In this document: one piece after another, positions 1 through 64,000 of the stretch | Layout of the letters: the number at the start of each line of letters is the position of its first letter | Position numbering within the stretch: position 1 is the stretch's first letter | Assembly (NCBI GenBank): GCA_964512915.1 | Contig: CAZEKJ010000002.1 | Coordinates: 152,977 to 216,976 of the forward strand | Origin: an uncultured Porphyromonadaceae bacterium | GTDB lineage: Bacteria > Bacteroidota > Bacteroidia > Bacteroidales > UBA12481 | DNA: 64,000 nt | Direction of reading: 5' to 3' | Made by a program: the position numbers and the translations under genes | The notes under the pieces: generated by a model | What the model was told of the DNA's origin: nothing | The model's database searches: none | What the model saw: only the letters and a program-made list of their open reading frames with translations

Positions 1-1
1 T

Positions 2-208
2 AAGAGAAGGTTGGGTAGGAATACTGATGGGCTCCAGATTTATCGTAATTATAATTTAATAGGTGATATTGATGTCCCCAAGGGCTTTGAAGTAATTGGC
101 TTCATTAATGACTTTTATTATGCAACTATCAATCAAGCTAGATACGCAAACAAAATATCCTTACTCAAATTTAAATTCAATTATGCAGAGAAAAATTCAA
201 ATAATTAG
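2..208 (+). CDS. 3' end of an ORF entering from the left window edge (hypothetical protein)
   Basis: The frame is open from the window edge to TAA 206-208 (...GFEVIGFINDFYYATINQARYANKISLLKFKFNYAEKNSNN). It is too short to assign a family. Confidence 0.3.
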   Translation, partial: KRRLGRNTDGLQIYRNYNLIGDIDVPKGFEVIGFINDFYYATINQARYANKISLLKFKFNYAEKNSNN

Positions 209-614
209 CGCTTTTATACTAGTAACTCTCATATCTTGTGTAAATAATAAAAACCATAACGATCCAGATATCATTCTCCCAAATGACAGAATAACTACAT
301 CACAAGGTTACTTGGTTTGTAAAGAGCAAAGAAGGGATTTTGGGATTTTCCAGCAAGGAAAAATAATAGAATGTGATTTTTCTTTTTACAATAAAGGGTC
401 TGAGGAACTCGAGATTATTGATTTTGATGCATCCTGTACATGCTCCGAATTAAAGTTTAGCGACATGACAATTGAAGCTGGAGATTCCCTGACAGTTACG
501 ATGATTATTCAAACTATTGATAAAAGAAAAGGAAAACATAAAACCGATGCGTTTTTTAAAACAAATGGAACAAGAAGGTTTTATAACGTAAGTTCTAATT
601 ATGAAATTGAATAA
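183..614 (+). CDS. DUF1573-type lipoprotein
   Basis: ATG at 183 gives MQRKIQIISAFILVTLISC, a lipoprotein-type signal with a lipobox Cys. The body carries the C-x-C pattern (IIDFDASCTCSEL) in a beta-rich ~100-residue module, as in DUF1573 proteins. The longer track ORF from 96 lacks a signal peptide. Confidence 0.6.
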   Translation: MQRKIQIISAFILVTLISCVNNKNHNDPDIILPNDRITTSQGYLVCKEQRRDFGIFQQGKIIECDFSFYNKGSEELEIIDFDASCTCSELKFSDMTIEAGDSLTVTMIIQTIDKRKGKHKTDAFFKTNGTRRFYNVSSNYEIE

Positions 615-1800
615 AATGAGTTCAATTTTTTGGAATAAGAATAATCTTATTTTATTCAAGAGCCGTATTAGTGTTATCTTACTGATAAGCATTGCAGTTT
701 CCCTCTTATGCATTGGAATCTGGTGGTTGAGCTTATTTATTGTTGTTATAGCTTTGATATTAAGATTACTAATCTTGAAATTGGGGAATAACTCGTGGTT
801 CAGGAACCACATTGCAGTACGATTTTTATCGTGGTTTATTAGTCTATTTATATTAATCATTGCTTTAAGAGTATTTGTTTTTGACATTTACAGTATTTCA
901 AATAGTTCAATGGAAAATACGATAATTAGTCAAGATAAAATTATTGTTAACAAATTGAAGTATGGTCCAAAATTGCCAACTTCTCTTTATGAAATTCCAT
1001 GGCTCAAATTTTTGTCGTATGTCTTTCATCATTCAGCAAGAAATACAGACTCAAATATTTGGGAAAATAGAAGAATGCCCGGATATTCAGAAGTTAATGA
1101 GAGGGACATTATTCTTTTTAACCATCCTCTCAATCGCAATTTAATTTTGATAAAAAGGTGCATTGCAAAACCCAATGACTCACTCCAGATAGCAAACTCT
1201 AAGATTATTGTCAATAATGTTGAGGAATTCTATCCTAAAAATGGTAAACGTCGGATCAGAGTTTATTATAACAATCTTTCTGAAATGGTATCTTTTCTAA
1301 GCACTTTTGAGGGTAATTCTTTTAATGACATACATAATCCAGATGATAAATATTTTATTTTTAATATCACGAATTCTGACAAAAACAAAATAATAGGTAA
1401 GGAGTTTATTGACTCTGTTGTTATTGAGAGTACCTCAAAAGAACGCAGTATAACAGCAGTTGATATTCGACAAAAGTCAGCAATGACCATTGCAGATTTC
1501 GGGCCATTTGTAATACCCTCCCAAGGGCTGAAAATTAATCTTAACATTGACAATTTTCAGTTTTATGAACCTATTATCAATAGGTATGAAGGAGACTGTA
1601 TCCAATTTCATAACAATTCCATTCAGTTAAAGGGGCAAGATGTAAATGATTATACCTTTAAAAATAATTATTATTTTGTCCTAGGTGATAATCGTTATGA
1701 ATCATCCGATTCTCGTGATTGGGGGCTTATTCCTGAAAGCGTGATAATTGGTCATGTTGCATTTGTCATATTCCCAATTCGATTTGGTTCTTTGGAATAA
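601..1800 (+). CDS. lepB: signal peptidase I (S26 family)
   Basis: N-terminal TM segments are followed by SNSSMENTI (Ser nucleophile box), LIKRCIAKPND (Lys box) and GDNRYESSDSRDWGLIP (box E). Confidence 0.85.
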   Translation: MKLNKMSSIFWNKNNLILFKSRISVILLISIAVSLLCIGIWWLSLFIVVIALILRLLILKLGNNSWFRNHIAVRFLSWFISLFILIIALRVFVFDIYSISNSSMENTIISQDKIIVNKLKYGPKLPTSLYEIPWLKFLSYVFHHSARNTDSNIWENRRMPGYSEVNERDIILFNHPLNRNLILIKRCIAKPNDSLQIANSKIIVNNVEEFYPKNGKRRIRVYYNNLSEMVSFLSTFEGNSFNDIHNPDDKYFIFNITNSDKNKIIGKEFIDSVVIESTSKERSITAVDIRQKSAMTIADFGPFVIPSQGLKINLNIDNFQFYEPIINRYEGDCIQFHNNSIQLKGQDVNDYTFKNNYYFVLGDNRYESSDSRDWGLIPESVIIGHVAFVIFPIRFGSLE

Positions 1801-1873
1801 CTCTTTTCGCTATTCTGGATATGCTACAGAAAACAGTAGGGTAAGTTAAGCTACAAAAAAGTGGTAATTTGCC

Positions 1874-2122
1874 ATGATGAGAACACAAAGAACAAAATAC
1901 GACAAGGAATTCAAGAAGAAATTGGTAGAGCTTTCTTAAACGAGAGGCCCAGAAATACGAGCATAATAGCTTTCCTGGGCAGGGAAAGCCAAAGTTGACG
2001 ATATAGAGCATGAGAATGCGGAGTTAAAAAAACAGCTTAGAAAGGCGGAAATGGAGCGTGATATCCTAAAAAAGGCGATAAGCATCTTCTCCAGGAGCGA
2101 TGGCAAATCTACCAATTCATAA
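1874..2122 (+). pseudogene. IS3 OrfA remnant (interrupted)
   Basis: MMRTQRTKYDKEFKKKLVELS is followed by a stop. A downstream frame reads ...ENAELKKQLRKAEMERDILKKAISIFS, the leucine-zipper end of IS3 OrfA, and ends at TAA 2120-2122. The middle of the gene is missing or out of frame. Confidence 0.6.
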
Positions 2123-2154
2123 GTGATCATAGAACCCGATTTACCGTTGAGAAG

Positions 2155-2985
2155 ATGTGTAAAATGTTCGAAGTCAGTACAAGCAGCTATTTCACATGGA
2201 TGAAAGCAGGTCCTCCGGAGCGTTGGAAAAAAAACGAATCTCTTTTGGTTACTATCATGGATGTTTTTGAAAATAGCAAGAACAGTTATGGAAGCCCAAG
2301 GATTGCGAAAGAGCTCCATGCTATGGGCATAAGCGCATCCAAACCTTTGGTCGCCCGATTAATGAGGGCAGCTGGAATCCAGGCACGAAGGAGGAAAAAT
2401 TTTGTTGCCACCACGGACTCGAAGCACAAAAATCCGATTGCGCCGAACGTGCTGGACCGGAAATTTTCGGCCACCAGGCACGGTGAAGTCTGGGTTTCGG
2501 ATATAACGTATGTGCGAACCTATCAGGGCTGGCTCTATTTAACGGTAATCATTGACCTATTTGACCGGAAAGTAGTTGGATGGGCCATGAGCAAAGGGCT
2601 GACAGCTGCCGAAACTATCCTTCCTGCCTGGGTTATGGCCGTCACGAACCGTCCTGTTACCCAGGATTTGATTTTTCATTCAGACCGTGGTGTTCAGTAT
2701 GCTTGTGATGATTTCACCAAAATTCTCCATAGGAATGGCCTGATAACCCGCAGCATGAGCAGAAAGGGAAACTGTTGGGATAATGCTGTCGCAGAAAGCT
2801 TTTTTAAATCAATCAAAGTGGAATGGATTTATAAGCAGAGTTATACCGATCAAAAACAAGCAACGCTTTCAATATTTGAATGGATTGAGAGCTGGGATAA
2901 TAGGAAAAGAAGGCATTCATCCCTGGGATATAAAACGATTGAAGAATATCAAATAATAAATAGTAATTTTAAACATGCAGCTTAG
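2155..2985 (+). CDS. IS3-family transposase OrfB (DDE integrase core)
   Basis: SPRIAKELHAMGISASKPLVARLMRAAGI, WVSDITYV, DLFDRKVVGW, HSDRGVQY and CWDNAVAESFF form the standard IS3 OrfB/rve catalytic core. Confidence 0.85.
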   Translation: MCKMFEVSTSSYFTWMKAGPPERWKKNESLLVTIMDVFENSKNSYGSPRIAKELHAMGISASKPLVARLMRAAGIQARRRKNFVATTDSKHKNPIAPNVLDRKFSATRHGEVWVSDITYVRTYQGWLYLTVIIDLFDRKVVGWAMSKGLTAAETILPAWVMAVTNRPVTQDLIFHSDRGVQYACDDFTKILHRNGLITRSMSRKGNCWDNAVAESFFKSIKVEWIYKQSYTDQKQATLSIFEWIESWDNRKRRHSSLGYKTIEEYQIINSNFKHAA

Positions 2986-3094
2986 CTTAACTCAATGTCC
3001 GGATTTAGGTAGTAATTCCAAATCAGTTGAAAATCTTTTAACAAAGGACGCAGCGCTCGCGACTGAAACATCTACATCTATAAAAGAAAATTTC

Positions 3095-4342
3095 ATGAAA
3101 AAACGAACTTACAATTCATTTCCACGAAGGAACAAGCCTTACCTCCAATTGAGAATTGTCCTTATCATATTAATCGGGCTATTGTTATCAAATTGTTTAA
3201 ATAACCCAAAAACCGGTGAAACGAACCATCAAGTAGATATTCTCGGAGGTTATTCAAATGTTAAAGATTTCACTCTCAGCAATATTGCCACAGATGTTGA
3301 ATATATAAAACTAGAAAACAATCCGGAGGCACAATTTTCGTTAGGATTACCAATTCTTCATAAAAACTATATCCTTATTAAGGGAGTTAGAGAGCATCGA
3401 TTGATTTTGTTTGGATCTCAAGGCAACTTCCTTGGTATAATTGGAAACTATGGAAAGGGGCCTGGAGAATTCCTAGGATTTAAAGATGTTTATTTCCATC
3501 CGAAAGAACCAAAAATCTTAGTACATGATGATATAACAAAGAAAATACTAATTTATACTCTTGATGGTAAATATATAAAAGAATTCAACTATTCAGATCG
3601 ATACGAGAGAGCACTTGAAAAAGTATTCTTCAATCAAAATGGAAATATTCAAGTAGTACTTCATAGACCAACCGTAGCTGAAGGTGAAATACCATTAATC
3701 AGGATTCTCAATGAGGATTTCGAAGAGATTAAGCTTTTTCATTATGTTAGCATTGATCAATACTCCAAGGATGATCGGACTGGATTCTCAAATTTCTGGA
3801 TTGACAATGGAATATTCTACATGCAAGAATTTTACTATGACAAAGTCCTTTCCTTACAAAAGGATAAATTGTTCACTCTATTTGATTTAGTTCTTAGGGA
3901 AAATCATTCTCCATCCTTTTATGTTCCAAGAAATCCAGGTGTTTGGGCATATAACTCTATACCCTATATTAGAAGTGTAGGTAAGTATTTTCTACTGTAT
4001 CTTCACCTACCAAAGATCGAAGGTAGACACATATTACAGGTGTTTGATTCTGAATCAAATGAGATATTTAGACCGAATCCTCCATTAACAAGAAATTTTA
4101 ATGAGGATCTGCCAGGAATAGATAACGATATAGACGGTTTTGGCCAGGTTATTGTGACTGATACATGGAATGGGAAAATTGTTGATATCCTAAATATTTT
4201 TGATTTGCGAGAAGCAATAGAAGATAGCTTGCACATAAACATCACACATCCTGAGAAAAGGTCACAATTGATTGATATGGTTAAAGAGATGGATGTTGAA
4301 GATAATCCTATTGTAAGAATTTTTACTTTAAAACAGTATTAA
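3095..4342 (+). CDS. 6-bladed beta-propeller family lipoprotein (BF3164-like)
   Basis: ATG at 3095 gives MKKRTYNSF...LIGLLLSNC, a signal with a lipobox. It carries the GNYGKGPGEF motif and repeated short beta-strand units typical of Bacteroidota 6-bladed propeller lipoproteins. It is a paralog of 49448-50626. The track ORF start at 2975 lies inside the IS3 end. Confidence 0.65.
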   Translation: MKKRTYNSFPRRNKPYLQLRIVLIILIGLLLSNCLNNPKTGETNHQVDILGGYSNVKDFTLSNIATDVEYIKLENNPEAQFSLGLPILHKNYILIKGVREHRLILFGSQGNFLGIIGNYGKGPGEFLGFKDVYFHPKEPKILVHDDITKKILIYTLDGKYIKEFNYSDRYERALEKVFFNQNGNIQVVLHRPTVAEGEIPLIRILNEDFEEIKLFHYVSIDQYSKDDRTGFSNFWIDNGIFYMQEFYYDKVLSLQKDKLFTLFDLVLRENHSPSFYVPRNPGVWAYNSIPYIRSVGKYFLLYLHLPKIEGRHILQVFDSESNEIFRPNPPLTRNFNEDLPGIDNDIDGFGQVIVTDTWNGKIVDILNIFDLREAIEDSLHINITHPEKRSQLIDMVKEMDVEDNPIVRIFTLKQY

Positions 4343-4534
4343 ATTGCAACAGTGATTTACTAGAGTGGTATCTTTGTTAAATGATTTTCATGTGATCATT
4401 ATTTTGTTCCTTGATATTTTGATAATCTGGACGTGCCGACCAAACTGATCAGTCTCTGCCGATTCAAACTGGTTCTTCGTCACATTTGGGGGAGCTATCC
4501 GGTTTTGGAAAGGATTATTTTTCTGCGCAAAAGT

Positions 4535-4750
4535 TCAAAACCAGCCCCGGCCATACATACCACGTTTAATACTTTTAATCCGGTTGATATGGCCTTCAAC
4601 CATTCCGTTGCTCCAGGTCATCGCTATGCCATATTCCACTGCCCGAGGATCCCTTAATAGTCCATTGGCAAACATTTTAATACCTGATAATCTATGTCTT
4701 GACCGCTGTACGAAGTCAATCCATCTTTTAATGTTCCCACTACTGGACAC
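4535..4750 (-). pseudogene. ISL3-family transposase, C-terminal fragment
   Basis: It ends ...WSNGMVEGHINRIKSIKRGMYGRGWF, the conserved ISL3 transposase C-terminus. Only about 70 codons remain, and the upstream part is replaced by the IS630 end. Confidence 0.6.
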
Positions 4751-5930
4751 GCCGACAGAAAAACCAATCCTCGCCGGGCTATTTGACCGCCTTCCGCCGA
4801 ACCATTTGATCAGCGACGGCCGAAGTCATCTGACCACCTGGATCATATTAGCTATCAGGCATACAACTGCAAATGGAGGATGGTTTAATCAACTCGGCAG
4901 GGATTGGTTAATTCCATTCGGCTGGGACTGGTCAATATGTCCGTTTTTTCCAGATAGGTATGCGAACCATCGACAGGGTTAAGAAACTGTTTGTTGAAGA
5001 AGGGTTAGATGCAGCGTTGAAAATGGCACCTACGACGCGAGGATACGATAAGACCATGGATGGTGATATGGAAGCCCATTTGATTGCACTGGCTTGCGGA
5101 GAACCGCCCAAGGGATTTGCCCGATGGTCCCTTCGGCTACTGGCAGATAAATTAGTTGAACTAAGAATTGCCGAGAGCATCTCATACGAAACGGTCTGTC
5201 GGACGCTAAAAAAAACGAACTTAAGCCTTGGAAAGTAAAGGGTTGGGTGATCCCACCCAAGCAAAGCAGTGAATTTGTAGCGGCTATGGAAAAAGTTCTT
5301 GATGTATATAAACGGCCCTATACCCCCAAGCGACCCGTCATTTGCATGGACGAGTCGCCCAAACACCTGATAGGGGAAACCGGCCTACCGATGTCCAAGA
5401 TTCAAGGTCATGAATGGAAACACGATTATGAGTATGAGCGTCTTGGCGTTTGTAATAACTTTCTTGCCATCAATGAACCCCTTGCTGGATTTGGTACAGT
5501 GCAAATAACTCCTCAAGGTGTAAGACTAATTGGGCAGAATTCCTTCGGGATGTTGTTGACAAAACTATCCAAAAGCGGAAGTTGTTACTGTGATCATCGA
5601 CAACCTCGGTATTCATACTCCTGGCGCATTTTATGAACGGTTTGAACCGGAAGAAACCAGAAGGATTTTGGACAGGATTGAATTAGTAAATACTCCTAAA
5701 CACGGCAGTTGGCTTAATATAGCTGAAATTGAGCCAAACATGTTGAATAATAAATGTTTAGATAACAGAATCGAAACAATTAAAGAAGTTGCCGGTAAGA
5801 TTGAAGCTAGGGAACTGGTTCGAAACGGCTTCAATAAGAAAATCAACTGGCAGTTTACAACTGAGTCGGCTCGCATAAAATTAAAAAGATTATATCCGTC
5901 AATTCAAAGTTGACATGACACTAGTGATAA
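4744..5930 (+). mobile_element. IS630-family element, transposase frameshifted
   Basis: The transposase is readable only across three frames. The left ~210 bp (from ...TGGACACGCCGACAG) is homologous, in the opposite orientation, to the 211-bp repeats at 49191 and 52399. The right boundary is approximate. Confidence 0.65.
4960..5913 (+). pseudogene. IS630-family transposase (two frame breaks)
   Basis: Consecutive frames read MRTIDRVKKLFVEEGLDAAL...ARWSLRLLADKL, then PPKQSSEFVAAMEKVLDVYKRPY...VICMDESPK, then IIDNLGIHTP...PKHGSWLNIAEIE...INWQFT. Together these give the HTH plus DDE core of IS630/Tc1-like transposases. Confidence 0.75.
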
Positions 5931-6448
5931 ATTCCAGAGCTAGAATAATGGATGAAATGAAATCTTCAAAATGGCTAATTGATGCTTAAAAAAATTAATA
6001 TTATGATAGTTAATATCTGATTTACAGGCAACTATAAATAATCTTAGTACTGTTGTTGATAACATAGATATTAGATTCATTAATCCTGGCAATACAATTT
6101 TTGGGGAAGGGTACAAAAAGGGGAAGACTTCACTCACGCTGTCCTTCCTGAACAATCGATAATCGTTCTTATGGTGTAAATGCTTTTCTTTCTTTTGTTA
6201 TAATGCTTAAAATAATTAGACCTAATTTGATATACAAATTGTATCCAACTATTTTAGGTGCTAAGAAAGTAGACAAGCCCATATGGAGCCCGGCTGAATT
6301 AGGATTGGTCCTGGGGAAACAGATTATTCTGAAAGGCTGGGCTTCTTTTTTATTGGTTGTCTTAAGTCGGCATTTACTGGAATGCATAGAATGTGAAGGG
6401 CCGGGAATACTAGCTTAGCTACCTGGTGAGCCACAAGCATGACCAGTA

Positions 6449-7090
6449 ATGCATGTTGATTTGTACTCATGGAACGGTGAATATGAACCGCTCGTAGTAA
6501 ATGTTGGAGAACTAATGGTATTGAAGATCATTGACCGGATTCTGGTGGCTTTGAGGGGTCCCACCATATTGAAAGCCAAGTATACCGGAACCAAGATCCC
6601 CTATAAAACTCTCATTAAGGTTCCGATGCTGGTCCTGCTGATCTCTGTATTTTTGCTATATGTCATCCGGGCTACCCTGTTTGAAACCTTTCTGTAGCCG
6701 CGGATCTTGCTAGTGGAACTTTCGATCGACATTGCCAGGGCCTTTCTGATACTCTGATTTTTCGGTGAGACTCTGAACATAATGTCGGCCATAGGGACCA
6801 TTGTCATGTCGGGGATGATTATCAACAATTCGATCCTGAAGATCAACACCATCAACCATACGTGGGTGGCCGGCCACGAGGTACTGGAGGCAGTCCATAT
6901 GGCCGGGGTGTGCCGGCTCAAACCGATCATCATGACCAGCCTTACCACCGTACTGGTTCTGCTGCTTTTCCTCCTCTTTAAAGGCATGGGCTCTGTTTGC
7001 AGAAACCCTTGGCTCTGGCCATCATCGGTGGGATGACCATCGGCATTCTCGTTAGCGTGTACATCGCGCCTATAATTATTGGGCATTACA
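6449..7090 (+). pseudogene. RND efflux permease (AcrB/CzcA type), C-terminal fragment
   Basis: Shifted frames read ...LLISVFLLYVIRATLFETF, ...IMSAIGTIVMSGMIINNSILKINTINH, ...EAVHMAGVCRLKPIIMTSLTTVL and ...IIGGMTIGILVSVYIAPII. This is the last TM bundle of RND permeases. Stops interrupt it and the rest of the protein is absent. Confidence 0.65.
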
Positions 7091-7122
7091 CCGGGAAAGT
7101 AATTAATGGTCTATATAAATAA

Positions 7123-7644
7123 CTAAATTGCCACTGAATGCGATTTGGAAACATATTGGCAGGGACTCTTGATCAGCAAAGATTGGCCGGCTCCGTCAAT
7201 TCTTAGGATGACTTCTTTGGATCCTTTTCGGTTCACCACCTCAGCCGAGTAACCAGTCAGAGGGCCTTCGCAAAATACGACGAGGTCACCAGGATCAAAA
7301 CCTTCGTTAGTTACTTCAAAGCAAAGGTCCCCAGCAATAACCATTTTAATGGATTCGATTTTCTCATCCGGAACGGGACAGGGCTGGCCGCATATTGTGA
7401 TGTATCGAACAATGGACTTGTCCTGGAGGGCTTTGTCATATTCCCTCCAACTAACACGCACGAAAATGTAAGAAGGGAACAAGGGCTTCTCAATTAACTT
7501 CTTTCGATCGGACCACTGCCGGAATTGCCTTATTTTCGGCAAATATGCCTCAATTCCTACCATTTTAAGATACTCCTCTGCCTTGAATTCATGACATGCT
7601 TTAGTGTATAAAACATACCATCGATAGATTTTTGTAACCCACAT
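7123..7644 (-). CDS. UpxY-family (NusG-like) transcription antiterminator
   Basis: RWYVLYTKACHEFKAEEYL...YLPK is an NGN domain. The C-terminal GDLVVFCEGPLTGYSAEVV is a KOW motif. Confidence 0.75.
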   Translation of the reverse strand: MWVTKIYRWYVLYTKACHEFKAEEYLKMVGIEAYLPKIRQFRQWSDRKKLIEKPLFPSYIFVRVSWREYDKALQDKSIVRYITICGQPCPVPDEKIESIKMVIAGDLCFEVTNEGFDPGDLVVFCEGPLTGYSAEVVNRKGSKEVILRIDGAGQSLLIKSPCQYVSKSHSVAI

Positions 7645-7654
7645 GGATTCTGGT

Positions 7655-7921
7655 TTATTTGATTCTACTTTTCATGCAACATTCAGGTTTGACCAGTTCA
7701 GGAGGATCATCAACATCTTTTAATAGGTCAATACATTTGATATTTAGGTATTTACACAGTTTAAATAAGGTGTAAAGCTGAATAGAAATCTTCCCTTGTT
7801 CGATTCTTCCTATATGGATTCCAGTGTCAATAAGGACCTCAAATTGAGTTTTACCGGCTTTTTGCCGTGCCCACTTAATCTGTTCGGCGACTTCTCTATT
7901 AAAAGTATTTTGCATACCCAT
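7655..7921 (-). CDS. XRE-family helix-turn-helix regulator
   Basis: QIKWARQKAGKTQFEVLIDTGIHIGRIEQGKISIQLYTLFKLCKYLNI is a Cro/C1-type HTH. A truncated paralog lies at 52263-52394. Confidence 0.7.
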   Translation of the reverse strand: MGMQNTFNREVAEQIKWARQKAGKTQFEVLIDTGIHIGRIEQGKISIQLYTLFKLCKYLNIKCIDLLKDVDDPPELVKPECCMKSRIK

Positions 7922-8035
7922 TTCAACAAAAGAGTTAATCTCTCCTTCATATGGGTTAATATCTTATCTTAGCAAAAAGTTACCGCTCATCCAGAAATAT
8001 TTTTATATGCCAGAGTTAACGTAACTTTGTTCAGA

Positions 8036-8617
8036 ATGAAAAGGCAAGAGCTTAAAAGACTAACGGACCAGGAACTTCTTCACTTGATTCGCGAAAAGGA
8101 TAACAAAGCCTGTGGTTTTCTCTTTTTACGTCTAACAAAGTATTTTAGGAGGTATTTGAAACCCTGGACACGAGATGCTAGAGTAGCCAAATCACTTGCC
8201 ATTGAAGTGATTGCCATCCTTATAGAGATGCCTAAAGAGCCTGTTCTGAGATCAAAGCTTATCAATTTTTCAATTACCATTGGTAGGAATCAATGGTTAT
8301 TGATCCAGAGAAAGGAAAGTAGATTCGAGAATAGACCCAATTGGTTTTTTGATGAATTTCAGTCAATTGAAAATGTCCTTGAGCAGACCATGATTTCTGA
8401 AAAACACAAGTATGTTAACAACTGTCTTCAGCAGGTAAGTGAAAAGTGTAGAAAACTATTGTCACTGTTTTGTCAGGGTTTCAGTCCAGACGAAGTTTGT
8501 TCTGAATTCGACTATTCATCAAAGAAGGTTTACCAGGTTAAGAAATCAAAATGCATTGAAAGACTGAGATCAATTGTCATTTCTTCACCTGAATATCACG
8601 AGCTATTTGAATCTTGA
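8036..8617 (+). CDS. sigma-70 family (ECF-like) RNA polymerase sigma factor
   Basis: Region-2-like FSITIGRNQWLLIQRKE and region-4-like CRKLLSLFCQGFSPDEVCSEFDYSSKKVYQVKKSKCIERLR are present. ATG at 8036 is preferred over the TTG at 8027. Confidence 0.55.
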   Translation: MKRQELKRLTDQELLHLIREKDNKACGFLFLRLTKYFRRYLKPWTRDARVAKSLAIEVIAILIEMPKEPVLRSKLINFSITIGRNQWLLIQRKESRFENRPNWFFDEFQSIENVLEQTMISEKHKYVNNCLQQVSEKCRKLLSLFCQGFSPDEVCSEFDYSSKKVYQVKKSKCIERLRSIVISSPEYHELFES

Positions 8618-8629
8618 TGGGAGGAATAG

Positions 8630-9295
8630 ATGATGAACGAAGAAAAATTAAATAATGAGTTGATTAAAACTCTGATTGAAAATGAAAATAAAAGGGTGCA
8701 AATAAGAGAGACCCTAAGATTTGTTGAGGATGCCTCAAATAAGTATCTCTCGGGACAAAAGAGGCACCCTAAAATTACTTGGTTAGTCACTTCACTAACA
8801 ATTACTTCAGCTGCCATTCTGATTTTATCACTAACAGTCTTGCCTTCCATTATTCCTATTAATGCAGAGGATCAATTTCAAGCATTTCATAAGAAGTTTG
8901 ATGGAAACTTTGCTGTTAGAGGAGAAGTCGATATTACTCCGTGGGAGTCAGCTTATAATTTATATCAATCCGGGCAATTAAATGAGGCAAGTCAGTTGGC
9001 CGACTCTGTATTATCATCTTACCCTTTTGACCATAAGATGCTTTTCTTATCAGGCCTCATCAGCATTGAGCAAGGGGAATATGTTGCTGCTGCAAAGAGT
9101 TTTATAGCTACATCTGGATTAGGAGGATCTTATGAGGTCTATTCTCGATGGTACCTTGCCTTGATTTACCTGAAGCAACATAAGTATTCTGACTGCCGGG
9201 AAGAACTAAGAATATTAAAACAAATAGACAACAAAGAGCTCAGAACCAAGGTAGGTAAGCTTTACCGCAAGATCCGTTTTCGTATGGATAAATAA
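8630..9295 (+). CDS. single-pass membrane protein with TPR-like C-terminal domain (possible anti-sigma or partner)
   Basis: One TM segment (ITWLVTSLTITSAAILILSLTVL) is followed by helical-repeat sequence (AYNLYQSGQLNEASQLADSVL...YLALIYLKQHKYSDC). The gene lies 12 nt downstream of the sigma gene. Confidence 0.5.
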   Translation: MMNEEKLNNELIKTLIENENKRVQIRETLRFVEDASNKYLSGQKRHPKITWLVTSLTITSAAILILSLTVLPSIIPINAEDQFQAFHKKFDGNFAVRGEVDITPWESAYNLYQSGQLNEASQLADSVLSSYPFDHKMLFLSGLISIEQGEYVAAAKSFIATSGLGGSYEVYSRWYLALIYLKQHKYSDCREELRILKQIDNKELRTKVGKLYRKIRFRMDK

Positions 9296-11739
9296 CCCAA
9301 TCCGATCCCAATTCCTAAAAGGCAGAAACCAAATATTACAATCCAATGGCCCTTGGCACTCTCTTTTTGAGTATAGCAAACCACCCCTGCCCAATAAAAC
9401 GGATGATCCATCCCTGGGGGACAATTTCGGAGGTATTTTCTTTTCGCCTTCATTAATGCTTTCTCCGGTCGGTTGAATCTCAAATACTTATAATAGTACT
9501 GGGCAATCATTGAGGCTGATAAATCGGATGCTTCCCAAAGATTCTGAATGATGGTGCGACTCCCGGCTAGGGCAAATGCAAACCCGAGGGAAAGCAAGCC
9601 TTCCCCTTGATTTAATGGCCCATTCCCTGATGCGCAGGTGTTCAAATAGACATTGGTTCCCGATAATTGGTACCCAAGAATTTCATCTATGGAAATGCCC
9701 TTCAGTCCGGGTAAACAAACCATTTCAGTCTGAAGCGGCTTCTTGAAATTTACAAGAGCATGACCAGCAATATGGATATACTTAGCAGGATCAAGTGAGT
9801 TTTCTGAGAGAGCCCCTTGATCTAGGTTAAGAGTCGAAGATTTAATGAATAATTTGGAAATTCTATCCACTTCAGAAAACTGATTTTGTTGTCCTGATCT
9901 TGAGTCACAGGATAAGATTAGTAATTGGTTTTTAAGTTTAATCTTCTTGCTTAGTGATAAAAAAGGCATTGTTAAATACCTTACTTCCCTGCATATATTT
10001 CTATTTTTCACTTGATTATTGTTTGTTTGATCAACTCCTGAAACTAAAAGAGTCTCAAATGGAACTCCTAGTAAAACACCATCTGGATGAATTACCAATT
10101 TATTGATTTTATATGAATCATGTATTAAAAGTTTGAACAAGTCATTCTTTAAAATCTCTAAATATCTTTCTTTGTCATTTGAGTACAAGTTGTTTGGATT
10201 GGAAGATATTTCTGTTTTGAAGTATTTGATATTCTCTCTAAGAGCCCTATTTGCAGGAATGAGTTTATAGGTTAATTTTCCTTTTTCAACCTTAAACATT
10301 GCGAAGCACGAGTCTAGATCTTGATATCCCAGGTATATTTCTTTCGGTTTTAATTGTTTTTTCAAAAGTTTAAATAAATCAGCTTTATCTGTTTTTCTTT
10401 TAAGGTCCTCAAAATGTGTGACAATGATTTCTTCAGCCTGCTCAATTTTTCTTGATTGATTATAAATAGAATCAATTAATCTCAGTTCAACATTATTATT
10501 TAATTTTTTATATATTAGGTCAAGTCTTTTTTTATTTTCTTTTTGGTAGGAAATTATTGTGTCTGGTATACCGATTTGATAAAAGAATTCTTCTCTTTCA
10601 AAAAGTGAATTTAACGATAAAGATTTAGATTGGAGAGACCAATTAAAAGCTTGGAATAAGAATTTCTCATCTTTGGAATTTTCGTATAACTTCAAAGCAA
10701 CAAGAATTCCATAATTGTAAGCCCTTTTTGCCTTATCTGAAATAATGAATCTATTCTCATCTGAAGTAATAGAATGAGCAAGAAATTGAATCTCACCGAT
10801 AATTGAATGAAAAATCTCATAACCATCAATGAGTTTCGATGCTTCAATATATAATATCCCTAAATCGATTAAGCAATCTAGATATACAGTTTTATAAAGT
10901 CCACTATCATAAGATGTTAAAATTCTGTCATGATCTACCTCTTCTAATAATTCCTTGCATTCTTTATAGAGCTTAATGGATTGTTCATTGTTTTTTAGCT
11001 TCTTTTGGTTTCTTGCTAAAAAGAAGCAAGAAAGGGCTTTTTGATATGGTTCGACCCTACTACTGAAGGAAGTCTCAAGTGCCAGTTTAAAAATATTTGT
11101 AGCATCTTCTGGACCAGAGGTAATCTCAAGAGATAATCCTAATAGTCGAAGCTGATCATGCTCAAGATTTCCATTATTAATATAGCCCAGTCGTTCAATA
11201 AGTTCCGGAATAGAAGTGGAGTTATGATTCCTGATAGATAAAGCGAGTAAATTGCGCAATGCAGTTTCTATAAATAGTTTATTCTTAAATTTGATTGACT
11301 CACTCAGTAATTGGTTAAAGATTAGTTGCGCTGATTCATCATTATTACTGAGTAATTCTAGAACGCCAGATAGATTGACCGAATGTAAATACAAGTCATT
11401 GTCTTGGAACCACCTTCCATATTCTCTTGAAATGGTAGAGTAGTATCTTGAAAGTGAATATCTTCCTCGTTTTTGAAACACAAGAGCCTTATAAAGGCAT
11501 AGATAGCCTGTATATACTGAGTATATGTCAGGGTTGCGTTTCTCAAGGTTTTCATTTATTAGCGATAGAGTTTCGGTCAAGCGTCCCTGACTAAGCCTGT
11601 CCCTGATAACACATGTATTATGGTAAAGCGTATTCTCCGAGTAGAATCCTGATAAATGATTCTCTTGACCCATAGAAGAATTGATCAATAATGAAGTTAT
11701 TAAGTAGCTGGTTATCAAAGGAATTCCAAATATTGTCAT
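9262..11739 (-). CDS. TPR-repeat protein with C-terminal CHAT (caspase-like) protease domain and C-terminal TM anchor
   Basis: A long helical-repeat N-terminal half is followed by a CHAT His/Cys dyad context: YIHIAGHALVN and VYLNTCASGNGPLNQGEGLLSLGFAFALAG. The protein ends with the hydrophobic HWIVIFGFCLLGIGIGLGYL. Confidence 0.85.
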   Translation of the reverse strand: MTIFGIPLITSYLITSLLINSSMGQENHLSGFYSENTLYHNTCVIRDRLSQGRLTETLSLINENLEKRNPDIYSVYTGYLCLYKALVFQKRGRYSLSRYYSTISREYGRWFQDNDLYLHSVNLSGVLELLSNNDESAQLIFNQLLSESIKFKNKLFIETALRNLLALSIRNHNSTSIPELIERLGYINNGNLEHDQLRLLGLSLEITSGPEDATNIFKLALETSFSSRVEPYQKALSCFFLARNQKKLKNNEQSIKLYKECKELLEEVDHDRILTSYDSGLYKTVYLDCLIDLGILYIEASKLIDGYEIFHSIIGEIQFLAHSITSDENRFIISDKAKRAYNYGILVALKLYENSKDEKFLFQAFNWSLQSKSLSLNSLFEREEFFYQIGIPDTIISYQKENKKRLDLIYKKLNNNVELRLIDSIYNQSRKIEQAEEIIVTHFEDLKRKTDKADLFKLLKKQLKPKEIYLGYQDLDSCFAMFKVEKGKLTYKLIPANRALRENIKYFKTEISSNPNNLYSNDKERYLEILKNDLFKLLIHDSYKINKLVIHPDGVLLGVPFETLLVSGVDQTNNNQVKNRNICREVRYLTMPFLSLSKKIKLKNQLLILSCDSRSGQQNQFSEVDRISKLFIKSSTLNLDQGALSENSLDPAKYIHIAGHALVNFKKPLQTEMVCLPGLKGISIDEILGYQLSGTNVYLNTCASGNGPLNQGEGLLSLGFAFALAGSRTIIQNLWEASDLSASMIAQYYYKYLRFNRPEKALMKAKRKYLRNCPPGMDHPFYWAGVVCYTQKESAKGHWIVIFGFCLLGIGIGLGYLSIRKRILR

Positions 11740-11815
11740 GTAATATCTAGTTTAAGCGGTAACAATTATGATCGATAAGATACTATTCATCTGTAAATCC
11801 TTAAAATCTAAACTT

Positions 11816-11961
11816 ATGGAAAGTTATCAAGAGATTGACGAAAAAAACTGTTAGGGCTGAGTTTTACTGAAATGGTGATAATCAGAGGAGGCGATGGTGA
11901 AGAAACCTTGCCACCCCCTCCTCCACCGCCACCACCTCCAACCCCTGGAACCGGAGGCTAA
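11816..11961 (+). CDS. double-glycine-leader peptide precursor P1 with a decaproline core (out of frame as read at an A7 tract)
   Basis: The ATG 11816 frame reads MESYQEIDEKNC and then stops. The -1 frame from the A7 run (11841-11847) reads KKLLGLSFTEMVIIRGG-DGEETLPPPPPPPPPPTPGTGG with stop TAA 11959-11961. The gene lies directly upstream of a C39 ABC exporter. Confidence 0.55.
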
Positions 11962-11974
11962 TAAGTTGAAATGA

Positions 11975-12033
11975 GAAATCCGCCTAAGTAAAGACAGGGC
12001 TAGAACCTGTCGATACGAGGGCGGATCTTTTTA
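11975..12033 (+). terminator. two-tier hairpin plus T-tract after P1
   Basis: The outer stem AAATCCGCC...GGCGGAT encloses the inner stem GACAGG...CCTGTC and is followed by CTTTTT. The architecture matches the hairpin after P2. Confidence 0.45.
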
Positions 12034-12065
12034 CATCTAGAATTATGTTTAGAATATTAGCTTGA

Positions 12066-14255
12066 ATGAAGATTAGGTTTGTCAGACAATATGATTCCAG
12101 GGATTGCGGACCGGCATGCCTAAAGATGATAGCCGGCTATTTCGGTAAGGAATTCCCACTGCAGTTTCTACGTGAGAGGACCCACATTACAAAGAATGGG
12201 GTCAGCTTCCTTGGATTATATGATGCAGCTGAGAGCATCGGACTCAAGCCTGCCGGAGTGAAAGTTACATTCGATCAACTTGTTGCAGAGGTTCCGAAAC
12301 CGTGTATTGTTCATTGGAAGAAGAGGCATTTTGTTGTTGTTATTAAAGCCAGACAGAATTATGTCAGGGTTGCTGATCCAGCGCTGGGTTTTGTTAGATA
12401 CACCCCACTAGAGTTTAAAAAGAGTTGGATTTCAACAGTACATGAGGACAAGCCTATGGGGATGGGAATGATTCTTGACCCAACCCATGAGTTTTCTGAA
12501 AGGGTTGGGATGAAGACAGACCATAAAAAATCATTCGACTTCATTTTACAGTATTTGAATCCTTACAGAAAGCAACTTCTACAAGGATTGCTGTATTTGA
12601 TATTTGGATCGGCAACCCTACTGCTAATGCCGTATCTTTCAAAGTCTATTGTTGACAAAGGTTTATCCAATGATAGCCTGTCATTCATTGGCCTTGTTCT
12701 TATTGCCCAGTTTCTCTTGGTCATAGGTAAAACAGGCCTTGAGTATGTGCGATCCTGGCTTCTCCTTCATATAAGTTTGCGGGTTAATTTCCGGCTCCTT
12801 TCAGATTATCTCACTAAACTCATGAGGCTGCCCTTAGGTTTTTTTGAGACTAGACGCACAGGAGATATCTTACAACGTATCGGTGATCACAGCAGAATAG
12901 AAGCCTTTATTACCCAATCCGGATTGGGCTTCTTGTTTTCGGTTTTCAATATTTTGATTCTTGGTACTGCTTTGGGTTTATATAGTCTGCTCATACTTCT
13001 GGTTTTTACCGTTAGCGGATGTCTATACATTCTTTGGATCCGGCTTTTTTTGGCGAAAAGATCGGAACTCGACCACAGGAGATTTCAGGAACAATCTGAA
13101 AACCAGAACAACCTTATTCAGCTGATTTCAGGAGTGATGGAAATCCAGATTAATGCATGTCAGCGGTCGAAAAGAAGAACATGGGAAGCGATACAAACCC
13201 GGATATTAAGAACCCGTTTGGCCAGCCTGGCTCTTGCTCAAAAAATTCAATCCGGATCAATACTGATTAATGAAGCCAGGAACCTGATCATTACCTTTCT
13301 GGCTGCCCGGTTTGTTATAAATGGTCAAATTACCCTGGGAGAGATGTTTGCCATTCAATTCATTGTTGGACAATTAATTGGGCCGATAGAGCAGGTTGCA
13401 TCTTTTACTTATGGTTTACAGGATGCCCAGCTAAGCTTAGTAAGACTCTCAGAGGTTCATAATTATCCTGTTCATTTAACCAAGGATGAACAAAGCATAA
13501 TCAGTCTGCCTGAGGATAAAACCATTCGGGTCACAAATGTGACATTCCAATATGAAGGTCCACGATCTCCAAAAGTCCTTGACGATGTCACAATGGAAAT
13601 TCCTGTCAACAAAACTACTGCTATTGTTGGAGCAAGTGGCAGTGGTAAAACAACACTTATAAAACTGTTAATGGGGCTCTATCAACCAGCTGTTGGTGGC
13701 ATATCGGTTGGAGGCATCCCTATACACTTACTGGATCAGGGTTCGTATAGGGCGGCTTATGGTGCTGTTATGCAAAATGGTTATTTATTTTCAGATACGA
13801 TAGCAAATAACATTGGTCTGAGTGATCAACCGCTTGATCCGGTTCGTTTGACCAAGGCATGCAAAATCGCAAACGTGGAAGAGTTTCTGATCAATAATCC
13901 GATGGGGCACAATGCCGAAATCGGTCCTGAGGGTATGGGCCTAAGTCAAGGACAGAAACAACGGATTTTGATTGCCAGGGCGATATACAAAAATCCTGAG
14001 ATTCTGTTTTTTGATGAAGCAACAAATTCCCTTGATGCTAAGAATGAGAAAGTTATCCTTGAAAATCTGATTCCTTTTTATAAGGGACGAACGGCAGTAG
14101 TTGTTGCTCATCGCCTGAGCACAGTTATGAATGCAGATCAGATATTTGTGATGGACAACGGCAAGATAGTGGAAAGTGGAACCCATGATTCATTGGTCAT
14201 GGCTAGGGGCGTTTATTATAGCTTAGTTAAGAATCAAATTGAATTGGGACTATAA
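12066..14255 (+). CDS. peptidase-C39-domain ABC transporter (bacteriocin/peptide processing exporter, PCAT)
   Basis: The N-terminal YDSRDCGPACLKMI carries the C39 catalytic Cys. Six TM helices follow. The ATPase motifs are Walker A GASGSGKTT, signature LSQGQKQR, Walker B ILFFDEATNSLD and H-loop VVAHRL. Confidence 0.9.
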   Translation: MKIRFVRQYDSRDCGPACLKMIAGYFGKEFPLQFLRERTHITKNGVSFLGLYDAAESIGLKPAGVKVTFDQLVAEVPKPCIVHWKKRHFVVVIKARQNYVRVADPALGFVRYTPLEFKKSWISTVHEDKPMGMGMILDPTHEFSERVGMKTDHKKSFDFILQYLNPYRKQLLQGLLYLIFGSATLLLMPYLSKSIVDKGLSNDSLSFIGLVLIAQFLLVIGKTGLEYVRSWLLLHISLRVNFRLLSDYLTKLMRLPLGFFETRRTGDILQRIGDHSRIEAFITQSGLGFLFSVFNILILGTALGLYSLLILLVFTVSGCLYILWIRLFLAKRSELDHRRFQEQSENQNNLIQLISGVMEIQINACQRSKRRTWEAIQTRILRTRLASLALAQKIQSGSILINEARNLIITFLAARFVINGQITLGEMFAIQFIVGQLIGPIEQVASFTYGLQDAQLSLVRLSEVHNYPVHLTKDEQSIISLPEDKTIRVTNVTFQYEGPRSPKVLDDVTMEIPVNKTTAIVGASGSGKTTLIKLLMGLYQPAVGGISVGGIPIHLLDQGSYRAAYGAVMQNGYLFSDTIANNIGLSDQPLDPVRLTKACKIANVEEFLINNPMGHNAEIGPEGMGLSQGQKQRILIARAIYKNPEILFFDEATNSLDAKNEKVILENLIPFYKGRTAVVVAHRLSTVMNADQIFVMDNGKIVESGTHDSLVMARGVYYSLVKNQIELGL

Positions 14256-14256
14256 G

Positions 14257-15504
14257 ATGGCACTAACAGAAACATCTCCTGATCCTGAAATCCAGGAGCC
14301 GGACGAATTTGTGGGAGTAATCCCGAGTAAAATAGGTCGATGGGGTATCGGATTGTTGATTAGTATCCTAATCGTATCGATTGTTACACTGATCATTATC
14401 CTTTATCCGACTCACATCAGAGGCACCATGACAATCACACACGAGCAATCAGTCATACCGCTGGCAGCACGGTCTGAAGGATTTTTAGCTTTCTGTACTG
14501 CGAGCAACGGAGATACGGTGAGAGCCGGACAAATACTTTGTATTCTTGAAAGTTCAAGTGATCCTATCGAAGTTTTACAGATGGATTCACTTCTTGCCAT
14601 TCTGATGATTGAACAAACCGATCTTGAGACAACCAGCAGGTCAATAGCAGAACATCCATTCACCAACCTGGGGAATCTCAGCAGACCATATGCAAATCTT
14701 ATAACAGCAGCCGAAGAATACTTATCCTATTTGCAAAACAATTCAAGTTATACGAGAATAGCCAGTTATGCGACCCAAAGGAATGATCTGGAGAAGATAC
14801 TGGAGGATCAAAACCAGCTAATGGTTCTTTTAAGGCAAGAAGTAGATCTTAAGAAGGTTAGTCTGGAGAGAAATGTTTATTTACGGGATACGGGTGTTTT
14901 CACTCAAGTTGATTATGAAAAATCCAAATCCTTACTTATTGCCGCGGAAGGGGATTATCAGAAGGTACTGCTGGCTATCCGGCAAGGCGAAAAGGAGATC
15001 AATCAGACCAGCGGCTTGATAGACACTGAAGTCCGGGAATCGAAACTGAGTTTGGCACAAAAAGAAAATGGCCTCAGAGAGGCCATTATTAGCTTGTTTG
15101 GTATGGTTGAGGAATGGGAATTCAATTATGCAATCATTGCTCCAACTGAAGGCCAGGTGGCAATTAACCCAGGTATAATAACCAACAGATATATCAAGAA
15201 AGATCAAACGGTTATGTCCCTGCTACCATTGACACCTGGCTCTTTAATCGGCACAATGGTTCTACCCATAAAAGGGGCTGCCCGGATTACTGTTGGCCAA
15301 AAAGTGCTGATCCGCTTAAACGAATACCCTTATTTACAATTCGGTATTCTGAAGGGGTACATTGAAGAATTATCACCGGTTCCCATCAATGGTAACTACC
15401 TGGCCAGGGTAACATTCCCTGATTCCAACAACGCCCTGTTAGGCAAGACCATCCAGTTAAATCGCTTATTAACAGGAGAGGGCAGGGTGGTGGTGCGGTG
15501 GTGA
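14257..15504 (+). CDS. HlyD-family membrane fusion/secretion protein
   Basis: It has one N-terminal TM segment, a long coiled-coil middle and a beta-barrel C-terminal region. ATG 14257 lies 1 nt after the ABC stop codon. This is the usual PCAT partner. Confidence 0.8.
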   Translation: MALTETSPDPEIQEPDEFVGVIPSKIGRWGIGLLISILIVSIVTLIIILYPTHIRGTMTITHEQSVIPLAARSEGFLAFCTASNGDTVRAGQILCILESSSDPIEVLQMDSLLAILMIEQTDLETTSRSIAEHPFTNLGNLSRPYANLITAAEEYLSYLQNNSSYTRIASYATQRNDLEKILEDQNQLMVLLRQEVDLKKVSLERNVYLRDTGVFTQVDYEKSKSLLIAAEGDYQKVLLAIRQGEKEINQTSGLIDTEVRESKLSLAQKENGLREAIISLFGMVEEWEFNYAIIAPTEGQVAINPGIITNRYIKKDQTVMSLLPLTPGSLIGTMVLPIKGAARITVGQKVLIRLNEYPYLQFGILKGYIEELSPVPINGNYLARVTFPDSNNALLGKTIQLNRLLTGEGRVVVRW

Positions 15505-15544
15505 TTATGAAACTTTGATAAAAATATCTATTGTAATTCCCGAC

Positions 15545-15673
15545 TTATTTTTTTATTGGTTTCTTAATTGTTTCCACCGTTGTAGTTTTAGGATGTTTTT
15601 GGGCTTCTTTTACAGGGATAAACTTTCCACTTTCGGAATCTCTCCCAACCTTAACTGTTTTGGTTTTCGTCAT
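15545..15673 (-). CDS. small basic protein (42 aa), hypothetical
   Basis: The minus strand reads MTKTKTVKVGRDSESGKFIPVKEAQKHPKTTTVETIKKPIKK. It resembles small Lys-rich proteins common in Bacteroidota. It is below the ORF-track length cutoff and has no other support. Confidence 0.35.
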   Translation of the reverse strand: MTKTKTVKVGRDSESGKFIPVKEAQKHPKTTTVETIKKPIKK

Positions 15674-15826
15674 GGCTTAATTTTTTTAAAAGGTAAAAAA
15701 TAATACTTTATGATGATTTTAGTCTTCTACCTAATTATGAATATTAAAACCTATCGTTTCAATCGATAACAAATCTTAAAGTTAGAATATTAATGGTTAA
15801 AGATTCAGTTGTTTACTTAAAATGAA

Positions 15827-15976
15827 TTGCTATGGAAAAGTACAAAGAAACCGAAAAAAAAGTTTGAAGCTTTGAGTACCTCTCAAATGTTAAAAATTCG
15901 AGGTGGTGCTGGTATTGAGGTTTTTATAATTATCCCATCTCCTCTACCTCCATTACCACCTGGTGGCGGTGGCTGA
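15827..15976 (+). CDS. double-glycine-leader peptide precursor P2 with a Pro/Gly-rich core (start ambiguous, A8 tract)
   Basis: The frame reads ...KKPKKKFEALSTSQMLKIRGG-AGIEVFIIIPSPLPPLPPGGGG with stop TGA 15974-15976. The only in-frame start is TTG 15827. ATG 15832 (MEKYKETEKKV then stop) is offset by one nucleotide across the A8 run 15854-15861 and parallels the N-terminus of P1. Confidence 0.55.
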   Translation: MLWKSTKKPKKKFEALSTSQMLKIRGGAGIEVFIIIPSPLPPLPPGGGG

Positions 15977-15992
15977 TAATATAATATAGTGT

Positions 15993-16058
15993 GAAACCCA
16001 ACCATAACTTGTTTTGTCCTGGGGGAACAGGCAAATAAGCGGTTGGGTTTCCTTTTTT
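15993..16058 (+). terminator. two-tier hairpin plus T-tract after P2
   Basis: The outer stem GAAACCCAACC...GGTTGGGTTTC encloses the inner stem CCTG...CAGG and is followed by CTTTTTT. Confidence 0.45.
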
Positions 16059-16324
16059 GGGCTAAATGGTCAAGGGTTAAGCCCTTGGACCGTTTGATAG
16101 CATAGAAAAAGCGATTATGAACCAGTCTAGCAACACTCTTTTTAGCAATTATTATCGATTGTATCGGGACCCCAAGGTCGCCTTTATAACTACAAGAAAA
16201 CAAGGGAGTTATCCCAATTGTACTACTAGACTCGCCCCACAGCTGCCCCACAGGGAGTTGACCGTTAACTTCGTCGCAGATATCCTCCGGTTGTTGGATA
16301 GAGTAGTCTTGGCCTCAGTCCCCC

Positions 16325-16828
16325 CTATCTGGAATACATCAAATGGGCATACCGGTCTACGATAGACCGATTTGCTAAATCCGTTTGACCCGGTTGAATC
16401 TCAGGATTGGCTTTGACGACCTCATCGAACTTGCAGGAAAACCGCTTTTCAAAGTCCTGGATCAGGGAATCGGTTATTCTTTTACTGTTGAGCTGAGCTA
16501 ACAGATCCGATTTATCATTTAAGATGGTTTGATTAATCCTGGCCATCAAAATCCAAACATCCAGTTTCGTATAGGTATTCAGTTGGGCTTCCACTCTCTT
16601 CTCCTGAAATCTTTGATTTGATAGACGGAACACTGGTGCCGGTCGTTCCAAATCGGGTCTGGCCAGCTTGGGCTTCTGATTGCCTTTAACTGGTGTCAGC
16701 TCCATTTTTTTCTGGGATCGGCGGAAGTCCGACCGGCATTTATCGGAATCAAACCGTGATTTTAAACTTTTAGCGATATAGAGTTTTCCACAATAATCGC
16801 AGGTTCTGGTGTATCGTTTATCAGACAT
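16325..16828 (-). CDS. hypothetical protein with N-terminal zinc-ribbon-like CxxC...C motif
   Basis: MSDKRYTRTCDYCGKLYIAKSLKSRFDSDKCRSDF. No other family motif was recognised. The start is taken at the internal ATG 16828. Confidence 0.4.
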   Translation of the reverse strand: MSDKRYTRTCDYCGKLYIAKSLKSRFDSDKCRSDFRRSQKKMELTPVKGNQKPKLARPDLERPAPVFRLSNQRFQEKRVEAQLNTYTKLDVWILMARINQTILNDKSDLLAQLNSKRITDSLIQDFEKRFSCKFDEVVKANPEIQPGQTDLANRSIVDRYAHLMYSR

Positions 16829-17479
16829 AAAACCGATTTTATACCGAGCTAAATTACTAAATATTAGCATTTAAGCAAAAAATAAAATCGATTTAACGTG
16901 ATATTTTTAACTCAATCATTACCCGTAACAGGATTAGTTAAGGGATCCTGTATGAGCAATTTAACCATTGAAGAATGGAGTGATGAAAGAATATGAGAAT
17001 CCCAGCGAGAAGCAAATTGTGCAGGAGACCTAGTGTGCAAAGGAAGTAACAAGGTGTAAACGATAACGAGGATCTGGGAATCTCGTCACCCGAAATGCTC
17101 CTTGAAAAACGGCTGGTAGGCCATCGGCAAGGATAGACCGGTAGCCGATTTATTCAGTAGTATCGATATGAGTAATTCGATGAAGGTGTAGCGCCATTTC
17201 GTACTCGCTATAGGCCACGGATTACTTTTTTCACTTTTCTGCTTGAAGCCATTGTTTATTTTAAAAATTGACTCTAATTTCAACTCCCATAAAACTTTAC
17301 CGGATCCGACCGGCCACTAAATAAGCAGGAAACTAATGAGATCGGTCCTTGTATGTGACTGGGAGGGCGAAGCTGTAGAATGCCGGATGAAGGAAGCCGG
17401 GCGAAAATGAGTTAAGAGATTCGAATGAAGAGTATCGAATTTCGATGTAATAGAATCAGGGAATGCCCGGGCCGAATGG

Positions 17480-17673
17480 ATTGATAACCCCAACCGGCCA
17501 CATTTCTACTTCATCGACAAACAAGCCAGACCAGGTTGAATCTTTTGGAAAATGGCCTGATTCTCCGTTTAGAGACTGAATGTGCATCTATATCAGATAA
17601 TGCCTTTTACCTACATGTGGCAACCTGTGTCACTCTGGTGGTTAAAAGCCCGATTGATGCACACCCTAAATGA
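17480..17673 (+). pseudogene. tyrosine recombinase, degenerate C-terminal remnant
   Basis: It reads ...TRLNLLENGLILRLETECASISDNAFYLHVATCVTLVVKSPIDAHPK. This aligns by eye with THLLEQGLNIVTLKELLGHADITTTMIYLHVAQCPLIKPHSPLD of the intact recombinase at 22798-23715. Confidence 0.45.
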
Positions 17674-17680
17674 AGCGGTT

Positions 17681-18827
17681 ATGGAAATTCAACGATATCC
17701 ATTTGACCTGGGGGAACTGCTGATCCAGCATCGGGACTACTTCAAAACCACTTATCGGCTTAGTCCCGGCCAATAGAAAGTGTTTGCAGATCTGACCCGT
17801 TGCCGGACTTCAGCGCTGAGCGGACATCAGGATGAATGCGATCAATGTGGACACCAGTAGCATTCCAACAACTCCAGACGGAACCGCGACTGCCCCAAAT
17901 GTCAGTATGTAAAACAAGTGGAATGGATCGACCGGCTGAAGCACAACTTACCACCAACCCGGTATTTTCATTTGGTGTTTACCATTCCTCAGGAACTTCA
18001 CCGGAACTTCTATATCAACCAAAAGGTTTGCTATGATCTGCTCTTCCGGTCAGCCACCCTGGCCATCCAGCATGCTGCAAAAGGGCGTTCCGGATTAGGG
18101 GCCACCGTTGGCGGAGTATCCGTGCTCCACACCTGGGGCCAGGCACTCACTTATCATCCGCATATTCACCTGATCATTCCGGCAGGAGGTCCATCGGAAG
18201 ACCGGATGGAATGTGTGGCTTCGCCTAAAAAGTTCTTCCTTCCGGTTAAGGTACTGAGTCGGATTTTCCGTGGTATTTTATCCAAGAATCTGGAAGAAGT
18301 CATCCATATGGGGGATGTTTTTCTTCCCGTTTATTTTTTCTGGAAGGAGTTTAAAGACAAGTTATATCAGAAAAACTTGAATGTGTATGCCAAATCGCTT
18401 CTCTCCGGACCGGACAGGGTGATTGAATATCTCGGAAGATACACGCACCGGGTAGCCATCTCCAGCAGCTGGATTCTGGGTGTGGAGAATGATCAGATTA
18501 CCTTCAAAATAAAAGATTATGGTACTGACAATTTCACATCAACCAGGACGCTACCGGTGGTTGAGTTTATCCGCCGGTTTTTTCAGCACGTGCTTGCCTG
18601 GCGGATTTTATAAAATCCGGTACTTCGGATTTTTGTCGCTTTCCCAGTCAAAGGAATTTGTCGGCCTGGTATTCGAACTGCTGGAAAAGAGCCCGTTTCT
18701 TCAACTGTTTGTTAGTTTAAATGGAATGGAAATCTACTAGGAAATCAGCGGGAAACGGCAGAGGCTTTGTCCGGTTTGCCAGTCCAGCATTATGCATCCG
18801 TATCATTACAACTTCTCTTCCGATTGA
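17681..18827 (+). pseudogene. IS91-family (HUH/Y2) transposase, multiple stops and frameshifts
   Basis: HLVFTIPQELH...VSVLHTWGQALTYHPHIHLIIPAGG...YLGRYTHRVAIS are present, with in-frame stops in the N-terminal zinc-binding part (CDQCGHQ then stop) and a frame change near 18600. Confidence 0.75.
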
Positions 18828-19070
18828 CTAACCTCAGACGACTGAGTTCTTTGCCATATCTGATCATCAAACGGCATTTGGCGTAACGGGAGAGATATAT
18901 CCCAATCAAATGAATTTCTTGATGTTTATACCCGACATCCAGCACATTTTCATCATACCGACCCCTTCACTGGCCGGATCTGGCCATTGCTAAAGCAAAC
19001 AGAAAAATACTAAGCCCGTAAGCGTAGGCGGCTCAGTCCAACTCCGTCTTATCCGACATAAAACCCCTTT

Positions 19071-19157
19071 TCGTACCAAATTGTAGCTACTATCCTTGAG
19101 CAAAGCAAAGAAGTGGCTAACTTTATAAGAATATGATGGATAAAACACTATAGGTTA
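19071..19157 (+). repeat. 87-bp repeat, copy 1 (second copy at 30644-30730)
   Basis: TCGTACCAAATTGTAGCTACTATCCTTGAGCAAAGCAAAGAAGTGGCTAACTTTATAAGAATATGATGGATAAAACACTATAGGTTA is nearly identical to copy 2. It contains the stem TAGC(T/C)ACT...AGTGGCTA and ends in GGTTA just upstream of the cargo gene. Confidence 0.8.
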
Positions 19158-19184
19158 GTGGTAACTTTAAAAAACAGACAACTT

Positions 19185-21362
19185 ATGAATGTTATTGAAA
19201 TCCAACTTCGGAATTGCTTCGGAATAGGGAAGCTTGACCACAAATTCGATTTTGGTCAATTAAATACTGGTTCTTTTCTAATTTATGCGCCAAACGGGAC
19301 CATGAAAACCTCATTTGCGAAGACATTAGACCTCATTTCAAAAAATGACGTCAAAGTAATGCCCAGTGACAGAGTTTATGATAACAGACCTACGACATAT
19401 AGGATTCTTGCAGACGGTATCTCGATTCTCAGTGAGTCGATTTTAGTAGTTAACGCAGAAGATAACACATACGACACTTCAACAAAAATAAGTTCATTTA
19501 TTGCAAGTAAAGACTTAAAGAAAAAGTATGATGAAATATATTCTGAATTAGACAGCAAAAAAGGCGAATATGTAAAGAAACTAAAGCAATTGTCACAAAG
19601 TACAGACTGTGAAACTGAATTTATTAATGTATATAGTCTGTCGCCAAAGGATACCTTTTTCGAACTACTTTTGAGGATTTCAAAGTCTTTATTAACCAAA
19701 CCAGACTCATATAGCTTCCGCTATAATGATATTTTCGATAAAAAGGGGAATGTGAAAAAGTTCCTAGATAAGAATCAGTCACTTTTAAAACAATACATTA
19801 GTAGCTACAATGAACTATTAACTAAGTCAAAGTTCTTCAAGAGTTCAGACAATTCCTTTGGAACTTTCCAAGCAAATGAACTCCTAAAGTCTACTGAGGA
19901 TAATTCATATTTTGATGCAGGGCATAAATTCACTCTAAGTGACAACTTAGAAATTAAGTCAGCCGAAGAACTACAGCTATTAGTCCAAAAGGAAATAACA
20001 ACCATTGTTAATGACGAAAAATTAAAAAAGTCTTTTGACCAAGTTGACAAGTCTATTGGATCAAACATCGAACTCAGGTCATTTAAAAGTGCAATTGAAA
20101 AAGAAAACCTTTTACTCGTCGAGCTAGAAGAATATGAAGATTTTAGAAAAAAAGTATGGTTAAATTATATTTCTACCTTTGCAAAGGAAACGTTAGAACT
20201 CGTTCAATTTTACGAAAGCAAAAAGGCCGAAATAGAGAAGATAATCAAAGAGGCAAAGAAGGAATTTACAATTTGGGAAGAGATCATTAAAACATTCAAC
20301 GAAAGGTTTTTCGTTCCTTTTGATATTAAACTTGTTAATCAAGAGGACGTTGTTCTAAAAGAAGAGACGGCAAATCTTGAATTTGATTATAGAGATCCCA
20401 ACCAAGCACCAGTCAGGAAGGACAAAAACTCTCTCCTTTCAATACTGAGCAAAGGGGAACAACGTGCATTTTACATTCTTCAATTATTATTCGATATTGA
20501 ATCTAGAAACCAACTAAATCAAAGTACTTTATTAATCTTAGATGACATTGCTGATTCTTTTGATTATAAAAACAAATATGCAATTATTGAGTACATAAAA
20601 GAACTGCATCACAATCCAACTTTCAAGCTAATAATACTTACCCACAATTTCGATTTTTATAGGACCGTTGCCTCAAGATTATCATTGAATTGGGATGCAG
20701 CTTATATGGTAGTTAAAAACGACAATAGAGAAATTACATTATTACAAGGTCGATATAGAAAAGACGTATTTACCAATTTTAAACAACATCTTTCTGATCA
20801 AAAAGTGTTTATAAGTATTATCCCATTTGTGAGAAATCTTATTGAATATACTGAGAACAGCGAAAGTGCCAGCTATGAATTACTGACGGCTTGCCTACAT
20901 TTAAAGGCCAACACAAGTACAATTACCTGTGCAAGCATTCTCAATTTAATACATACAAATTTTTCTACTACAAGTGGTCAAAGCATTGCTTTTGGTGCAA
21001 AGCACATAAAAGATTTGATATTCGAAACCGCGGATTCGATTGACCAGGAAAATCCAGTAAATGAAATTTTGCTTGAAAATAAAATAGCATTGTCTATGGC
21101 AATTCGTCTTAAGGCAGAAGAATATATGATGGATAAGATTCCCAATTCTGGCACTTTAGTCATAACGTCAAATCAGACTTCGGAATTGTTAAGGCATTTT
21201 AAAGCTGTGAATTCTGATAAGTCTACATTGACAATTTTAGAACGGGTTAATTTAATGACTCCTGAGAATATTCATGTAAATGCTTTTATGTACGAGCCAT
21301 TAATTGATATTTCAGTTTTCCATTTAGTTGACTTGTATAGAAGAGTAAAACAACTAATATAA
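19185..21362 (+). CDS. ABC-type ATPase of the AAA_13 (RloC/PrrC N-terminal-like) kind with a long coiled-coil insert
   Basis: It has a P-loop IYAPNGTMKTSFAKTL, about 350 residues of Lys/Glu-rich helical insert, an ABC-signature-like LSKGEQRAFYILQL and Walker B LLILDDIADSFD. ATG 19185 is preferred over GTG 19158. No nuclease motif was identified with certainty in the C-terminal third. Confidence 0.7.
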   Translation: MNVIEIQLRNCFGIGKLDHKFDFGQLNTGSFLIYAPNGTMKTSFAKTLDLISKNDVKVMPSDRVYDNRPTTYRILADGISILSESILVVNAEDNTYDTSTKISSFIASKDLKKKYDEIYSELDSKKGEYVKKLKQLSQSTDCETEFINVYSLSPKDTFFELLLRISKSLLTKPDSYSFRYNDIFDKKGNVKKFLDKNQSLLKQYISSYNELLTKSKFFKSSDNSFGTFQANELLKSTEDNSYFDAGHKFTLSDNLEIKSAEELQLLVQKEITTIVNDEKLKKSFDQVDKSIGSNIELRSFKSAIEKENLLLVELEEYEDFRKKVWLNYISTFAKETLELVQFYESKKAEIEKIIKEAKKEFTIWEEIIKTFNERFFVPFDIKLVNQEDVVLKEETANLEFDYRDPNQAPVRKDKNSLLSILSKGEQRAFYILQLLFDIESRNQLNQSTLLILDDIADSFDYKNKYAIIEYIKELHHNPTFKLIILTHNFDFYRTVASRLSLNWDAAYMVVKNDNREITLLQGRYRKDVFTNFKQHLSDQKVFISIIPFVRNLIEYTENSESASYELLTACLHLKANTSTITCASILNLIHTNFSTTSGQSIAFGAKHIKDLIFETADSIDQENPVNEILLENKIALSMAIRLKAEEYMMDKIPNSGTLVITSNQTSELLRHFKAVNSDKSTLTILERVNLMTPENIHVNAFMYEPLIDISVFHLVDLYRRVKQLI

Positions 21363-21638
21363 AGCTACCACTAATAAATAGGACTCTGAGCGGTTTGCAA
21401 AACCCAGCGATGAGTCGGTGTTGAACTACACCCGCCGGGCCAAGAGCTATGTACTTTAAGAGGATTTTTAGTAATTATTGGATTTTAACAGAATAGGCGT
21501 TCTTTGAAGTATTGCAGGTTTTTGTGCTTTTTGAGTGCGTTTACCAAGATTTATCAGTGAGTGGCGAGAAGGGTTTACCTCGAAAACGGATTCTCGAGCA
21601 TAGATCTTCCACTTGCGTTAAAGCGCAATACAGAGCGA

Positions 21639-22814
21639 TTAATTGAAAGCTTCTGGATATTGGCCCGTATATGAGCCATCCGGAGCCCTGATACGAGGTA
21701 GTTCCCGGATTACCACCATTCGTCCGGTTTTGCACACCGGGCATTGGCAAGGATTAACGCCCGTGAGCCTTTCGAAGCGTTGCAGGGCGGTCTCCAAGGG
21801 TTTTTCGCGGTTGATCAAGGTTTCAACATCGGGCTTTTCTTCCGGCATAAACCGCAACTCCAGATGGCGTTTGGTAGTATGATTATAAACGCCATAATAC
21901 CTGATTTTCACAAACCGGGCGGGCAGAATATGCTGGGTAAACCGGCGCAGGAACTCCATTCCATCGAGGGTTACCGGCTTTTTAACCGCTCCGTCCCGAT
22001 AATCTTTAGCTATGAAGGTCACCTTTCCGCCAGCTATGTCCAAAATGCGCTGGTTTGTGATCGCTACCCGGTGCGTGTATTGCCCGAGGTATTTTACCAC
22101 GTGATGGGCACTGGCCAGAGAAGGTTCGCAGTTTACTACCCAACGGGTGTTGTATGCCTGTTGAACCTTGTCGTTGAACAGCGACAGTTCATTTTGCTTT
22201 CGTAAAGCTCGCTTCAGGCTGTCGAGGAATCTGCCCTTAAAGGCATCACTCAGTTGATGGACCGGATACAGATACTTGCCCGAATGGCCGATGTTCTTCC
22301 ATTGTCCATCAAGGGTATATCCGGCAGCCGGAACAATACAGTGGATGTGTGGGTGTAATGAAAGGTTTTGACCCCAGGTGTGCAGCACTGCCACGACCCC
22401 GCTTTCAACACCAAAGTGGGAGTATCCGAAGGCTCTCAGCGTATTCCAGACGGCAACAAACAGCAGGTTGTAGAAAACACTTTGGTTGTGCAGGCAAACG
22501 GCATTCAAATGGTGGGGAACCGTGAACACAACGTGGTAATGCTTCACGGGCAGGGTTTTCTGCATCAGGTCATCGATCCAGAATGCCTGTTTTGCAGCCT
22601 GACATTTGGGGCAGTGCCTGTCGCCACAGCTGTTATAACTGTAGCGCACCGTGCCACAAGAGTCGCACACTTCCTCATGTCCACCAAGAGCTGCGGTACG
22701 GCAGATCGCGATCTTTCGCAGAACCTTTATTTGAATGGGCGTTAGTTTGACGTTGGAAAGCAGATTTGTACCGAAAAGGGTTACCGCATCCGCCAGTTCA
22801 AACCTTGTTCGCAT
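21639..22814 (-). CDS. IS91-family (HUH/Y2) transposase
   Basis: An N-terminal Cys cluster (CDSCGTVRYSYNSCGDRHCPKCQ) is followed by HYHVVFTVPHHLN, AVLHTWGQNLSLHPHIHCIVPAAG and YLGQYTHRVAITNQRI. Confidence 0.9.
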   Translation of the reverse strand: MRTRFELADAVTLFGTNLLSNVKLTPIQIKVLRKIAICRTAALGGHEEVCDSCGTVRYSYNSCGDRHCPKCQAAKQAFWIDDLMQKTLPVKHYHVVFTVPHHLNAVCLHNQSVFYNLLFVAVWNTLRAFGYSHFGVESGVVAVLHTWGQNLSLHPHIHCIVPAAGYTLDGQWKNIGHSGKYLYPVHQLSDAFKGRFLDSLKRALRKQNELSLFNDKVQQAYNTRWVVNCEPSLASAHHVVKYLGQYTHRVAITNQRILDIAGGKVTFIAKDYRDGAVKKPVTLDGMEFLRRFTQHILPARFVKIRYYGVYNHTTKRHLELRFMPEEKPDVETLINREKPLETALQRFERLTGVNPCQCPVCKTGRMVVIRELPRIRAPDGSYTGQYPEAFN

Positions 22815-23715
22815 GCTTGGGATAGTGATAGAGCGTATCCAGCGGGCTGTGAGGTTTAATCAAAGGACACTGGGCTACATGGAGGTAAATCATGGTGGTG
22901 GTTATGTCGGCGTGTCCAAGAAGTTCTTTGAGGGTCACAATGTTAAGCCCTTGTTCCAGCAGATGAGTGGCATAAGAATGCCGGAGTGAATGCAGGCTTA
23001 CTTCCTTTTTGATGGAAGTCTTTTTCAGGTTTTCACGCATGACCCAGGAAAGTCCACGAACGCTGTATCTGCCGTCGGGTTCCTTCCCATTAAATAACCA
23101 GATATGCGGGTTCTCGGCTGCCAGGTATTTTTTCAGCCCAACGGCCATACACTCAGCCAGTGGAACCACCCGATCCTTTTTGTATTTGCTTTGCCGGATG
23201 TGTATCGTCTTCCTTTCAAAATCGATATCGAAGATCTTCAGATTAATGACCTCCTGGCCGCGAAGCCCCGCCGAGTAAATCAGAGCAAGAACGACTCTCT
23301 GTTTCAGTAGAGTCGGGGCTACAAGGAGTTCTTTGAGTTCGCTTTGGTTCAAGATAACCGGCAGTTTGGAGTCCCCTTTTAGCGAAGGCAGGGCGATTGC
23401 ATTTTTGTTCATTCCCAGCAGCCGGTAATAATAACGAAGTCCGTAAACCATGTGTTTAAAACTACTTCGTGAGGGAGACTTCGGATCCCGGGCCAGGGAA
23501 ACAAGGTACTCGTTGATTTCTTCCGGATCAATCTGTTCGGGAAGCTTTCCGAAATGGACCACAAACAAGGCAATTCTCCGGATGTAATTTTTCAGTGTAC
23601 TCACACTCTGTCCGCGTAGCGTAACCTGTTGTTCCAGCTTACGAACGACCTTTTCAAACTCAGGAACTAGCACAATGGCCTGCTCAACAATAGTAAAACC
23701 CGATTTCTTTCTCAT
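22798..23715 (-). CDS. tyrosine recombinase (XerC/D-like), partner of the IS91-like transposase
   Basis: It has an N-terminal SAM-like domain, then ALIYSAGLRGQEVINL (Arg I), HSLRHSYATHLLEQG (HxxR) and LLGHADITTTMIYLHV (catalytic Tyr). Its 3' end overlaps the transposase start by 17 nt. Confidence 0.85.
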   Translation of the reverse strand: MRKKSGFTIVEQAIVLVPEFEKVVRKLEQQVTLRGQSVSTLKNYIRRIALFVVHFGKLPEQIDPEEINEYLVSLARDPKSPSRSSFKHMVYGLRYYYRLLGMNKNAIALPSLKGDSKLPVILNQSELKELLVAPTLLKQRVVLALIYSAGLRGQEVINLKIFDIDFERKTIHIRQSKYKKDRVVPLAECMAVGLKKYLAAENPHIWLFNGKEPDGRYSVRGLSWVMRENLKKTSIKKEVSLHSLRHSYATHLLEQGLNIVTLKELLGHADITTTMIYLHVAQCPLIKPHSPLDTLYHYPKHANKV

Positions 23716-23923
23716 AATCAGAAATTTAATGGTTAATATTTCCGAAGTTGAGAAAGAATCGGGTACTTTTCTTAAGCTATCCGCGTAGGCGGATTTAGTT
23801 CAACATGCCTGTAAATGCAATAAAACCAGCGTCAAATCTTCGATTCAGCTACCGACCTTTGCAGCATTTACAGGTCAAGAGTTAGCGGTAAAGTTGAAAA
23901 CAAAATAACTAAACTAAGTAATA

Positions 23924-26239
23924 ATGAAACCAGACCAAATTGCCCTTGAAAGAACTCTTGCAGCTGAAAGAAATGGGAGCATGCTTTTGGATTTATATGG
24001 CCTTGGAATTAATAGAATTCCAAAAGAAATTGGCAAATGTTATAAATTGAAGATTATTAGAGCCTGGAGTAATAACATAACCACCCTACCTAAAGAAATT
24101 GAAAATTTAACTCAACTTGAAACATTATATTTATCTGGTAATGAGATAGAATATTTATCAAAAGAAATAGGTGACTTGACCAATTTGAGAGAATTATATT
24201 TAGGAGGAAACCAACTAAAAGCAATTCCTATCGAATTAACTTTGTTGAAAAGACTAAAAAAGCTAATACTATCGGGCAATCAAATAACTGAACTACCAAT
24301 TGAATTTATAAATCTGAAATTAGAATATTTTGATTTAAGTAAAAACCCATTGATTAAACCACCGATTGAGATTGCCAATAAAAGCATGTCTTCAATTAAA
24401 AATTATTTTGTTTCAATTTCAAACGCAGAAGAACTTTACAATTTGCGAGAAGCAAAATTGTTAATTGTTGGTGAGGGAAATGTCGGAAAAACTTGTTTGA
24501 TGGAAAAACTTATAGACTCGACATTTAAGATTAATGAGAATATGCCTACAACAGAAGGGATTGATATTAAAAGATGGACTTTGCCAATAAATTCAAATTC
24601 ATCTGTAGACATTAATATATGGGATTTTGGAGGACAAGAAATATATCATTCGACCCATCAATTTTTTTTAACAAAGAGGTCAATATACCTATTTCTATGG
24701 ACAGCAAGGACAGATGATGATAGCAGTGGAAGGTTTGAATATTGGTTAAATGCAATTAAACTATTAAGTGATGAATCACCACTAATAATTGTGCAAAATA
24801 AAATTGATGAAAGAATCAAACTTATTGATGAAAAAACAATAAAAAATCAATATCCTAATGTTGTTGGTTTTGTAAACATAAGTGTGAAAACGGAGGATGG
24901 TTTGGATCAACTAATGAATGTCATTAAATTTGAATTATCCAGACTTCCACACTTAGGAGATGTTCTTCCAAAAGCATGGATTGAATTAAGACAAGAGCTT
25001 GAACATTTGAATCTGAATTATATTAGCTACAACCAATATTTAGCAATATGTAAAAGGTATTCTTTAACCGAAATACAAGCAGGATTCTTAGCTCGATACT
25101 TTCATGATCTTGGCGTATTTTTGCATTTTCATGAAAATTCAATTTTAAAATCTACAGTTTTTCTGAAACCTCAGTGGGCTACAAATGCTGTTTATAAAAT
25201 CATTGACACCAGGGATGTTCAATTGAATAATGGCAAATTTAGTTTCAGTGAGCTTAGTACTATTTGGTTTGATTATCCTTTCCAAAAGTTTTTTCACTTA
25301 CTTGAATTAATGAAAAAATTTGAACTTTGCTTTCAGATTGTAAATTCTCAAGAATACATTGTTCCTAATCTATTACCACCAATACAACCCAATTACGATT
25401 GGGATAAAAAAATTAACTTAAAACTTGAATATCATTACGAATTTATGCCTGCAGGAATTATTTCAAGATTTATTGTTAGGAACAGCGACTTAATTAAAGA
25501 AAATCTTTATTGGAAAAATGGGGTAGTTATTAGATATGAAAATGTTGAAGCTGAAATAGTATCTCACCAATTTGAGAAAAAATTAAAAATTAGTATAAAA
25601 GGAATAAACAAAAAAGGCTTGTTAAGTATAATTAGAAGAGAATTGGAAAATATTCATAAAACTCAGAATTATCCGGATGTAACCGAAATGATTCCCTGTA
25701 ATTGCAATGAATGCAAATCTTCAGATAGTCCATTTTTTCATTCTCATGACAACTTAATTAATGCAAAAAGAAAGAAAAAATTCAAAGTGCAATGTCAGAA
25801 TAGTTTTGACGATGTTGATATAGACAAATTACTTGATGGTGTTGGATCTCTGCCAAAATCTATTTTGTCAGGAATCGTAAACATTTACGGAAATAATAAT
25901 GAAATACATTTTGGCAACACCGAAATACAGAATCAAAGAGTTTACCGAGGAAACGAACAACTAGTGGAACTAATTATTAATTCTGTAGATAATAATATTT
26001 CAAGTGAAGATAAAGCATTAGTTCAGTTGATTTTAAATAATACAAAAACTGATAACGAGAAGGAATTACTTTTATCTAGCTTAAGTACCATTAAATCCGG
26101 TATAGAGCCAAAAAGAAAGAAAAATGAAGCCGCCAGCATATTGAGAAATTTTTTAAATACGACAGTCCTAGAAGCAGGCAAACATATTGTTAAAGAACTG
26201 ATTTCTAATGGAGCAGACTATCTTCAAACAATATTGTAA
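23924..26239 (+). CDS. LRR - Roc GTPase - COR (ROCO-type) protein with a Cys-rich insert and an unassigned C-terminal tail
   Basis: At least five LRR units are present (LxxLxLxxNxLxxLPxEI). Roc motifs are G1 GEGNVGKT, G3 WDFGGQE and G4 VQNKID. A COR-like region follows (WIELRQEL...FHDLGVFLHF...YIVPNLLP), then IPCNCNECKSSD and about 150 residues without a recognised motif. Confidence 0.8.
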   Translation: MKPDQIALERTLAAERNGSMLLDLYGLGINRIPKEIGKCYKLKIIRAWSNNITTLPKEIENLTQLETLYLSGNEIEYLSKEIGDLTNLRELYLGGNQLKAIPIELTLLKRLKKLILSGNQITELPIEFINLKLEYFDLSKNPLIKPPIEIANKSMSSIKNYFVSISNAEELYNLREAKLLIVGEGNVGKTCLMEKLIDSTFKINENMPTTEGIDIKRWTLPINSNSSVDINIWDFGGQEIYHSTHQFFLTKRSIYLFLWTARTDDDSSGRFEYWLNAIKLLSDESPLIIVQNKIDERIKLIDEKTIKNQYPNVVGFVNISVKTEDGLDQLMNVIKFELSRLPHLGDVLPKAWIELRQELEHLNLNYISYNQYLAICKRYSLTEIQAGFLARYFHDLGVFLHFHENSILKSTVFLKPQWATNAVYKIIDTRDVQLNNGKFSFSELSTIWFDYPFQKFFHLLELMKKFELCFQIVNSQEYIVPNLLPPIQPNYDWDKKINLKLEYHYEFMPAGIISRFIVRNSDLIKENLYWKNGVVIRYENVEAEIVSHQFEKKLKISIKGINKKGLLSIIRRELENIHKTQNYPDVTEMIPCNCNECKSSDSPFFHSHDNLINAKRKKKFKVQCQNSFDDVDIDKLLDGVGSLPKSILSGIVNIYGNNNEIHFGNTEIQNQRVYRGNEQLVELIINSVDNNISSEDKALVQLILNNTKTDNEKELLLSSLSTIKSGIEPKRKKNEAASILRNFLNTTVLEAGKHIVKELISNGADYLQTIL

Positions 26240-26245
26240 AACTCT

Positions 26246-26384
26246 GCCGCTAATAAACGCAGTACATTTTTCTGAGCGGGGTCGATGGTGCGCTATCCGC
26301 GGATTCTCGCATCGCCATTCAGTCCTCGCGGAAATGAACACTCTACATAATCCGCTCCGCAACATACACCTAACGTTAACAGCC
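26246..26384 (+). repeat. GC-richer imperfect palindrome between cassettes (attC-like, weak)
   Basis: The outer boxes GCCGCTAATAAAC ... GTTAACAGCC are partly complementary. The inner arms CTGAGCGG ... CCGCTC pair. It directly follows the ROCO stop codon. Confidence 0.3.
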
Positions 26385-26403
26385 ATTTTAATGCGACAAA
26401 GAG

Positions 26404-26850
26404 ATGATAAACATCTTCATTGAAAATTTACCATATAGACTTAGTGAACAAATAATCATTGAGTATAATAAAAGAATAAGTGACGTGAATTACTTTGTAT
26501 CGGGTAAGTATGATTACTATTCACACTTAAAGAAGGACATTGAAAGCATACAAATGTTGCTAGCTCTTTCTATTTTTTACAAAAGAGTATTGACAAACTT
26601 TGATTCCGCAACGAAATTTAGCTCAAGAGTAGTATTAAATAGTGAAGCAGAATCAATTCAACTCGGGACTTATGAGCTTACCCCAAAAGAGTTATTTAAA
26701 CTAAATAAGACTGTAATAGCTTTCAGAAAGCTTCTTGACCACTATTCAATTCCCATTGGACTTTTTGAATATTTAGAAACCAAAGAGTTTTTAAGAAAAG
26801 TAAAAATTTACAAAGACAGTTTGGAGCGTAATAAAGACAAAAATGGCTAA
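26404..26850 (+). CDS. hypothetical protein (148 aa)
   Basis: This is a clean AT-rich ORF with no motif recognised. Its stop overlaps the next gene's start by 8 nt, which suggests a two-gene unit. Confidence 0.5.
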   Translation: MINIFIENLPYRLSEQIIIEYNKRISDVNYFVSGKYDYYSHLKKDIESIQMLLALSIFYKRVLTNFDSATKFSSRVVLNSEAESIQLGTYELTPKELFKLNKTVIAFRKLLDHYSIPIGLFEYLETKEFLRKVKIYKDSLERNKDKNG

Positions 26851-27565
26851 TCCATTTAAAGAGATAAAAGAACTTACAAGAGACGTAGAAACGTATCTAC
26901 GAAAAAATCGGTCGACGATTTATAACAACTCTAAACGGATAAGTGATTTCTTTGAAATGGCTTGCTATAACAATATTGTTCGATTCTACGAGAATAGCGG
27001 ATATGATGTATTAATTCAGAATCTAAAAAGGAGCAAGTTTAATTATAAGTGCACTGCAGCGGGAAACCCTGAAAACTATTCATTTTTTGAAGCAAAGAAA
27101 AGAATAGGCGGACTTGAATATGTTTATGAAATAAGACATAATATCACTGTTCAATCTTATCATAACAATGACACTTATACTACACCAGACATCTCTGTTT
27201 TAAAGCCAAATTCAATTCTTGTAGATGATAACTTTTATGAAAGTAAAATGAAATACTATTATGTAAAAAACAGTTCACTTATTTCATTCTGCGAAGTAAA
27301 AAATTTTAATCCGTTTCCTGAGTTACTCTTTAACTTTATTGGCGTAGTAAATGAATTGCGTCCTAACCTATTGAGACAAGTTCGTAGTTCCGGAAAATCT
27401 CATATTGCAACAACATTAATGATTTCAGGTAAATCGAATAGTCACGCAGACAGAATAATAAATAACTTGCAAAACAGGTATCACATAAATATTCTTTGCG
27501 ACTTATTTAATATTGGAGGTGCAACCTTTGGACGATTTTCAATAAACAGACTAAAAACAGTATGA
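26843..27565 (+). CDS. predicted PD-(D/E)xK-fold (restriction-endonuclease-like) protein
   Basis: TPDISVL (PD), then 43 residues, then ISFCEVKNF (E-x-K), preceded by an acidic helix (DFFEMACYNNIV). The spacing and order fit the PD-(D/E)xK core. The call rests on motifs only. Confidence 0.45.
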   Translation: MANPFKEIKELTRDVETYLRKNRSTIYNNSKRISDFFEMACYNNIVRFYENSGYDVLIQNLKRSKFNYKCTAAGNPENYSFFEAKKRIGGLEYVYEIRHNITVQSYHNNDTYTTPDISVLKPNSILVDDNFYESKMKYYYVKNSSLISFCEVKNFNPFPELLFNFIGVVNELRPNLLRQVRSSGKSHIATTLMISGKSNSHADRIINNLQNRYHINILCDLFNIGGATFGRFSINRLKTV

Positions 27566-27578
27566 TGATAAGAAAAAA

Positions 27579-27716
27579 GGCTGCTAACACGGGTTTTGCG
27601 TCAGGCGGGCTGACCTGCAAACTTGGAGCGTTGTGCTTTTATTCAAGTTCAGTACTGGTTGACAGTTTTGTGCTCAGAAACACGCCCGAGGGCAAAGACC
27701 GAAACTGTTAGCTTAC
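27579..27716 (+). repeat. GC-richer imperfect palindrome between cassettes (attC-like)
   Basis: The outer boxes TGCTAAC (27582-27588) and GTTAGCT (27707-27713) are complementary at 6 of 7 positions. The arms CGGGTTTTGCGTCAGGCGGGC and GCCCGAGGGCAAAGACCG pair imperfectly with bulges. Length is about 138 nt. Confidence 0.35.
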
Positions 27717-27729
27717 ACAATTGTAAAAC

Positions 27730-28562
27730 ATGAATCCGGCTGAAGAATGTTTAAATTGTTTACAACAACAGAATTGGACTAGACTAAGTAGTATCCTTTC
27801 TGACAACAGTATTGCTGGTGTATTAGCGGAATCACCAACTTTTTCAATTTTTGAGAATATTTTTATCGACGAACTTAAAAAATTTGAGAAAGATTCAAAC
27901 CAAGATTTTCTTATTGTTGCAGTCAGGATTTTTCAAATTCACCAAAACAAAAATTCGGCTTTTAACCTCTCACATAATGCTTTATTGAAAATAGCAAAAT
28001 ATCTTTTCGATAAAAATCCCCAAGAAAATTATGCCAAAATATTTCATGATGACTCTGAAGCTCAACAATTTCTAGAAAATTATAACCATGAGATTCAGTC
28101 TAAAATAGAGACAACCCGTATTAGCGCAAATCTTAACATAAAAGTTGGTGAACATGCAGAAATAGTTTTTCAGAAAGAGATTTTTAATTCGCCTCAAGAG
28201 ATAGAGCTTTTCATAGCAGCAAAAAAGGTTTTACCAATTTCCATTTTACTTCCTAACATTGCTTTAAGTACGATTATCGATTCAAAGGTTTGTGAGTTTC
28301 TCGATAAATCAACCACCACATTTTTCTTCAAATCGACTATTGACCTTTGTATTGTTAATCCTTACACATTTACACCGGACTTTTCATTGAACTTGACAGC
28401 AGTTGGCATGATAAACCTAGAAACAAAGAGAATGATAAGAAAAAAAATGAGATTTTTAAAGTGGCAGGGTTGAAACTAAATAGGATCAGAAAAAGAGAGA
28501 ATAAAGAAATGATTGAAATCTTTGAACTATTTATTAAAAATACGCAAGCTAACGTCCGCTAA
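27730..28562 (+). pseudogene. DUF2726-type (NERD/endonuclease-like) protein, -1 frame break at a T4 run
   Basis: The frame reads ...STIDLCIVNPYTFTPDF up to TTTT 28381-28384. The -1 frame continues FIELDSSWHDKPRNKENDKKKNEIFKVAGLKLNRIRK..., the conserved IELDGxxHD...AG core of DUF2726, to TAA 28560-28562. Confidence 0.6.
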
Positions 28563-28644
28563 ACCCCATGCTATCCTTCCTGGATCGTAATCGCGATCCG
28601 TTTTACTAACGCACGGGTTTTGCACCACATGTTGTGCGTCATGG

Positions 28645-29648
28645 TTAAGAAGCAGTGTATGAATGCGCCTTACAGGCTAACAAGGTTATACCGGCAGTTT
28701 TATCATACACGTCATACGCTTGGTATCCATCACATTGCAAAGCACCTTGGTACGACTCTAACATCTCACCGGATTCCTGGCGGCTCCGGCTTTTACTGTA
28801 ATCGAACAGAACCAGATGATCTGGTGGAGAATGATATACCCAAAAATACCTTTTATACATAGCCCTGGGTTTATCTTGTGTTTGGACGGGAATCGGTGTC
28901 TCATCAACCTGCAGGTACTGACTTTGCTTAATCTGCTTCAAGAGAACCTCGTACAAAGGTTCCAACAGGCGGCATGTGGCCGAAAACCAGTCGTTCAGGG
29001 TCGATTCGGCCAGGTGACCCCCCTGGTCCCGGTTGAAAATCTGGGACTGGCGGTACAACGGAAGGTGGTCAATGTACTTGTTTGTCACAATGCTGGCCAG
29101 CAAGCTGGGGCCAGCGTTACTCGAAGGGATCGAAAGTTTGGGAAGGTCTGCGATCAGAATCTTCCCTGTCCCGGGATCTACGAACTTCGGACGGATGTAC
29201 TTAAGAACAAACTGGCGTCCGGGTTCATACTCCATGTGCTCATGCTTCTTAGGCCAATTTCTTTAAGACCTGTGACATCCTCTTCGGGCAACAGGATCTG
29301 TTCAATCCGGGGCAAATGGGCCGGAATAGCTTCGCGGACATGACCTTTTTTAGCCGTTTTGTTATGGGTATAGGCGATCTCCTCCTTTTCTGGTTCCAGA
29401 GCCTTCGCCTTTTCAAAACCTAGGTTCAATGCCAACTATGAGGGATCTTCGCGCACATGCCGTTCGCTTTTGCTCCCAAAAAGCATCCGCTTCAGGTTGG
29501 CCAGTTCCTGGCGAAGAAACTCGTAGTTGGCTTCCAGTTGCAATAAACGGTCATGCTCCGCTTTTGGAATGGTCACCTGATCGTTATGTTCTTCCCGTAA
29601 ACCCATATCCGAAGGTACAAAAATATTGGCTGAAAGCCCAATAAACAT
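28645..29648 (-). pseudogene. IS66-family transposase TnpC (frameshifted, C-terminus missing)
   Basis: The leucine-zipper N-terminus is LLQLEANYEFLRQELANLKRMLFGSKSER. After frame changes come ...KYIDHLPLYRQSQIF... and YLQVDETPIPV...YFWVY. The gene ends at ...LLACKAH without the NxLFxGS region. Confidence 0.75.
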
Positions 29649-29659
29649 TAATGTTTTAG

Positions 29660-30052
29660 CTAAAAACTTACCAACACATCAGGCCCGGTTTTGTTCAAGT
29701 CGGTCGAATTCTGAATATCGTTTTTTCGTTTGATATGAGTAATGGAAATCCCTTCGTTCATCTTCACCAACTCAGCCCAACTCATCACGAAGGTCATCGA
29801 GGACGAGTTAAAAGCAGGAAATTCCAGTGTGACTGTCTCAAGTCTTTTATAATAGAGAATGTATCCTCCCTCTTCCCAACGCAACAATTCTATCCGGTCA
29901 CGGCTATGATTAATGAAAATGAACACTTCTCCGGAACTTGCATTGCGGCGAAGTTGACGTTCGACCAAACCGCTCAACCCATCAAAATTCTTTCGCATAT
30001 CGGTAGGCTCACGAAACAAATAATAACAACAGGAGATGGTCAGTGCAAACAT
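29660..30052 (-). CDS. IS66 Orf2 (TnpB) accessory protein
   Basis: YLFREPTDMRKNFDGLSGLVERQL...IFINHSRDRIELLRWEEGGYILYYKRLE is the conserved IS66 TnpB core. Confidence 0.8.
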   Translation of the reverse strand: MFALTISCCYYLFREPTDMRKNFDGLSGLVERQLRRNASSGEVFIFINHSRDRIELLRWEEGGYILYYKRLETVTLEFPAFNSSSMTFVMSWAELVKMNEGISITHIKRKNDIQNSTDLNKTGPDVLVSF

Positions 30053-30643
30053 GGCTTATTTCCTGCAAATACGTGACTCCGCCATAGAAAGTGAGGACGG
30101 ACCTGACAAAACAACCTGGATGCCATCAGGGAACCGGATCTCGATCTTTTCATCACCGGCGGCCGGTTGCGGGGCATCAGCCAGATGCACTGGAATAAAT
30201 GCGGAAACCTGACTTTAAGTAGAATTTAATTTTCTGACGGCTGGGGTGCCAAATTTGCTTTTTAAACCCGACTTATGCGTTAAACTGTAAAGCAACGGGT
30301 TCCTAATTTTGTAGAGCTCCATAGCGACATATTTTTGTGCCTGGAAAAGGAGAGTCTAGATTCTTCTTGCACAAGACGCTCATGGCCGATGGCTTACGTT
30401 GCGGAAAACCCGCCTAACGGATTAGGTCTATCTTACGGTTCTCTGCTCTTGCTTCATACTCCCGTGATAACAGACTGTGCAGGTATTGCTCAAAAGAGAG
30501 GCTCTCATGTGCAACTGAACCGGAAGTGGGTCCACCTGAATCGGCGGGGACGGGACAATATATCCTTTATTCCAGTAAATGATTCCCACTGGATCCTTTA
30601 ATTATCCTATATTTGTTTTATCGAGTTGGTGAAAAGCCACTTA

Positions 30644-30730
30644 TCGTACCAAATTGTAGCCACTATCCTTGAACAAACCAAAGAAGTGGCTAACTTTATA
30701 ACAATATGACGGATAAAACACTTTAGGTTA
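30644..30730 (+). repeat. 87-bp repeat, copy 2 (first copy at 19071-19157)
   Basis: TCGTACCAAATTGTAGCCACTATCCTTGAACAAACCAAAGAAGTGGCTAACTTTATAACAATATGACGGATAAAACACTTTAGGTTA lies 46 nt upstream of the TIR operon start. Confidence 0.8.
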
Positions 30731-30776
30731 TGGGCAAGGCTAGGACGACATACAAACAACAGAATAAGACAATGAA

Positions 30777-31328
30777 ATGGCAATATTAACAAGAGGACAA
30801 TTTGCATCGATTGCTCAAACCAAAGCCGGGACAAGAGGACTTCGTGGCATCGTGAATGAGAGTAGAATGTTTTCAAAAGCAACTTCAATTACAAGCATTT
30901 TTCTTTCTCATTCACATACCGACAAAGACGTAATTGAACAAGCTAAAATTTTCTTTGAAAATTTAGGTATAAGCGTTTATGTCGACTGGGCAGACAAAAC
31001 AATGTCTGAAAGCACGAACGGAGAAACTGCACAAAAAATAAAAAAGCAAATCATTAACGGCAACGACAAATTTGTTTTGTTGGCGACAAATAATGCTGTT
31101 TCATCAAAATGGTGTAATTGGGAAGTTGGAATAGCAGACCCATTTAAACTTGCGAATAAAAAAATCGCATTACTGCCATTAGCAGACAACAGTGGTAATT
31201 GGAATGGAAACGAATACTTGCAAATTTATCCACGAATAGAAAGGAGTTCAACAAACTTGAATGAATACTACGTTTGGTATCCTGATGGAACTTTAGAAAC
31301 TATCTCAACTTGGTTAAACAGAAAATAA
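30777..31328 (+). CDS. stand-alone TIR-domain protein
   Basis: SIFLSHSHTDKD (strand A), ISVYVDW, and KFVLLATNNAVSSKWCNWEVG with the conserved W..E glutamate. The stop abuts the next start (taaATG at 31326-31331). Confidence 0.7.
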   Translation: MAILTRGQFASIAQTKAGTRGLRGIVNESRMFSKATSITSIFLSHSHTDKDVIEQAKIFFENLGISVYVDWADKTMSESTNGETAQKIKKQIINGNDKFVLLATNNAVSSKWCNWEVGIADPFKLANKKIALLPLADNSGNWNGNEYLQIYPRIERSSTNLNEYYVWYPDGTLETISTWLNRK

Positions 31329-32501
31329 ATGACTACAAAGTATCAAATTATTAAAATTGGTTCCGACAATCCTTTTTACAAAGAGGTATTGAATACTTTG
31401 TTTCATCATATTGAAGAGCTTGGTTTAGCAAAAGAATCAATCCTTGAAATTGATGAGAGCAATTTTCATAATGAATACAAAGGAAATGCTCCAGCATTTT
31501 GCCTATACTTTGGAAGCGATTCAGGTTCTTTCAAGAACCTTGATTTACTCGAAATTTTAATTAAGGAAGCCAGCTTAATACTCCCTATTGCCTCTGACTT
31601 AGACAAATTTAGTTCTCAAATTCCAAAAGAATTAGCGAATGTAAACGGCTTTGAATTAGCGACTAAAAATGACATTGAAAAACTTGTTTCGTGCATATTG
31701 GAAGGACTTAGTTTGTTACGACTTTCTCGAAGGCTATTTATTAGTTACAAAAGAGATGAATCTTCAACAGTCGCAATTCAATTGTTTGAGCAATTGGAAA
31801 AAAATGGCTTTGATGTTTTCCTTGACACACATAGTATTCGATCCGGTGAGCCTTTTCAAGAGGAACTTTGGCATAGAATGGCTGACACTGATGTAGTTGT
31901 TTTATTAAATACACCGGGATTTTTGAATAGCAATTGGACAACACAAGAGTTGGCTAAAGCCAACTCTATGTCAATTGGTATTTTACAGGTGATTTGGCCT
32001 TCACATAAACTTGAAAGAGATGCAGAATTAAGCATTCCGCTTCAATTAAGTGATTCCGATTTTGGGAACAGTATATTTAAGGAACCAACGAGTTATCTAA
32101 CCCAAAATACAATATCAAATATCATTAGACAAGTTGAATCGTTAAGAGCACGAAGTCTAGCTTCAAGACAAGACAATATAATTACTGAATTTATTGCATC
32201 TTCAAATAGAATTGGAAAAAAGGCTGACCTTCAATCTGAAAAATTTATCACAATCAAACGCAGTGATGGAAAAGAATTATTGATTATTCCAACTGTTGGT
32301 GTTCCTCAAGCATTTACTTATAACCAATCTGAAGAGTTAGTAGCGAGAATAAAATCCAAAAATGTGGCAGGTGCATACTTACTCTTTGACCATAGAAATA
32401 TTAGAGAAAAATGGATTAAACATTTGGATTGGTTAGACATTTATCTCCCAGTTAAAACAATTAAAATTGTAAAAGCAGAAGAATGGTTAAAGACAATTTA
32501 A
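31329..32501 (+). CDS. TIR-domain protein with unassigned N- and C-terminal extensions
   Basis: The central RLFISYKRDESSTVAIQLFEQLEKNGFDVFLDTHSIRSGEPF...VVVLLNTPGFLNSNWTTQELAKA is a TIR domain. The ~130-residue flanks on each side carry no motif I recognise. Confidence 0.7.
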   Translation: MTTKYQIIKIGSDNPFYKEVLNTLFHHIEELGLAKESILEIDESNFHNEYKGNAPAFCLYFGSDSGSFKNLDLLEILIKEASLILPIASDLDKFSSQIPKELANVNGFELATKNDIEKLVSCILEGLSLLRLSRRLFISYKRDESSTVAIQLFEQLEKNGFDVFLDTHSIRSGEPFQEELWHRMADTDVVVLLNTPGFLNSNWTTQELAKANSMSIGILQVIWPSHKLERDAELSIPLQLSDSDFGNSIFKEPTSYLTQNTISNIIRQVESLRARSLASRQDNIITEFIASSNRIGKKADLQSEKFITIKRSDGKELLIIPTVGVPQAFTYNQSEELVARIKSKNVAGAYLLFDHRNIREKWIKHLDWLDIYLPVKTIKIVKAEEWLKTI

Positions 32502-33073
32502 ATAAAGTGTTTTTATCTGCAAGTATTCCTTATCCCGACAGAGATAAGAAATTCTTTGATACTGCTGATATTGTTTCTATTAGAGATGCAGTGCGAGCAT
32601 TGGCAACTGTTGTAATCCCGAAAGCATATCTCATTTGGGGTGGACATCCTTCAATAACGCCTTTAATTCGTTTTGTGATGGATAAAATGAATGCAGATGT
32701 AAAAAAACACATTACACTTTACCAATCGTTATTTTTTGAAGATGAATTTCTTCCTGACAGCTTTACTTTTGAAAACATTGTGTTGACAAAAAGGAAAAAT
32801 ACCCGTGAGAAAAGTCTAGAATTAATGAGAAGCGAACTAATAAATGACAATGATTTTAATGTGGGAATTTTTATCGGTGGTATGGAAGGTATAAATGACG
32901 AATATTTGATGTTTAGGAATAAACATCCTAATGCTCTAATTTTACCGATTGCAAGCACAGGTGCTGCAGCAAAAATGCTTTACGATAACCAACCAAACAA
33001 ATTTGACCACAGATTACTGAATGATTACGCATATATGGCATTGTTCAGAGATTTACTTAAAAACTATATTTAA
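32483..33073 (+). CDS. stand-alone SLOG/LOG-like Rossmann-fold protein
   Basis: VFLSASIP (strand 1), the glycine loops LIWGGHPSITPL and IFIGGMEGINDE, and ILPIASTGAAA fit the SLOG (Smf/DprA-LOG) superfamily, the sensor fold of Thoeris ThsA. The gene overlaps the upstream gene by 19 nt. Confidence 0.55.
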   Translation: MVKDNLNKVFLSASIPYPDRDKKFFDTADIVSIRDAVRALATVVIPKAYLIWGGHPSITPLIRFVMDKMNADVKKHITLYQSLFFEDEFLPDSFTFENIVLTKRKNTREKSLELMRSELINDNDFNVGIFIGGMEGINDEYLMFRNKHPNALILPIASTGAAAKMLYDNQPNKFDHRLLNDYAYMALFRDLLKNYI

Positions 33074-33084
33074 TAATTACAATA

Positions 33085-33804
33085 ATGGGGAAAAAGATTT
33101 TTGTTTCATACAAATATTCTGACTCTCAAGTGCAGGATTTAAACATATATGAGGATGTGAAAAACATTTGGGGCAATGTGTATCGTCAAAAAGTAACAAC
33201 TACAGCCCGACATTATGTAGATAAAATTGATGAATTATTAGAAGCGGGTGACCATATTTTTAAAGGCGAAGATGATGGAGAGAATATGAGCACTCTCAAA
33301 GACGCTACAATCAGTTCAAAATTAGGAAACAAAATATTTGATAGCTCGGTAACTATTGTCTTGATCTCAAAAGGCATGAAGGAAACTTACAATGCTGAAA
33401 AAGATCAATGGATTCCTTGGGAGGTTTCATACTCTCTTAAAGAGCAATCAAGAGAAGGGGGAAGAAGTAAGACAAATGCTGTATTGGCAGTTGTGCTACC
33501 AGACATATTTGGAAGTTATAGTTATTATATCGAGGAAAACACTTGCCATTACTGTAATTGTAGGACCTTAAAGACGGATTTTCTTTTTCAAATTCTTCGA
33601 GATAATATGTTTAATGTGAAGAAGCCCGTTTTCACAGAATGTGAGAATCACATTGGGAGTAAACCCTATAAGGGATATTCGTCCTTTATGCATTCTGTTA
33701 AATGGTCGGACTTTATTTCAAATCCAAATTTGAATATCAACATAGCAGTTGAAATATGGCAAAATATTAATGATTATAAGATAACTAAAATTGTAACCCT
33801 ATAG
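33085..33804 (+). CDS. TIR-like protein of the DUF1863 / ThsB type
   Basis: KIFVSYKYSDSQ, a long insert, then SSVTIVLISKGMKETYNAEKDQWIPWEVSYSL. A C-terminal CHYCNC...C cluster is also present. Confidence 0.6.
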   Translation: MGKKIFVSYKYSDSQVQDLNIYEDVKNIWGNVYRQKVTTTARHYVDKIDELLEAGDHIFKGEDDGENMSTLKDATISSKLGNKIFDSSVTIVLISKGMKETYNAEKDQWIPWEVSYSLKEQSREGGRSKTNAVLAVVLPDIFGSYSYYIEENTCHYCNCRTLKTDFLFQILRDNMFNVKKPVFTECENHIGSKPYKGYSSFMHSVKWSDFISNPNLNINIAVEIWQNINDYKITKIVTL

Positions 33805-33806
33805 CC

Positions 33807-35660
33807 ATGGCGATTGTTTTTTTATCATATAACACTTTTGATACAAGCTACTTAAAAATTCTTAAAGAAAAGTTAAGTGAGGCCAATATAGATATATGGG
33901 AGGATAATGAAGGCATAAAACCTGGTTCCAATCTAAGGATAGAAATTGAAAAGGGAGTTAGAAAATCTAAGTATTTTCTTTTTTGTATAGGTGAAAATGG
34001 CATAGGACGCTGGCAAAAAGAAGAATTTGAAATAGCATATTATCAGAAAGTCAACAATAAGATCGTTATTATTCCAATTGTATTACCAAACGGGGGAAAA
34101 GAATTCGACTCAAATAAAACACCGAAGATTCTTAAGGTAATTAACTTTGTCAACTTTAATTCGGGTTTAAATGATAAAAAAGAATGGATTCGTTTTTTAA
34201 ATCTGTTAAGGATTAAACCTAAACATCAAGTTAAGGAAAATACTAGTGCTGATTTTCTGAGAAAAGCTGCCAGTGTCGCTTTATTTAATAATAATAGAAT
34301 TCTATTATTGAGAAGAAACGAAAAAAATAAAAATGGAATAGGGCAATGGCAATTGCCAGGTGGTAAAATAGGAAGAGAAAATGAACTTACGGCAATCCAA
34401 AGAGAAGTTAAGGAAGAAGTTGGTATCAATATTCCTAAAAACAACTTTAAATATTTGACCGTTGTAAAAGATGTATGGCTTGATAAAAGTTCAGGAATAT
34501 CGTTACAAATGAGTCTCTATACATGCGAAATTGATTCAGTGGAAATCCTTCTTGAAAACGAGTTTGATGAATTTATTTGGATAGATATCAATGAAATATC
34601 TAACCGAAAAGACATAATCCTCTTTGGCATAAACAATCGTTTGGTAAAAATTATAAGAAGATATAAAAACATTACTTTGCCGCTACGAGAAATATCAGAA
34701 CATCTTGAATCAAATTATATAATCTATCCTGTTTTAATTTCCAGCCTTCCGATTAATTCAAGCTATGTTTTACTGGATATGTTAAGTATGTTCGGAATTA
34801 TAGATGACAATTCAGGTTTTATAGCTTCATCAAATTTATCAGCCTCTATTTTGAATATTTTTTCAATTTGGGCTTTATCTGAACAGAAAATTTTTGAGAA
34901 TACGGTGACCGATATTTCTTTTAATAAAAAAAGCAATGAACTCAATCCCAAAATATTTGAAAGTCATCACGCAATAGTAGATTTATTTTCAAAGAGACTA
35001 GGTATTCCGATTAGTCAGAGAAGTGTTTGTGATACTTTGCTATTAATAGAAGATGAATTAGTTGGTAAAACATTTTTACTCATGCGGTGGGATTTTAGGG
35101 CAAATAAGTTTCAAATCCCAGCAAAAGGATTAGAATTATTGGAAGGCGATAAAAGGGAAATGCCTGCAAAGTTTGTAGTTAGCCAAAGATTTGGACATGA
35201 ATGTGTTTCAATGTTTAGGTATCAACACCTTGGAAATTTCAGCACCGTTCATCAAAGTGCTGGAAGCCTTATGGATGGAACCCTTATTAGAGATTATCAT
35301 ATAAGTTTGTTTGGATTAATTCTAATAAAACAGCATTTTGAAAAATTTATTAATAAAGTGGAGGGAATAAATTCAGAAGCGGTAAAGGTTCTGAATTCAA
35401 AAAAAACATTATCAACTGATAAACATCCTTCAATATACTTTTGGGTTGAGTTAGATATGCTCAAAAAAAATCCAACGGAATTATTCAATCATCAAATTCA
35501 AGGCTTCAATGAGATATTAAATAGTTTGGGATTTGATATTTTTAATAGAATTAAGCAATTTAGCGCCATTGATATTTCAAAAACCAGAATACAAATTCTA
35601 GATAATATTAGCAGTAAGTTCCTTAAGTCATTAAATAAGAAAGAAAAGCCCAGCCGATAA
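33807..35660 (+). CDS. TIR - NUDIX hydrolase fusion with ~330-residue unassigned C-terminal region
   Basis: The N-terminal IVFLSYNTFD...YFLFCIGENGIGRWQKEEFEIAY is a TIR domain. An exact Nudix box GGKIGRENELTAIQREVKEEVGI (G-x5-E-x7-REUxEExGU) follows. The remaining C-terminal region has no motif I recognise. The start lies 2 nt after the upstream stop. Confidence 0.8.
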   Translation: MAIVFLSYNTFDTSYLKILKEKLSEANIDIWEDNEGIKPGSNLRIEIEKGVRKSKYFLFCIGENGIGRWQKEEFEIAYYQKVNNKIVIIPIVLPNGGKEFDSNKTPKILKVINFVNFNSGLNDKKEWIRFLNLLRIKPKHQVKENTSADFLRKAASVALFNNNRILLLRRNEKNKNGIGQWQLPGGKIGRENELTAIQREVKEEVGINIPKNNFKYLTVVKDVWLDKSSGISLQMSLYTCEIDSVEILLENEFDEFIWIDINEISNRKDIILFGINNRLVKIIRRYKNITLPLREISEHLESNYIIYPVLISSLPINSSYVLLDMLSMFGIIDDNSGFIASSNLSASILNIFSIWALSEQKIFENTVTDISFNKKSNELNPKIFESHHAIVDLFSKRLGIPISQRSVCDTLLLIEDELVGKTFLLMRWDFRANKFQIPAKGLELLEGDKREMPAKFVVSQRFGHECVSMFRYQHLGNFSTVHQSAGSLMDGTLIRDYHISLFGLILIKQHFEKFINKVEGINSEAVKVLNSKKTLSTDKHPSIYFWVELDMLKKNPTELFNHQIQGFNEILNSLGFDIFNRIKQFSAIDISKTRIQILDNISSKFLKSLNKKEKPSR

Positions 35661-35736
35661 TAAATAAGGCTTCGTATAATACTCCCTGAAATTCATGCCA
35701 CTGGTTAAGTTTAAAAACAACGATTAAATTTATCCA

Positions 35737-35850
35737 ATGGTGAAAAAGAGTAGAAAGAAACACAGCGCGATTTTTAAAGTACAAGTGGCCATTGAGGCAA
35801 TCAAGGAAGTCGAGACGCTGAGCGATCTGGCGAAGCGAGTTGAGGTTATT
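35737..35850 (+). pseudogene. IS3-family OrfA, N-terminal fragment
   Basis: MVKKSRKKHSAIFKVQVAIEAIKEVETLSDLAKRVEV matches the HTH start of IS3/IS911-type OrfA and then loses similarity. Confidence 0.5.
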
Positions 35851-36058
35851 TCCCTCCCCACACTCCGTAATTTTCGGAATGATCTACTTTTTCACCCCGT
35901 ATAGCTTCAAATTCAAACTGTTGTATGCGATTACCGGTTGCAGGGAGTTGCTAAAATCAGATGATTGGGCAATCATCATGGATGGTGAGTATCCGTCCGG
36001 TGTACTGCATCTTGTGAATGAAATCGGATCGTTATAGATTGCCAGGTTTAACCATGGC

Positions 36059-36253
36059 TTATTTTCCCCATCGGTCCGGAAGCGGGTTTCGGAGTTCGCT
36101 TTGTTTGGTGTCCTGGATGCGGGAAAGCAGATCGGCAAACCAGGTTTGCGGATTAACGCCATTCATCTTGCAACTCCCGGTGAACGAATAGATATTGGCC
36201 AACCGCTTAGCTCCTTCATGACTCCCGGCAAACAGGTAATTTTCTCTCCCCAA
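36059..36253 (-). pseudogene. IS66-family transposase, C-terminal fragment
   Basis: GRENYLFAGSHEGAKRLANIYSFTGSCKMNGVNPQTWFADLLSRI is the conserved NxLFxGS...CKxNGxNP end of IS66 TnpC. It has the same orientation as the IS66 remnant at 28.6-30.4 kb. Confidence 0.7.
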
Positions 36254-36465
36254 TTAATGGAAAGCTTTCCATAAATTGGGCCGAAAGAACTTGTAAAATA
36301 CTTTAGGCCATTCCAAAAGATTTTTTAAATTTGGTTTTTGATAAACCCAAGTGTTGATTTGCAATATGATAACAGATTTTTTTATATTTCAGGCTCCCGA
36401 AAGTTTTCGGATCCATACTTGTTGCGCTTAATGAGTAAACAGACGAACCTTTTAAATAATAGCAT

Positions 36466-36660
36466 ATGAAAATTAAAGAGTTATCGATTTCTGATTTGAA
36501 GGCGGCGTATGATTTTGTTTTATTGGATTTAGCTGATTTAGAAGAGAATGTTGAAGGAAAGAACGTTTCTACAGATAAAATACCTGCCTATGGCGAAGTA
36601 AAAGAAATGGAAAATATTTTGTGGCAAGAACTATTGAATAGAATTCGATTTCTAGAATAG
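36466..36660 (+). CDS. hypothetical small acidic protein (64 aa)
   Basis: This is an ATG-initiated AT-rich ORF on the same strand as neighbouring cassettes. No motif was recognised. Confidence 0.35.
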   Translation: MKIKELSISDLKAAYDFVLLDLADLEENVEGKNVSTDKIPAYGEVKEMENILWQELLNRIRFLE

Positions 36661-36674
36661 AATTTAAAATATAT

Positions 36675-36749
36675 GGGGTAGCATAGATAGGACTAATGCG
36701 CTGAATTCAGAAATGAAAACAGATAGACGGGTTCGATTCTCTTCCCCCA
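36675..36749 (+). other. tRNA-like remnant (acceptor and T-arm-like ends, no anticodon arm)
   Basis: 5' GGGGTAG can pair with 3' CTTCCCC at 6 of 7 positions. A T-loop-like ACGGGTTCGATTCTCTT is present. The middle is the loop-less palindrome CTGAATTCAG, so no anticodon stem-loop can form. Confidence 0.3.
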
Positions 36750-36811
36750 CATTTTTTAGTTGTATGACAGAAATAGAAATAAGAAATAGCCATGAGTAAA
36801 TTAAAATAAAA

Positions 36812-37525
36812 GTGGTAATTCTAGGACAACTACCAATTAGTTTAAACCAGACAACAATTTCAAATTGGAAATCCGATATCTTTGAAATAGTTAAACCTAT
36901 TGATCATATTGGTATAACAAAAAATGCTGATGGAAAACGTTGGGAATATTTGGACAATAATATTGAGAGCCAATTACCGAAAACGTTTGAAGGTGATTTT
37001 CTAATTGCCATTACACGCGTTCCACTTGAAGACAATTATTACGCAAGAAGATTTAGTAATAATCGTATCTGTATGACCTTTTATGAAATGGCAGACATTC
37101 TAAAGTCAAGTAATATTCCTTTTGAAAATTTAATCTATAGGCTTCTCTATTCTTATTGTTTGATCTACAAACGATACGGAAACAGAATCCCCCCAAAAGC
37201 AGAAGTAACAAGTTTTACTCATGATGAAACTAGAGGTTGTTTATTTGATATGAATGGAATTAAAAGCGACATTATCTATTCTACTGACAAACCTATAATT
37301 TGTAAAAGTTGTGTTGTGAAATTAATTAATGAAAAGGTTCCGGAAAATGAAGTTGAAACTTTACAAAAAGAATTAAAGAGAATAACAAAGGGACTTTATT
37401 TCCAAATTCTTGACTTTATTAAAAACAACCCGATATGGACGTTAATTATTTCGTCTTTGACAGCAATCATTTTAGGGACGATTGGATCTGTGATAGCTTC
37501 CATTTTATATGAAAAAATTAAGTAA
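36812..37525 (+). CDS. hypothetical protein with a Cys pair and a C-terminal TM anchor
   Basis: A GTG start is the only in-frame start available. RGCLFDMNGIKSDIIYSTDKPIICKSCVVKL is followed by a C-terminal hydrophobic helix IWTLIISSLTAIILGTIGSVIASILY. Confidence 0.5.
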   Translation: MVILGQLPISLNQTTISNWKSDIFEIVKPIDHIGITKNADGKRWEYLDNNIESQLPKTFEGDFLIAITRVPLEDNYYARRFSNNRICMTFYEMADILKSSNIPFENLIYRLLYSYCLIYKRYGNRIPPKAEVTSFTHDETRGCLFDMNGIKSDIIYSTDKPIICKSCVVKLINEKVPENEVETLQKELKRITKGLYFQILDFIKNNPIWTLIISSLTAIILGTIGSVIASILYEKIK

Positions 37526-37549
37526 CGAGAATCTTAAGACACAAATTGG

Positions 37550-37925
37550 TGGCTGTTTTCAGGTTTGGCAGTGTCTATTAATATAGCACAAAGGTATTTA
37601 TCGCATCCTGATATTTGGTTCAGGATTCCTCGCTCGCTGCGCATGGAACCCGAAGGACCCGAAAATAAGCTCACCGCTGAGGCTTAAAAGCAGCGTCCCT
37701 AGAGCGGTGACCGGCTAAACCTTCTTTCCAATGGAATTTCTAAGCTTTCCTGACCGGTAACTGGGCTCTGTAGTCATTTTGAAGGACAAGCACTGATCCT
37801 CCCGAACCGGCGGTTTCTGAAGACTTCATCACAGTGATCCGAATGTAAAGGGGCACCCCGACAAACTCATAAGGCATTTCCTACAACTTCCCAGTTGCAG
37901 CCTTCCTTTCTGTAACGATCCGTGA
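37550..37925 (-). repeat. ~375-bp repeat R1 (degenerate reverse copy of the small ICE-type gene at 40812-41102 plus a 3' hairpin)
   Basis: It aligns along its length with 40210-40585 with scattered substitutions. It contains the hairpins ATCCTGA...TCAGGAT and TGCAACT-GGGA-AGTTGCA. Confidence 0.75.
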
Positions 37926-38291
37926 CCTGGTTGAAAATAATACCCGGAATTTTTCTAGACTAGCCGCCCAGGTCTCTATTCGCGATTATTGGTTAGGATG
38001 TGGAGATCAGGCTTTCAACTTAAAATCAGAATCATTTTGGTACATTTTCCGGTGAATCAGCTTTTACCGGTATCCTTCTCTCTTTTGTCTAGCAAGCAAC
38101 CCTTCCGTTTGGTGACCTAGTAATACAATTTTACGAAACATTAACGTTCTCCCTAAGTTTCAGTAAATTTGGCATTAGCATGTTTACTTGCGAATTTTAA
38201 AAATGTTGACAAACACTTCAAATTTCATGCTTGAGTAAATCTCAGAAAAACAATCCTTTGATGAAGTTTTAGCTGATATAATAATAAAAAC

Positions 38292-39341
38292 ATGGACATA
38301 TTAAAAGTACAAGAACAACTCGACAAAAATCGCAGAACTGTTTCGTTCGACAGTTACGATATCACTGTTAGACAACTTTATGACATGGTGATTGAAAAAA
38401 TGATTGACGTTGCTCCCGAGTACCAGAGACATTTCGTGTGGGGCGAAGAAAGACAATCGCAATTGGTTGAGTCCATTTTCCTAGGTATTCCCGTCCCTAG
38501 TCTCTTTATGGCTACAAATAAAGATTCAACTTGGGAAGTAATTGACGGTTTACAAAGACTGACCACAATAGTGAACTACATTGGTGATCAAGATACAATT
38601 GCCCGCATAAACAAAAACTGCAGTAAATTAAAAATTGAAGGACTTGAAAAACTAGATTCACTTAATGGTCACTACTTCGAAAATTTACCAAGGTCCCTTC
38701 AAAATATGTTTCTTACTCGCCCAATAAGAGTGACTGTGTTGAATGATAGAAGTGATTTTAGCTTACGATTTGATCTATTTGAAAGACTAAACACTGGCGG
38801 AGTAACACTTCACCCGCAAGAGATTCGAAATTGCATTTACTTAGGTGAGTTTAATGAATTCTTAAAGAAATGTGTAAGTAACCCGAACTTTAAAAACGTA
38901 ATAAAACTTACAAAAAATGCTGAGAGAACCGGAAATTTAGAGGAGCTTGCTCTCAAATTCTTCGCCTATTACGAAAGTAAAGACACATTTATTCATAGTG
39001 TTAAAGATTTTTTAAATTCGTACATGGCAGGTAAAATGTCAAATTTTAAAAATAAAGACAAGCTTAAAGATTTGTTTGATAACACTTTTGAAAAACTCAA
39101 TGAATTGCTCCCTGATGGAATTGTTCGGGGTAATAGAAAAAACATTACTCCTTTAGTTCTTTATGAAGCAATTGCTGTTGGTGTTGCGGATGTAATCGGT
39201 GAAAACAGAGCTATTAATGGACAAATTCTCATCGAATTGTTGAATGACCCAGAATTGAATCGTTTGACCACTGGTGCGACTAACTCTAGATCCAAATTGT
39301 ATCAAAGAATTGAATACGTTAAAGAGAGGCTTATAGGATGA
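38292..39341 (+). CDS. DUF262 (ParB/Srx-fold, GmrSD N-terminal-like) protein
   Basis: PEYQRHFVWGEERQSQLVESIFLGIPVPSLF...WEVIDGLQRLTTI is the DUF262 signature, including the DGQQR-type box. Confidence 0.8.
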   Translation: MDILKVQEQLDKNRRTVSFDSYDITVRQLYDMVIEKMIDVAPEYQRHFVWGEERQSQLVESIFLGIPVPSLFMATNKDSTWEVIDGLQRLTTIVNYIGDQDTIARINKNCSKLKIEGLEKLDSLNGHYFENLPRSLQNMFLTRPIRVTVLNDRSDFSLRFDLFERLNTGGVTLHPQEIRNCIYLGEFNEFLKKCVSNPNFKNVIKLTKNAERTGNLEELALKFFAYYESKDTFIHSVKDFLNSYMAGKMSNFKNKDKLKDLFDNTFEKLNELLPDGIVRGNRKNITPLVLYEAIAVGVADVIGENRAINGQILIELLNDPELNRLTTGATNSRSKLYQRIEYVKERLIG

Positions 39342-40033
39342 GTTACGCTATCATCAAAAATAGAGCGAGAGCTAGATTTAGTGAGAATCTCACTTACTTG
39401 AACCATTTAACTGCAATAGAACCGAATGACCCTACGATCCCTGCTTCACTTGAACTGAAGATAATGAAAGGACTATTCTATGTTCATTTATATTCATCGT
39501 TAGAAAAGACTATCAATGATTTATTAGAAAATACTATTATTTACATTAATTCTGAAAATATTAAAAATAAACATTACAACATTCCGTTTAACACAATTTC
39601 CCTACTGGATAAACTTCGTTCGTTTAAAGACTGTGGCTATAAGAATTTCTTCTTAAAAGCAATAGAAATATTCGAAGAGTTAAGTGGTGAAAATATACCA
39701 GTATTAAATGAAACAGCATTTTCAAACAGACTCCAAAACGTTTGGACAAAAACGATTATTGAAATGCTTCAAGCTTTTGGAATTAACAATTACACAATCG
39801 ATCCCAGAACAAGGACCACAATAGATGAAATAGTTGACAAAAGAAATGCTGTTGCACATGGAAGAGAATCAGCGTCGACTATAGGCGAAAGGTTTAGAAC
39901 AGATGTATTAAGAGTAAAAACGACTGTTGTTACAACTTTTAGTTACGACCTGATTGACACGTTTGAAAGCTATCACACCAGTAAGAAGTATTTAAAGCCG
40001 CAAGCAAGAAGATTTTATGTTGCGACACTATAG
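39338..40033 (+). CDS. HEPN-domain protein (MAE_28990/MAE_18760-like), predicted RNase
   Basis: It has a helical body with IVDKRNAVAHGRES (the R-N-x3-H HEPN motif) near the C-terminal third. It overlaps the DUF262 gene by 4 nt (ATGA). Confidence 0.65.
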   Translation: MSYAIIKNRARARFSENLTYLNHLTAIEPNDPTIPASLELKIMKGLFYVHLYSSLEKTINDLLENTIIYINSENIKNKHYNIPFNTISLLDKLRSFKDCGYKNFFLKAIEIFEELSGENIPVLNETAFSNRLQNVWTKTIIEMLQAFGINNYTIDPRTRTTIDEIVDKRNAVAHGRESASTIGERFRTDVLRVKTTVVTTFSYDLIDTFESYHTSKKYLKPQARRFYVATL

Positions 40034-40209
40034 AATTGCTGAATCCAATACAAGGTTTGTATAAGCGTTGTTGACTAGGACCAAGATAAAAATAGATTTC
40101 AAACTGGAACCCGAGTTTTAGTACTATTCAGAATAAACCGTGTTCGGCGAAAGGTCGTCTCATCGGATGTAATCACTGGCAATTATAGATTATCAAGTTC
40201 AGGATTGTC

Positions 40210-40650
40210 ACTTGTTATCAGGTTTGGCAGTGTCTATTAATAAAGCACAAAGGTATTGATCGCATCCTGATGTTTGGTTCAGGATTCATCGCAACCTGCG
40301 CACGGAACCCGAAGGACCCAAAAAAATGCTCTCCGCCAAGGCTTAAAATAAGAGTCCCAAGAACGGTGACCGGCTAAACCGTCTTTCCGATGGAATTTCT
40401 AAACTTTCTTGGCCGGTGACCGGGCACTCCGCAGTCATTTTGGAGTGGCAAGCACGGATCCTCCCGAACCGGCGGTTTCTGAAGACATCATCCCAACGAT
40501 CCGAATTTAAAGGGGCCACCCCGACAAACTCATAAGGCATATTCTGCAACTTCCCAGTTGCAGCGTTACTTTCTACAACGTTCCTACCGGACTTTCTAAG
40601 CCTTACCCTTCGTAGCCCTTCTCATTTTGTCATGACGGTTTTCTATAGCT
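40210..40650 (-). repeat. repeat R2 (direct repeat of R1; inverted, degenerate copy of the gene at 40812-41102)
   Basis: 40210-40585 matches R1. It extends to ...TTTTGTCATGACGG (about 40650), which mirrors CGTCATGACAAAA at the start of the plus-strand copy. Confidence 0.75.
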
Positions 40651-40811
40651 CAGAAAACATGGCAAAGATAAATCGGCCAATCTAATTTCAATAGTTTTTA
40701 CGGCATATCCTCCCTCCTTCGTCGGTCCGGTATTCCGCAAACTCTTGTTATTAGCTCAGCTCGATTTAATGAATATTGCCATGTTTCTAAATTATAAAAA
40801 ACAAAAAACGT

Positions 40812-41102
40812 CATGACAAAATTTGAGAAGTCCTACATCGAAAAAGGCAAGAAAGTCCAGGGTATGAACATTGTGAAAGTAACGTTGCAACTGGGAAGTT
40901 GCAGGAAATTGCTTATGATTACGAAGGAGTGGCTTATGTCACATTCGAAATCGCTGAGATGAAGAAAACCGTCAAGCCAGGACGAACCCATGCTTGCTAT
41001 CACTCCAAAATGTTGCAGGAGGCACAGGCACCAGCCAAGAAAACCAAGAAATTGAAAAGCATCGGCAAGAAGACCAGTCCGGTCGAGCCCCTGCCTTTCT
41101 AG
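40812..41102 (+). pseudogene. small conjugative-element-type ORF, frame-shifted
   Basis: MTKFEKSYIEKGKKVQGMNIVKVTLQ... changes frame at the hairpin TTGCAACTGGGAAGTTGCA and continues ...EIAYDYEGVAYVTFEIAEMKKTVKPGRTHACYHSKM.... The function is unknown. Confidence 0.4.
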
Positions 41103-41325
41103 GAACCTTGCTTAAAAAAAGCCTTAGCAATGAGGTTTTTTTTGTGCCCATCGGTTCCCTACGTAGCGGTCACCTATTGTTATTCCGGAATTGCTTCGCA
41201 CGAATACAGATTCTTATTCAACTATTATCCCGTTGTTATCCAACAATCTGACCTGCGCCATTCACCAAAAATCAGGACTGCTCAAGGTTGTAGCGCAACA
41301 TTAATCTCAGATTATCAATGGGTAT

Positions 41326-41363
41326 GCTTGCTACTCATACAAGGCCGAAAGGCATCGGTGAAC
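41326..41363 (+). repeat. ~40-nt conserved intergenic motif, copy 1
   Basis: GCTTGCTACTCATACAAGGCCGAAAGGCATCGGTGAAC shares the core with the copies at 42717 and 43831. Confidence 0.6.
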
Positions 41364-41406
41364 ATTTCCATGAAGTACGGATTCAGTAATCTCAACTCCC
41401 TGGCAG

Positions 41407-42049
41407 GTGAACGATTCAGCAGCTGCCAAACTAGTCCAGATTGGCACCAGCGCGTTATCAAACATCGAAATTCAGGCCGTAGCAACTGGAATTTCAGAAG
41501 AATGCGCCCGGAAATTATGGGTATTGGCCGGTAACGATTTTCACAATCTGGCAAAAATGTCGCTCAGTATCATGTGCCAGATCGATGGAATCACCACGGC
41601 AAGAGCCATTCGTATCGCCGCCATCTTCGAGATCGGCCGAAGAAGAAGATCCACTCCGGCAACCGTCCGGCCCAAGGTACGTTGATCTCAGGATGCCTGG
41701 AAGGTATTGGAACCATTGATGTCCGATCTCCAGCATGAAGAATTCTGGGTACTGTTACTCAACTGTTCCATTCAGATCATCGATCAGAAAAAAAATCAGC
41801 CAGGGTGGAATATCCAGTACCGTTACGGATGTACGATTGATCTTAAACGCTGCGGTGGAAAGGCATTCACCATGGATTATTCTAGCTTATAACCACCCTT
41901 CAGGCAATTTGGCTCCATCGGATGCTGATCTGAAAATCACTAAGAAAATCAAGGAAGGAGCTGCATTTCTAGATCTGTCGGTGCTGGATCACCTCATCTT
42001 TTCTGACCAAGGGTACCTCTCGATGGCTGATGACAATTTAATGCCGTAG
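41407..42049 (+). pseudogene. radC: RadC-like JAB/MPN protein, at least two frameshifts
   Basis: The N-terminal HhH part is LVQIGTSALSNIEIQAVATGI...IDGITTARAIRIAAIFEIGRR. After frame changes come EEFWVLLLN... and ILAYNHPSGNLAPSDADLKITKKIKEGAAFLDLSVLDHLIF, the HNHPSG-type JAB motif. Confidence 0.75.
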
Positions 42050-42716
42050 TCATAATGATTCAAACCCTATTCAGCTTCGGCAACAAAAAGCAGGATACAT
42101 CAACCGCGATCTTCAACATGACTCCTGAACTCAGTTGCTGTTCGGAAAAACTCGGGCTTTACCAGAATCCGAAAGCCTGCGATGCGAAATGTCCCGAACG
42201 TGCTTTCCCCGGTGTCAGGGTCACCGGAACCATCAGGCAAAGTTCTGGGACATGTGCTCTCCGAAACTTTTCATCCATGAACTGAATAAGTTTGAATTTG
42301 AAAAGCTCCGGTTCTCTGAAGTCGGTGATTTCCGGAACCAGGGCGATGTCGCGAAAATGAAAACAATTGCCCTACTGCTGGAGAAACCGGTTTGGACATA
42401 TACGGCCCGTCGGGATCTCGACTTTTCTACTCTTCCAGGTAATCTGACCATTTCCGGATCAGGATTCATGCTGGATAATCAATTCAATGCGGTACCAGGT
42501 CTGGATGATCATACCGATGGTGTTGTTTGTCCGCAAAACTGACGGATCTGTGATTATTGCTATCAGAAAACCGGCCGGCAGATCTACTGCAAAATTCATT
42601 CGCAAATAACTTTTCTGTTTCATTTCTTCATGGGTTGTACTCATGGAGCCCTCATATAAATTCATTGCTTTTTGCAAACATTAGCTCGTGAGGGGTTCAT
42701 TAAATCAATCAACCGG

Positions 42717-42757
42717 GTGCGCTTGATACCCTTACAAGTCCGAAAGGCATCGGCATT
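42717..42757 (+). repeat. ~40-nt conserved intergenic motif, copy 2
   Basis: GTGCGCTTGATACCCTTACAAGTCCGAAAGGCATCGGCATT. Confidence 0.6.
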
Positions 42758-42763
42758 TGATTA

Positions 42764-43070
42764 ATGATTTACAAAGACGTTCAGATTAATATCCATGGAA
42801 AGCAGATCATCCAGATCAACAAGCGCAAGGCCCGAAAGCATTACGATGCTGGATATGAGGTTTTCCTCCACCCTTGCAAAATGGCCTTTAATTCGCTATG
42901 GAAAAGAGCCTTGCGAGATTCCAAAAGAGATACTGACCGATACCGAAACCAAATTCGACAAATGGGTCAATCACTATGAGGCATTAAACTGCGATTCAGA
43001 ACAGGGCAGGTACTGCCGGTATTTCGTAAGAGCGGAACATTTCGATGAATTTATTGCTAAAATCCTATGA
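42764..43070 (+). pseudogene. small hypothetical ORF split over two frames
   Basis: MIYKDVQINIHGKQIIQINKRKARKHYDAGYEVFLHPCKMAF... continues in the next frame as ...GKEPCEIPKEILTDTETKFDKWVNHYEALNCDSEQGRYCRYFV. Confidence 0.4.
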
Positions 43071-43381
43071 ACCTACAAGTTTACCTGTGCACTTCTCAGC
43101 ACTTTCATCCGGTTAAGTATCCCCATGATCCACTTTGCCTGGTGTGGATCGCACAGGAAGGGAATTACCAAAAGGTAACCTCCGCTCTCACAACTTTGTC
43201 GGAATGCTTTATCTGGCCCATAAGATTGCGGATGAAAGGGGGATGAAACTCACGGTGCTTTCTACAAATATTGAAGTCGAGATCATTTATCAGTTGGATC
43301 ATAGCGGATCAACCATTTATTAAACCGGAAGAGGTGGGGAGACTCACCTCTTTTTTTATAGAAATCTTAATAATCATAATC

Positions 43382-43858
43382 ATGACAAAATCGATTCGTA
43401 AACCATGGACGAACATCACCAGGTGTTACGTCGCTATGTTGATCAAACAAAGAGCTACCATCACCGAAGATGTGTTATACGAAAAACTTGCTAGCGAGGC
43501 AGCCTTATACGCAGTAGCGTTTTTCGGACACCATAGCAAACCCGGTGATAAAAAGCTCCTCAATTATCTTTGTAAGGTGGCCGGAAAAATAGCCGGTGAA
43601 ACCACCCGGTCCTTCAACCTGAATACCTCATGGGTACACGGGAAATTCAATTGCGGGGTGATCGATACCCACCTGGGTGCGGTTGAAGTCTTCACCGAGG
43701 ATTACTTCGCCCAGGGCGATGATGGTGCCAGGGCAATCGATGAAATCCACCAAATCTGGCTGTATCTTGACTTTTCCGTTGAATCCTGCTTTGAAGTCTG
43801 GATCAGTCGGAATTTCTATACGGTGGTCTGGTTGTGCTTGATACCCCTTGAAGCCTGA
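43382..43858 (+). CDS. hypothetical protein (158 aa)
   Basis: The ATG 43382 ORF (MTKSIRKPWTNITRCYVAML...) has no recognised motif. It is followed by copy 3 of the 40-nt motif. Confidence 0.45.
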   Translation: MTKSIRKPWTNITRCYVAMLIKQRATITEDVLYEKLASEAALYAVAFFGHHSKPGDKKLLNYLCKVAGKIAGETTRSFNLNTSWVHGKFNCGVIDTHLGAVEVFTEDYFAQGDDGARAIDEIHQIWLYLDFSVESCFEVWISRNFYTVVWLCLIPLEA

Positions 43859-43874
43859 AAGGCATCGGCAATAT
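43831..43874 (+). repeat. ~40-nt conserved intergenic motif, copy 3
   Basis: GTTGTGCTTGATACCCCTTGAAGCCTGAAAGGCATCGGCAATAT. Confidence 0.6.
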
Positions 43875-44120
43875 CGTGCTTTATGTAAGGCTGAATCTCA
43901 CCCGATTTCACAGAGATCGACTATTGTAATTCTCAGAGCGCGCTATTGGGAACTGTAAAAACTCTTACCTTAGACGGCATGAACGTGTTTCTTAAATTTC
44001 AAATTATAAAGTACAATCCGATATATCTATGTGAATTCAGTCAAATTGCTATCATACAACGTGTAACGTGTTTATTTCCCCAGGAGCCTGGATATAGGGT
44101 TTGCTAAATGATTGTTAACG

Positions 44121-45242
44121 ATGAATAACGCGACAACAAGCATTGAAGATAAATTAGTAAATTGGACTGGCAGTTTTGTTGGCAGCGAATGCTCATTGCA
44201 TCAGTTGTCTCCATACATCGGTAAAATGAAATCTGCCATGGCTAAAAAACTGGTGAGTGCTTTTTCGACCAAGGGAGATACCGTCTATGATCCTTTCGCG
44301 GGATGTGGAACAATTGCTTTAGAAAGCTGGATATTGAGCCGTCAAGTTATAGCCAACGACTTGAATCTTTATGCATCAGTAGTGACAAAAGGAAAGTTAA
44401 ATCCACCTCTCTCAGTCAATTCAGCGCTTTCGTCGATTGAACAAGAGGGGATGGCTATAGAAGGGAATAATTTTGATGTAGATCTAGCCTCAATTCCAAT
44501 TTGGGTCAAAGAATTCTTTCATCCTGATACGCTAAGGGAAATCGTAATCTGGATAAATCAATTGATTCGTAAACAGGAATGGTTTCTACTTTCCTGTCTT
44601 TTGGGGATACTACATCATCAAAGGCCAGGATTCCTTTCTTATCCTAGTAGTCACACAGTTCCATACCTTAGGAATAAAAAATTTCCCATCCAAGATTTTC
44701 CTGAATTATACAGTTTTAGGGCCTTGAAACCCAGGTTGGAGAACAAAGTAAACCGTGCATTAAGTAGAGTTCCTTATTTAGATCATAACATATTGAAATT
44801 AAGCTATCAAGCTGATACAGAAACTTTGATACCCGGAATTAAAGCAGAGTCAATTATCACAAGCCCTCCATATATGAGAAGATTGGATTACGGTAGAGAT
44901 AACAGACTAAGACTTTACTTTCTTGGGGAAAATGAATGGAAGCAATTAGATGATAAAGTGTCACCATCTGAAGAAAAGTTTTTGAATAGTATGCGTAATT
45001 GCTTTATCACGTGGCTTGAGGTCTTAGATGCTGGAGGAAATTGTGTACTTGTACTGGACGACAGTGTAAGCAAAAAGTATAAAATGCCCCTTACTGATGC
45101 ATTGGTTAAAATTGCAGTTGAGGAAGTTGGGGGATATAAACATATAGCCAGCTTTTCAGACCCGATTCCAAATGATAGAAGAGTTCGGAGGAATCATAAC
45201 GGGAGCAATACCGAAATAGTAGTCGCATTAAGACGATGTTGA
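44121..45242 (+). CDS. DNA methyltransferase (N4-cytosine or N6-adenine; motif I before motif IV)
   Basis: The AdoMet motif I is VYDPFAGCGTIALESW. The catalytic motif IV is IITSPPYMRRLDY. The roughly 180 residues between them would hold the target-recognition region. ATG 44121 is preferred over TTG 44112. Confidence 0.8.
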   Translation: MNNATTSIEDKLVNWTGSFVGSECSLHQLSPYIGKMKSAMAKKLVSAFSTKGDTVYDPFAGCGTIALESWILSRQVIANDLNLYASVVTKGKLNPPLSVNSALSSIEQEGMAIEGNNFDVDLASIPIWVKEFFHPDTLREIVIWINQLIRKQEWFLLSCLLGILHHQRPGFLSYPSSHTVPYLRNKKFPIQDFPELYSFRALKPRLENKVNRALSRVPYLDHNILKLSYQADTETLIPGIKAESIITSPPYMRRLDYGRDNRLRLYFLGENEWKQLDDKVSPSEEKFLNSMRNCFITWLEVLDAGGNCVLVLDDSVSKKYKMPLTDALVKIAVEEVGGYKHIASFSDPIPNDRRVRRNHNGSNTEIVVALRRC

Positions 45243-47761
45243 AAATGAAAATATCATCAGCAGACATAAAAGATGACCCAAACATCGGCTTAAACCCATG
45301 GAAAGACTATATTCTTCAAGAATTCGTTGGTAAAGGAAAAATTGGAAAAGTATACAAAGCTATAAGTAAAGCTAATCCAAACGATATTTTAGCCTGCAAA
45401 GTGATTTTACCCGAAAAGCTAAAAGCTGGATGGGAACGAGAATTAGAAAAACTATCAATGCTTAGAGGCATCTCGACTGTTGTTCCATATTTTAATTCTG
45501 GTGTTGCTTCATATGATCTCAACAAGTCATATGTTTTTGTCATGTATCAATTTATTGATGGATGCAATCTGAAAGATTATATAAAACAGCATGGAAATAT
45601 TGACTTAGCATTAATTGAGCTCTTAGCCCAAACAATTATCAAGGTTTTATTTGCTTGCCAGAAGGTAAATATCCTACATGGGGACCTACATGAAGGTAAT
45701 ATTATGATTAGCAAACCTGATGACCGAATTGTAGGCAGCCCAAAAACTATTTGGGTTACAGACTTCGGATACGGTGGTTCTCATAATCACGTTCGACCAA
45801 AAGATGATCTAAAGCAGCTATTCTCAATTCTCTCAGCACTGCTCCATAAGTTAAGCAAAAGCGAATTAAACCCGAGGGACCGAATCGTTTATGATAAAAT
45901 TCAGGAACTTCTTGATACCAAATTATTAGAACACGACGCTACTCAAAAGAAGTATGCATCCATCGAATCAATAGTATATGATTTCGAAAACATTGGTAGA
46001 AATGCTGAAGTTCAAGTAGCCGTGGAAAAGCAAGGAGGGTTAGTTCAAGGTCCGGGTGATTATTTATGGGCTGAAGCGTTAGGCTATAGGGCGAACGAAT
46101 GGAAGATTTTATTTGTTCCTGAAATCTTAGGATCAAGAGATCTTTTAAGTAAAAACATCACCATACTAACCGGTGCCAGAGGATGTGGAAAAACTATGGC
46201 ATTTAGACGTCTTACGGCTTACATGGATGCCCTAATAGGTGAGAATTCCGGTGTTCAAGGTGCGGACGAATTTGTTGGTTTTTATGTCAATTGTAGAGAT
46301 ATTGTAGAAGCATTTCCCTGGCTTCCCCTTGAAGGGAATATTGCCATTGCACATCAAATAATCCATTTTTTTCACCTCTTATGGCTTGCTGAGATATGTA
46401 AAACATTGGCAATTAAAGATATAACTATAAGTTTCAATTGGTTAGATTCATTCATTAACAAGATATTTAAGAATAGGTACCAGAGTTTGCCTGAAGGCGC
46501 AGATGTTTTATCTCACGTAAGGGCATTTGTAGAAAATGAAAAGGAAAAATGTCGACTTACGAGAGTTGGGAAAATTGATGGAATTGAGGAATGGCCATTA
46601 CTAAGAATAGATTTTTTAGACTTGGTGCAAAAAGAACTCCACCAAAATATTCCTTGGATTGCTAGGCGACCATTATATTTCTTTTTAGATGATTATACAA
46701 TTCCGACTATTACGCGCTCAACACAACGTGTTTTAAATCCAATTATCTTCAAAAGGAGAAGCGATCTATTTTTTAAAATTTCAACTGAGTCCTCAAATAG
46801 TTTTGACAATTTGGGAATTCAAGGAAAACCTCTTGAACTAAATCAGGATTATGAACTAATTGATATGGCAACTGAAAGCTTGCACCAGAATGAAAGGAGC
46901 AAGCAAGAATTGTTAAACAAGATTTTCATTCCCAGGATAGATAGACATATAAAATTAAAAAATCAAAACCTTAACCTTTTAGATATCCTCGGCAAAACAA
47001 CATTTTCGGGTAACGAATTAGCACGGAAAATGCGAGAAGCCTCCCAGAATGGAAATCAGAAAAGAATTGAATATCATGGTATTAGTGCATTTGTAGGTAT
47101 GTGGTCCAGTGATACACGATCAATGATTCAAATGTTTGTCGATGTGCTTCGTGAAGCCGAGATTGACACTAGTGGACAGCCCTTTTTCCCAGTTAAAGCT
47201 GCAATACAGGATCGCGTATATAGGACCGCGGGAGGTGAATTATTAAAATTTATGGAATCAGTTACTGATCCTTCCTCTTGGGAACTTGGTAAGCTTGAAA
47301 CCTCTACGAAACTTGGTGGGAAATTCGGAAATCACCTGAAAGACATTGTTGAAGCATTCATTAATGTTTCTCGGTACGAGATGACTCAGGGTAACTTGGT
47401 CTCAAATCAAGGACGACAAATCCCTAAACAGGCATTTCGAATTGAGATTCTGGATAAGTTTGAACTGCCAGAAGAAATATCGAATAGCTATTATATAGGT
47501 TTAACTAGATGGCATATTTTTTTCCAGGATTGGAGAGGGAAGAGCGTGAGAGGAATGCTTACACCACGACTCTTTTTAAACCGGATGTTAATCCCTTATA
47601 CAAATCTGACATTTTCATCGCATGACAGTTTAGCATTTAATAACGACGAGTTCATTAGGCTCTTGGCAGACCCCAAAGCATTCTATGTTTACTGGAAGAA
47701 AAAGCGAAGAGGCCCGATCAATGTCGACACAGGCCCTAATTTATTCAATCAGAAATCTTAG
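45236..47761 (+). CDS. Ser/Thr-protein-kinase-like domain fused to a P-loop NTPase
   Basis: Kinase motifs are the Gly loop VGKGKIGKVY, Lys ILACKVI, catalytic loop HGDLHEGNIMI and DFG (VTDFGYG). Next come Walker A ILTGARGCGKTMAF and Walker B LYFFLDDYT, then about 350 further residues. The start ATG overlaps the methyltransferase stop (ATGTTGA). Confidence 0.8.
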   Translation: MLKMKISSADIKDDPNIGLNPWKDYILQEFVGKGKIGKVYKAISKANPNDILACKVILPEKLKAGWERELEKLSMLRGISTVVPYFNSGVASYDLNKSYVFVMYQFIDGCNLKDYIKQHGNIDLALIELLAQTIIKVLFACQKVNILHGDLHEGNIMISKPDDRIVGSPKTIWVTDFGYGGSHNHVRPKDDLKQLFSILSALLHKLSKSELNPRDRIVYDKIQELLDTKLLEHDATQKKYASIESIVYDFENIGRNAEVQVAVEKQGGLVQGPGDYLWAEALGYRANEWKILFVPEILGSRDLLSKNITILTGARGCGKTMAFRRLTAYMDALIGENSGVQGADEFVGFYVNCRDIVEAFPWLPLEGNIAIAHQIIHFFHLLWLAEICKTLAIKDITISFNWLDSFINKIFKNRYQSLPEGADVLSHVRAFVENEKEKCRLTRVGKIDGIEEWPLLRIDFLDLVQKELHQNIPWIARRPLYFFLDDYTIPTITRSTQRVLNPIIFKRRSDLFFKISTESSNSFDNLGIQGKPLELNQDYELIDMATESLHQNERSKQELLNKIFIPRIDRHIKLKNQNLNLLDILGKTTFSGNELARKMREASQNGNQKRIEYHGISAFVGMWSSDTRSMIQMFVDVLREAEIDTSGQPFFPVKAAIQDRVYRTAGGELLKFMESVTDPSSWELGKLETSTKLGGKFGNHLKDIVEAFINVSRYEMTQGNLVSNQGRQIPKQAFRIEILDKFELPEEISNSYYIGLTRWHIFFQDWRGKSVRGMLTPRLFLNRMLIPYTNLTFSSHDSLAFNNDEFIRLLADPKAFYVYWKKKRRGPINVDTGPNLFNQKS

Positions 47762-47771
47762 AATTACCAAT

Positions 47772-48842
47772 ATGAACCTTTCAGAATTGAATTCTGCTCA
47801 AATATTGGAACCTAATGGCAGGAGATTGTTTATTGGCGCCTATGGTTTCGAACATCGAACGTTGGGATGGCTTGAGTATCAAAAATCCCAGAAAGATATT
47901 ATAAATCATGCTCTTATGTTCAGATATAACCCTTCAAAAGGTCATGAGAACAATCCAAACAAAATTAAGGAAGTAAATAAAGCCCTAACGGCTATCGGGG
48001 CGCACCATCAACCTGATGAGATTATCTATAGTTGGCTTATGCCTCAAGGTGTTGAAAATGATATCGAAGATTATTTTGCCTCTCATCTAAAAAATTTTAA
48101 TGAGGTCATTGTGGATGTGTCTTCCATGACCAAGTTCTTAATACTAATTTGTCTATGTAAACTTATCCATTTCAATGGTGCGGTTAGAATCATCTATTCT
48201 GAGGCAGAGAAATATTCGCCTACCTTTAAGGATTATGAAAAGTCAATGGAGGATATGGCTTTTCTAGCAATGTTCCCAAGTCAGGGTGTTCGTGCAATAG
48301 CGAGAGCAAGATGTTTGAGTAGTATAAGAATGCAAGGACAGCCGATTACGCTCATTACCTTCACATCATTTAATGAACAACTGGTTCGTCATCTTTTAGG
48401 AACAATGAATCCACATCAACTGGTATTTATTAATGGTCACCCCCCCCGTCCTGATTTCGCTTGGAGAGAAAAGGCCACTCAGGAAATTCATAAAAAATTG
48501 ATTGAAGCATACAAATCTGATAATCCAATAGGAGGTAATGGTCTTTTGGTAAATAGTGTAAGTACGCTTGACTACAAAGAAACCGTAGAAATCATTAACA
48601 GAATTTACTTGCAACTTGGAAGTTATGAGCGAATAATTTGTGGAGCAACGGGTAGCAAAATGCAAACAGTTGGCTTGTTTTTTGCTAAGGTTTTGCATCC
48701 TGATATTCATATTGAGTACCCAACACCTGATAGTTATTATTTTGAGGGATTAAGTCAAGGGATACGAAAAATTTATGAAATCGAGATTCCGAATTTTTCA
48801 AAATTCGTTGAAGATCAAAAGATTCATTCAATTGACAGTTGA
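47772..48842 (+). CDS. hypothetical protein (356 aa), two Rossmann-like halves, no catalytic motif recognised
   Basis: ATG 47772 lies 10 nt after the upstream stop. It contains VIVDVSSMTKFLILICL and RIICGATGSKMQTVGLFFA, two similar strand-loop-helix elements loosely reminiscent of CARF-type D/GxTGGTK loops. Earlier in-frame ATGs at 47685 and 47721 overlap the upstream gene. Confidence 0.6.
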   Translation: MNLSELNSAQILEPNGRRLFIGAYGFEHRTLGWLEYQKSQKDIINHALMFRYNPSKGHENNPNKIKEVNKALTAIGAHHQPDEIIYSWLMPQGVENDIEDYFASHLKNFNEVIVDVSSMTKFLILICLCKLIHFNGAVRIIYSEAEKYSPTFKDYEKSMEDMAFLAMFPSQGVRAIARARCLSSIRMQGQPITLITFTSFNEQLVRHLLGTMNPHQLVFINGHPPRPDFAWREKATQEIHKKLIEAYKSDNPIGGNGLLVNSVSTLDYKETVEIINRIYLQLGSYERIICGATGSKMQTVGLFFAKVLHPDIHIEYPTPDSYYFEGLSQGIRKIYEIEIPNFSKFVEDQKIHSIDS

Positions 48843-48879
48843 AGGAAGATGCGTCCTTAAAAAAACACTTGAGATTTTT

Positions 48880-49179
48880 TTAGTCTTCTATCCACCAAGA
48901 GAAATTATCTGTAATAATGAATTCATTTTTCTCTAAATGGTGTGCTGTCTTCATGGGAATTGTCCGATACTGCAAATGATGCTTGTCCGCGAGAAGTCGT
49001 TTTTCTTTTGTGTCGTCATACGTCAACATAAATCTACCCTTGAGTTGTGCTGTCAACTTAAGTAACTTTTCATGATCTATATTGAAGTATGTGTACAGGC
49101 CTTTCATGGAAGCCTGTAATAAGGAACTGGTTGATTCAGTAACTATATCCAATACCGAACTTAGTGCCACTATTGACAT
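48880..49179 (-). pseudogene. Dam-type (D12 class) N6-adenine methyltransferase, C-terminal fragment
   Basis: ...HEKLLKLTAQLKGRFMLTYDDTKEKRLLADKH...HHLEKNEFIITDNF is the C-terminal block of D12 methylases. The N-terminal catalytic part is missing, and the 211-bp repeat begins 12 bp beyond it. Confidence 0.5.
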
Positions 49180-49190
49180 GCTCTCCTAGG

Positions 49191-49401
49191 TGGAAGAAAC
49201 GGATAAAATGACCAGTCCCCGCCATTTTGGGTTGACCAGTTCCTATTGAGTTAATTGACCCAAGATAAACTTCTCGCTATAAGTCTGATGGCGACAACAA
49301 ATTAGGTAGTCAAATTATTCCGGCCGCCGCTGATCAACGCGTTCGGCGGAAGGTGGTAAAATAGACCGGCAAGGACTGGATTTTTCCCTCGGCGTATCCA
49401 C
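49191..49401 (-). repeat. 211-bp MITE-like repeat, copy A (derived from the IS630 left end)
   Basis: It is nearly identical to 52399-52609 and homologous in reverse to 4744-4955. Its ends TGGAAGAAACGGATAAAATGACCAGTCC and GGACTGGATTTTTCCCTCGGCGTATCCAC form an imperfect terminal inverted repeat. Confidence 0.75.
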
Positions 49402-49447
49402 TAAGTCAATTGTATGACTATTCACATCACTTAGTCAAATGAGAAAC

Positions 49448-50626
49448 CTATTTTACTATTGCAAGTACTGGATTATCCATTTCAGTCAGACCTTTGAGTT
49501 TTTTCAATAAGATTGGATCTATGCTTTGAGAATCAAGCAATCCTTTGTTAGCAGCAAGTCCAAGCTGTTCAGCATCAATTGAAAAGATTAAACCCTCATT
49601 TGAGTATCCCACAAAATGAAATAATGGGAAAGAAATTCCGAAAAGGTTGACATCCGAAAGTTTCTTCACTTTAGATTCATCTTTTTTATAATTCACTTTA
49701 CATATATACCTAAACTGATCATTACTAGCATGACAATACAAGTAATCTCCAACAACACAAAACCATCCACTCTTAAAGGACAATTTATTCTCCCGGAATA
49801 ATGATCCCATACTTTTTGCCGATTCAATTTCCTTTTTGGAAAGGCTACCTATTCCTTTGGGGGAGAAATCAATTTTTAGAAACGGTGTAATTCCCTGAGG
49901 AACTATTGAGTAAATGGTATCTGTCAAGTAATATGAAAACAAAATTGAGTCTCTAAAATTTTGAAAATTCAAGATTTCGCCCATTTCAATTGCACCATCC
50001 TTAATTCGGTGCATCAATGGAAATGGTTCTGATTTTTCATTAATTAAACGATAAACCTTGAACGGCATTTTTGAATTGATGTCAGAAACGAAAAGGTCTA
50101 CATCTTTTGAAATATTCGCGAATTCATTTACCCAAAAAGGAAGTTGAGTTTTTTTAACTAATACACCGTCTTTTGAAAACTGGTGAATGATCATTCCTCC
50201 ATCTAATATATAGATATCCCCATTTTCGACATTAACCGAAATTTTGTTAGCTGACATAATCTCTCCAGGACCCTTGCCCTTTTTTGACTTCCATATCAGC
50301 TCTCCAAAATTGTTGAAAATATACACATTACCCAGTGAACCTTGCCTTTCTTCACGCAAATAAACTCTGTCTTCCAGAATTTGAGCGAACCCAATTTTAG
50401 AAATAAATAAAAAGCTATCCCTTTGTTCGGGTGACTTGGCAAATTTTTCTATTCTATTGCTGATGGGTAATATTCTTACTAGCGTAAAATCAAATTGATT
50501 GTCTTCTTCAAGGTTTATTTTAACCGTTTGTAAATCAAAAGAATTATTTAAGGTCAGCCTGTTCCTTTGGCAGTTAGTAAAGGTCACCAACAAAAATGTA
50601 AGTACTAAATGGCAAAATATTCTCAT
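49448..50626 (-). CDS. 6-bladed beta-propeller family lipoprotein (BF3164-like)
   Basis: The signal MRIFCHLVLTFLLVTFTNC is followed by the KKGKGPGEI motif and a repeated-strand pattern. It is a paralog of 3095-4342. Its start overlaps the upstream gene's stop by 4 nt. Confidence 0.65.
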   Translation of the reverse strand: MRIFCHLVLTFLLVTFTNCQRNRLTLNNSFDLQTVKINLEEDNQFDFTLVRILPISNRIEKFAKSPEQRDSFLFISKIGFAQILEDRVYLREERQGSLGNVYIFNNFGELIWKSKKGKGPGEIMSANKISVNVENGDIYILDGGMIIHQFSKDGVLVKKTQLPFWVNEFANISKDVDLFVSDINSKMPFKVYRLINEKSEPFPLMHRIKDGAIEMGEILNFQNFRDSILFSYYLTDTIYSIVPQGITPFLKIDFSPKGIGSLSKKEIESAKSMGSLFRENKLSFKSGWFCVVGDYLYCHASNDQFRYICKVNYKKDESKVKKLSDVNLFGISFPLFHFVGYSNEGLIFSIDAEQLGLAANKGLLDSQSIDPILLKKLKGLTEMDNPVLAIVK

Positions 50627-51228
50627 TTTAATAAATGCTTATAGAATGATAAATATGTTTCTGTTCGAATTGGTAAATATGTTTCTGATTGAAAAAAATA
50701 CGAAATATTTTTACTATTCTTAGAGTAAATGCAATAAAATGGAGAATCAAACGCGTTGAAGAAATTTTCGTAAAATGAATGATTAACAAACGTAATAGGA
50801 TAGTCTAAAGCCATGGTATTGGCAAAGATAATTGCCTCTCTTTTTGATTGACCAAAGTAGATGAATTGGCATTCACTTTTCGAAAAATTAAACTTTTTTA
50901 TTAATTCTATTTCCGAATTAACGCAAGGAGAACAAAAATCACTGGAAACAAAAACGATAAAACTTTTAGCATTTAAATTGTTAGAGTTAACAACGCTATC
51001 AATCAAATTTACAACTTCCAGCTTAGATAACGATCCTTCGAGAAGAATCTGACTTTCTCCTTTTATTTTTTGAATAACTACCTCATGGGTATCAATACTA
51101 TTTCTTAACAAAACTTCTGTCTCAATCGCCTTGCTCAATTTACTTTTCACACTAAAGTATAAAATACAGCCTATTACGATAAATATAATAACTAGAAGAT
51201 CTCCGATATTCTTTACTATTCTTGACAT
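50623..51228 (-). CDS. thioredoxin-fold (TlpA/redoxin-like) membrane-anchored protein
   Basis: It has an N-terminal TM segment (LLVIIFIVIGCILYF) and a CxxC active-site context FVSSDFCSPCVNSEIELIKKF. Confidence 0.6.
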   Translation of the reverse strand: MSRIVKNIGDLLVIIFIVIGCILYFSVKSKLSKAIETEVLLRNSIDTHEVVIQKIKGESQILLEGSLSKLEVVNLIDSVVNSNNLNAKSFIVFVSSDFCSPCVNSEIELIKKFNFSKSECQFIYFGQSKREAIIFANTMALDYPITFVNHSFYENFFNAFDSPFYCIYSKNSKNISYFFQSETYLPIRTETYLSFYKHLLK

Positions 51229-51283
51229 ATTACAGTCTTAAAAAAACGGGCAAGTAAATCTTGCCCGTTTACATTATTACATA

Positions 51284-51583
51284 TTAATCTGGGTAGGGGT
51301 CTTCAAACTGTGTACAATTTTTGGTCCAATCACAGAAGAAGCAACATTCGGATTCACAAGACCCAAGATAGTTCACTTCAAACTCACAAACAAAAAGCCA
51401 GTTGGCGTTCGTGCAGTTTTCACAGAGGACTTCTGTTTGGTCCCATTCCATAGCAGTTGTAACGCAATTGCAATCCTTACCACCAGGTTTCTCACTCATT
51501 GCTGGCATTGGGAAGATAATCACATTTATCAGCAATAAAAAGAATACGATAATAACCGGCGAAATAATTTTTAACTTTTTCAT
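51284..51583 (-). CDS. secreted Cys-rich protein, paralog A (10 Cys in the predicted mature part)
   Basis: MKKLKIISPVIIVFFLLLINVIIFPMPAMS is a signal peptide. It is followed by ...DCNCVTT...LCENC...VCEFEVNYLGSCESECCFFCDWTKNCTQFEDPYPD. An alternative upstream ATG at 51619 would overlap paralog B. Confidence 0.6.
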   Translation of the reverse strand: MKKLKIISPVIIVFFLLLINVIIFPMPAMSEKPGGKDCNCVTTAMEWDQTEVLCENCTNANWLFVCEFEVNYLGSCESECCFFCDWTKNCTQFEDPYPD

Positions 51584-51599
51584 AATCTGGAGTTTTGCT

Positions 51600-51884
51600 T
51601 TATTCATCAGGGATTTCAAAATTCAAGCAGTTTTGTGTCCAATTGCAGAAGTAGCAATGTGTTGATCTACATGTTTGCAAATAATCCTTTTTATATTCAC
51701 AAACATTAACTTTGAAGGTGGATGAGCATCCGCCACAATCCAGTGACTTAAGTTCATAATCCTTTGCTGTCATAACACAATAATCGCTTCCTTCATCTGC
51801 AATTACCTTTTGAGTAAAGGGCGTTTCTATGACAACTAAAACAAACAGGAAACTCAAAACAAGCCAAGGTTTAAATTTTTTCAT
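51600..51884 (-). CDS. secreted Cys-rich protein, paralog B (8 Cys in the predicted mature part)
   Basis: MKKFKPWLVLSFLFVLVVIETPFT is a signal peptide. It is followed by ...YCVMT...LDCGGC...VCEYKKDYLQTCRSTHCYFCNWTQNCLNFEIPDE. It shares the C-terminal pattern VCE[FY]..-YL..C.S..C.FC.WT.NC..FE.P with paralog A. Confidence 0.6.
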   Translation of the reverse strand: MKKFKPWLVLSFLFVLVVIETPFTQKVIADEGSDYCVMTAKDYELKSLDCGGCSSTFKVNVCEYKKDYLQTCRSTHCYFCNWTQNCLNFEIPDE

Positions 51885-52262
51885 ATACGTGAACAAATTA
51901 AAATTATGCCTACTAATTTTACGGGTCTTTCGGCATTGGCCCTGTAGATACCGGGTGATCATTCCTTTCTACTATCCTAATATTGAACATGTTCACAAAA
52001 ACTATATTACTAAGGAATCAACTAGGGATCCTCGTTTGATTGGAAAAATTGTAACATCATTCAGCCCTTATTAAAATCAATTATAGCGCAATCTTAAAAT
52101 AAGTGATTCGTATCGATAATTTAATGTGCCAATTTTACAAATCTTACTAATAGAATTCGTATTTTATTCAGTGTAAAATTACTATTGTACTCGGACCGCA
52201 CAATGACAAGATTGTCATTATTTTAGCAACTCCGAAATGTTCATATTTAAGAATTTACATAT

Positions 52263-52394
52263 TTAACTTAGTGTTTCTATTGTAGGCATCGACTGCATGG
52301 CTTCAATCCTTCCAATGTGTATTCCAGTTTCTTCAAAGAATTGAATTTGGCTTAACCCCTTTTGAATGCCTGCATCCTTGATTTTCCGAATCAT
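52263..52394 (-). pseudogene. XRE-family HTH regulator, truncated paralog of 7655-7921
   Basis: MIRKIKDAGIQKGLSQIQFFEETGIHIGRIEAMQSMPTIETLS is followed by a stop. The next frame continues KICKFLNMNISELLK. It shares TGIHIGRIE with the intact gene. Confidence 0.5.
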
Positions 52395-52398
52395 TTCA

Positions 52399-52609
52399 TG
52401 GAAGAAACGGATAAAATGACCAGTCCCCGCTATTTTGGGTTGATCAGTTCCTATTGAGTTAATTGACCCAAGATAAACTTCTCGCTATAAGTCTGATGGC
52501 GACAACAAATTAGGTAGTCAAATTATTCCGGCCGCCGCTGATCAACGCGTTCGGCGGAAGGTGGTAAAATAAACCGGCAAGGACTGGTTTTTTCCCTCGG
52601 CGTATCCAC
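52399..52609 (-). repeat. 211-bp MITE-like repeat, copy B
   Basis: It has the same length and ends as copy A with a handful of substitutions. It begins 5 bp from the truncated XRE start codon. Confidence 0.75.
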
Positions 52610-53226
52610 CTGGCTTTTGTTTTTCCCATTTTAATTGTTTTTTGTATGAGTGATAAATACGAAGATAAAACAAAAGCCCCGACCACCGTTTATAAAGAAT
52701 AGCCATGGCTCTGCTCTTGTGGAGGTTTTGTTTACCGGAACCTACATAATCTCGCCCTATTTAGGTAGGATTATCCAGGAAGGATGGCGGCAAGGAACCT
52801 GTTTTGCCAGGCGTTTCCGGAAGGCATTCATTAGCTCATCCTCTTAACTATAGATCCTCCTGCCCAGGTAGTAAGCCTGGATAAGACCGATTTTGGACCA
52901 ATGATGCAGAGTAGGCAAGGTAATGTAGAGAGTGTTAATCATTTTCAGGTTCTGACAATCGATTGAAACAAGAAAGTTGATCGAGACCCTTCGTTAGTGT
53001 TTCAGGTACTAAAACTAAGTCGTGGTATTCTCTTGCCAACTTTCTACAGTAAATCTACTGGTTGCCAAAGTGTGAAATTGCCAGGTCTGATATTGAGCCA
53101 TATCGAGTTTTGAAAATGTAAGAAAATCAATAAGATGTGGAGGGGGAGGGGTTAGAAACTATGCAAATAGTATGCAAATAAAAAGAGGTTAGGCTCGCTT
53201 GCGTTCCTAACCTCTTGATTTTCAAG

Positions 53227-53300
53227 TGGGCCCACCTGGGCTTGAACCAGGGACCCTCTGATTATGAGTCAGATGCTCTGACCAGCTGAGCTATGGGCCC
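53227..53300 (-). tRNA. tRNA with CAU anticodon (Met, or Ile2 if lysidine-modified)
   Basis: The minus strand reads GGGCCCATAGCTCAGCTGGTCAGAGCATCTGACTCATAATCAGAGGGTCCCTGGTTCAAGCCCAGGTGGGCCCA. It has a 7-bp acceptor stem GGGCCCA/TGGGCCC, an anticodon stem TCTGA/TCAGA with loop CTCATAA, and a T-arm CTGGTTCAAGCCCAG. No CCA is encoded. Confidence 0.9.
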
Positions 53301-53374
53301 GTTCCTCAACCGTAAAACGATCTTGGGTTTGCAAAGATAAGAAATTTTTCAATCGGTGAATTCTATGAGGCTTC

Positions 53375-54265
53375 TCAATCCCGCAAGAAAGACAGTACAT
53401 AGCCGGCAAAGGTCTCGGGTACCTGGTACATCATCCCATGCCCGGTATCATTTACTTTTATCAAGGTTGAAGTGGAGATGGATTCAGCCAGAATGGAGGA
53501 GTTTATCCAGGGAACAACCTTATCCTGATCGCCACAAATCAATAAAACAGGCATGGTTAACTCATTCAACCGCCCGTAGGATCCACCACCTGGGCTCAGC
53601 CACATTTGCACCGCCTCATATTGAATTCCAATGGTTTGGCCGTTATAAGGTTCTTTTACATCGGGCAGAAAAGTCCAGGGCTCCGGATGGGTAGCAAGCC
53701 AGTCGTCAGGGAAAAGTGTGCCTAATAATTCCATCGGGGTAGACGATGGGTTCGAGAGAATTTCAATAATCTCCTGAGAGGGATTTACAGCGGTAGTATC
53801 TCCGCAATTTGTGGCATACAAAACGAGTTTGTTGATTTTTTCCGGATGGTTGATGGCAAACATCTGAGCAACAAAGCCTCCCATTGACCAGCCCAGAACA
53901 TGTGTTTTATTGATTTTTAACGCAACAAGCATCTGATTCAAATCCTCTGCCAGCGTGTTGATAGTAAAGGAGTTGGCTGAATTGGTGCTGTAGCCCATTC
54001 CGCGGTAATCAAACACTATGACCTTATAATTTTGCTGCAGTCGTTCAATCGCCTCAGTTCCCCAGGAGTCCATGTTGGAGGCATACCCCATACACATCAG
54101 CAGCGGTTCACCGGATCCATACGTTTGATAGGCGATTGTCGCATCCTGAAGCTCAACAAACAGTGGGTTGTCTTCGGTTGAATTATCCTTATTGCAGCTA
54201 ACCAGAAAGGTTGATACAAGGATAAACCCCAGGATTTTTTTAAAGGCATAAACTTGCTGTTTCAT
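53375..54265 (-). CDS. alpha/beta-fold hydrolase (lipoprotein)
   Basis: It has a signal with lipobox (LVSTFLVSC), the nucleophile elbow HVLGWSMGG, and a C-terminal DTGHGMMYQ (His box). Confidence 0.8.
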   Translation of the reverse strand: MKQQVYAFKKILGFILVSTFLVSCNKDNSTEDNPLFVELQDATIAYQTYGSGEPLLMCMGYASNMDSWGTEAIERLQQNYKVIVFDYRGMGYSTNSANSFTINTLAEDLNQMLVALKINKTHVLGWSMGGFVAQMFAINHPEKINKLVLYATNCGDTTAVNPSQEIIEILSNPSSTPMELLGTLFPDDWLATHPEPWTFLPDVKEPYNGQTIGIQYEAVQMWLSPGGGSYGRLNELTMPVLLICGDQDKVVPWINSSILAESISTSTLIKVNDTGHGMMYQVPETFAGYVLSFLRD

Positions 54266-54447
54266 AAACCGGTGTTTGGGTCAGTTAATTATTCTAAATG
54301 TAGGATTTATAGAATTAATGTGGATGGTGCCCTCTCATATTCCCATTCAACCCCTGTATTCCGTCATTCACATCCGGAGAAAATCTTGACCAAACCAGGT
54401 AAAAAGAGCCCTGTTTTTCCCCGTCAGAAGCCTTATATTCACCTCCT

Positions 54448-57400
54448 ATGAAGAGAATTATGTACTTGATAACCAGTGGCGCCCTGCTGGCGACCCTGGT
54501 GATTCTTTCAACTGCCTGTACGCAGGGAGTGAAAGTGAAGCAGGACGGCGATGTGGCGGTCCTTAAAAATGAGCTGGTGAGCCTGGATTTTAATCTGGCA
54601 ACCGGAACATACCGTATCCGGAACCTTAAGGACAATTCAACCCCGATCAGCGATGCGGTCCTCAGGATCAATAACTGGTCATCCGCCGCTGAAAACAACC
54701 GGATCATCTCCGAAAAACAAGCGGTTTCTGATGAGCTGGGCAAAGGGATGGCCCTGACCCTTAAAATCGAATCCGCCAATCAGCCGCTCATGATTTTCAG
54801 ATTTACCCTTTATGAAAACCAGGGATTTTTCACGGTATCGGGTGGAATAGAGAATACCACGGCCGAAACGGTGAAGGTTACGGAGATACATGCCCTGGCC
54901 GGAGGAAAGGCCTGGGATGGAACAACTTTCCCTGACAACTTTACCATGATAGACGGCTTCAGTGCCGGAGAACCCCTGGAATATGGCCAGAGGATCTATT
55001 CCCCACTAAGCAGGGAATACGCCCTTAAGTCGCGAAATAATATTCTCCTGACTTTCGGTGAGGGCCAGTCGCGGAGAACTCTGGTGATGGGGGGCCTCTC
55101 CTATACGGATTATGAGAAATTTGCTTCGCTGGAGCAGAGCCGGCAGGTGGAACTGGAAAAGGGCCCTGATGACAAAAGCAGCCTTCTGTGCTACCTGAAC
55201 CTGCCGGATGATCAGTCGGACATGGCGGCAGGCGGCGAAAAGCTGACGCTCGTTCAGGGCATGAAAAAACAGACCTGGCAGAACCATGAGTTCAGATGTA
55301 CCGAAACGGCAACCTCGGCCATGGACCCGGAGAGGATCATCCTGGATTTTAAGAACATCGATAGGATGAAGCCCTATTACCTCGGTTTTTCCTGGTGGAG
55401 AGGTTTAAGGCATGGAGATCGCAAAGACCACCGGCAGTCTGTTTATGTGGAGTTCGTTAAAGAGGGCAGGCTGACCAGGATCCCCCTGGTCGAAAACCAG
55501 TTGCTTCCACGGTTTGATGGCGTAAAAAAGGAGGATGTCGAACAGCTGGAATTACCAGTTCCCATTGAGGCTATCGAAGCAGGCGAATTTCAAGTAGTGG
55601 TGGAGCATGCGGCAGGGGATTATGAGAATAATGCCCGGGATCCCAATGTATACCTGAATGAGGTCTGGCTGCGGGATGGCAGATGCAAACCGCTTCTTAG
55701 AGATCAATTTACCCCGATTAACGAATGTGCCAGGCCAAGAAGGGCGCTCAAGGCCAGTCTGTTTGCATTGGATCCGGTGGGTAAAAGAGTGGATGCGGGA
55801 ACGACATATATACCTGAGGATAAATTTTATTTCGATGTAACGACAGCCGATCCTTTTGAAGCGCTGGAACAGTATGGAAGGCTTGTTAGCCGTGCCCAGC
55901 ACATCGAACTGAGTATGTATGATTTCCCCTCGGTCTGCCTCTGGTACGCTGAGGTTGGCGGGTATGGGGGTGGAGCGGCAAAAAATAACACCGCCGGCGC
56001 GGTCACTGAGATGAAACTTATCTCCGAAAGCGGTTTTCTTAAGTATAGCCGGGCCGCTGTGCGCCTGGTGCCTGATTCCTATATGCCCAACAACCAGCAG
56101 GGGTGGTGGGACGACAAACACTGGCAAATGGCGGAAACGGATCTGAATGCCAGTCAGAACGGTCGATACGTTGAGCCTTACGAAACATCTGAAAAATGGG
56201 GTAAGGCGGTGACCAATCTAGGCGGAATACCCCTAACCTATTTTCAAACCGGATTCAGGTCGGAAGATTATGCAAAGGCTTTCCCCGGACATATGCTCTT
56301 CAACAAAACCTACGCCTGGAGAGGGGAACCGCAGGATACAGCGGGTGAATTGTTTACATCGTGGAGGCAAGCCTGGACAAGGCCCAGAGTCGTGTGGGGG
56401 TATGATTATACAGATCCGGAATTTCTTGACCACATGAAGGATGTATATAAAAACCTTGCTTCTGGAGGCATCAAGGGACTGATGTTTGATTACCCGTTCT
56501 CGGGATGGGCTTCGGGAGGCGGCCTGGAGGATCAGTATTCAACTACAGCAGCTGCATACAGGAATATCTTCCGCCTGCCATACGAAGGACTTGGACCGGA
56601 ATCCTATGTGGATGAGCGCAATATGGAGAGGGGTAGTGATGTTTCAATTGGCTATGTGGCTTCCATGCGGACGGAGAATGATACGGATATGATGGATTCT
56701 ATTACTGTTACCCGATGCGGACTGCGCTGGTATAAAAACCGGGTGCTCTATAACCAGGACACGGATTCAAAAAATATAGCACGCCTGCAGGGAAACCGGG
56801 ATCATGTCCGCACCGTCCTCACCATGGCTTATGTGACCACGGGCCGGTTCCTGCTGGCCAACAGCTTTTCCCAATTCTCGGATGAAACATACCATGACCT
56901 TACCCGCACATTTCCTTATCATGCGGAGAACAGATCGGCCAGGCCGATCGATGCCTTCGCAAGTGGGTATCCGAAGGTGTACGATTTCAGGGTTAATGAT
57001 GGATGGCACCAGCTGACATTTTTTAATGGCGATGATCAGAATGAAAAAAGCATCGGCATCAATCTGGCCGGCGAAGTCGTGGAGGGCTGCCTGGGACTGG
57101 ATCCTGAGAAGACCTATTATGTATATGATTTTTGGAATGATCATTTTATCGGCATTTTGAAGGGTTCAGACCGGCTGGAGCAGAGCCTTAGGCCGGGAGA
57201 GTCGCGTATGATGTCGGTGAGGGAAGTCTTACCTCATCCCCGGGTGCTCTCTGTAAACCGTCATGTAATGCAGGGTTACCTTGACATGGAGGATGAGAAA
57301 TGGAGCAATGGAAGGAAAATCCTGTCGGGAACCAGTAAAGTGGTCGGAGGTGATCCCTATCTCATCAGCATTGCCCCCAATGGTTTTGCACCGGAGAAGG

Positions 57401-57519
57401 CATCCTCTTCGAACCCGGATGCACGGATTTCCTGGTTCAAAGGCGACGATGGATTGGTAAAAATCAAAATCGAATCGCGAGTAAACGCCACTGTTAAATG
57501 GCAGCTCGCTTGTAACTAA
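54448..57519 (+). CDS. large secreted protein, possible glycoside hydrolase (melibiase/alpha-galactosidase-like TIM barrel)
   Basis: It has a signal with lipobox (LVILSTAC). The central region GGIKGLMFDYPFSGW...YVDERN resembles the catalytic barrel of GH36/GH27-like enzymes. The functional call is tentative. Confidence 0.4.
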   Translation: MKRIMYLITSGALLATLVILSTACTQGVKVKQDGDVAVLKNELVSLDFNLATGTYRIRNLKDNSTPISDAVLRINNWSSAAENNRIISEKQAVSDELGKGMALTLKIESANQPLMIFRFTLYENQGFFTVSGGIENTTAETVKVTEIHALAGGKAWDGTTFPDNFTMIDGFSAGEPLEYGQRIYSPLSREYALKSRNNILLTFGEGQSRRTLVMGGLSYTDYEKFASLEQSRQVELEKGPDDKSSLLCYLNLPDDQSDMAAGGEKLTLVQGMKKQTWQNHEFRCTETATSAMDPERIILDFKNIDRMKPYYLGFSWWRGLRHGDRKDHRQSVYVEFVKEGRLTRIPLVENQLLPRFDGVKKEDVEQLELPVPIEAIEAGEFQVVVEHAAGDYENNARDPNVYLNEVWLRDGRCKPLLRDQFTPINECARPRRALKASLFALDPVGKRVDAGTTYIPEDKFYFDVTTADPFEALEQYGRLVSRAQHIELSMYDFPSVCLWYAEVGGYGGGAAKNNTAGAVTEMKLISESGFLKYSRAAVRLVPDSYMPNNQQGWWDDKHWQMAETDLNASQNGRYVEPYETSEKWGKAVTNLGGIPLTYFQTGFRSEDYAKAFPGHMLFNKTYAWRGEPQDTAGELFTSWRQAWTRPRVVWGYDYTDPEFLDHMKDVYKNLASGGIKGLMFDYPFSGWASGGGLEDQYSTTAAAYRNIFRLPYEGLGPESYVDERNMERGSDVSIGYVASMRTENDTDMMDSITVTRCGLRWYKNRVLYNQDTDSKNIARLQGNRDHVRTVLTMAYVTTGRFLLANSFSQFSDETYHDLTRTFPYHAENRSARPIDAFASGYPKVYDFRVNDGWHQLTFFNGDDQNEKSIGINLAGEVVEGCLGLDPEKTYYVYDFWNDHFIGILKGSDRLEQSLRPGESRMMSVREVLPHPRVLSVNRHVMQGYLDMEDEKWSNGRKILSGTSKVVGGDPYLISIAPNGFAPEKASSSNPDARISWFKGDDGLVKIKIESRVNATVKWQLACN

Positions 57520-59123
57520 TTCTTCTGTTTACGCGACAGGATTCTTTTCGCAGCCAGCCTGCCCGTAAGAATTGACATGGGCACACCCGCAGGGCTGTAA
57601 GTCCACTGTCCGGCCTGAAAGATGGAAGGAATGGGTGTCACAACTGCACTGTTTGCAGCCTGGATCTTATGGATGACCGGAATGGGCTGCTGGAAGGACC
57701 ATCCGGTGATCGCCCCTTCCGAACTGCCAACCCTGTTCGCATAGCTCAGGGGCGAGAAAGAGAAGCGGCCCATGATCTTGTCCTTCAGCATTGGATAGAC
57801 CGAACCGGCAAGGACCTTGATGATACGGTCCTCCATTTCAGTGATGAACTCTTTGTACCATCCTGCATCGGCAATCTTTTTAAACAGGTCATATTCAGCC
57901 AGTATGCTGATAATCAGTCCAGTCTTGCCTTCAGGCACCAGGTCGGGATCCTTGAGGCCCGGAATGGAAATTTCAAAGGTATTCAGGCTAATGAACCTGT
58001 CGAGCCACACCAGGATCTTTTCCCTGTCAGGTTCCCCGGGTGCAGCCAGAATCCCGTTCAGCTCGCTCCAATGTGTTTCTCCCAATCCCTGTTTCGAAGG
58101 AGAATAGAAGAAGTGTCCGTTTGCAATAGCCTGAAAATGCTCCAAGGGTTCGTCCACCTGGAGATAAAGGGTGAAAACGGAATCCCCGCCGCGTTTTTCC
58201 AGCAGGCGGTTTTTCCTCTTTTCAAATTTCGACCGGATTTTGGCGGAGAGACCTGACGTATCAGTGATCCGATAAAATGTTTTCAGATCAGCCGCCCAAA
58301 CCAGGTTTTCATAGGCATAGCCGACGTTGTTTTTATCGGTTACAATGCGTTCGCTGGCCGATACCTTTTCAATGATGGTTTCCCGCCTGATTTCGCCCCC
58401 CAGCTCAAGGAACTTCTTCTCGACAACACCGGCCAGCCTGCCCACGCCTCCCTTAGGATAGAAATAATCCAGGTAAAGCGAAAAGTAGCTCAGTGCAAAA
58501 AAAGCGGGGGTATTCTTGAAGAAATGCTGTGAGATCATGTCTCTCAGGGAGCGGTTTTTTACGATTTTCTCGAGATAGGGTTCCACCGGCATGCTCATCC
58601 GGTTAATCCTGATGATGGTCAGGATGAATTTGGGCAGCCATGGAAGGAGGACCTTAAGCAGGTATTCTCGGTCGCCGAACATGTCCTTGAAATTGGGATT
58701 TTCCACCCCGTAAAGGACATCCATGTTTTTCATCACTTTCCGGATGATCCGGAGCACCTCATCGATTTCGGCTTCACTTTCCGGATAAAACCGCTTCAGG
58801 AGGTTGCCGTATTCCTTCAGGCTGTTAATGTCCTCAACATGCAGGATGTCATTTCCGATCCCCACGGAGACCTTGCTTTTAACCACCTCGAGTTCAACAC
58901 CCAGTTCCTTCAGCATGGGGAAAATGGTTCCGGCATTTTCCAGAGCCCGGATTCCGGCTTCAAACTGAAAACCGTCGCGCGAAAAAGAATTTACCAGGCC
59001 GCCGCATTCATGATTTTTCTCGATCAGGAGAACACTCTTGCCCTCCTTGGCCAGAAAAGCGGCGCTGGTGAGTCCGGCCATTCCTCCGCCGACGACAACC
59101 GTGTGGTATCTTTTTTCCGCCAT
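57516..59123 (-). CDS. FAD/NAD(P)-dependent oxidoreductase, phytoene-desaturase (CrtI) family
   Basis: The N-terminal dinucleotide fold is YHTVVVGGGMAGLTSAAFLAKEGKSVLLIEKNHECGG. Length and C-terminal region are typical of CrtI-like enzymes. Confidence 0.75.
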   Translation of the reverse strand: MAEKRYHTVVVGGGMAGLTSAAFLAKEGKSVLLIEKNHECGGLVNSFSRDGFQFEAGIRALENAGTIFPMLKELGVELEVVKSKVSVGIGNDILHVEDINSLKEYGNLLKRFYPESEAEIDEVLRIIRKVMKNMDVLYGVENPNFKDMFGDREYLLKVLLPWLPKFILTIIRINRMSMPVEPYLEKIVKNRSLRDMISQHFFKNTPAFFALSYFSLYLDYFYPKGGVGRLAGVVEKKFLELGGEIRRETIIEKVSASERIVTDKNNVGYAYENLVWAADLKTFYRITDTSGLSAKIRSKFEKRKNRLLEKRGGDSVFTLYLQVDEPLEHFQAIANGHFFYSPSKQGLGETHWSELNGILAAPGEPDREKILVWLDRFISLNTFEISIPGLKDPDLVPEGKTGLIISILAEYDLFKKIADAGWYKEFITEMEDRIIKVLAGSVYPMLKDKIMGRFSFSPLSYANRVGSSEGAITGWSFQQPIPVIHKIQAANSAVVTPIPSIFQAGQWTYSPAGVPMSILTGRLAAKRILSRKQKN

Positions 59124-59135
59124 AGCGACTTAAAG

Positions 59136-60089
59136 TTAGGCGAAAATATCCTGCATTCCGGTCATTTCCAGTGTTTTTGTCCAGAGTTGATGTGCAGCTT
59201 CCTTGTCCAGCGCGGGAGGGGCGGGCTCTTCCATCGTGGTAAGATTGAAAAACTTGCCGCTCACTCCTTCCATCTCTTTTGAAACCCCGAGGTAGTAGAT
59301 CGATTCCGATGATATTTCGGTAGGCCTCAGCATCCGGTCGTAAAAATGCTTCTTTATCCAGCGGTAAAAGGCACCGTTTTCCTGGCCGGTCTCTGACCTG
59401 ACAGCCCCCGGGTGCATGGCATTGATCGTTACGCCCGAGGAACTGAAGCGATCGGCAAATATCAGCATGGATTGCAGCTGCGCCAGCTTGGCCGATCCAT
59501 AGCTCTTCAATCCTGTATAGCGGTGTTTTTCCCAGTTCAGATCATCCAGCTGCAATCCCCAGGGGACAAAACGATGACCCTCAGAACTGACCAGGATGAT
59601 TCTGGCTCTCTCCTGGGATTTCAACTTTTCGCTGAGGAGGTTATTGATCATGAATGAAGAAAGGTAGTGTACCACCAAAGTCTTTTCTATTCCGTCACGG
59701 GTCATTTCCCGTTTGGTGAGATAAACGCCCGCATTATGGATCAATACGTCAATCGGTCTTTCAACCTTTAGAAGTTGTGCCGCGGCATTCCGAATATCAC
59801 TCAGATTGCTCAGGTCGGCAATGATATACCGACAGCTGACCCCCCATTCCCTTTCGATCTCCTCCTTCAGTTTGGCACTCTTCTTCTCGTTCCGGTTAAT
59901 GCAAAGCAGGTCGGCTCCCCGGGAGGCGAACTTTTTGGCCGTAATATACCCGATTCCTGATGTTGCTCCGCTGATCACAACGAGCCGGCCCTTATAATCA
60001 TCCGTGCAGATCTTCGGATTCCGGCTGTTGTTCCGGATCATTGCCGAAATATTCGAGACCTTATACTCATTAAAATATTTTGGTAGCAT
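59136..60089 (-). CDS. short-chain dehydrogenase/reductase (SDR)
   Basis: VVISGATSGIGYITAKKF (TGxxxGxG), NAG (IHNAGV) and the catalytic YGSAKLA (YxxxK) are present. Confidence 0.85.
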   Translation of the reverse strand: MLPKYFNEYKVSNISAMIRNNSRNPKICTDDYKGRLVVISGATSGIGYITAKKFASRGADLLCINRNEKKSAKLKEEIEREWGVSCRYIIADLSNLSDIRNAAAQLLKVERPIDVLIHNAGVYLTKREMTRDGIEKTLVVHYLSSFMINNLLSEKLKSQERARIILVSSEGHRFVPWGLQLDDLNWEKHRYTGLKSYGSAKLAQLQSMLIFADRFSSSGVTINAMHPGAVRSETGQENGAFYRWIKKHFYDRMLRPTEISSESIYYLGVSKEMEGVSGKFFNLTTMEEPAPPALDKEAAHQLWTKTLEMTGMQDIFA

Positions 60090-60107
60090 TCTCCTCCTTA
60101 TCGGTCA

Positions 60108-60542
60108 TCATCCGAATTTCTTGTGCACGAACCTCCTGTAAGCCTTTCCAAACCTGGGAATATTGTCGAAAATATCTCCCCAGAGATCATAATAATCCCG
60201 CTGCACCATGATCTTTCCCTCATCATTCAGGGTAACCCGGCTCGAGCCATATACGATGGAACGCGGTCTGTTTTTGAAGACAATCGTCATTTCCCATTCA
60301 ATGAAGATATCCTTGCCGTTCTGGGCGGTCCTGAGAATTTCCATCGTCAGGTCGTTGGAACGGGCTGTCAGCCTCTCGGTCATGGCCGTAAATTCCTTCT
60401 TTCCCCGGATCTCCTGGATTGTGTCCCTGAAATAGACATCGTCAGCGTAATAAGGGAGGATATGGGACCAGTCGGGTTTCCCTTCTGTATTGTAGGTTTT
60501 GGACCATAGCTCCTTGATGGTCTCTGCGTTTACTTCCATCAT
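60108..60542 (-). CDS. SnoaL-like / NTF2-fold protein
   Basis: This 144-aa protein has the alpha+beta cone pattern (YADDVYFRDTIQEIRGKKEF...WEMTIVF...). The assignment rests on size and pattern only. Confidence 0.45.
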   Translation of the reverse strand: MMEVNAETIKELWSKTYNTEGKPDWSHILPYYADDVYFRDTIQEIRGKKEFTAMTERLTARSNDLTMEILRTAQNGKDIFIEWEMTIVFKNRPRSIVYGSSRVTLNDEGKIMVQRDYYDLWGDIFDNIPRFGKAYRRFVHKKFG

Positions 60543-60608
60543 TGTATATCCTGTGCCGGATTACCCGGCTTTTCTGTCATTATGGATTTGGTTATCAGGT
60601 AATGAGTT

Positions 60609-61466
60609 TTACTTAGAAAGGAATTCCGGTTCTTTGGGGAAGATTTTATCCCGTATCTGCATGAGCTCCTCCTGAGTATCAATGGCCGGGTCGATCGGAA
60701 CCAACAATACCGGGCTCAATCCCATATCCGGATGCTGAATTGAATTGGAGCTCTGTCTTAATATTTTTTTGGAAGCACCGACAACGAACTGTTCCGATTG
60801 GTCAATCACATATCCGCTTATGGTGCCGTTATTGTTTAGCGTCAGGAAATTGGTGAATATTTCCCTTCTCGTGATATAGATTTCACCCTTAAAAAAATTC
60901 CCCACACTGATTTTTACAGTAACTCCGGGATGACCGTCCTGGTCGGGATCTGTCAGATTGGGGTCGTTGGGATCCTTCGATAGCGGTTGTGAAGGGTCGC
61001 CGTTGATGCCGAGGAGTGTTGGGGTTGGGGGCCGGTAAATATGCCATCTTCCGTTTTTCAGAGTTAAGTCAACTTCCTGAACACGGGGCTTGATGGCCTG
61101 TACGGCTTCGTCGCTGAATTCCGATTTGGCATTTTTGTTGCTTAATTTTTGTTCAGCGTGCAAAAACCGGTCCCGCTGCATAAGCTTTCCGTTTTCCAGG
61201 TAAAAATCAGTAAACCCGTACGAAATGATAAAGGTCCGCATCGTGGTTTTTGTAGTGGTGTCTTCGTAAGCCACCACATCATAGTGGGCATAATGCCCCA
61301 CGATTTTTTTCCTGGCGCTTTCAAGATCTGCTGGTTGATTGGTATCCGGCTCACCCTGATCGAAATGATACAAGGGGGATTCCGGCCAGTCCAATGGCTT
61401 GGAACAAGCGTTAAGCAAGAGTAGAACGGTGAGAAATCCCAAACTTAATTTTCCCTTTTGCAGCAT
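60609..61466 (-). CDS. hypothetical lipoprotein
   Basis: MLQKGKLSLGFLTVLLLLNAC is a signal with lipobox from ATG 61466. No catalytic motif was recognised. Confidence 0.55.
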   Translation of the reverse strand: MLQKGKLSLGFLTVLLLLNACSKPLDWPESPLYHFDQGEPDTNQPADLESARKKIVGHYAHYDVVAYEDTTTKTTMRTFIISYGFTDFYLENGKLMQRDRFLHAEQKLSNKNAKSEFSDEAVQAIKPRVQEVDLTLKNGRWHIYRPPTPTLLGINGDPSQPLSKDPNDPNLTDPDQDGHPGVTVKISVGNFFKGEIYITRREIFTNFLTLNNNGTISGYVIDQSEQFVVGASKKILRQSSNSIQHPDMGLSPVLLVPIDPAIDTQEELMQIRDKIFPKEPEFLSK

Positions 61467-61689
61467 AATTATCCAACTGAACGGAAACGAAATTAGCAAA
61501 ATAGCAATGTTGTTAACGATTTTGACAAAGTATTGTTCAAGTCCGGCTCTTTAGGAGGTGCAATAAAACTTGTCGGGAATGATTCCAGGCGAAAAGTCCT
61601 CTGTTCACCGGCATTTTTGATTGCATTTACCGGTTTTCGAATGCCTGTATTAAGGGCGGCGGATACTTTAGCAGCAAAATCAAGCAAAC

Positions 61690-63180
61690 ATGAAAAAGAG
61701 AGTAATTGTAATTGGCGGCGGAGTGGCCGGGTTGTCGGCCGGAATCTATTCTGCCATGAACGGTTTTGATTCCGAAATCCTGGAGATGCATTCCGTTGCG
61801 GGCGGGCAATGCACGGCATGGGACCGCAAGAAATACCGGTTCGATTATTGCCTTCACTGGCTGGTGGGAACCTCAAAGGGCGCTTTCCATGAAATCTGGA
61901 AGGAAACCAACGTTCTAAACAGCGAAACGCAGATTGTCAACCATGAGATTCATTCAAGGATACTCGACCCGCAAGGGAACGAGTTCTATATCTATTCAAA
62001 CATCGACCGATGGGAAAAATACCTGCTCGAAATCGCCCCTGAAGATAAAATCCCGATCCAAAAGATGTGCAGGGATATGCGCAAGAGTGCCCTGCTGGAG
62101 CCCTTCGCACTGGCTCCGGAACTGCGCAATCCGCTGGATTATATCCGGATACTGCCAACCATGCTGCCGGTTGCCAACGTGGTCAGGAAATTCGGCCGGT
62201 TAACCTGCAGGGAATATTTTGATCAGCTGAACTTTAAAAACAAAAGAATCAAAACCGTTTTTTACTCCCTGTACGGCGACCGGAACTTCTCGGCCCTGGC
62301 CTTTATTTTCATGCTCGGCTGGTTCCATCAGAAAAATGCCGGATATATCATTGGAGGCTCGTATCCGCTGGCACAGCGAATGGTGGAAAAGTTTGAAAGC
62401 CTCGGTGGCAAACTGTCCTGTAAGACGAGAGTCGAAAAAATCATGGTTGAGAACGATGTGGCACAGGGAGTTATCCTGACCGACGGAACCCGGATCCCTG
62501 CCGATTATGTCATAAGTGCCGCAGATGGATTTTCCACCATCTATAAAATGCTGGATTCGAAATACGTTTCGAAGCAGATTGACTTTGCCTATAAGAACTG
62601 GGAACTATTTACCCCGATCGTTCAGGTCTCGTTTGGCATCAATCAGACCATAAAAGCAGAGGAACCGATTTTCATCAACCTGGCAAAGGACCTGATGATC
62701 GGCCGGACCCAACTCGAATATGGGTATAACATCATGAATTATTCTCATGATCCAACCATGGCTCCCGTGGGAAAAACCACCATCGTGTTACGCTTTGAGA
62801 GTCCGTGGAAGGTATGGAAGAATCTGGAGGGAGAGGAATATAAGCAGGAAAAGGCTCAGATTGAGAAGGATGCGACTGCTTTGCTGGAGAAGGAATTTCC
62901 GGGTATTGCACCGTTCATCGAAGTGGTGGATGTAGCGACTCCAAAGACCGATGTGAAATATACGGGAGTAAAGAATGGCGCCTATGAAGGATTCATGCCC
63001 TCCAGGGAGAACATGATGAAATCGTTGAAAATGAAGCTGCCGAAACTACGGAATTTCTACATGGCCGGCCAGTGGCTGTTCCCGGGCGGCGGGCTGCCCC
63101 CTTCGGCACAGACCGGGAAATGGGCGGTTCAGCTGATCTGCAAACAGGAAAAACGGACGTTTGTGTCTTCCCGGGAATAA
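61690..63180 (+). CDS. FAD/NAD(P)-dependent oxidoreductase, phytoene-desaturase (CrtI) family
   Basis: It starts KRVIVIGGGVAGLSAGIYSAMNGFDSEILEMHSVAGGQ and has a C-terminal ...FYMAGQWLFPGGGLP, typical of this family. Confidence 0.75.
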   Translation: MKKRVIVIGGGVAGLSAGIYSAMNGFDSEILEMHSVAGGQCTAWDRKKYRFDYCLHWLVGTSKGAFHEIWKETNVLNSETQIVNHEIHSRILDPQGNEFYIYSNIDRWEKYLLEIAPEDKIPIQKMCRDMRKSALLEPFALAPELRNPLDYIRILPTMLPVANVVRKFGRLTCREYFDQLNFKNKRIKTVFYSLYGDRNFSALAFIFMLGWFHQKNAGYIIGGSYPLAQRMVEKFESLGGKLSCKTRVEKIMVENDVAQGVILTDGTRIPADYVISAADGFSTIYKMLDSKYVSKQIDFAYKNWELFTPIVQVSFGINQTIKAEEPIFINLAKDLMIGRTQLEYGYNIMNYSHDPTMAPVGKTTIVLRFESPWKVWKNLEGEEYKQEKAQIEKDATALLEKEFPGIAPFIEVVDVATPKTDVKYTGVKNGAYEGFMPSRENMMKSLKMKLPKLRNFYMAGQWLFPGGGLPPSAQTGKWAVQLICKQEKRTFVSSRE

Positions 63181-63205
63181 TATCCGGGATGGGGGTGCAT
63201 TTTTT

Positions 63206-63316
63206 TTAACCACACCAGGCACAGTATAACACAATAGATAGAAATGCTAATTTAGCATAGGAGTAGGCGCCCATTTTATTGCCTTCTATTGTGTCCTACT
63301 GTGCCTATGTGGTTAA
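63206..63316. repeat. nested inverted repeat (about 31-bp arms around a 7+1+7 palindrome)
   Basis: TTAACCACACCAGGCACAGTATAACACAATAG (63206-63237) pairs with CTATTGTGTCCTACTGTGCCTATGTGGTTAA (63286-63316). The centre contains ATGCTAATTTAGCAT. Confidence 0.7.
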
Positions 63317-63355
63317 ATAATTGAATTCCGAAAAAACATCACGCGGATTAATGCC

Positions 63356-64000
63356 ATGGGAATGGTGAAAAGTAAAGTTCAGGCCAACTGGCTCACTATC
63401 GGAACGATAGGTGTATTCTTTTTCATTTTCGGATTTATTACCTGGCTCAATGGCATCCTCATTCCCTATCTGAAAATATCCTGCGAACTCAACCATTTTG
63501 AATCCTATCTCGTTGCCTTTTCATTTTATATCGCCTATGTATTGATGGCGATACCCTCCTCGTGGGTGCTGAAAAGGACCGGGTTAAAGGGCGGAATGAT
63601 GATCGGATTGTTTGTAATGGCTGCCGGGGCGCTGCTGTTTATTCCTGCCGCCTTCACCCGCACGTATCTCTTTTTCCTGTCGGGGCTTTTCATCATGGGC
63701 ACGGGGCTGGCCATCCTGCAGACGGCAGCCAACCCGTATATCACCATTCTGGGACCCATCGAAAGCGCCGCCCAGCGGATCAGCATCATGGGGATATGCA
63801 ATAAGTCGGCGGGCATTATTGCCACCTACCTGTTCGGCGTGATGGCCCTGAAGGATGGAGACGCCCTGCTGGCAAAGCTTTCATCGATGGACCTGGTCAG
63901 CAAGGCCGCTGCACTGGACGAACTGGCCTCGCGGATCATCATTCCTTATTTCGTGATGGCAGCTATCCTGATTCTGGTAGGCATCCTGGTGAAGATTTCC
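63356..64000 (+). CDS. MFS sugar transporter (glucose/galactose or FucP-type), 5' part, runs off the window
   Basis: The ATG 63356 frame is open to the window end: MGMVKSKVQANWLTIGTIGVFFFIFGFITWLNGILIPYLK...LKRTGLKGGMMIGL...LSGLFIMGTGLAILQTAANPYITILGP. It is absent from the ORF track because there is no stop in the window. Confidence 0.8.
   Translation, partial: MGMVKSKVQANWLTIGTIGVFFFIFGFITWLNGILIPYLKISCELNHFESYLVAFSFYIAYVLMAIPSSWVLKRTGLKGGMMIGLFVMAAGALLFIPAAFTRTYLFFLSGLFIMGTGLAILQTAANPYITILGPIESAAQRISIMGICNKSAGIIATYLFGVMALKDGDALLAKLSSMDLVSKAAALDELASRIIIPYFVMAAILILVGILVKIS

Follow-up and report, generated by a model that had tools for sequence, protein, structure and literature searches.

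The two small genes flanking a peptide exporter in the window (the whole 64-kb stretch of DNA that was analyzed), termed P1 and P2, are precursor genes of a widespread and previously undescribed Bacteroidales family of double-glycine-leader peptides, and in both of them a length change of a single nucleotide within the poly(A) tract encoding the leader Lys-Lys separates the start codon from the leader and core. The reading we favor, at a probability of roughly 0.5, is that the family peptides would be exported signals coupled to the neighboring sigma/anti-sigma/CHAT sensor genes, P1 and P2 being switched off in this genome by the poly(A) frameshifts.

P1 and P2 belong to a family of double-glycine-leader peptides

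A profile HMM was built solely from 46 peptides of other genomes and run against every stop-to-stop frame of 20 aa or longer in the 64-kb window (1809 frames). Only P1 (E 6e-6) and P2 (E 8e-4) were matched, the next-best frame reaching 0.72, and the similarity of both to the profile is far above chance. P1 and P2 align column by column with 19 members from outside the window, with R-G-G being invariant. The family comprises some 45-90 sequence clusters (a word-indexed search returned 46 members, an exhaustive search 44 clusters at E <= 1e-3, of which one is a false positive), all of them unannotated and originating from Bacteroidales or metagenomes. It is covered by neither Pfam nor NCBIfam, and gene callers miss or truncate its members.

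The family leader of about 26 residues follows the pattern ME.Y..I..KK..LS..EM..[VI]RGG, with cleavage predicted after GG. The core of 20-27 residues is acidic (net charge -1 to -8), lacks Cys, begins with DG and contains many Pro or Thr residues; its ends are conserved (DG... and ...DIIL or ...GG) around a variable middle. A proline run does not define the family, as Thr-rich and Pro-poor members occur. The features of P1 and P2 described in the first-pass annotation were all recovered: both have the leader motif LS..(E/Q)M..IRGG (P1, ..LSFTEMVIIRGG; P2, ..LSTSQMLKIRGG) and a 22-residue core without Cys ending in GG, and P1 carries ten consecutive Pro codons at 11911-11940. Both leaders also conform to the general pattern of PCAT substrates, in which hydrophobic residues occupy positions of about -4, -7 and -12 and an acidic or polar one position -8. 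The two cores are about 2.1 kDa in size (average masses of the unmodified peptides, 2104.3 Da for P1 and 2098.5 Da for P2) with net charges of -3.2 and -1.2, respectively. From established knowledge, the ten-proline run can reasonably be expected to make expression of P1 dependent on EF-P.

The same annotation had raised the question whether the peptide frames are conserved in homologous loci. This is the case, since orthologous peptide genes differ mainly at third codon positions or synonymously. Between the P1 core and that of the closest relative, L037, 16 codons contain 11 synonymous changes and a single non-synonymous one, and the run of ten prolines is kept.

Both precursor genes are interrupted at a poly(A) tract

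The coordinates of the features are listed in Table 1. In neither P1 nor P2 does a single unbroken open reading frame extend from the start codon through leader and core. The P1 frame starting at ATG 11816 (MESYQEIDEKNC, beginning MESYQEIDEK..) ends at a stop at 11852-11854 after 12 codons, and the frame encoding leader and core is offset by -1 relative to it, the two meeting at A7. This second frame is open only past a TGA at 11836-11838, and its earliest canonical start is ATG 11872 (MVIIRGG...). As the start is out of frame, the full P1 leader cannot be made from the gene as sequenced. In P2, the frame of ATG 15832 ends at 15865-15867 after 11 codons, and the leader and core lie in the +1 frame relative to it; the two frames meet at an A8 tract (15854-15861), and shortening to A7 would restore the open reading frame. 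P2, and only P2, has an in-frame TTG (15827) in its leader/core frame. Apart from the single-base change in the tract, the frames of both genes are free of stops.

Table 1. Positions of the genes, frames and sequence elements of the locus within the window
Feature	Position	Strand	Basis or remark
Bipartite cis-element TATCTTATC-N10-GTTACCGCT, upstream of the sigma-like gene	7960..7987	+	28-nt pattern
Divergent ECF-like sigma factor, probable ATG 8036	8027..8617	+	weak matches to 11 NCBIfam sigma models
Single-pass membrane TPR protein, anti-sigma-like, 221 aa	8630..9295	+	TPR_16 9e-5
TPR-CHAT caspase-like protease, 825 aa, N-terminal signal-like segment, C-terminal membrane anchor	9262..11739	-	Pfam CHAT 1.5e-24
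Second TATCTTATC-N10-GTTACCGCT copy, in the 76-bp CHAT-P1 intergenic region, facing CHAT	11755..11782	-	
P1 start-codon frame, MESYQEIDEKNC*, N-terminal part of the precursor leader	11816..11854	+	N-terminus like that of intact MEKYEEIGGKKF... relatives
P1 leader/core frame, RKKLLGLSFTEMVIIRGG / DGEETLPPPPPPPPPPTPGTGG*	11839..11961	+	HMM match E 6e-6
A7 tract, Lys-Lys codons, junction of the two P1 frames	11841..11847	+	A8 would restore the ORF
Terminator-like hairpin followed by a U-tract, between P1 and the exporter gene	11978..12026	+	-31.7 kcal/mol, z = -5.7
Peptidase-containing ABC transporter (PCAT)	12066..14255	+	Pfam domains, PCAT1/ComA matches
HlyD-type membrane fusion (adaptor) protein	14257..15504	+	TIGR01843 1.2e-15, below family cutoff
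P2 leader/core frame from in-frame TTG, MLWKSTKKPKKKFEALSTSQMLKIRGG / AGIEVFIIIPSPLPPLPPGGGG*	15827..15976	+	HMM match E 8e-4
P2 start-codon frame, MEKYKETEKKV*	15832..15867	+	joined to the core frame by the A8 tract
Terminator-like hairpin followed by a U-tract, past P2	15993..16051	+	-28.2 kcal/mol, z = -2.9

Intact relatives encode start, leader and core as one open reading frame. P0213 and P0215-P0218 share the N-terminus of P1 and P2 and have cores with proline runs P8-P11, and P2 read across its junction (MEKYKETEKK/FEAL) matches MEKYEEIGGKKFEVL of P0215 and P0217. Because such relatives, e.g., MEKYEEIGGKKFEVLNLTEMLHVRGG/DGGESIINPPPPPPPPPPLP, read through, P1 and P2 must each carry an indel of 1 nt. 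The frameshifts are regarded as real because 34 of the 50 long homopolymer runs that were checked fall within intact long frames, and because the same A7 of P1 also occurs in an independent metagenome contig (L036).

Therefore, the intact small open reading frames that the first-pass annotation had implied are not present, both ATG frames differing from the leader/core frames that they meet at the poly(A); the peptide sequences, the cores, the exporter and the adaptor, in turn, are where it had placed them. The frame breaks indicate that production of the peptides is switched off in this genome, with low-level synthesis of P2 from the in-frame TTG as a possible exception, and that the module as a whole may be non-functional in this organism. 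The switch-off would either be reversible, i.e., phase variation, or mark early decay. As both are frameshifted, the two genes should be annotated in this genome as disrupted or phase-variable and not as functional peptides.

The exporter and the sigma/TPR/CHAT genes form a conserved neighborhood

That a C39-ABC exporter and an HlyD protein lie between the two peptide genes was confirmed. The PCAT is full-length, with C39 (1.3e-32), ABC_membrane (3.2e-30) and ABC_tran (4.7e-26) domains in Pfam and end-to-end matches to PCAT1 4RY2 (3e-93) and ComA (1e-78). It bears the QYDSRDCGPACL motif, and the catalytic Cys motif of its C39 domain is intact (DSRDCGPACL), so that judging from its sequence the domain appears to be catalytically competent. 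The HlyD-type adaptor has an N-terminal TM segment and is 49% identical to that of L037. No gene for an outer-membrane channel was found in the locus.

The best matches of the sigma-like protein of the window are TIGR02985 (1.1e-6) and TIGR02937, for which its 27.7 bits stay below the cutoff of 42.9 bits, and it has no sequence match in the PDB. In sister loci, the protein encoded at this position exceeds the TIGR02937 cutoff with 51-52 bits. Directly 3' of the sigma gene, in the window and in all sister loci, lies the gene for the TPR protein, a putative anti-sigma factor, in which a single hydrophobic segment (about residues 51-75) is preceded by some 50 N-terminal residues. The CHAT protein has motifs typical of the His-Cys dyad (IHIAGH at 655 and LNTCASG at 699) and hydrophobic segments at residues 1-19 and about 799-818.

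ECF-like sigma factor, membrane TPR protein, TPR-CHAT protein, P1-type peptide, PCAT and HlyD recur as a module. The order sigma, TPR, CHAT on the minus strand, peptide, PCAT, HlyD is found in L038, L040-L043 and L045-L048 as well as in the window, and thereby in two deeply diverged lineages: the sigma and CHAT proteins of the window are only 20-30% identical to those of the sister loci, similarity between the TPR proteins is hardly detectable, and the genes on either side are not the same. As the nine sister loci share their flanking genes, they amount to one or two independent observations of linkage and not to nine. P1 directly precedes PCAT-HlyD and is divergent from TPR-CHAT, TPR and sigma; P2 is not placed in this way but lies downstream of HlyD, and a positional homologue of it is absent from L037.

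The neighborhood also shares cis-elements. In four sister loci, each 18-kb locus contains exactly two copies of the 12-nt element GGGTTACCTTTT, one ahead of the sigma gene and one ahead of the peptide gene; the fifth has a variant with one mismatch upstream of sigma. In the window, the 28-nt pattern TATCTTATC-N10-GTTACCGCT has exactly two occurrences in 64 kb, and its GTTACC core is also present ahead of the sigma genes in the sister lineage. The shared element of the window faces CHAT and not P1, and in the orientation of P1 or P2 no sigma-type element was detected. Conserved synteny and shared cis-elements support the tie between the peptides and the sigma/TPR/CHAT set that had been suggested earlier. 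However, sigma/TPR/CHAT triads of other Bacteroidota (L073-L075) occur without peptide and without PCAT, so the peptide cannot be an input common to all such triads and could be a mere output of the regulon.

A possible role as exported signal peptides

According to the favored reading, the C39 domain of the adjacent PCAT would remove the leader after GG, and the core would be exported together with the HlyD-type adaptor. The released peptide would then act as an extracytoplasmic signal, perhaps sensed by the TPR domains of the membrane anti-sigma-like protein and/or by the periplasmic TPR-CHAT protease. The ECF-like sigma factor might thereby be released and transcribe its own operon along with the peptide and CHAT genes, which would constitute an autoinduction loop. 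It counts against a signal that this scheme would need the 2-kDa peptide back in the periplasm. From the earlier interpretation the double-glycine leaders, the exporter, the unlikeness to bacteriocins and the link to the sensor set were retained, but not the intactness of the genes.

A more specific version appears doubtful to us, namely peptide quorum sensing in which the autoinducer would bind TPR, CHAT would clip the TPR anti-sigma and the ECF sigma factor would amplify peptide, sensor and exporter, the poly(A) of the leader being phase-variable. If it were true, the pheromone would be phase-variable, and subpopulations might listen without speaking.

Alternative explanations

Among the competing explanations, the one that fares best, although we consider it unlikely, is that P1 and P2 are plain pseudogenes of a decaying cassette, their frameshifts being fixed losses of function at mutational hot spots, and that nothing is made. 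Both genes are out of frame compared to their intact relatives, the locus is flanked by IS and integrase genes and transposase fragments, the CHAT and TPR proteins (825 and 221 aa) are shorter than their sister counterparts (about 1000 and 360 aa), and a scan of metagenome DNA gave no further P1-type relatives. Against this, the open reading frames of PCAT, HlyD, CHAT (with its dyad motifs), TPR and sigma are all intact, the peptide frames are otherwise stop-free, and the P1 core has retained P10-x-PGTGG under synonymous change. In addition, P2 has retained its in-frame TTG, and both lesions are changes of +/-1 in A7/A8 tracts, which is a revertible kind of change.

A role of the peptides as antimicrobials against competitors, similar to class II microcins or bacteroidetocins and with sigma/TPR/CHAT as mere regulators or unrelated neighbors, is less likely than one as signals and in our view improbable. 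Class II microcins are exported as standard by way of a double-glycine leader, PCAT and membrane fusion protein, and the genes for bacteroidetocins lie near a PCAT (PMC12219008); the presence of two paralogs whose cores diverge, the hydrophobic P2 core and the position of the window locus amid mobile elements would also fit. However, the cores of the family have only 20-27 residues, are acidic and lack Cys, and those of P1 and P2, at about 2.1 kDa and a net charge of -1 to -3, are unlike class II bacteriocins, as had been noted earlier, and not of toxin size. No small membrane immunity ORF is adjacent and no conserved TM-containing small ORF lies beside the peptides, the sole conserved small neighbor being a soluble, Lys-rich protein of 42 aa on the opposite strand. 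The locus of the sister lineage is chromosomal and syntenic with conserved core ends, and peptide gene and sigma gene have a cis-element in common, which argues further against a toxin.

That the genes encode RiPP precursors, with an unlinked enzyme, or the periplasmic CHAT protein as a clan CD transpeptidase or maturase, modifying or processing the core, is very improbable. The conserved core ends around a variable middle would be consistent with such precursors, and clan CD peptidases include transpeptidases. Export by double-glycine leader and PCAT is also common among RiPPs (PMC10885120). However, Pfam identified no modifying enzyme within about 8 kb among the window ORFs examined (from 96 to 26850), in agreement with what had been stated before, nor did the precomputed Pfam annotation of the sister loci include one, and the cores lack Cys and offer few other obvious sites for modification. 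Moreover, CHAT co-occurs with sigma/anti-sigma pairs in peptide-free loci, indicating that it is tied to signaling and not to peptide maturation.

Least probable of all is programmed recoding at a set low rate, by -1 ribosomal frameshifting in P1 and, in P2, by +1 or transcriptional slippage on A8. In the correct phase of the ATG frame, the junction of P1 is A_AAA_AAC, a canonical X_XXY_YYZ slippery heptamer, with -1 being the shift needed and a stop two codons on, and 3' of the A8 tract of P2 a hairpin exceeds shuffled controls in stability (z = -3.2), but the heptamer is in phase in P1 only, the structure 3' of it is not significant (z = -0.8), P1 and P2 would need opposite shifts, the same junction lies in one frame in intact relatives, and A7/A8 is short for efficient polymerase slippage.

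Comparison with known systems

ComC/ComAB and BlpC/BlpAB of streptococci and PCAT1/CtA likewise have a double-glycine leader with Leu, Met, Val or Ile at the hydrophobic positions and Glu or Gln at -8, and in PCAT-exported pheromone systems the precursor likewise forms its own terminator-bounded unit, followed by an adjacent exporter that has a catalytic C39 domain. A short unmodified core acting as signal, as in the ComC/BlpC model, is also what we propose here. Unlike ComC/BlpC, the present locus is from Gram-negative Bacteroidales, has an HlyD-type adaptor and encodes an acidic Pro/Thr-rich core, and the candidate sensor is an ECF-like sigma factor with a TPR membrane protein and TPR-CHAT instead of a histidine kinase with a response regulator. 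To our knowledge, no peptide-based cell-cell signaling is known in Bacteroidota, and no description of it was found in the literature searched.

Animal Pro-rich antimicrobial peptides such as apidaecin, oncocin and Bac7 are short, linear, Cys-free and strongly cationic, with Arg-Pro motifs. The cores of the P1/P2 family are also short, linear, Pro-rich and Cys-free, but they are acidic and have uninterrupted proline runs. Class II microcins and bacteroidetocins share with this locus the double-glycine leader, export by PCAT and membrane fusion protein and a Gram-negative producer; microcins are toxins of about 5-10 kDa with adjacent immunity genes, and bacteroidetocins are toxins of < 100 aa with a 15-residue leader (PMC12219008; Coyne et al. 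2019 as cited there). In contrast, the locus described here encodes a leader of about 26 residues and an acidic core of about 2.1 kDa, and it has no immunity gene.

Export of a regulatory peptide rather than a toxin is thought to be the role of HetC, a PCAT in Nostoc heterocyst differentiation (PMC10986499). The locus resembles the system of HetC, PatS-type peptides and HetF in having a PCAT in a Gram-negative organism that would serve regulatory-peptide export, but the genes of the HetC system are not linked in a single cassette, HetC carries a cyclic-nucleotide-binding domain in addition, and no ECF sigma factor is involved. HetF, a protease of the CHAT family, belongs to the developmental pathway in which HetC acts.

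We know of no signal that activates CHAT-linked ECF sigma systems. In DdvS/DdvA of Myxococcus xanthus, the anti-sigma factor DdvA has a periplasmic TPR-CHAT region that was proposed to be a signal-activated site-1 protease, its activating signal being stated by the authors as unknown; fusions of the DdvA type were reported from Myxococcota and, beyond these, from one Comamonas species only (PMC11506125). Similar to DdvS/DdvA, the present locus has a candidate ECF sigma factor, a single-pass membrane partner and an extracytoplasmic TPR-CHAT with a His-Cys dyad. Unlike in the DdvA fusion, the TM-TPR protein (221 aa) is separate here from the TPR-CHAT protein (825 aa), the latter having a signal-like N-terminus and a C-terminal anchor, and an adjacent gene encodes the peptide predicted to be exported as a candidate ligand. 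Beyond the unannotated small-protein family of about 45-90 clusters defined here, this type of locus juxtaposes a candidate ligand with the exporter for it and with a sigma/anti-sigma/CHAT sensor. As candidate ligand and sensor lie side by side and the conserved promoter-like element could serve as a reporter, the question is directly testable in relatives with intact genes.

The Peptide Frames of the Window Are Interrupted at Poly(A) Runs

The first-pass annotation had described two proline-rich peptide genes with double-glycine leaders, P1 and P2, at 11816-15976, and the frames, including the ten proline codons of P1, are present there in the window (39.9% G+C). Leader and core read RKKLLGLSFTEMVIIRGG-DGEETLPPPPPPPPPPTPGTGG in P1 and ..KKKFEALSTSQMLKIRGG-AGIEVFIIIPSPLPPLPPGGGG in P2. 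It had been missed, however, that neither gene is an intact ATG-initiated open reading frame. The P1 leader and core lie in the -1 frame relative to the ATG, and the first canonical start in this frame would leave a leader of only 7 residues; those of P2 lie in the +1 frame. In both genes the frame junction is a poly(A) run coding for Lys-Lys. P1 and P2 can be aligned over about 300 nt including upstream region and terminator, so that P2 represents an ancient duplication of the entire unit; a P2 counterpart is absent from L037, the locus with the closest exporter relative. Pfam and NCBIfam gave no family match for the peptides. Rfam identified no credible RNA family over 7600-16400, so that no known riboswitch or leader RNA accounts for the small frames.

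Features of the locus, its surroundings and related contigs
Sequence	Position	Strand	Feature
window	2155-2985		rve integrase
window	2975-4342; 49448-50626		two DUF5128 six-bladed beta-propeller proteins
window	7960-7987	+	TATCTTATC-N10-GTTACCGCT (28-nt pattern), upstream of sigma
window	11755-11782	-	TATCTTATC-N10-GTTACCGCT in the 76-bp CHAT-P1 intergenic region, oriented toward CHAT
window	11816		P1 ATG; starts MESYQEIDEKNC, terminates 11852-54
window	11836-38		TGA closing the upstream side of the P1 leader/core frame
window	11841-47		A7, P1 frame junction
window	11872		ATG, first canonical start in P1 leader/core frame
window	11911-11940		ten Pro codons of P1
window	11959-61		P1 leader/core stop
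window	15545-15673	-	42-aa Lys-rich ORF MTKTKTVKVGRDSESGKFIPVKEAQKHPKTTTVETIKKPIKK between HlyD and P2, without family match
window	15827		TTG in P2 leader/core frame
window	15832		P2 ATG; starts MEKYKETEKKV, then stop
window	15854-61		A8, P2 frame junction
window	15974-76		P2 leader/core stop
window	17463-18613		fragmented IS91-type Y2 transposase
window	19158-21362		734-aa protein, weak SMC_N/ABC-ATPase similarity
window	21639-23715		intact IS91-type transposase and tyrosine recombinase
window	23924-26239		771-aa bacterial ROCO protein (LRR - Roc GTPase - COR-A - COR-B)
window	28645-29235		IS66 transposase fragment
window	30777-35660		five same-strand genes: TIR, TIR, SLOG (LD_cluster3, 8.7e-61), ThsB-like TIR, TIR-NUDIX fusion
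window	38292-40033		GmrSD N-terminal domain protein, then RiboL-PSP HEPN protein; defence-type
window	44112-47761		DNA methylase and 841-aa protein kinase/ORC-Cdc6-like ATPase fusion; defence-type
L040	2328-2687		bacterial class A RNase P RNA gene, 259.6 bits
L040	3427-4521		anti-sigma-like TPR protein; ~190-residue cytoplasmic region with three motif copies
L059	3257-3289	-	40% G+C metagenome contig; 127-aa frame, C-terminus ..LPPPPPGGAPPPPPPGTGVPPPPPPGTGG*; Pro-rich tail with PGTGG end, without GG leader

The Peptides Form a Conserved Family

Homologous peptide frames were found beside the exporter genes of relatives. In the fetched loci a small ORF lies upstream of the exporter as in the window, e.g., MERSNLSSMMVANLDKYEMLNVRGG-DGIDTPPPPPVKTGIEEDIIL in L040 with close variants in L038, L041 and L043, and the contig edge of L037 opens with ..GEEIVIPPPPPPPPPPEPGTGG*. 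A profile search yielded 46 such peptides, all annotated as 'hypothetical' and some of them Thr-rich (e.g., ..NVRGG-DGEETNTTTSTTEGEDEDIIL). When each of the 1809 stop-to-stop frames in the window was compared with an HMM trained on outside sequences only, just the P1 (E 6e-6) and P2 (E 8e-4) frames matched, the next best frame scoring 0.72. Differences between orthologous peptide genes fall mainly at third codon positions (10/10/29 by codon position for L038 vs L040), and over the 16 codons of P10-x-PGTGG shared by P1 and L037, 11 differences are synonymous and 1 is non-synonymous. The peptide frames have therefore been subject to translation and selection.

HMMER, run exhaustively against 1.84 billion representative proteins with an alignment of 21 sequences as query, returned 44 clusters at E <= 1e-3. 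One of these, P0176 (2399 aa), is a RTX-like repeat protein, a false positive arising from ten weak repeats. Several relatives clearly of the window subtype are single-frame intact ORFs, such as P0213 (MEKYEEIGGKKFKVLNLTEMSHVRGG-DGGETIIIPTPPPPPPPPLPGGGG) and P0215/P0217 (MEKYEEIGGKKFEVLNLTEMLHVRGG-DGGES(I/N)(I/N)NPPPPPPPPPPLP); intact P0206, P0198, P0192 and P0209 carry the C-terminal GG, and P0197 and P0214 runs of P10-P11. One Bacteroidales MAG (locus-tag prefix WC865) encodes both the DIIL-type P0158 and the MEKY/P10-type P0215 (MFA5815768.1), in separate places. Searching metagenome DNA for the pattern PPPPxPGTGG-stop gave 24 matches, all unrelated, and no further P1-type locus; 23 were in high-GC DNA and one in 40%-GC DNA, the L059 frame, which is probably unrelated.

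Possible Origins of the Frame Breaks

In the intact relatives the N-termini match the ATG frames of the window and the continuations its core frames, most clearly for MEKYKETEKK|FEAL of the window as compared to MEKYEEIGGKKFEVL. As these relatives join both frames in one ORF, the true precursors are MESYQEIDEKK-LLGLSFTEMVIIRGG-core for P1 and MEKYKETEKK-FEALSTSQMLKIRGG-core for P2. The window deviates from them by one A each, P1 being short by one and P2 having one extra.

Two explanations, reversible slipped-strand switching (phase variation) and early decay, are inseparable from sequence alone. In both genes the lesion is a +/-1 change within an A7/A8 tract, all remaining genes of the module are intact, and the peptide frames show no other defect, as would fit phase variation. 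Early decay is in turn favored by the IS and integrase genes flanking the locus and by window CHAT and TPR proteins that are shorter than those of the sister lineage. Alternative initiation is possible for P2 alone, from the in-frame TTG. Programmed recoding was also considered, as the P1 junction A_AAA_AAC is in phase for the required -1 shift; however, the fold downstream of this heptamer is not significant (z = -0.8), P2 requires the opposite shift, and the relatives are in frame. A sequencing artefact was rejected: of 50 long homopolymers (A/T >= 7, G/C >= 6), 34 fall within unbroken frames of 150 aa or more, and L036, an independent 4-kb metagenome contig identical over 11133-15133 save two end mismatches, has the same A7. 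An exact look-up of the 181-aa neighbour protein, aimed at a second assembly spanning P2, returned no record.

The Exporter Is an Intact PCAT

C39 domains of PCATs cleave after GG while exporting, and HlyD-type adaptors link to an outer-membrane channel. The C39-ABC exporter and a HlyD-type adaptor are encoded between the two peptide genes, as proposed. The 729-aa exporter contains Peptidase_C39 (1.3e-32), ABC_membrane (3.2e-30) and ABC_tran (4.7e-26) domains as well as the cysteine motif DSRDCGPACL, and matches the solved PCATs PCAT1 (4RY2, 3e-93) and ComA (8HF7, 1e-78) end to end; the adaptor has 415 aa. Relatives of the exporter are numerous in Bacteroidales, the best non-self match being 70% identical (L037), followed by many at 51-58%. 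When species-representative genomes were scanned for the PCAT, the matches were all distant ABC transporters (28% identity to Streptococcus, and the like), and no useful synteny emerged. The Lys-rich ORF downstream of the adaptor gene is kept at the same place in L037 as MPKTKIVKIGRDAGTGKFIPVKEAEKRPKTTTIETIKKPIKK.

The Sigma/TPR/CHAT Neighbours Are Conserved

The gene divergent from P1 encodes an 825-aa CHAT protein (Pfam CHAT, 1.5e-24). Its motifs IHIAGH and LNTCASG are typical of a CHAT His-Cys dyad; the N-terminus is hydrophobic, and a membrane segment lies at the C-terminal end. Genes for a weakly ECF-like sigma factor, which had no match in a PDB sequence search, and for a single-pass TPR protein of 221 aa lie upstream of the CHAT gene on the opposite strand. 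The sister loci L038, L040-L043 and L045-L048 have the same order: sigma, TPR, CHAT(-), peptide, PCAT, HlyD. These share queA, RNase P RNA (confirmed in L040) and DAHP synthase as flanks and are therefore one clade. The RNase P RNA lies directly upstream of sigma (about 500 nt) in L040 and, as judged by eye, in L038, L041, L043 and L045. The flanks of the window differ, its sigma factor and CHAT protein are only 20-30% identical to those of the sister loci as compared to 54-58% for the exporter, and similarity between the TPR proteins is almost undetectable. The linkage of peptide and exporter to sigma/TPR/CHAT has therefore persisted through deep divergence. The motif in the cytoplasmic region of the L040 TPR protein resembles (Q/E)xD(I/V)(M/L)(A/S)(L/F)R.(Q/K)L(N/E)(R/E)I and is missing in the window protein, which is much shorter.

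A homologue search with the window CHAT protein gave only 7 distant matches. CHAT genes of other Bacteroidota (L073-L075) adjoin an ECF sigma factor and a partner protein, with neither peptide nor PCAT around them, so that the triad of sigma, partner and CHAT is the broader unit, to which peptide and exporter have been added in Bacteroidales.

Each of the 18-kb loci L038, L040, L041 and L043 contains exactly two copies of the 12-mer GGGTTACCTTTT, one immediately before the sigma start and one some 70 nt before that of the peptide, and behind each copy comes a box reading GGATCAA or GGTATTAA. In L045 the element preceding the peptide is identical, whereas the copy preceding sigma has one mismatch. 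The two-part element of the window (see table) occurs only twice within its 64 kb, and a GTTACC core is common to both lineages. These shared elements, candidate -35/-10 sequences, are consistent with an autoregulated ECF-type promoter also serving the peptide or CHAT genes. Strong hairpin and U-tract terminators follow both precursors (-31.7 kcal/mol, z = -5.7; -28.2 kcal/mol, z = -2.9); precursors that are expressed at high levels upstream of their exporter are usually organized in this way.

The five-gene TIR/SLOG run of the window looks like an anti-phage NAD/nucleotide-signalling defence cluster; with the further defence-type genes, this places the peptide module next to a defence island. 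The 734-aa protein is possibly the ATPase of a defence system.

A Putative Role in Signalling

The leaders are canonical, the exporter is intact, the cores have been under selection, and both the linkage to sigma/TPR/CHAT and the shared cis-elements are in evidence; we infer a signalling role of the peptides. An acidic Pro-rich core of about 2.1 kDa (average masses of the unmodified window cores, 2104.3 and 2098.5 Da) would leave the cytoplasm and be recognized by TPR domains in the periplasm. The CHAT protease would then target the anti-sigma-like protein, with feedback of the sigma factor on the module. The very small size of the cores, their acidity, their lack of Cys and the absence of an immunity gene make a toxin role less likely, although Gram-negative bacteria do have toxins of the GG-leader/PCAT kind, such as bacteroidetocins and microcins (PMC12219008). 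A role as RiPP precursors lacks any linked enzyme, as Pfam analysis of the window ORFs examined within about 8 kb agreed with the first-pass annotation that no modifying enzyme is adjacent.

The component parts are all of known kinds; what is new is the family of peptides together with its link to sigma/TPR/CHAT. Literature searches yielded no account of GG-leader peptides rich in Pro, nor of any PCAT associated with CHAT and an ECF sigma factor. DdvS/DdvA regulate a defence island, which the position of the window module at a defence-island border recalls, whereas the sister loci have housekeeping flanks. The nearest precedent for the proposed mechanism is Myxococcus DdvA, whose periplasmic TPR-CHAT domain, with an unknown activating signal, has been proposed to be a signal-activated site-1 protease (PMC11506125).

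Follow-up and report, generated by a model that had tools for sequence, protein, structure and literature searches.

The gene cluster at positions 30777 to 35660 on the + strand of the window, which is the whole 64-kb stretch of DNA analyzed here, belongs to the type III Thoeris family. It consists of five tightly packed genes for four TIR proteins and one stand-alone SLOG protein (Table 1), with the core-plus-cassette architecture of this family, conserved catalytic-type residues, and a location in a defence island. The complete locus is most probably a type III Thoeris anti-phage system with a ThcB4-ThcA core, accessory TIR cassettes, and, in gene 5, a TIR-NUDIX protein as a regulatory add-on. 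The core of this system is already known, and the novelty is the rare TIR-NUDIX fifth gene.

Table 1. Features of the cluster and its flanks (positions in the window)
Feature	Position	Strand	Description
Upstream flank	28645..30052	-	Broken GC-rich mobile-element remnant; split ORFs, GC 43-52%
Type III Thoeris DNA homology block	30727..33796	+	Genes 1-4; blastn
Gene 1	30777..31328	+	183 aa; accessory ThsB-type TIR protein, catalytic-type Glu116
Gene 2 (ThcB4)	31329..32501	+	390 aa; TIR between N- and C-terminal conserved regions
Gene 3 (ThcA)	32483..33073	+	196 aa; stand-alone SLOG domain
Gene 4	33085..33804	+	239 aa; accessory ThsB/DUF1863-type TIR protein
Gene 5	33807..35660	+	617 aa; TIR, NUDIX, helical linker, pseudo-NUDIX
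Gene 5, TIR domain	33807..34205	+	Residues 1-133; WQxxE motif with E73
Gene 5, NUDIX domain	34254..34622	+	Residues 150-272; intact Nudix box
Gene 5, helical linker	34632..35003	+	Residues 276-399; AF2 secondary structure
Gene 5, second NUDIX-fold domain	35004..35576	+	Residues 400-590; AF2 and Foldseek
Downstream flank	35737..36253		Two transposase fragments; translation, tblastn

The ThcB4-ThcA core and the accessory TIR genes

In literature that cites van den Berg et al. (2024, Cell Host Microbe 32:1427), type III Thoeris consists of several TIR proteins and an effector with a SLOG domain, and its signalling is uncharacterised. The reference composition used here is that given in citing papers and in the names of NCBIfam models. 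A phage inhibitor of type III Thoeris, TadIII-1, exists.

Gene 2 scored 446.1 bits with the NCBIfam equivalog model NF058526 (Thoeris_type3_ThcB4, cut-off 220), covering positions 1 to 374 of 375, and gene 3 scored 241.5 bits with the equivalog NF058525 (Thoeris_type3_ThcA, cut-off 110). Both cut-offs were passed about twofold, which contradicts the statement of the first-pass annotation that the operon fits no described Thoeris type. Gene 2 also matched PADLOC PDLC00434 (3.2e-121) and, with residues 137 to 213, Pfam TIR_2 (6.5e-14), and gene 3 matched the Pfam SLOG family LD_cluster3 over its full length (8.7e-61). Residues 135 to 235, approximately, of ThcB4 are a SARM1/AbTIR-like TIR domain; PDB matches were confined to this part, and the conserved N- and C-terminal flanks are without an assigned fold. 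E207 of ThcB4, the Glu of the W..E motif, was present in 100% of 74 sequences, and the motifs W52-G-G-H-P and G132-G-M-x-G-x3-E140 of ThcA were invariant (n = 77 sequences). When only those related loci were counted in which both genes could be called, ThcB4 was situated directly 5' of ThcA in 74 of 74, and the 19-nt overlap of the two genes, here at positions 32483 to 32501, was kept in 63 of them. ThcB4 and ThcA are the translationally coupled, conserved core pair of type III Thoeris. The ThcA family comprised 2605 clusters, and 207 confirmed matches were found in a one-genome-per-species collection.

Of the three accessory TIR proteins around the core pair, two are encoded by genes 1 and 4 and the third by gene 5. 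Gene 1 matched Pfam TIR_2 (3.5e-10) and ThsB_TIR (1.5e-05) as well as the PADLOC ThsB model PDLC00436 over its full length (5.6e-61), and gene 4 matched Pfam ThsB_TIR with 27.9 bits (cut-off 21.2) and the PADLOC ThsB model PDLC00428 (3.2e-81). No match of genes 1, 4, and 5 to any Thc-specific NCBIfam model was found. Homologs of gene 1 and gene 4 occurred in 54 and 47, respectively, of 80 ThcA loci, with E116 conserved in 98% of the gene 1 type and E113 in 98% of the gene 4 type. The number of small TIR genes around the ThcB4-ThcA pair varied from 0 to 4 or more per type III locus, and some loci were two-gene minimal systems with ThcB4 and ThcA alone. Exchange of TIR cassettes is the norm in the type III family.

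The description of the operon given by the first-pass annotation agreed with these data. The ORF coordinates reproduced the five same-strand genes, the taaATG junction of genes 1 and 2 (positions 31326 to 31331), the 19-nt overlap, and the gaps of 11 nt between genes 3 and 4 and 2 nt between genes 4 and 5. Pfam profile matches backed the four TIR products and the SLOG protein as third gene, and the W..E Glu is indeed kept in all four TIR proteins, including gene 5, the E73 of which was present in six of six other TIR-bearing members of alignment A2. The assignment to a Thoeris-kind TIR/SLOG immune module with several TIRs and a free SLOG protein was upheld by the Pfam, PADLOC, and NCBIfam matches and by the defence island.

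As in type I Thoeris with its SIR2-SLOG protein ThsA and its TIR protein ThsB, presumed TIR signal generators are paired with a presumed SLOG receptor in the window. Type I, however, has one TIR gene compared to up to four here, and the system in the window is without SIR2; its SLOG domain stands alone and is of the LD_cluster3 and not the STALD kind. A weak, on-target similarity was found between ThcA and the region of the ThsA SLOG domain that binds the ligand (Pfam STALD, 1.2e-4; PDB 7uxt_B, residues 420 to 459, E 0.12). Ordinary type III members, on the other hand, combine ThcA as a free-standing SLOG protein with several TIR proteins, including a ThcB4 of about 390 aa, in one operon, as does the window, and they also share the DNA of genes 1 to 4, which was 78 to 84% identical in blastn comparisons (84% over 3071 nt with locus L001, 78% with locus L003). 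This homology ended 8 nt 5' of the gene 4 stop codon, and no match to any of seven close type III loci was found by blastn beyond position 33796. A named system matches genes 1 to 4 of the five-gene architecture, but gene 5 with its 617-aa TIR-NUDIX-linker-pseudo-NUDIX product occurred in no other type III locus examined.

Domains of the gene 5 product

The TIR domain of gene 5 (Pfam TIR_2, 2.2e-18, residues 4 to 123) matched, by sequence, enzymatic TIRs in the PDB, Cat1 and AbTIR among them. In the adjacent NUDIX domain (Pfam NUDIX, 4.3e-16, residues 152 to 267), the Nudix box GGKIGRENELTAIQREVKEEVGI, as read from the translation, is an exact fit to GX5EX7REUXEEXGU, as claimed before. E191, R199, E203, and E204 of the box are nearly invariant in the gene 5 family, and MutT-type structures matched this domain with a target-normalised TM-score of up to 0.87.

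About 330 residues that followed had appeared unassignable and can now be divided, using AF2 and Foldseek, into a helical linker and a degenerate second NUDIX fold. The mean pLDDT of the full-length model was 84.5. Tentatively, the linker may be a winged-helix-like module of the kind present in NrtR/AraR-type NUDIX regulators, to judge from the alignment of the full-length model with the NUDIX+wHTH proteins 2fml and 5bs6 over 190 to 240 columns at a high rmsd. The second NUDIX-fold domain was also modelled separately (pLDDT 88.7, pTM 0.86). Almost all of the 50 Foldseek PDB matches listed were NUDIX-fold proteins (AraR, NudI, Ap4A hydrolase, CFIm25, AvrM14), with E values from 8e-5 to 2e-3 and query-normalised TM-scores of 0.2 to 0.44; AraR, 2fml, and CFIm25 were among the best matches listed, with modest TM-scores of 0.3 to 0.44. 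The domain is without REx2EE, and with the Nudix box lost, ligand binding is likelier than catalysis; the modelled second NUDIX fold is likely a ligand-binding and not a catalytic module. A NUDIX fold without the catalytic box is shared with the non-catalytic, ligand-binding folds of NrtR/AraR-type regulators and CFIm25, but gene 5 carries it in one chain with a TIR domain and an active NUDIX. R427, D429, Q436, R461, and G486 of this domain are invariant in the family.

Origin of gene 5 and genomic surroundings

Relatives of gene 5 formed 35 clusters among 1.84 billion representatives, the best with 39% identity, and have the architecture (TIR or DUF4062)-NUDIX-CTD. All seven loci of TIR-bearing relatives with both flanks contained RelA_SpoT and HD_4 partners, in the order RelA_SpoT, TIR-NUDIX, and HD_4. 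One partner is a SAS-like RelA_SpoT protein (73 bits with the YjbM model), the other an HD protein resembling the SpoT hydrolase. No name for such RelA_SpoT/(TIR or DUF4062)-NUDIX-NUDIX'/HD_4 operons was found in PADLOC v2, NCBIfam, or the literature searched. Gene 5 shares its four-part architecture and all invariant residues with its relatives in these native operons (L009-L011, L125-L127, L131), to which it is 28 to 36% identical over the full length. ThcA and ThcB4 are absent there, whereas the alarmone-synthetase-like and SpoT-hydrolase-like partners are absent here, and neither was found in the whole window. These partners presumably resemble toxic small alarmone synthetase/small alarmone hydrolase (toxSAS-SAH) modules, from which we take the native operons to differ by the TIR-NUDIX gene between the partners; the window has only this middle gene.

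Among the type III loci, 87 of which were fetched (about 80 distinct), none had a NUDIX domain in the operon, and the usual fifth gene encodes a 206-aa ThsB_TIR protein, starting 0 to 4 nt after gene 4. In type III Thoeris, gene 5 is a foreign element that replaces this ThsB-type gene. Since 87 loci are without a NUDIX in the operon and some consist only of ThcB4 and ThcA, type III Thoeris needs no NUDIX. This argues against the original proposal of a new NAD-signal module apart from described Thoeris, with the NUDIX or C-terminal domain of gene 5 as effector or obligatory quencher. The proposal agrees with an intact Nudix box, a gene 5 tightly coupled to gene 4, and five proteins without SIR2, Macro, transmembrane, or nuclease domains in the Pfam search, but the equivalog-level assignment of ThcA and ThcB4 and the nucleotide identity of genes 1 to 4 with ordinary type III loci also speak against it, and it is highly improbable. 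The NUDIX is an add-on and not the effector of the system because no type III locus examined has one in its operon and the relatives sit in RelA_SpoT/HD_4 operons.

Both flanks of the cluster contain mobile-element debris. The upstream remnant is read from its sequence as IS66-type, with an accessory-protein ORF and frame-shifted transposase pieces; its 130-aa ORF matched at least 5000 plasmid records, the top ones of which are unannotated. Downstream, debris begins 76 nt past the gene 5 stop codon, with an N-terminal fragment of an IS3-like transposase (37 codons, + strand from 35737; tblastn to an annotated IS3-like ISRj2 family transposase, E 2e-3) and a C-terminal IS66 transposase fragment (- strand, 36059 to 36253; tblastn to an IS66 family transposase, E 2e-13). 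The original sequence 3' of gene 5 has been replaced. The operon was said to be AT-rich relative to its IS flanks, and its GC content is indeed 29 to 36%, against 43 to 52% for the IS66 remnant at 28.5 to 30.5 kb; the IS pieces are GC-rich and the operon is not unusually AT-rich, since the remaining window has 28 to 36% GC.

A singleton in this position, with lost partners and IS debris 76 nt later, may be non-functional or independent. Gene 5 would then be a stranded passenger from a RelA_SpoT/TIR-NUDIX/HD_4 operon, left by recombination and IS activity beside a four-gene type III Thoeris system and either inert or acting by itself, with no signal exchanged with ThcA or ThcB4. This explanation fits the abrupt end of type III homology and a combination that is unique in the loci examined, 87 of type III and about 20 of the gene 5 family, but the 617-aa ORF is intact and keeps the Nudix box and all 12 residues that are invariant in the family, its GC content matches the operon, and its start lies 2 nt past gene 4, where related operons of this cassette-exchanging family have a fifth TIR gene. 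A passenger is rather unlikely, albeit the likeliest of the alternatives.

The cluster sits in a defence island. Defence genes in the window include PDC-S46, LRR-Roc-COR, and an NsnA-like GmrSD_N protein with HEPN. In Flavobacteriia, a type III cassette was located between hsdS and hsdR.

Proposed mode of action

No signalling step of type III Thoeris is published, and we infer the signal, its reception by ThcA, and how the cell is killed from the type I system and from the known biochemistry of TIR and SLOG proteins. Infection would be detected by at least one of the TIR proteins, which would turn NAD+ into an ADP-ribose-derived messenger. ThcA would bind this messenger with E140 and the two glycine loops and, by itself or complexed with ThcB4, would then stop the infected cell. 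Killing could result from NAD+ depletion by the SARM1-like TIR domain of ThcB4 or from ThcA cleaving the N-glycosidic bond of a nucleotide in a LOG-like manner. In one enterobacterial ThcB4-ThcA locus, a patatin-like phospholipase is encoded among the TIR genes, which questions ThcA as the effector in every locus.

Alternatively, the gene 5 NUDIX might convert the TIR product instead of sensing or quenching it, cleaving a 2'- or 3'-cADPR-type pyrophosphate into a phosphoribosyl-AMP-like signal that is recognised by ThcA. Plant EDS1 signals include pRib-AMP/ADP, and TIR and active NUDIX are fused here in one chain. Moreover, ThcA belongs to the SLOG superfamily as a relative of the AMP-binding LOG enzymes, and review text assigns an action on AMP-type nucleotides to LOG-like members. 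As a rule, however, type III systems have no NUDIX, so that ThcA is generally independent of a NUDIX-processed ligand, and in its native operons the gene 5 family is partnered with alarmone-type enzymes and not with SLOG proteins. Such a conversion is improbable.

In the preferred reading as a regulatory add-on, the 3' cassette in the window has been swapped for a TIR-NUDIX-linker-pseudo-NUDIX protein from the RelA_SpoT/TIR-NUDIX/HD_4 operon type. Gene 5 would add a further TIR signal generator to the system. A nucleotide ligand would be bound by its pseudo-NUDIX, and its active NUDIX would either hydrolyse this ligand or trim the ADPR-type signal, a regulatory and not an effector function. 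For the family, the accessory TIR genes are interchangeable cassettes, which probably allow a wider range of phage cues to be sensed.

Assignment of the operon to type III Thoeris

The core of the operon is a known and named system, type III Thoeris, which occurs commonly in Bacteroidota and also in other groups. The product of gene 3 passed the NCBIfam equivalog model for ThcA with 241.5 bits (cut-off 110) over positions 1 to 184 of 184, and that of gene 2 passed the model "Thoeris type III anti-phage system protein ThcB4" with 446.1 bits (cut-off 220) over almost the whole length. The layout was also that of type III: a stand-alone SLOG protein of the LD_cluster3 type (ThcA) with about 185 to 200 aa, a TIR protein with about 375 to 390 aa (ThcB4) encoded directly upstream, and further TIR proteins in the same operon, with the products of genes 1, 4, and 5 above the Pfam cut-offs for TIR_2 or ThsB_TIR. 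According to the first-pass annotation, none of the described Thoeris types fits the cluster. Both ThcB4 and ThcA equivalogs were matched, and therefore this statement was wrong: the "missing ThsA" is ThcA. This correction, by which the cluster ceases to be an unclassifiable Thoeris-like system, is the main practical result. Due to the fifth gene, the operon counts as a variant not described before.

TABLE Positions of the operon genes, of other features in the window, and of comparison loci
Feature	Position	Strand	Content
Gene 1	30777-31328	+	Pfam TIR_2 and ThsB_TIR; full-length PADLOC ThsB match
Gene 2 (ThcB4)	31329-32501	+	Central Pfam TIR_2 domain; NCBIfam NF058526
Gene 3 (ThcA)	32483-33073	+	Full-length SLOG LD_cluster3 (PF18180), E 8.7e-61; NCBIfam NF058525
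Gene 4	33085-33804	+	Pfam ThsB_TIR; full-length PADLOC ThsB match
Gene 5	33807-35660	+	Pfam TIR_2 and NUDIX, exact Nudix box
DNA similarity to type III loci	30727-33796		84% to L001, a close type III Thoeris relative
mad3-like pair	12066-15504		729-aa mad3-like ATPase and overlapping 421-aa ORF, upstream of PDC-S46
PDC-S46	19158-21362		Full-length match to PADLOC candidate, 832 bits
Transposase and recombinase	21639-23715	-	IS91-family (Y2) transposase and tyrosine recombinase, overlapping ends
LRR-Roc-COR gene	23924-26239		771-aa ROCO-type GTPase protein
Two ORFs	26843-28473		240 and 247 aa, no family match
IS66-type remnant, left	28645-30052	-	N-terminal pieces
IS66-type remnant, right	35884-36253	-	C-terminal piece
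Small ORF	36466-36660		64 aa
tRNA-like stretch	36728-36751		Resembles T-arm and 3' end of a tRNA (cgGGTTCGATTCtcttcccccaca)
ORF with hydrophobic C-terminal tail	36812-37525		237 aa
NsnA-like pair	38292-40033		GmrSD_N protein matching PADLOC NsnA (9e-72) and PD-T4-2_A, then HEPN RiboL-PSP; 4-nt overlap
RelA_SpoT/TIR-NUDIX/HD_4 operons	L009:6904-10451		
	L010:6922-10501		
	L011:6934-10478		
hsdS/hsdR insertions (Flavobacteriia)	L084:3088-13159		ThcB4, ThcA, small TIR genes
	L095:3044-12564		ThcB4, ThcA, small TIR genes
	L104:3147-13243		ThcB4, ThcA, small TIR genes
L199, Citrobacter youngae plasmid	NZ_CP102501.1 20053-30613		ThcB4-ThcA locus with five TIR genes

The gene order was read correctly before: all five open reading frames on the plus strand and their junctions, taaATG, a 19-nt overlap, an 11-nt gap, and a 2-nt gap, were found again, and a Pfam profile scan of the five proteins recovered the TIR, SLOG, and NUDIX domains that had been claimed. 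A SIR2 or Macro effector domain, already reported as missing, was indeed not matched in the five proteins by Pfam or PADLOC. This sets the operon apart from type I Thoeris, with its ThsA that carries SIR2 fused to a STALD-type SLOG domain (STALD was hit with 22 bits, below the cut-off of 24, and the PADLOC ThsA models only at E 0.0015 to 0.017), and from type II, with an effector composed of a Macro domain and transmembrane helices. The 2023 version of PADLOC, which is without a type III Thoeris model, assigned genes 1, 2, and 4 to full-length ThsB families and gene 3 weakly to ThsA-SLOG. A profile of ThcA matched the SLOG domain of ThsA in the PDB only weakly (E 0.12). Type III Thoeris has been described in the literature, after van den Berg et al.; in a review, its SLOG domain is stated to differ from the STALD type of ThsA. 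Elsewhere in the literature, TadIII-1 is mentioned as a phage inhibitor.

None of the Thc-specific NCBIfam models matched genes 1, 4, or 5. The accessory TIR proteins vary among the loci, so the system may not be defined by identity with ThcB1 to ThcB3. When folds were sought for the two ends of ThcB4, N- and C-terminal, the PDB sequences matched its profile in the TIR part alone, and a profile-profile comparison with ThcA also gave nothing (probability 0.4%).

The operon had been called AT-rich relative to its IS flanks. With 29 to 36% GC, it was indeed below the IS remnant on its left side (43 to 52%), but the rest of the window was similarly low with about 30 to 35%, and therefore the IS pieces are the odd ones. 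Scans for sigma-70 promoters and terminators performed no better than on shuffled sequence and are uninformative; the closest relatives are Bacteroidota, the promoters of which differ from the sigma-70 type.

Conservation and variation around the ThcB4-ThcA pair

ThcA homologs formed 2605 clusters, and 207 encoding stretches were confirmed in a collection with one genome per species. Seven close and 80 further loci were examined, a few of which were the same contigs fetched twice. Of the 80 further loci, 79 carried ThcB4. In all 74 loci where both genes were callable, ThcB4 directly preceded ThcA; the 19-nt overlap of the two genes seen in the window was kept in 63 of these 74. Around the pair, the number of small TIR genes ranged from 0 to 4 or more, and these were of several types: that of gene 1 (54 of the 80 further loci), that of gene 4 (47 of 80), and others with 160 to 170 aa or 206 aa, which were also ThsB_TIR proteins. 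Some loci consisted of the ThcB4-ThcA pair alone. The catalytic-type Glu of the TIR proteins was conserved to 98 to 100%, and the ThcA motifs W52-G-G-H-P and G132-G-M-x-G-x3-E140 were invariant. In many Flavobacteriia, a type I restriction-modification operon hosts the cassette, with hsdS on one side of it and hsdR on the other. Adjacency of the pair, variation of the cassettes, conserved residues, and defense-type neighbors together fit a defense system in which the ThcB4-ThcA core is fixed and the TIR cassettes are exchangeable.

Besides the three hsdS/hsdR insertions in the table, about ten other loci of Flavobacteriia were of this kind, and a Schlafen/AlbA_2 or GmrSD_N protein was sometimes inserted there too. 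On the Citrobacter youngae plasmid, at an enterobacterial locus identical in four Escherichia coli genomes (L199), a patatin-like protein annotated as "CBASS cGAMP-activated phospholipase" was located among the five TIR genes, with a Tn7-like TnsD gene alongside. As a hidden general effector this phospholipase was rejected, since neither the window nor any of the 87 other loci contained it; in the L199 variant, it may serve as an explicit effector. In the RefSeq annotation of the E. coli copies, ThcA is a "hypothetical protein."

Build and origin of gene 5

The DNA similarity to type III loci ended 8 nt before the stop codon of gene 4. In the closest relatives, a 206-aa ThsB_TIR gene follows at this position, and the window contains the 617-aa gene 5 instead. 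Searches with tblastn and HMMs for the NUDIX, linker, and C-terminal parts of gene 5 in the operons of the 87 loci were negative. Many type III loci are thus free of NUDIX, and some are two-gene loci, which contradicts the earlier proposal that the NUDIX or the C-terminal domain serves as the effector of a new system and makes it most improbable. Alternatively, the NUDIX domain of gene 5, the Nudix box of which is exact, might convert a TIR product into the true ligand of ThcA; this is very unlikely.

The exact box (GX5EX7REUXEEXGU), noted before in the last gene, was confirmed in the translation. It is part of a NUDIX domain at residues 150 to 272, which scored 59.6 bits with PF00293 (cut-off 21.1) and matched MutT-type structures with TM-scores, normalized to the target, of up to 0.87. 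About 330 residues following the box had been left unassigned, and AF2 models now resolve them into a helical linker and a second NUDIX fold. Because the Foldseek matches of the full-length model (pLDDT 84.5) were dominated by the canonical NUDIX domain, residues 400 to 617 were modeled separately (pLDDT 88.7, pTM 0.86). Among the PDB matches listed for this second model, at a Foldseek probability of about 1, almost all were NUDIX proteins, including the non-catalytic AraR/NrtR type and CFIm25. The NUDIX fold was supported for residues 400 to 590, and the Nudix box was absent: the helix at the box position, PAKFVVSQRF, is without the catalytic Glu pair. This region is here called a pseudo-NUDIX domain (NUDIX').

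Relatives of gene 5 are rare. A word-based search found one. When residues 286 to 617 were compared exhaustively by phmmer with 1.84 billion representatives, 35 clusters were recovered, with a best identity of 39%. The family architecture is an N-terminal domain, TIR_2 in 8 of 29 and DUF4062 in 15 of 29 members, followed by NUDIX and the C-terminal domain. Gene 5 aligned over its full length with 28 relatives, kept all invariant columns, and retained every catalytic residue in its first NUDIX domain. Neither ThcA nor ThcB4 was present in the loci of its TIR-bearing relatives. Gene 5 could be a stranded, independent, or inert passenger of the operon, which is possible but on the unlikely side. 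In the favored reading, gene 5 would act as an extra TIR signal generator under the control of a nucleotide-sensing pseudo-NUDIX and a ligand-clearing NUDIX domain.

The relatives with a TIR domain have a fixed context. In all seven loci with both flanks, a RelA_SpoT gene was located immediately upstream and an HD_4 gene immediately downstream; three more contigs, which were cut upstream, still carried the HD gene. This trio encodes proteins of 353 to 366 aa (RelA_SpoT), about 630 aa (TIR-NUDIX-pseudo-NUDIX), and 176 to 183 aa (HD_4), and was found in three genomes from three phyla (L009 to L011) and on four metagenome contigs (L125 to L127 and L131). The genomes belong to Ignavibacteriota, Acidobacteriota, and Bacteroidota. 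Of the two partners, the RelA protein is similar to small alarmone synthetases (YjbM model) and the HD protein to the hydrolase domain of SpoT. PADLOC v2 and NCBIfam contained no model for the trio as a named system, and the papers searched contained no description of it. In Collinsella and others, the middle protein has DUF4062 or another N terminus in place of TIR and is without the RelA_SpoT and HD_4 partners.

Gene 5 shares the architecture of the middle protein, [TIR or DUF4062]-NUDIX-linker-NUDIX', but the flanking RelA_SpoT and HD_4 genes are missing beside it, and tblastn with three of each partner gave no match across the 64 kb of the window (best E 0.26). An IS3-like transposase fragment begins 76 nt after the stop codon of gene 5, followed by an IS66 transposase fragment. 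The trio context of the relatives, the absent partners, and the IS debris after the stop codon indicate that gene 5 was borrowed as a module from a different system and came to occupy the position of the 3' cassette in a type III Thoeris operon. Its original downstream neighbor, if ever carried along, is lost. A further step, that the gene 5 family forms with RelA_SpoT and HD_4 a conflict system coupling pyrophosphorylated nucleotides of the alarmone type to TIR/NAD+ chemistry, and that the window displays its rewiring into type III Thoeris, is speculative and rather unlikely as a whole.

Defense surroundings and proposed mode of action

Neighbors of the operon in the window are PDC-S46, a protein of the LRR-Roc-COR type, and the NsnA-like GmrSD_N protein with its HEPN partner. 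The operon is thus located in a defense island, and this location, together with the insertions into restriction-modification operons elsewhere, lends contextual support to the predicted protection against phages. The PDC-S46 match and the mad3-like ATPase pair are more defense-island content, and the NsnA-like pair is probably another defense system. The IS91-family transposase and the tyrosine recombinase lie between defense genes. The LRR-Roc-COR gene and the two ORFs following it directly precede the IS remnant at the edge of the Thoeris operon. IS66-type remnants, on the minus strand in both cases, flank the operon; as the left one holds N-terminal pieces and the right one a C-terminal piece, their order does not fit one split element, so that these are probably two decayed copies. 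The tRNA-like stretch was not called as a tRNA or tmRNA gene by ARAGORN or Rfam and is possibly the remnant of an old attachment site. The 237-aa ORF, preceded by the 64-aa ORF, is located after the IS debris and before the NsnA-like pair and had no Pfam, PADLOC, or NCBIfam match.

Beyond membership, architecture, residue conservation, and context, which were observed, a mode of action may be drawn from the analogy to type I Thoeris and from the TIR and SLOG biochemistry described in review text. The TIR proteins would sense the infection and produce an NAD+-derived messenger, which would be bound by ThcA. ThcA, perhaps in a complex with the translationally coupled ThcB4, would subsequently arrest the cell, either via the SARM1-like TIR domain of ThcB4 or via a LOG-like N-glycosidase chemistry.

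Type III Thoeris is widespread, and the comparison provides three experimental handles: the invariant, translationally coupled ThcB4-ThcA pair, which is able to stand alone; the remaining TIR genes as swappable cassettes; and the conserved catalytic-type Glu of every TIR protein plus the glycine loops and Glu of ThcA. Gene 5 points to a rare family that is otherwise locked between alarmone-synthetase-like and alarmone-hydrolase-like genes. If the RelA_SpoT/TIR-NUDIX/HD_4 trio is a defense system, nucleotides of the stringent-response type would be linked to TIR signaling. If the rewiring into type III Thoeris is also true, this would mean that TIR generators with nucleotide-sensing NUDIX modules are exchangeable between alarmone-based and ADPR-based immune pathways, and that, in addition to phage proteins, a nucleotide cue triggers a response of the operon in the window.

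Follow-up and report, generated by a model that had tools for sequence, protein, structure and literature searches.

The window, a 64,000-nt stretch of contig CAZEKJ010000002.1 from an uncultured Porphyromonadaceae bacterium, contains three consecutive forward-strand genes that together occupy ~4.7 kb. The first (g1; 44121-45242) encodes an amino-methyltransferase of 373 amino acids, the second (g2; 45236-47761) a kinase–P-loop ATPase fusion of 841 amino acids, and the third (g3; 47772-48842) a stand-alone, two-lobed protein of 356 amino acids with a predicted CARF fold. Assignments for g1 and g2 come from open reading frames (ORFs), Pfam and PADLOC, and that for g3 from PADLOC, an AF2 model and Foldseek. 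The ATG of g2 (45236-45238) lies one base ahead of the g1 stop codon (TGA, 45240-45242), so that the two ORFs overlap by 7 nt, and a gap of 10 nt separates the g2 stop codon (TAG, 47759-47761) from the ATG of g3 at 47772. Other possible starts are a TTG at 44112 for g1 and a further in-frame ATG at 45245 for g2, where an 838-aa database protein begins. A first-pass annotation, made from the sequence alone, had described the genes as tightly coupled, and these coordinates bear it out. The motifs that it listed were likewise all recovered in the translations (PFAGCGT and SPPY in g1; GKGKIGKVY, ACKV, HGDLHEGN, DFG, GARGCGKT and FFLDDY in g2; VDVSSMTK and GATGSKM in g3). The trio is a real and intact three-gene cassette.

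In g1, motif I (PFAGCGT, residues 58-64) precedes motif IV (SPPY, residues 248-251), and both are invariant in the g1 proteins of 79 loci. A conservation profile of 79 loci also places an invariant block, LGILHHQRPGFLSYPSSH-VPYLR, between the two motifs, and shows no hypervariable target-recognition region (TRD) in the family, which comprises 359 genome loci. Pfam matches g1 to N6_N4_Mtase (E = 7.6e-12), UPF0020 and MethyltransfD12, and its listed PADLOC matches consist of type II methylase models (MTase_II, E down to 1.9e-18) plus a single weak match to HmaB. The best full-length matches are to type II DNA methylase models (PADLOC PDLC03239, residues 27-335, E = 2.2e-11); phage DNA methyltransferase PHROGs match as well, and source annotations label the homologs DNA methylases. 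There are also weak matches to RNA m2G-type families (UPF0020, and PF03602 in some homologs). From these profile matches we infer that g1 is a DNA-type methylase whose substrate would be DNA.

Pfam finds both a protein kinase domain (Pkinase, 2.1e-14) and an ORC-CDC6-like domain (3.1e-19) in g2, confirming the earlier proposal that kinase and ATPase are joined in one protein; the same two domains occur in 418 g2 homologs, and the top PADLOC match is CARF6--CARF_STK_AAA (3.9e-22). The kinase domain (~residues 22-250; 45299-45985, identified by Pfam and PDB profiles) has a Hanks-type catalytic set (Gly loop, VAIK Lys, alpha-C Glu, HxD, Asn and DFG), and K55, E69, H148, D150, N155 and D176 are each kept in 76-77 of 77 loci. 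Its C-lobe is shortened. The Pfam Pkinase match reaches 54 bits (cut-off, 31.7), with profile positions 3-146 of 263 aligned; matches to PDB profiles (CDK9, ULK1 and RAD53) cover the N-lobe up to the DFG motif only; and a complete C-lobe (APE motif, subdomains IX-XI) was not found in g2, the alignments ending at ~residue 180. The DFG motif is followed by a family-specific G-G-S-H-N segment. Judged by these conserved residues, g2 carries a truncated, active-looking Hanks kinase.

Downstream of the kinase, g2 contains an ORC/Cdc6-like (STAND-like) P-loop NTPase domain (residues 292-575; 46109-46960), which Pfam PF24389 matches at 69.6 bits (cut-off, 27) and which is also precomputed in the listed homologs. 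Its Walker A motif is GARGCGKT, with Arg315 within the P-loop, and its Walker B motif is FFLDD (D485, D486); none of the 77 loci lacks G313, R315, K319, D485, D486 or R567. No sequence relative of this domain was found in the PDB. The remaining C-terminal region (residues 576-841; 46961-47758) was modelled by AF2 as a helical bundle followed by a small alpha/beta domain (pLDDT 79, pTM 0.80), with no sequence match in the PDB and no fold match in the PDB (best E 1.2) or BFVD (best E 0.57). It is the most conserved part of g2: all 77 loci keep D626, E737, R758, D765 and D797, and 76 of them keep R767 and S794. On a Bradyrhizobium plasmid, kinase and ATPase are encoded by two separate genes.

The AF2 model of g3 (pLDDT 91, pTM 0.92) comprises lobe 1 (residues 1-178; 47772-48305), lobe 2 (residues 186-356; 48327-48839) and, at the C-terminal end, a single helix; the part that follows the lobes yielded no wHTH. 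The protein matches the PADLOC profile CARF6--CARF_CARF_CARF (2.4e-11, residues 18-340), five more CARF6 models and the C-terminal part of CARF_STK_AAA. Foldseek matched it to Csa3, Csm6 and Can1 with a probability of 1.0, but with E values of ~1e-4 and TM scores of 0.25-0.46, and generic two-lobe Rossmann proteins obtained similar scores. Among 120 homologs there are matches to Csa3_N, CARF_Card1 and HFX_2341_N, all under Pfam cut-offs. The first-pass annotation could name no motif in g3 apart from two similar elements, VDVSSMTK and GATGSKM; lobe 1 bears D115-V-S117-S-M-T-K121, which conforms to the CARF signature [DN]x[ST]xxx[RK] after strand 4 and is placed in the model at the end of a strand (111-115), ahead of a helix (121-133). 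All of the 120 homologs have K121 and nearly all have D115; the counterpart in lobe 2, T293-G-S-K296, is one residue shorter. The "two similar strand-loop-helix elements" of that annotation survive as post-strand loops, one per Rossmann-like lobe, but the lobes have no detectable sequence similarity (hhalign probability 0.2%). Each of the loops G25-F-E-x-R29, D115..K121, F197..Q203 and T293..T299 is found where a predicted strand ends. The PADLOC CARF6 profiles, the Foldseek matches (modest E, low TM) and the D-x-S-x-x-x-K motif together suggest that g3 is a two-lobed CARF-fold protein, in agreement with the sensor role envisaged for it. Its family numbers 801 representative clusters; a few homologs are fused to TIR or metallophosphoesterase, fusions that may be gene-calling artefacts.

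The trio recurs far beyond chance. The same gene order was found in ~100 retrieved genome loci that span more than 15 phyla, archaea included: in one subfamily the trio stands in order at 14 of 18 loci, the remaining four being cut by contig ends, and in a second, divergent subfamily at ~64 of 80, while a third group with 30-35% identity occurs in Bathyarchaeia, Methanoregula, Ruminococcus and Planctomycetota. The proposed co-occurrence of the three genes is thus seen across phyla and domains, where they are kept as a self-contained unit, and the methylase is nearly always present with g2 and g3 and translationally coupled. Occurrence is sparse and patchy, with at least 137 of 185,579 species genomes carrying the trio pattern in two pattern scans. 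Conservation of the three proteins is unusually high, at 50-60% identity between phyla; identity at this level between archaea and Bacteroidota implies transfer, and the trio appears to move as a unit between distant bacteria and archaea.

No fourth conserved gene accompanies the trio across loci, and the flanks are unrelated. Within the window they hold TIR, SLOG, NUDIX, Roc-COR, GmrSD_N and HEPN genes, with several TIR and SLOG genes 10 kb upstream of the trio; elsewhere they include PIN toxins, an ICE with an integrase, CHAT, RadC and Fic, and RHS and PDDEXK genes. Neither cas10 nor a cyclase gene is conserved near the trio in ~100 loci. Trio sites include defence islands, ICEs and one plasmid, some loci are placed among housekeeping genes, and one copy (L012/L104) is decayed. 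None of the three genes matches a housekeeping family.

The neighbourhoods of g1-type methylases yielded a new finding. Among the best 80 of the 359 loci, 41 have an STK-ATPase gene (37 of them also with a CARF-like gene), 26 a DUF262 gene (22 also with an Rx4H protein), five ParB_N with an unknown gene, and two a ParA-like gene with SIR2; at one locus (L127) a single methylase stands ahead of both a DUF262 cassette and a kinase/CARF cassette. The g1 family is a hub that is followed by interchangeable two-gene cassettes. This arrangement supports a restriction-modification-like logic with g2 and g3 as the response module, and the methylase preceding DUF262, ParB_N and SIR2 cassettes as well is the pattern expected if it marks self, consistent with the self/non-self scheme first suggested.

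A second cassette lies on the same strand 4 kb upstream of g1 in the window (38292-40033) and consists, by Pfam, of a GmrSD_N/DUF262 gene (38292-39341) and a HEPN RiboL-PSP gene (39338-40033). Its DUF262 domain is homologous to the methylase-linked one (BLASTP 2e-21; hhalign 98.9%), and its HEPN protein shares with the methylase-linked Rx4H protein the Rx4H motif only. Other genomes have a pair of DUF262 and Rx4H-motif genes directly 3' of a g1-type methylase, and the upstream cassette is possibly linked to the trio system.

No named system matching the trio was found, and PADLOC v2 assigns it none. To this extent its architecture is unrecognised, as first stated, but a fused family related to g2 and g3 has been known since 2014, when fusions of a Zn ribbon, a Ser/Thr/Tyr kinase, an AAA+ ATPase with Arg in its P-loop, CARF and wHTH were described (Makarova et al., PMC4012209). 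The PADLOC model for the kinase–AAA+–CARF fusion is PDLC01925 (CARF6--CARF_STK_AAA), and on this 1187-aa profile g2 aligns to positions 123-684 and g3 to positions 929-1007, both as distant matches (E 4e-22 and 5e-5, respectively). The domain set and order (kinase, P-loop ATPase, CARF) are the same, and the P-loop Arg of the fusions (PMC4012209) is also found in g2 (R315, 77 of 77 loci). Here, in contrast, CARF is a separate two-lobed gene whose ORF lies 10 nt from that of g2, g2 has no N-terminal Zn ribbon (no Cys in its first 21 residues), g3 has no detected wHTH, and the methylase partner, obligatory here, is not mentioned in the text of PMC4012209. On domain content, g2 and g3 are the split form of the kinase–AAA+–CARF fusion.

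Pgl/BREX type 2, to which the trio had been compared at the outset, consists of PglX, PglW, PglY/BrxC, PglZ, BrxD and BrxHI. Both it and the trio combine a methylase with a Ser/Thr kinase and an ORC/Cdc6-type ATPase, and both lack a gene for a classical restriction nuclease. The link goes no further than analogy: BREX profiles (BrxC, PglY, BrxD, PglX and PglW) do not match the trio and BrxHI is absent; PglZ (alkaline-phosphatase fold) has no match in g1, g2 or g3, the only genes conserved across loci; and there is no BrxC/PglY-type ATPase (~1200 aa), the ATPase half of g2 matching only PDLC01925 in PADLOC, even at E ≤ 1. g1 (373 aa) is of another methylase class than PglX (~1200 aa). PglW contains NERD, pseudokinase and kinase domains within 1400-1600 aa and ends in an inactive STAND/ORC-Cdc6 domain (PMC12839542), whereas g2 has 841 residues and a single kinase domain from residue 22, with neither NERD nor a tandem pseudokinase. 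BREX also has no CARF-fold partner. Assignment of the trio to BREX type 2/Pgl was rejected on these tests, and Pgl/BREX type 2 may be a system that the trio works like.

Other known systems share single components. The methylation-associated MADS (mad1-8) has a protein kinase, and the g2 kinase core matches mad6 (PADLOC 3.7e-17); MADS is nevertheless an eight-gene system, no other mad gene or further conserved gene occurs with the trio, and g2 scores 29.2 bits on NCBIfam MAD6 (NF047741) against a cut-off of 460, so this candidate was rejected. In the stand-alone defence kinases PD-T4-6 and Stk2, the kinase is the effector. The Hanks core of g2 matches many PD-T4-6 profiles (best E 3.3e-15), but those are single-gene systems with no ATPase, CARF protein or methylase. 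g3 has the D-x-S-x-x-x-K signature and, by Foldseek (probability 1.0, modest E), probably the fold of the CARF proteins of type III CRISPR-Cas (Csa3, Csm6, Can1, Can2 and Cad1), with the best query coverage for Can1, which likewise has two CARF domains per chain; the similarity is at profile level only, g3 has no fused effector, and neither CRISPR-Cas nor a cyclase is nearby. With MANTIS, Gao_RL and the DUF499 BREX-related systems the trio shares an ORC/Cdc6-clade ATPase alongside a methylase (bioRxiv 10.64898/2026.09.23.753747; PMC12839542). In MANTIS that ATPase (MtsA) loads the methylase on DNA (bioRxiv 10.64898/2026.09.23.753747), and loading of this kind is, by analogy, a plausible model for cooperation between g2 and g1. 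MANTIS differs in having a helicase-PLD nuclease effector, DUF3870 and a DUF499-type ATPase, and neither kinase nor CARF protein.

With moderate confidence we take the three genes for a methylation-linked module of conflict or defence, self-contained and mobile by horizontal transfer, with the kinase as its output; defence, DNA methylation and the role of the kinase are what we infer from gene content and context. g1 would methylate host DNA (N6-adenine or N4-cytosine) at a target conserved across the family, leaving a mark of self, and g2 and g3 would make up the response side. Within g2, the ORC/Cdc6-like ATPase together with the conserved C-terminal domain might serve as a switch, driven by ATP, for engaging DNA and perhaps also for loading or reading the methylase in the manner of MtsA in MANTIS. 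g3 would bind a nucleotide-type ligand in a pocket of four invariant beta-strand-end loops and gate g2, whose kinase would phosphorylate host or phage proteins and arrest infection (abortive or dormancy-type) rather than cut DNA. Several observations sit less easily with a defence module: g1 has no variable TRD, unlike the diversifying R-M and BREX methylases; conservation is high, neighbours at some loci are housekeeping genes and g1 has RNA m2G-type matches; and the Foldseek CARF matches are modest, with no known effector or signal generator in the cassette.

The methylase with motifs I and IV is what the trio has in common with classical type II restriction-modification, and a cryptic nuclease could complete such a system, with the g2 C-terminal domain or g3 cutting unmethylated DNA under regulation by kinase and ATPase. 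The invariant acidic and basic residues in the most conserved part of g2 (77 loci) would suit this, as would the DUF262/GmrSD_N and ParB_N domains of sister cassettes, which are typical of DNA-targeting enzymes. We nevertheless consider it rather unlikely, since searches of g2 and g3 with Pfam, NCBIfam, PADLOC, PHROGs, PDB profiles and Foldseek turned up neither a cognate restriction endonuclease nor any nuclease family or fold, and other sister cassettes have non-DNase effectors (SIR2, Rx4H/HEPN-like). In the cassette as a whole, no nuclease or cyclase was found, nor any further known effector or source of a signal.

CARF domains are established cOA sensors, and the resemblance of g3 to Csa3, Csm6 and Can1 raises the alternative that g3 gates the kinase in response to a cyclic oligonucleotide or related signal supplied in trans by type III CRISPR, CBASS or TIR/Thoeris-type systems, the methylase being an unrelated passenger or a regulator. 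The TIR and SLOG genes upstream in the window and the rare TIR or metallophosphoesterase fusions of g3 fit such a scheme. It is improbable in view of the ~100 loci, near which no cyclase, cas10 or TIR gene is conserved, of the nearly constant presence and coupling of the methylase, and of the small number of the fusions, which may be artefacts of gene calling.

There is a similarly small chance that the trio is an addiction module in which g1 methylates RNA, protein or a small molecule and thereby neutralises the downstream cassette. Its lack of a variable TRD, the nearly invariant block between motifs I and IV, the motif-level matches to UPF0020 and PF03602, and partner cassettes with RNase-like (Rx4H) and NADase-like (SIR2) proteins are compatible with this, but the best full-length matches of g1 are to type II DNA methylases and phage DNA methyltransferases, its homologs are annotated accordingly, and partners of the DUF262 and ParB_N kinds speak for DNA.

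A module for signalling or epigenetic regulation outside defence, acting for instance in the cell cycle or a stress response, would fit the housekeeping neighbours, the high conservation and the lack of hypervariable sensor regions. It is very improbable for genes that are sparsely and patchily spread with signs of transfer, reside in defence islands, ICEs and a plasmid, include a decayed copy, and are swapped with SIR2, DUF262 and Rx4H (HEPN-like) cassettes. Descent from BREX type 2/Pgl by miniaturisation can be dismissed as extremely improbable: the methylase, Ser/Thr kinase and ORC/Cdc6-type ATPase inventory is shared and PglW has its own, inactive STAND/ORC-Cdc6 domain (PMC12839542), but PglZ and any BREX profile match are missing and sizes and methylase class differ.

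Returning to the methylation-linked defence module, we tentatively extend it to a broader proposal that we think has a lesser chance of being correct: one methylase family with a fixed, non-diversifying target would provide a common self mark for plug-in cassettes, and the kinase/CARF version would be a nuclease-free, methylation-gated, phosphorylation-based immunity with CARF but no dedicated cyclase. Under this common-mark proposal the CARF protein might sense a phage-derived or methylation-related nucleotide. To our knowledge, the known methylation-based defences (R-M, BREX, DISARM, MADS and MANTIS) end in DNA cleavage or an unresolved replication block. A kinase output with a CARF-fold sensor would, if true, tie epigenetic self-marking to immunity of the signal-transduction type, and would give the CARF fold a new input and methylation-based immunity a new output. 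The cassette of ~4.7 kb would offer a small handle on how unmethylated DNA can be sensed with no nuclease, and it raises the question of CARF sensing outside cyclic-oligoadenylate signalling. The hub pattern also points to more candidate systems (DUF262 with Rx4H, ParB_N with its unknown partner, and ParA with SIR2). Cultured carriers are Flagellimonas taeanensis JCM 17757, Dyadobacter frigoris AR-3-8 and Bradyrhizobium quebecense 66S1MB.

Just beyond the trio, and not part of it, lies a convergent ORF of 99 amino acids (48880-49179, reverse strand), which had been read as a truncated Dam-type methylase. Its PADLOC matches are weak (type II methylase models over their C-terminal part, 7.6e-5; PD-Lambda-5_B, 2.1e-4), and Pfam, NCBIfam and the PDB yield none; the ORF could be what is left of the C-terminal end of a type II methylase. 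It adjoins a 211-nt repeat (49191-49401) with a second copy, 98% identical, at 52399-52609. The only inverted repeats of this element are weak and sub-terminal, and its earlier description as MITE-like is no more than plausible.

The three genes at 44121-48842 of the window form a widespread, intact, uncharacterised and methylation-linked module. Its co-directional ORFs encode a putative DNA methylase (g1; 44121..45242, 373 aa), a fusion of a Ser/Thr kinase and a P-loop ATPase (g2; 45236..47761, 841 aa) and a two-lobed protein with a probable CARF fold (g3; 47772..48842, 356 aa), each of which is full length compared to its homologs. The g1 and g2 ORFs overlap by 7 nt, with one base separating the g2 ATG (45236) from the g1 TGA, and the g3 start follows the g2 stop by 10 nt. 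In the public protein collection, g2 is instead annotated from a second ATG (45245) and measures 838 aa. The first-pass annotation had described this tight coupling and quoted a set of motifs, all of which were found in the translations, and its observation was confirmed as a whole. A promoter and terminator scan, which is ill-suited to Bacteroidota-type promoters, returned matches at chance level only.

The first-pass annotation had treated the three genes as one module, and our co-occurrence check showed that their order recurs. Close homologs of g3 (>50% identity) number 317 and span Bacteroidota, Patescibacteria, Desantisbacteria, Acidobacteriota and Methanoperedens; an exhaustive profile search with g3 yielded 801 representative clusters. 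Loci of this close subfamily were found by scanning GTDB species genomes with an alignment (a scan using the g3 sequence alone found no locus). Fourteen of the 18 fetched loci carry g1, g2 and g3 in order, and the remaining 4 are truncated by contig ends. A second subfamily (~28% identity for g3, ~27% for g2 and ~40% for g1) has an identical architecture at ~64 of 80 fetched loci, drawn from 119 that were confirmed, and a third group at 30-35% identity is found in Planctomycetota, Clostridia, Bathyarchaeia and methanogens. When the flanking ORFs were clustered all against all, no fourth conserved gene emerged. Flanks are unrelated from locus to locus and include housekeeping genes, PIN toxins, RHS and PDDEXK genes, and an ICE with an integrase, a T4SS coupling protein, CHAT, RadC and Fic. 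The trio is also present in the cultured strain Flagellimonas taeanensis JCM 17757 (NZ_QXFO01000008.1, ~155.0-159.7 kb). Searching a phage collection with g3 gave no match, and searching a plasmid collection with g2 gave a single, distant one.

Two variants depart from this layout. In a Bradyrhizobium plasmid the module comprises four genes, with kinase and ATPase encoded separately. On this plasmid (pBq66S1MBc of Bradyrhizobium quebecense, locus L022), an Mrr_cat restriction endonuclease gene (2551-3585) sits two genes upstream of the methylase and is not conserved at other loci. The other variant is a decayed copy on Verrucomicrobiae contig_4491 (one locus, fetched as L012, L104 and L124), in which g1 and g3 are kept, only the last ~250 residues of g2 remain, and the surrounding genes are housekeeping genes.

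Neither Pfam nor NCBIfam matched g3, and a PDB sequence search with it returned nothing useful. PADLOC matched it to six 'CARF6' profiles (best 2.4e-11, full length), more weakly to CasR, and to the C-terminal part of the 'CARF6--CARF_STK_AAA' profile. 'CARF6' was reportedly defined in a 2020 CARF census. Weak Pfam matches among 120 g3 homologs were to HFX_2341_N (39), Csa3_N (6) and CARF_Card1 (2). A structure search had been proposed in the first-pass annotation, which had named no family for g3. The predicted model has two Rossmann-like lobes (pLDDT 91, pTM 0.92), and Foldseek matched it at probability 1.0 to the CARF proteins Csa3, Csm6 and Can1, the last a two-CARF chain with the best query coverage, and at ~0.5-0.9 to Can2 and Cad1. 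These CARF matches are modest (E ~1e-4, TM-scores 0.25-0.46). Lobe 1 contains the CARF signature D-x-S-x-x-x-K (D115..K121), and the four best-conserved segments of g3 all sit at the C-terminal tips of predicted strands, the position of ligand binding in Rossmann folds. An internal duplication was rejected at the sequence level (lobe versus lobe hhalign probability 0.2%). Rare g3 homologs (P0241, P0278, P0249) carry an extra C-terminal HisKA+HATPase_c, calcineurin-like phosphoesterase (metallophosphoesterase) or TIR domain, and could be genuine fusions or the product of read-through in gene calling.

The kinase of g2 is a Hanks core that ends after DFG (Pfam Pkinase, 54 bits, profile positions 3-146 of 263), and residues 292-575 match Pfam ORC-CDC6-like at 69.6 bits. 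For this ATPase half, 'CARF6--CARF_STK_AAA' was the sole PADLOC profile matched, and a PDB sequence search of the ATPase region gave nothing useful. Across 77 loci, D150, N155, D176, R315, K319, D485, D486 and R567 are invariant, with K55 and E69 conserved in 76 of 77.

The methylase g1 matches N6_N4_Mtase, UPF0020 and D12-class models via motif I; in PADLOC, models of type II methylases align to nearly all of it. Motif I precedes motif IV (SPPY); in a PDB sequence search, solved beta-class methylases aligned at these two motifs only, in permuted order. Between the motifs, a LGILHHQRPGFLSYPSSH-VPYLR block is nearly invariant over 79 loci. Conservation over the same loci revealed no hypervariable region, a feature in which g1 differs from R-M and BREX methylases.

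The families of g2 and g3 are smaller than that of g1, for which 359 genome loci were confirmed. We tallied the genes next to the methylase at the best 80 of these 359 loci, three of which count under both of the two commonest cassettes. A kinase-ATPase is present at 41 loci, 37 of them also with a CARF-like gene, and a DUF262/GmrSD_N protein at 26, of which 22 also encode a 215-aa protein whose RNAIAH (Rx4H) motif is conserved. Rarer partners are a ParB_N protein with a 471-aa unknown (5 loci), a ParA-like ATPase with SIR2 (2) and a TPR pair (1); the other 8 methylases lie beside metabolic genes or are truncated by contig ends. Both common cassettes occur behind a single methylase in one array of a Candidatus Doudnabacteria genome (L127, 5929-13074): methylase, DUF262, Rx4H protein, kinase-ATPase (900 aa) and CARF-like gene. 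At two further loci a DUF262 remnant lies between g1 and g2, and in the window itself a DUF262 protein homologous to the methylase-linked one, together with a HEPN protein, is encoded 4 kb upstream of g1. Examples of loci with the alternative cassettes are L107/L116 (Bryobacteraceae), L110, L146 (Dyadobacter frigoris AR-3-8, with ParA and SIR2) and L152. The DUF262, ParB_N and ParA-like/SIR2 cassettes, each with its methylase, are candidates for further methylation-linked systems.

Together, g1, g2 and g3 are co-inherited, g2 and g3 undergo fusion and fission, and downstream cassettes are interchangeable behind one methylase family; from these three observations we infer a restriction-modification-like logic. 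Under such a scheme g1 would mark self and g2 plus g3 would form the response module. The most economical reading of that module is that the P-loop domain and C-terminal region of g2 would act as an ATP-driven switch engaging DNA, g3 as a gate binding a putative ligand, and the kinase as the output. We favor this reading because the catalytic residues are invariant, because no nuclease is recognisable, because stand-alone defence kinases provide a precedent (PD-T4-6 profiles in PADLOC match the g2 kinase), and because the ORC/Cdc6 ATPase of MANTIS loads its methylase (bioRxiv 10.64898/2026.09.23.753747).

The main rival reading places a cryptic nuclease in the C-terminus of g2. This region of 270 residues has no family match; D626, E737, R758, D765 and D797 are invariant across 77 loci, and R767 and S794 are conserved in 76 of 77. 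A PDB sequence search with it gave nothing useful. The first-pass annotation had also suggested a structure search here, and the predicted model (pLDDT 79) found no fold match, either in the PDB at E<1 or in BFVD (best E 0.57). For the proposed mechanism as a whole, from self-marking methylase to kinase output, we consider the case evenly balanced.

Among described entities, the closest is a family of Zn-ribbon–kinase–AAA+–CARF–wHTH fusions reported in 2014, which has an Arg inside the P-loop exactly as in GARGCGKT of g2 (Makarova et al., PMC4012209). The kinase–ATPase–CARF association is thus already known, two parts of the trio having been catalogued before as a fusion, whereas the methylase partnership and the mechanism appear undescribed so far. 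Literature text searches found no named system matching the trio and no description of the split operon, whose three genes include an obligatory methylase, or of the methylase-hub pattern, although the 2020 CARF census may already contain the methylase link. The methylation-dependent self/non-self system suggested by the first-pass annotation is supported in part, by co-inheritance and cassette interchange; its comparison with BREX type 2/Pgl holds as a functional analogy only, since the defining components are absent, and the same is true of MADS. MANTIS/Gao_RL was considered and rejected as the identity of the trio, and the CoCoNuT and TerY-P kinase contexts were provisionally set aside after a literature search.

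In the window, the trio lies within a dense defence island (Roc-COR, four TIR genes, SLOG, TIR-NUDIX, GmrSD_N+HEPN) that adjoins a tRNA gene on its far side (53227-53300, minus strand), the only Rfam match in the whole window. An IS91-family Y2 transposase beside a tyrosine integrase (21639-23715, minus strand), together with this tRNA, fits the picture of a mobile island that has integrated here. An LRR-Roc-COR GTPase gene (23924-26239) and five co-directional genes at 30777-35660 (TIR, TIR, SLOG cluster 3, ThsB-like TIR, TIR-NUDIX) look like a separate signalling-type defence cluster. Direct repeats of ~370 nt, ~87% identical (37554-37921 and 40213-40584; partial inverted copy 40875-40933), flank the GmrSD_N/DUF262 and HEPN RiboL-PSP pair (38292-40033), which may have moved as a unit. 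Between this pair and the trio, 4 kb free of long ORFs (40034-44110) look like decayed coding sequence; they contain an N-terminally truncated RadC/JAB fragment (41735-42049) and a 41-nt repeat in three copies (41320, 42715, 43830). At locus L106, too, there is a RadC gene in the vicinity of the trio.

Downstream of the trio, the first-pass annotation had reported a truncated Dam-type methylase cut by a MITE-like repeat. A convergent 99-aa ORF is present (48880-49179), for which a PDB sequence search gave nothing useful and a methylase origin is at best weakly supported; a 211-nt repeat does adjoin it and has a second copy in the window. The two copies flank a four-gene minus-strand block (49448-52398) encoding a DUF5128 beta-propeller, a CxxC protein of 201 aa and a pair of small, Cys-rich paralogs whose N-termini are hydrophobic (51284-51619 and 51600-51962); the block is possibly a cassette for a peptide or bacteriocin-like product.
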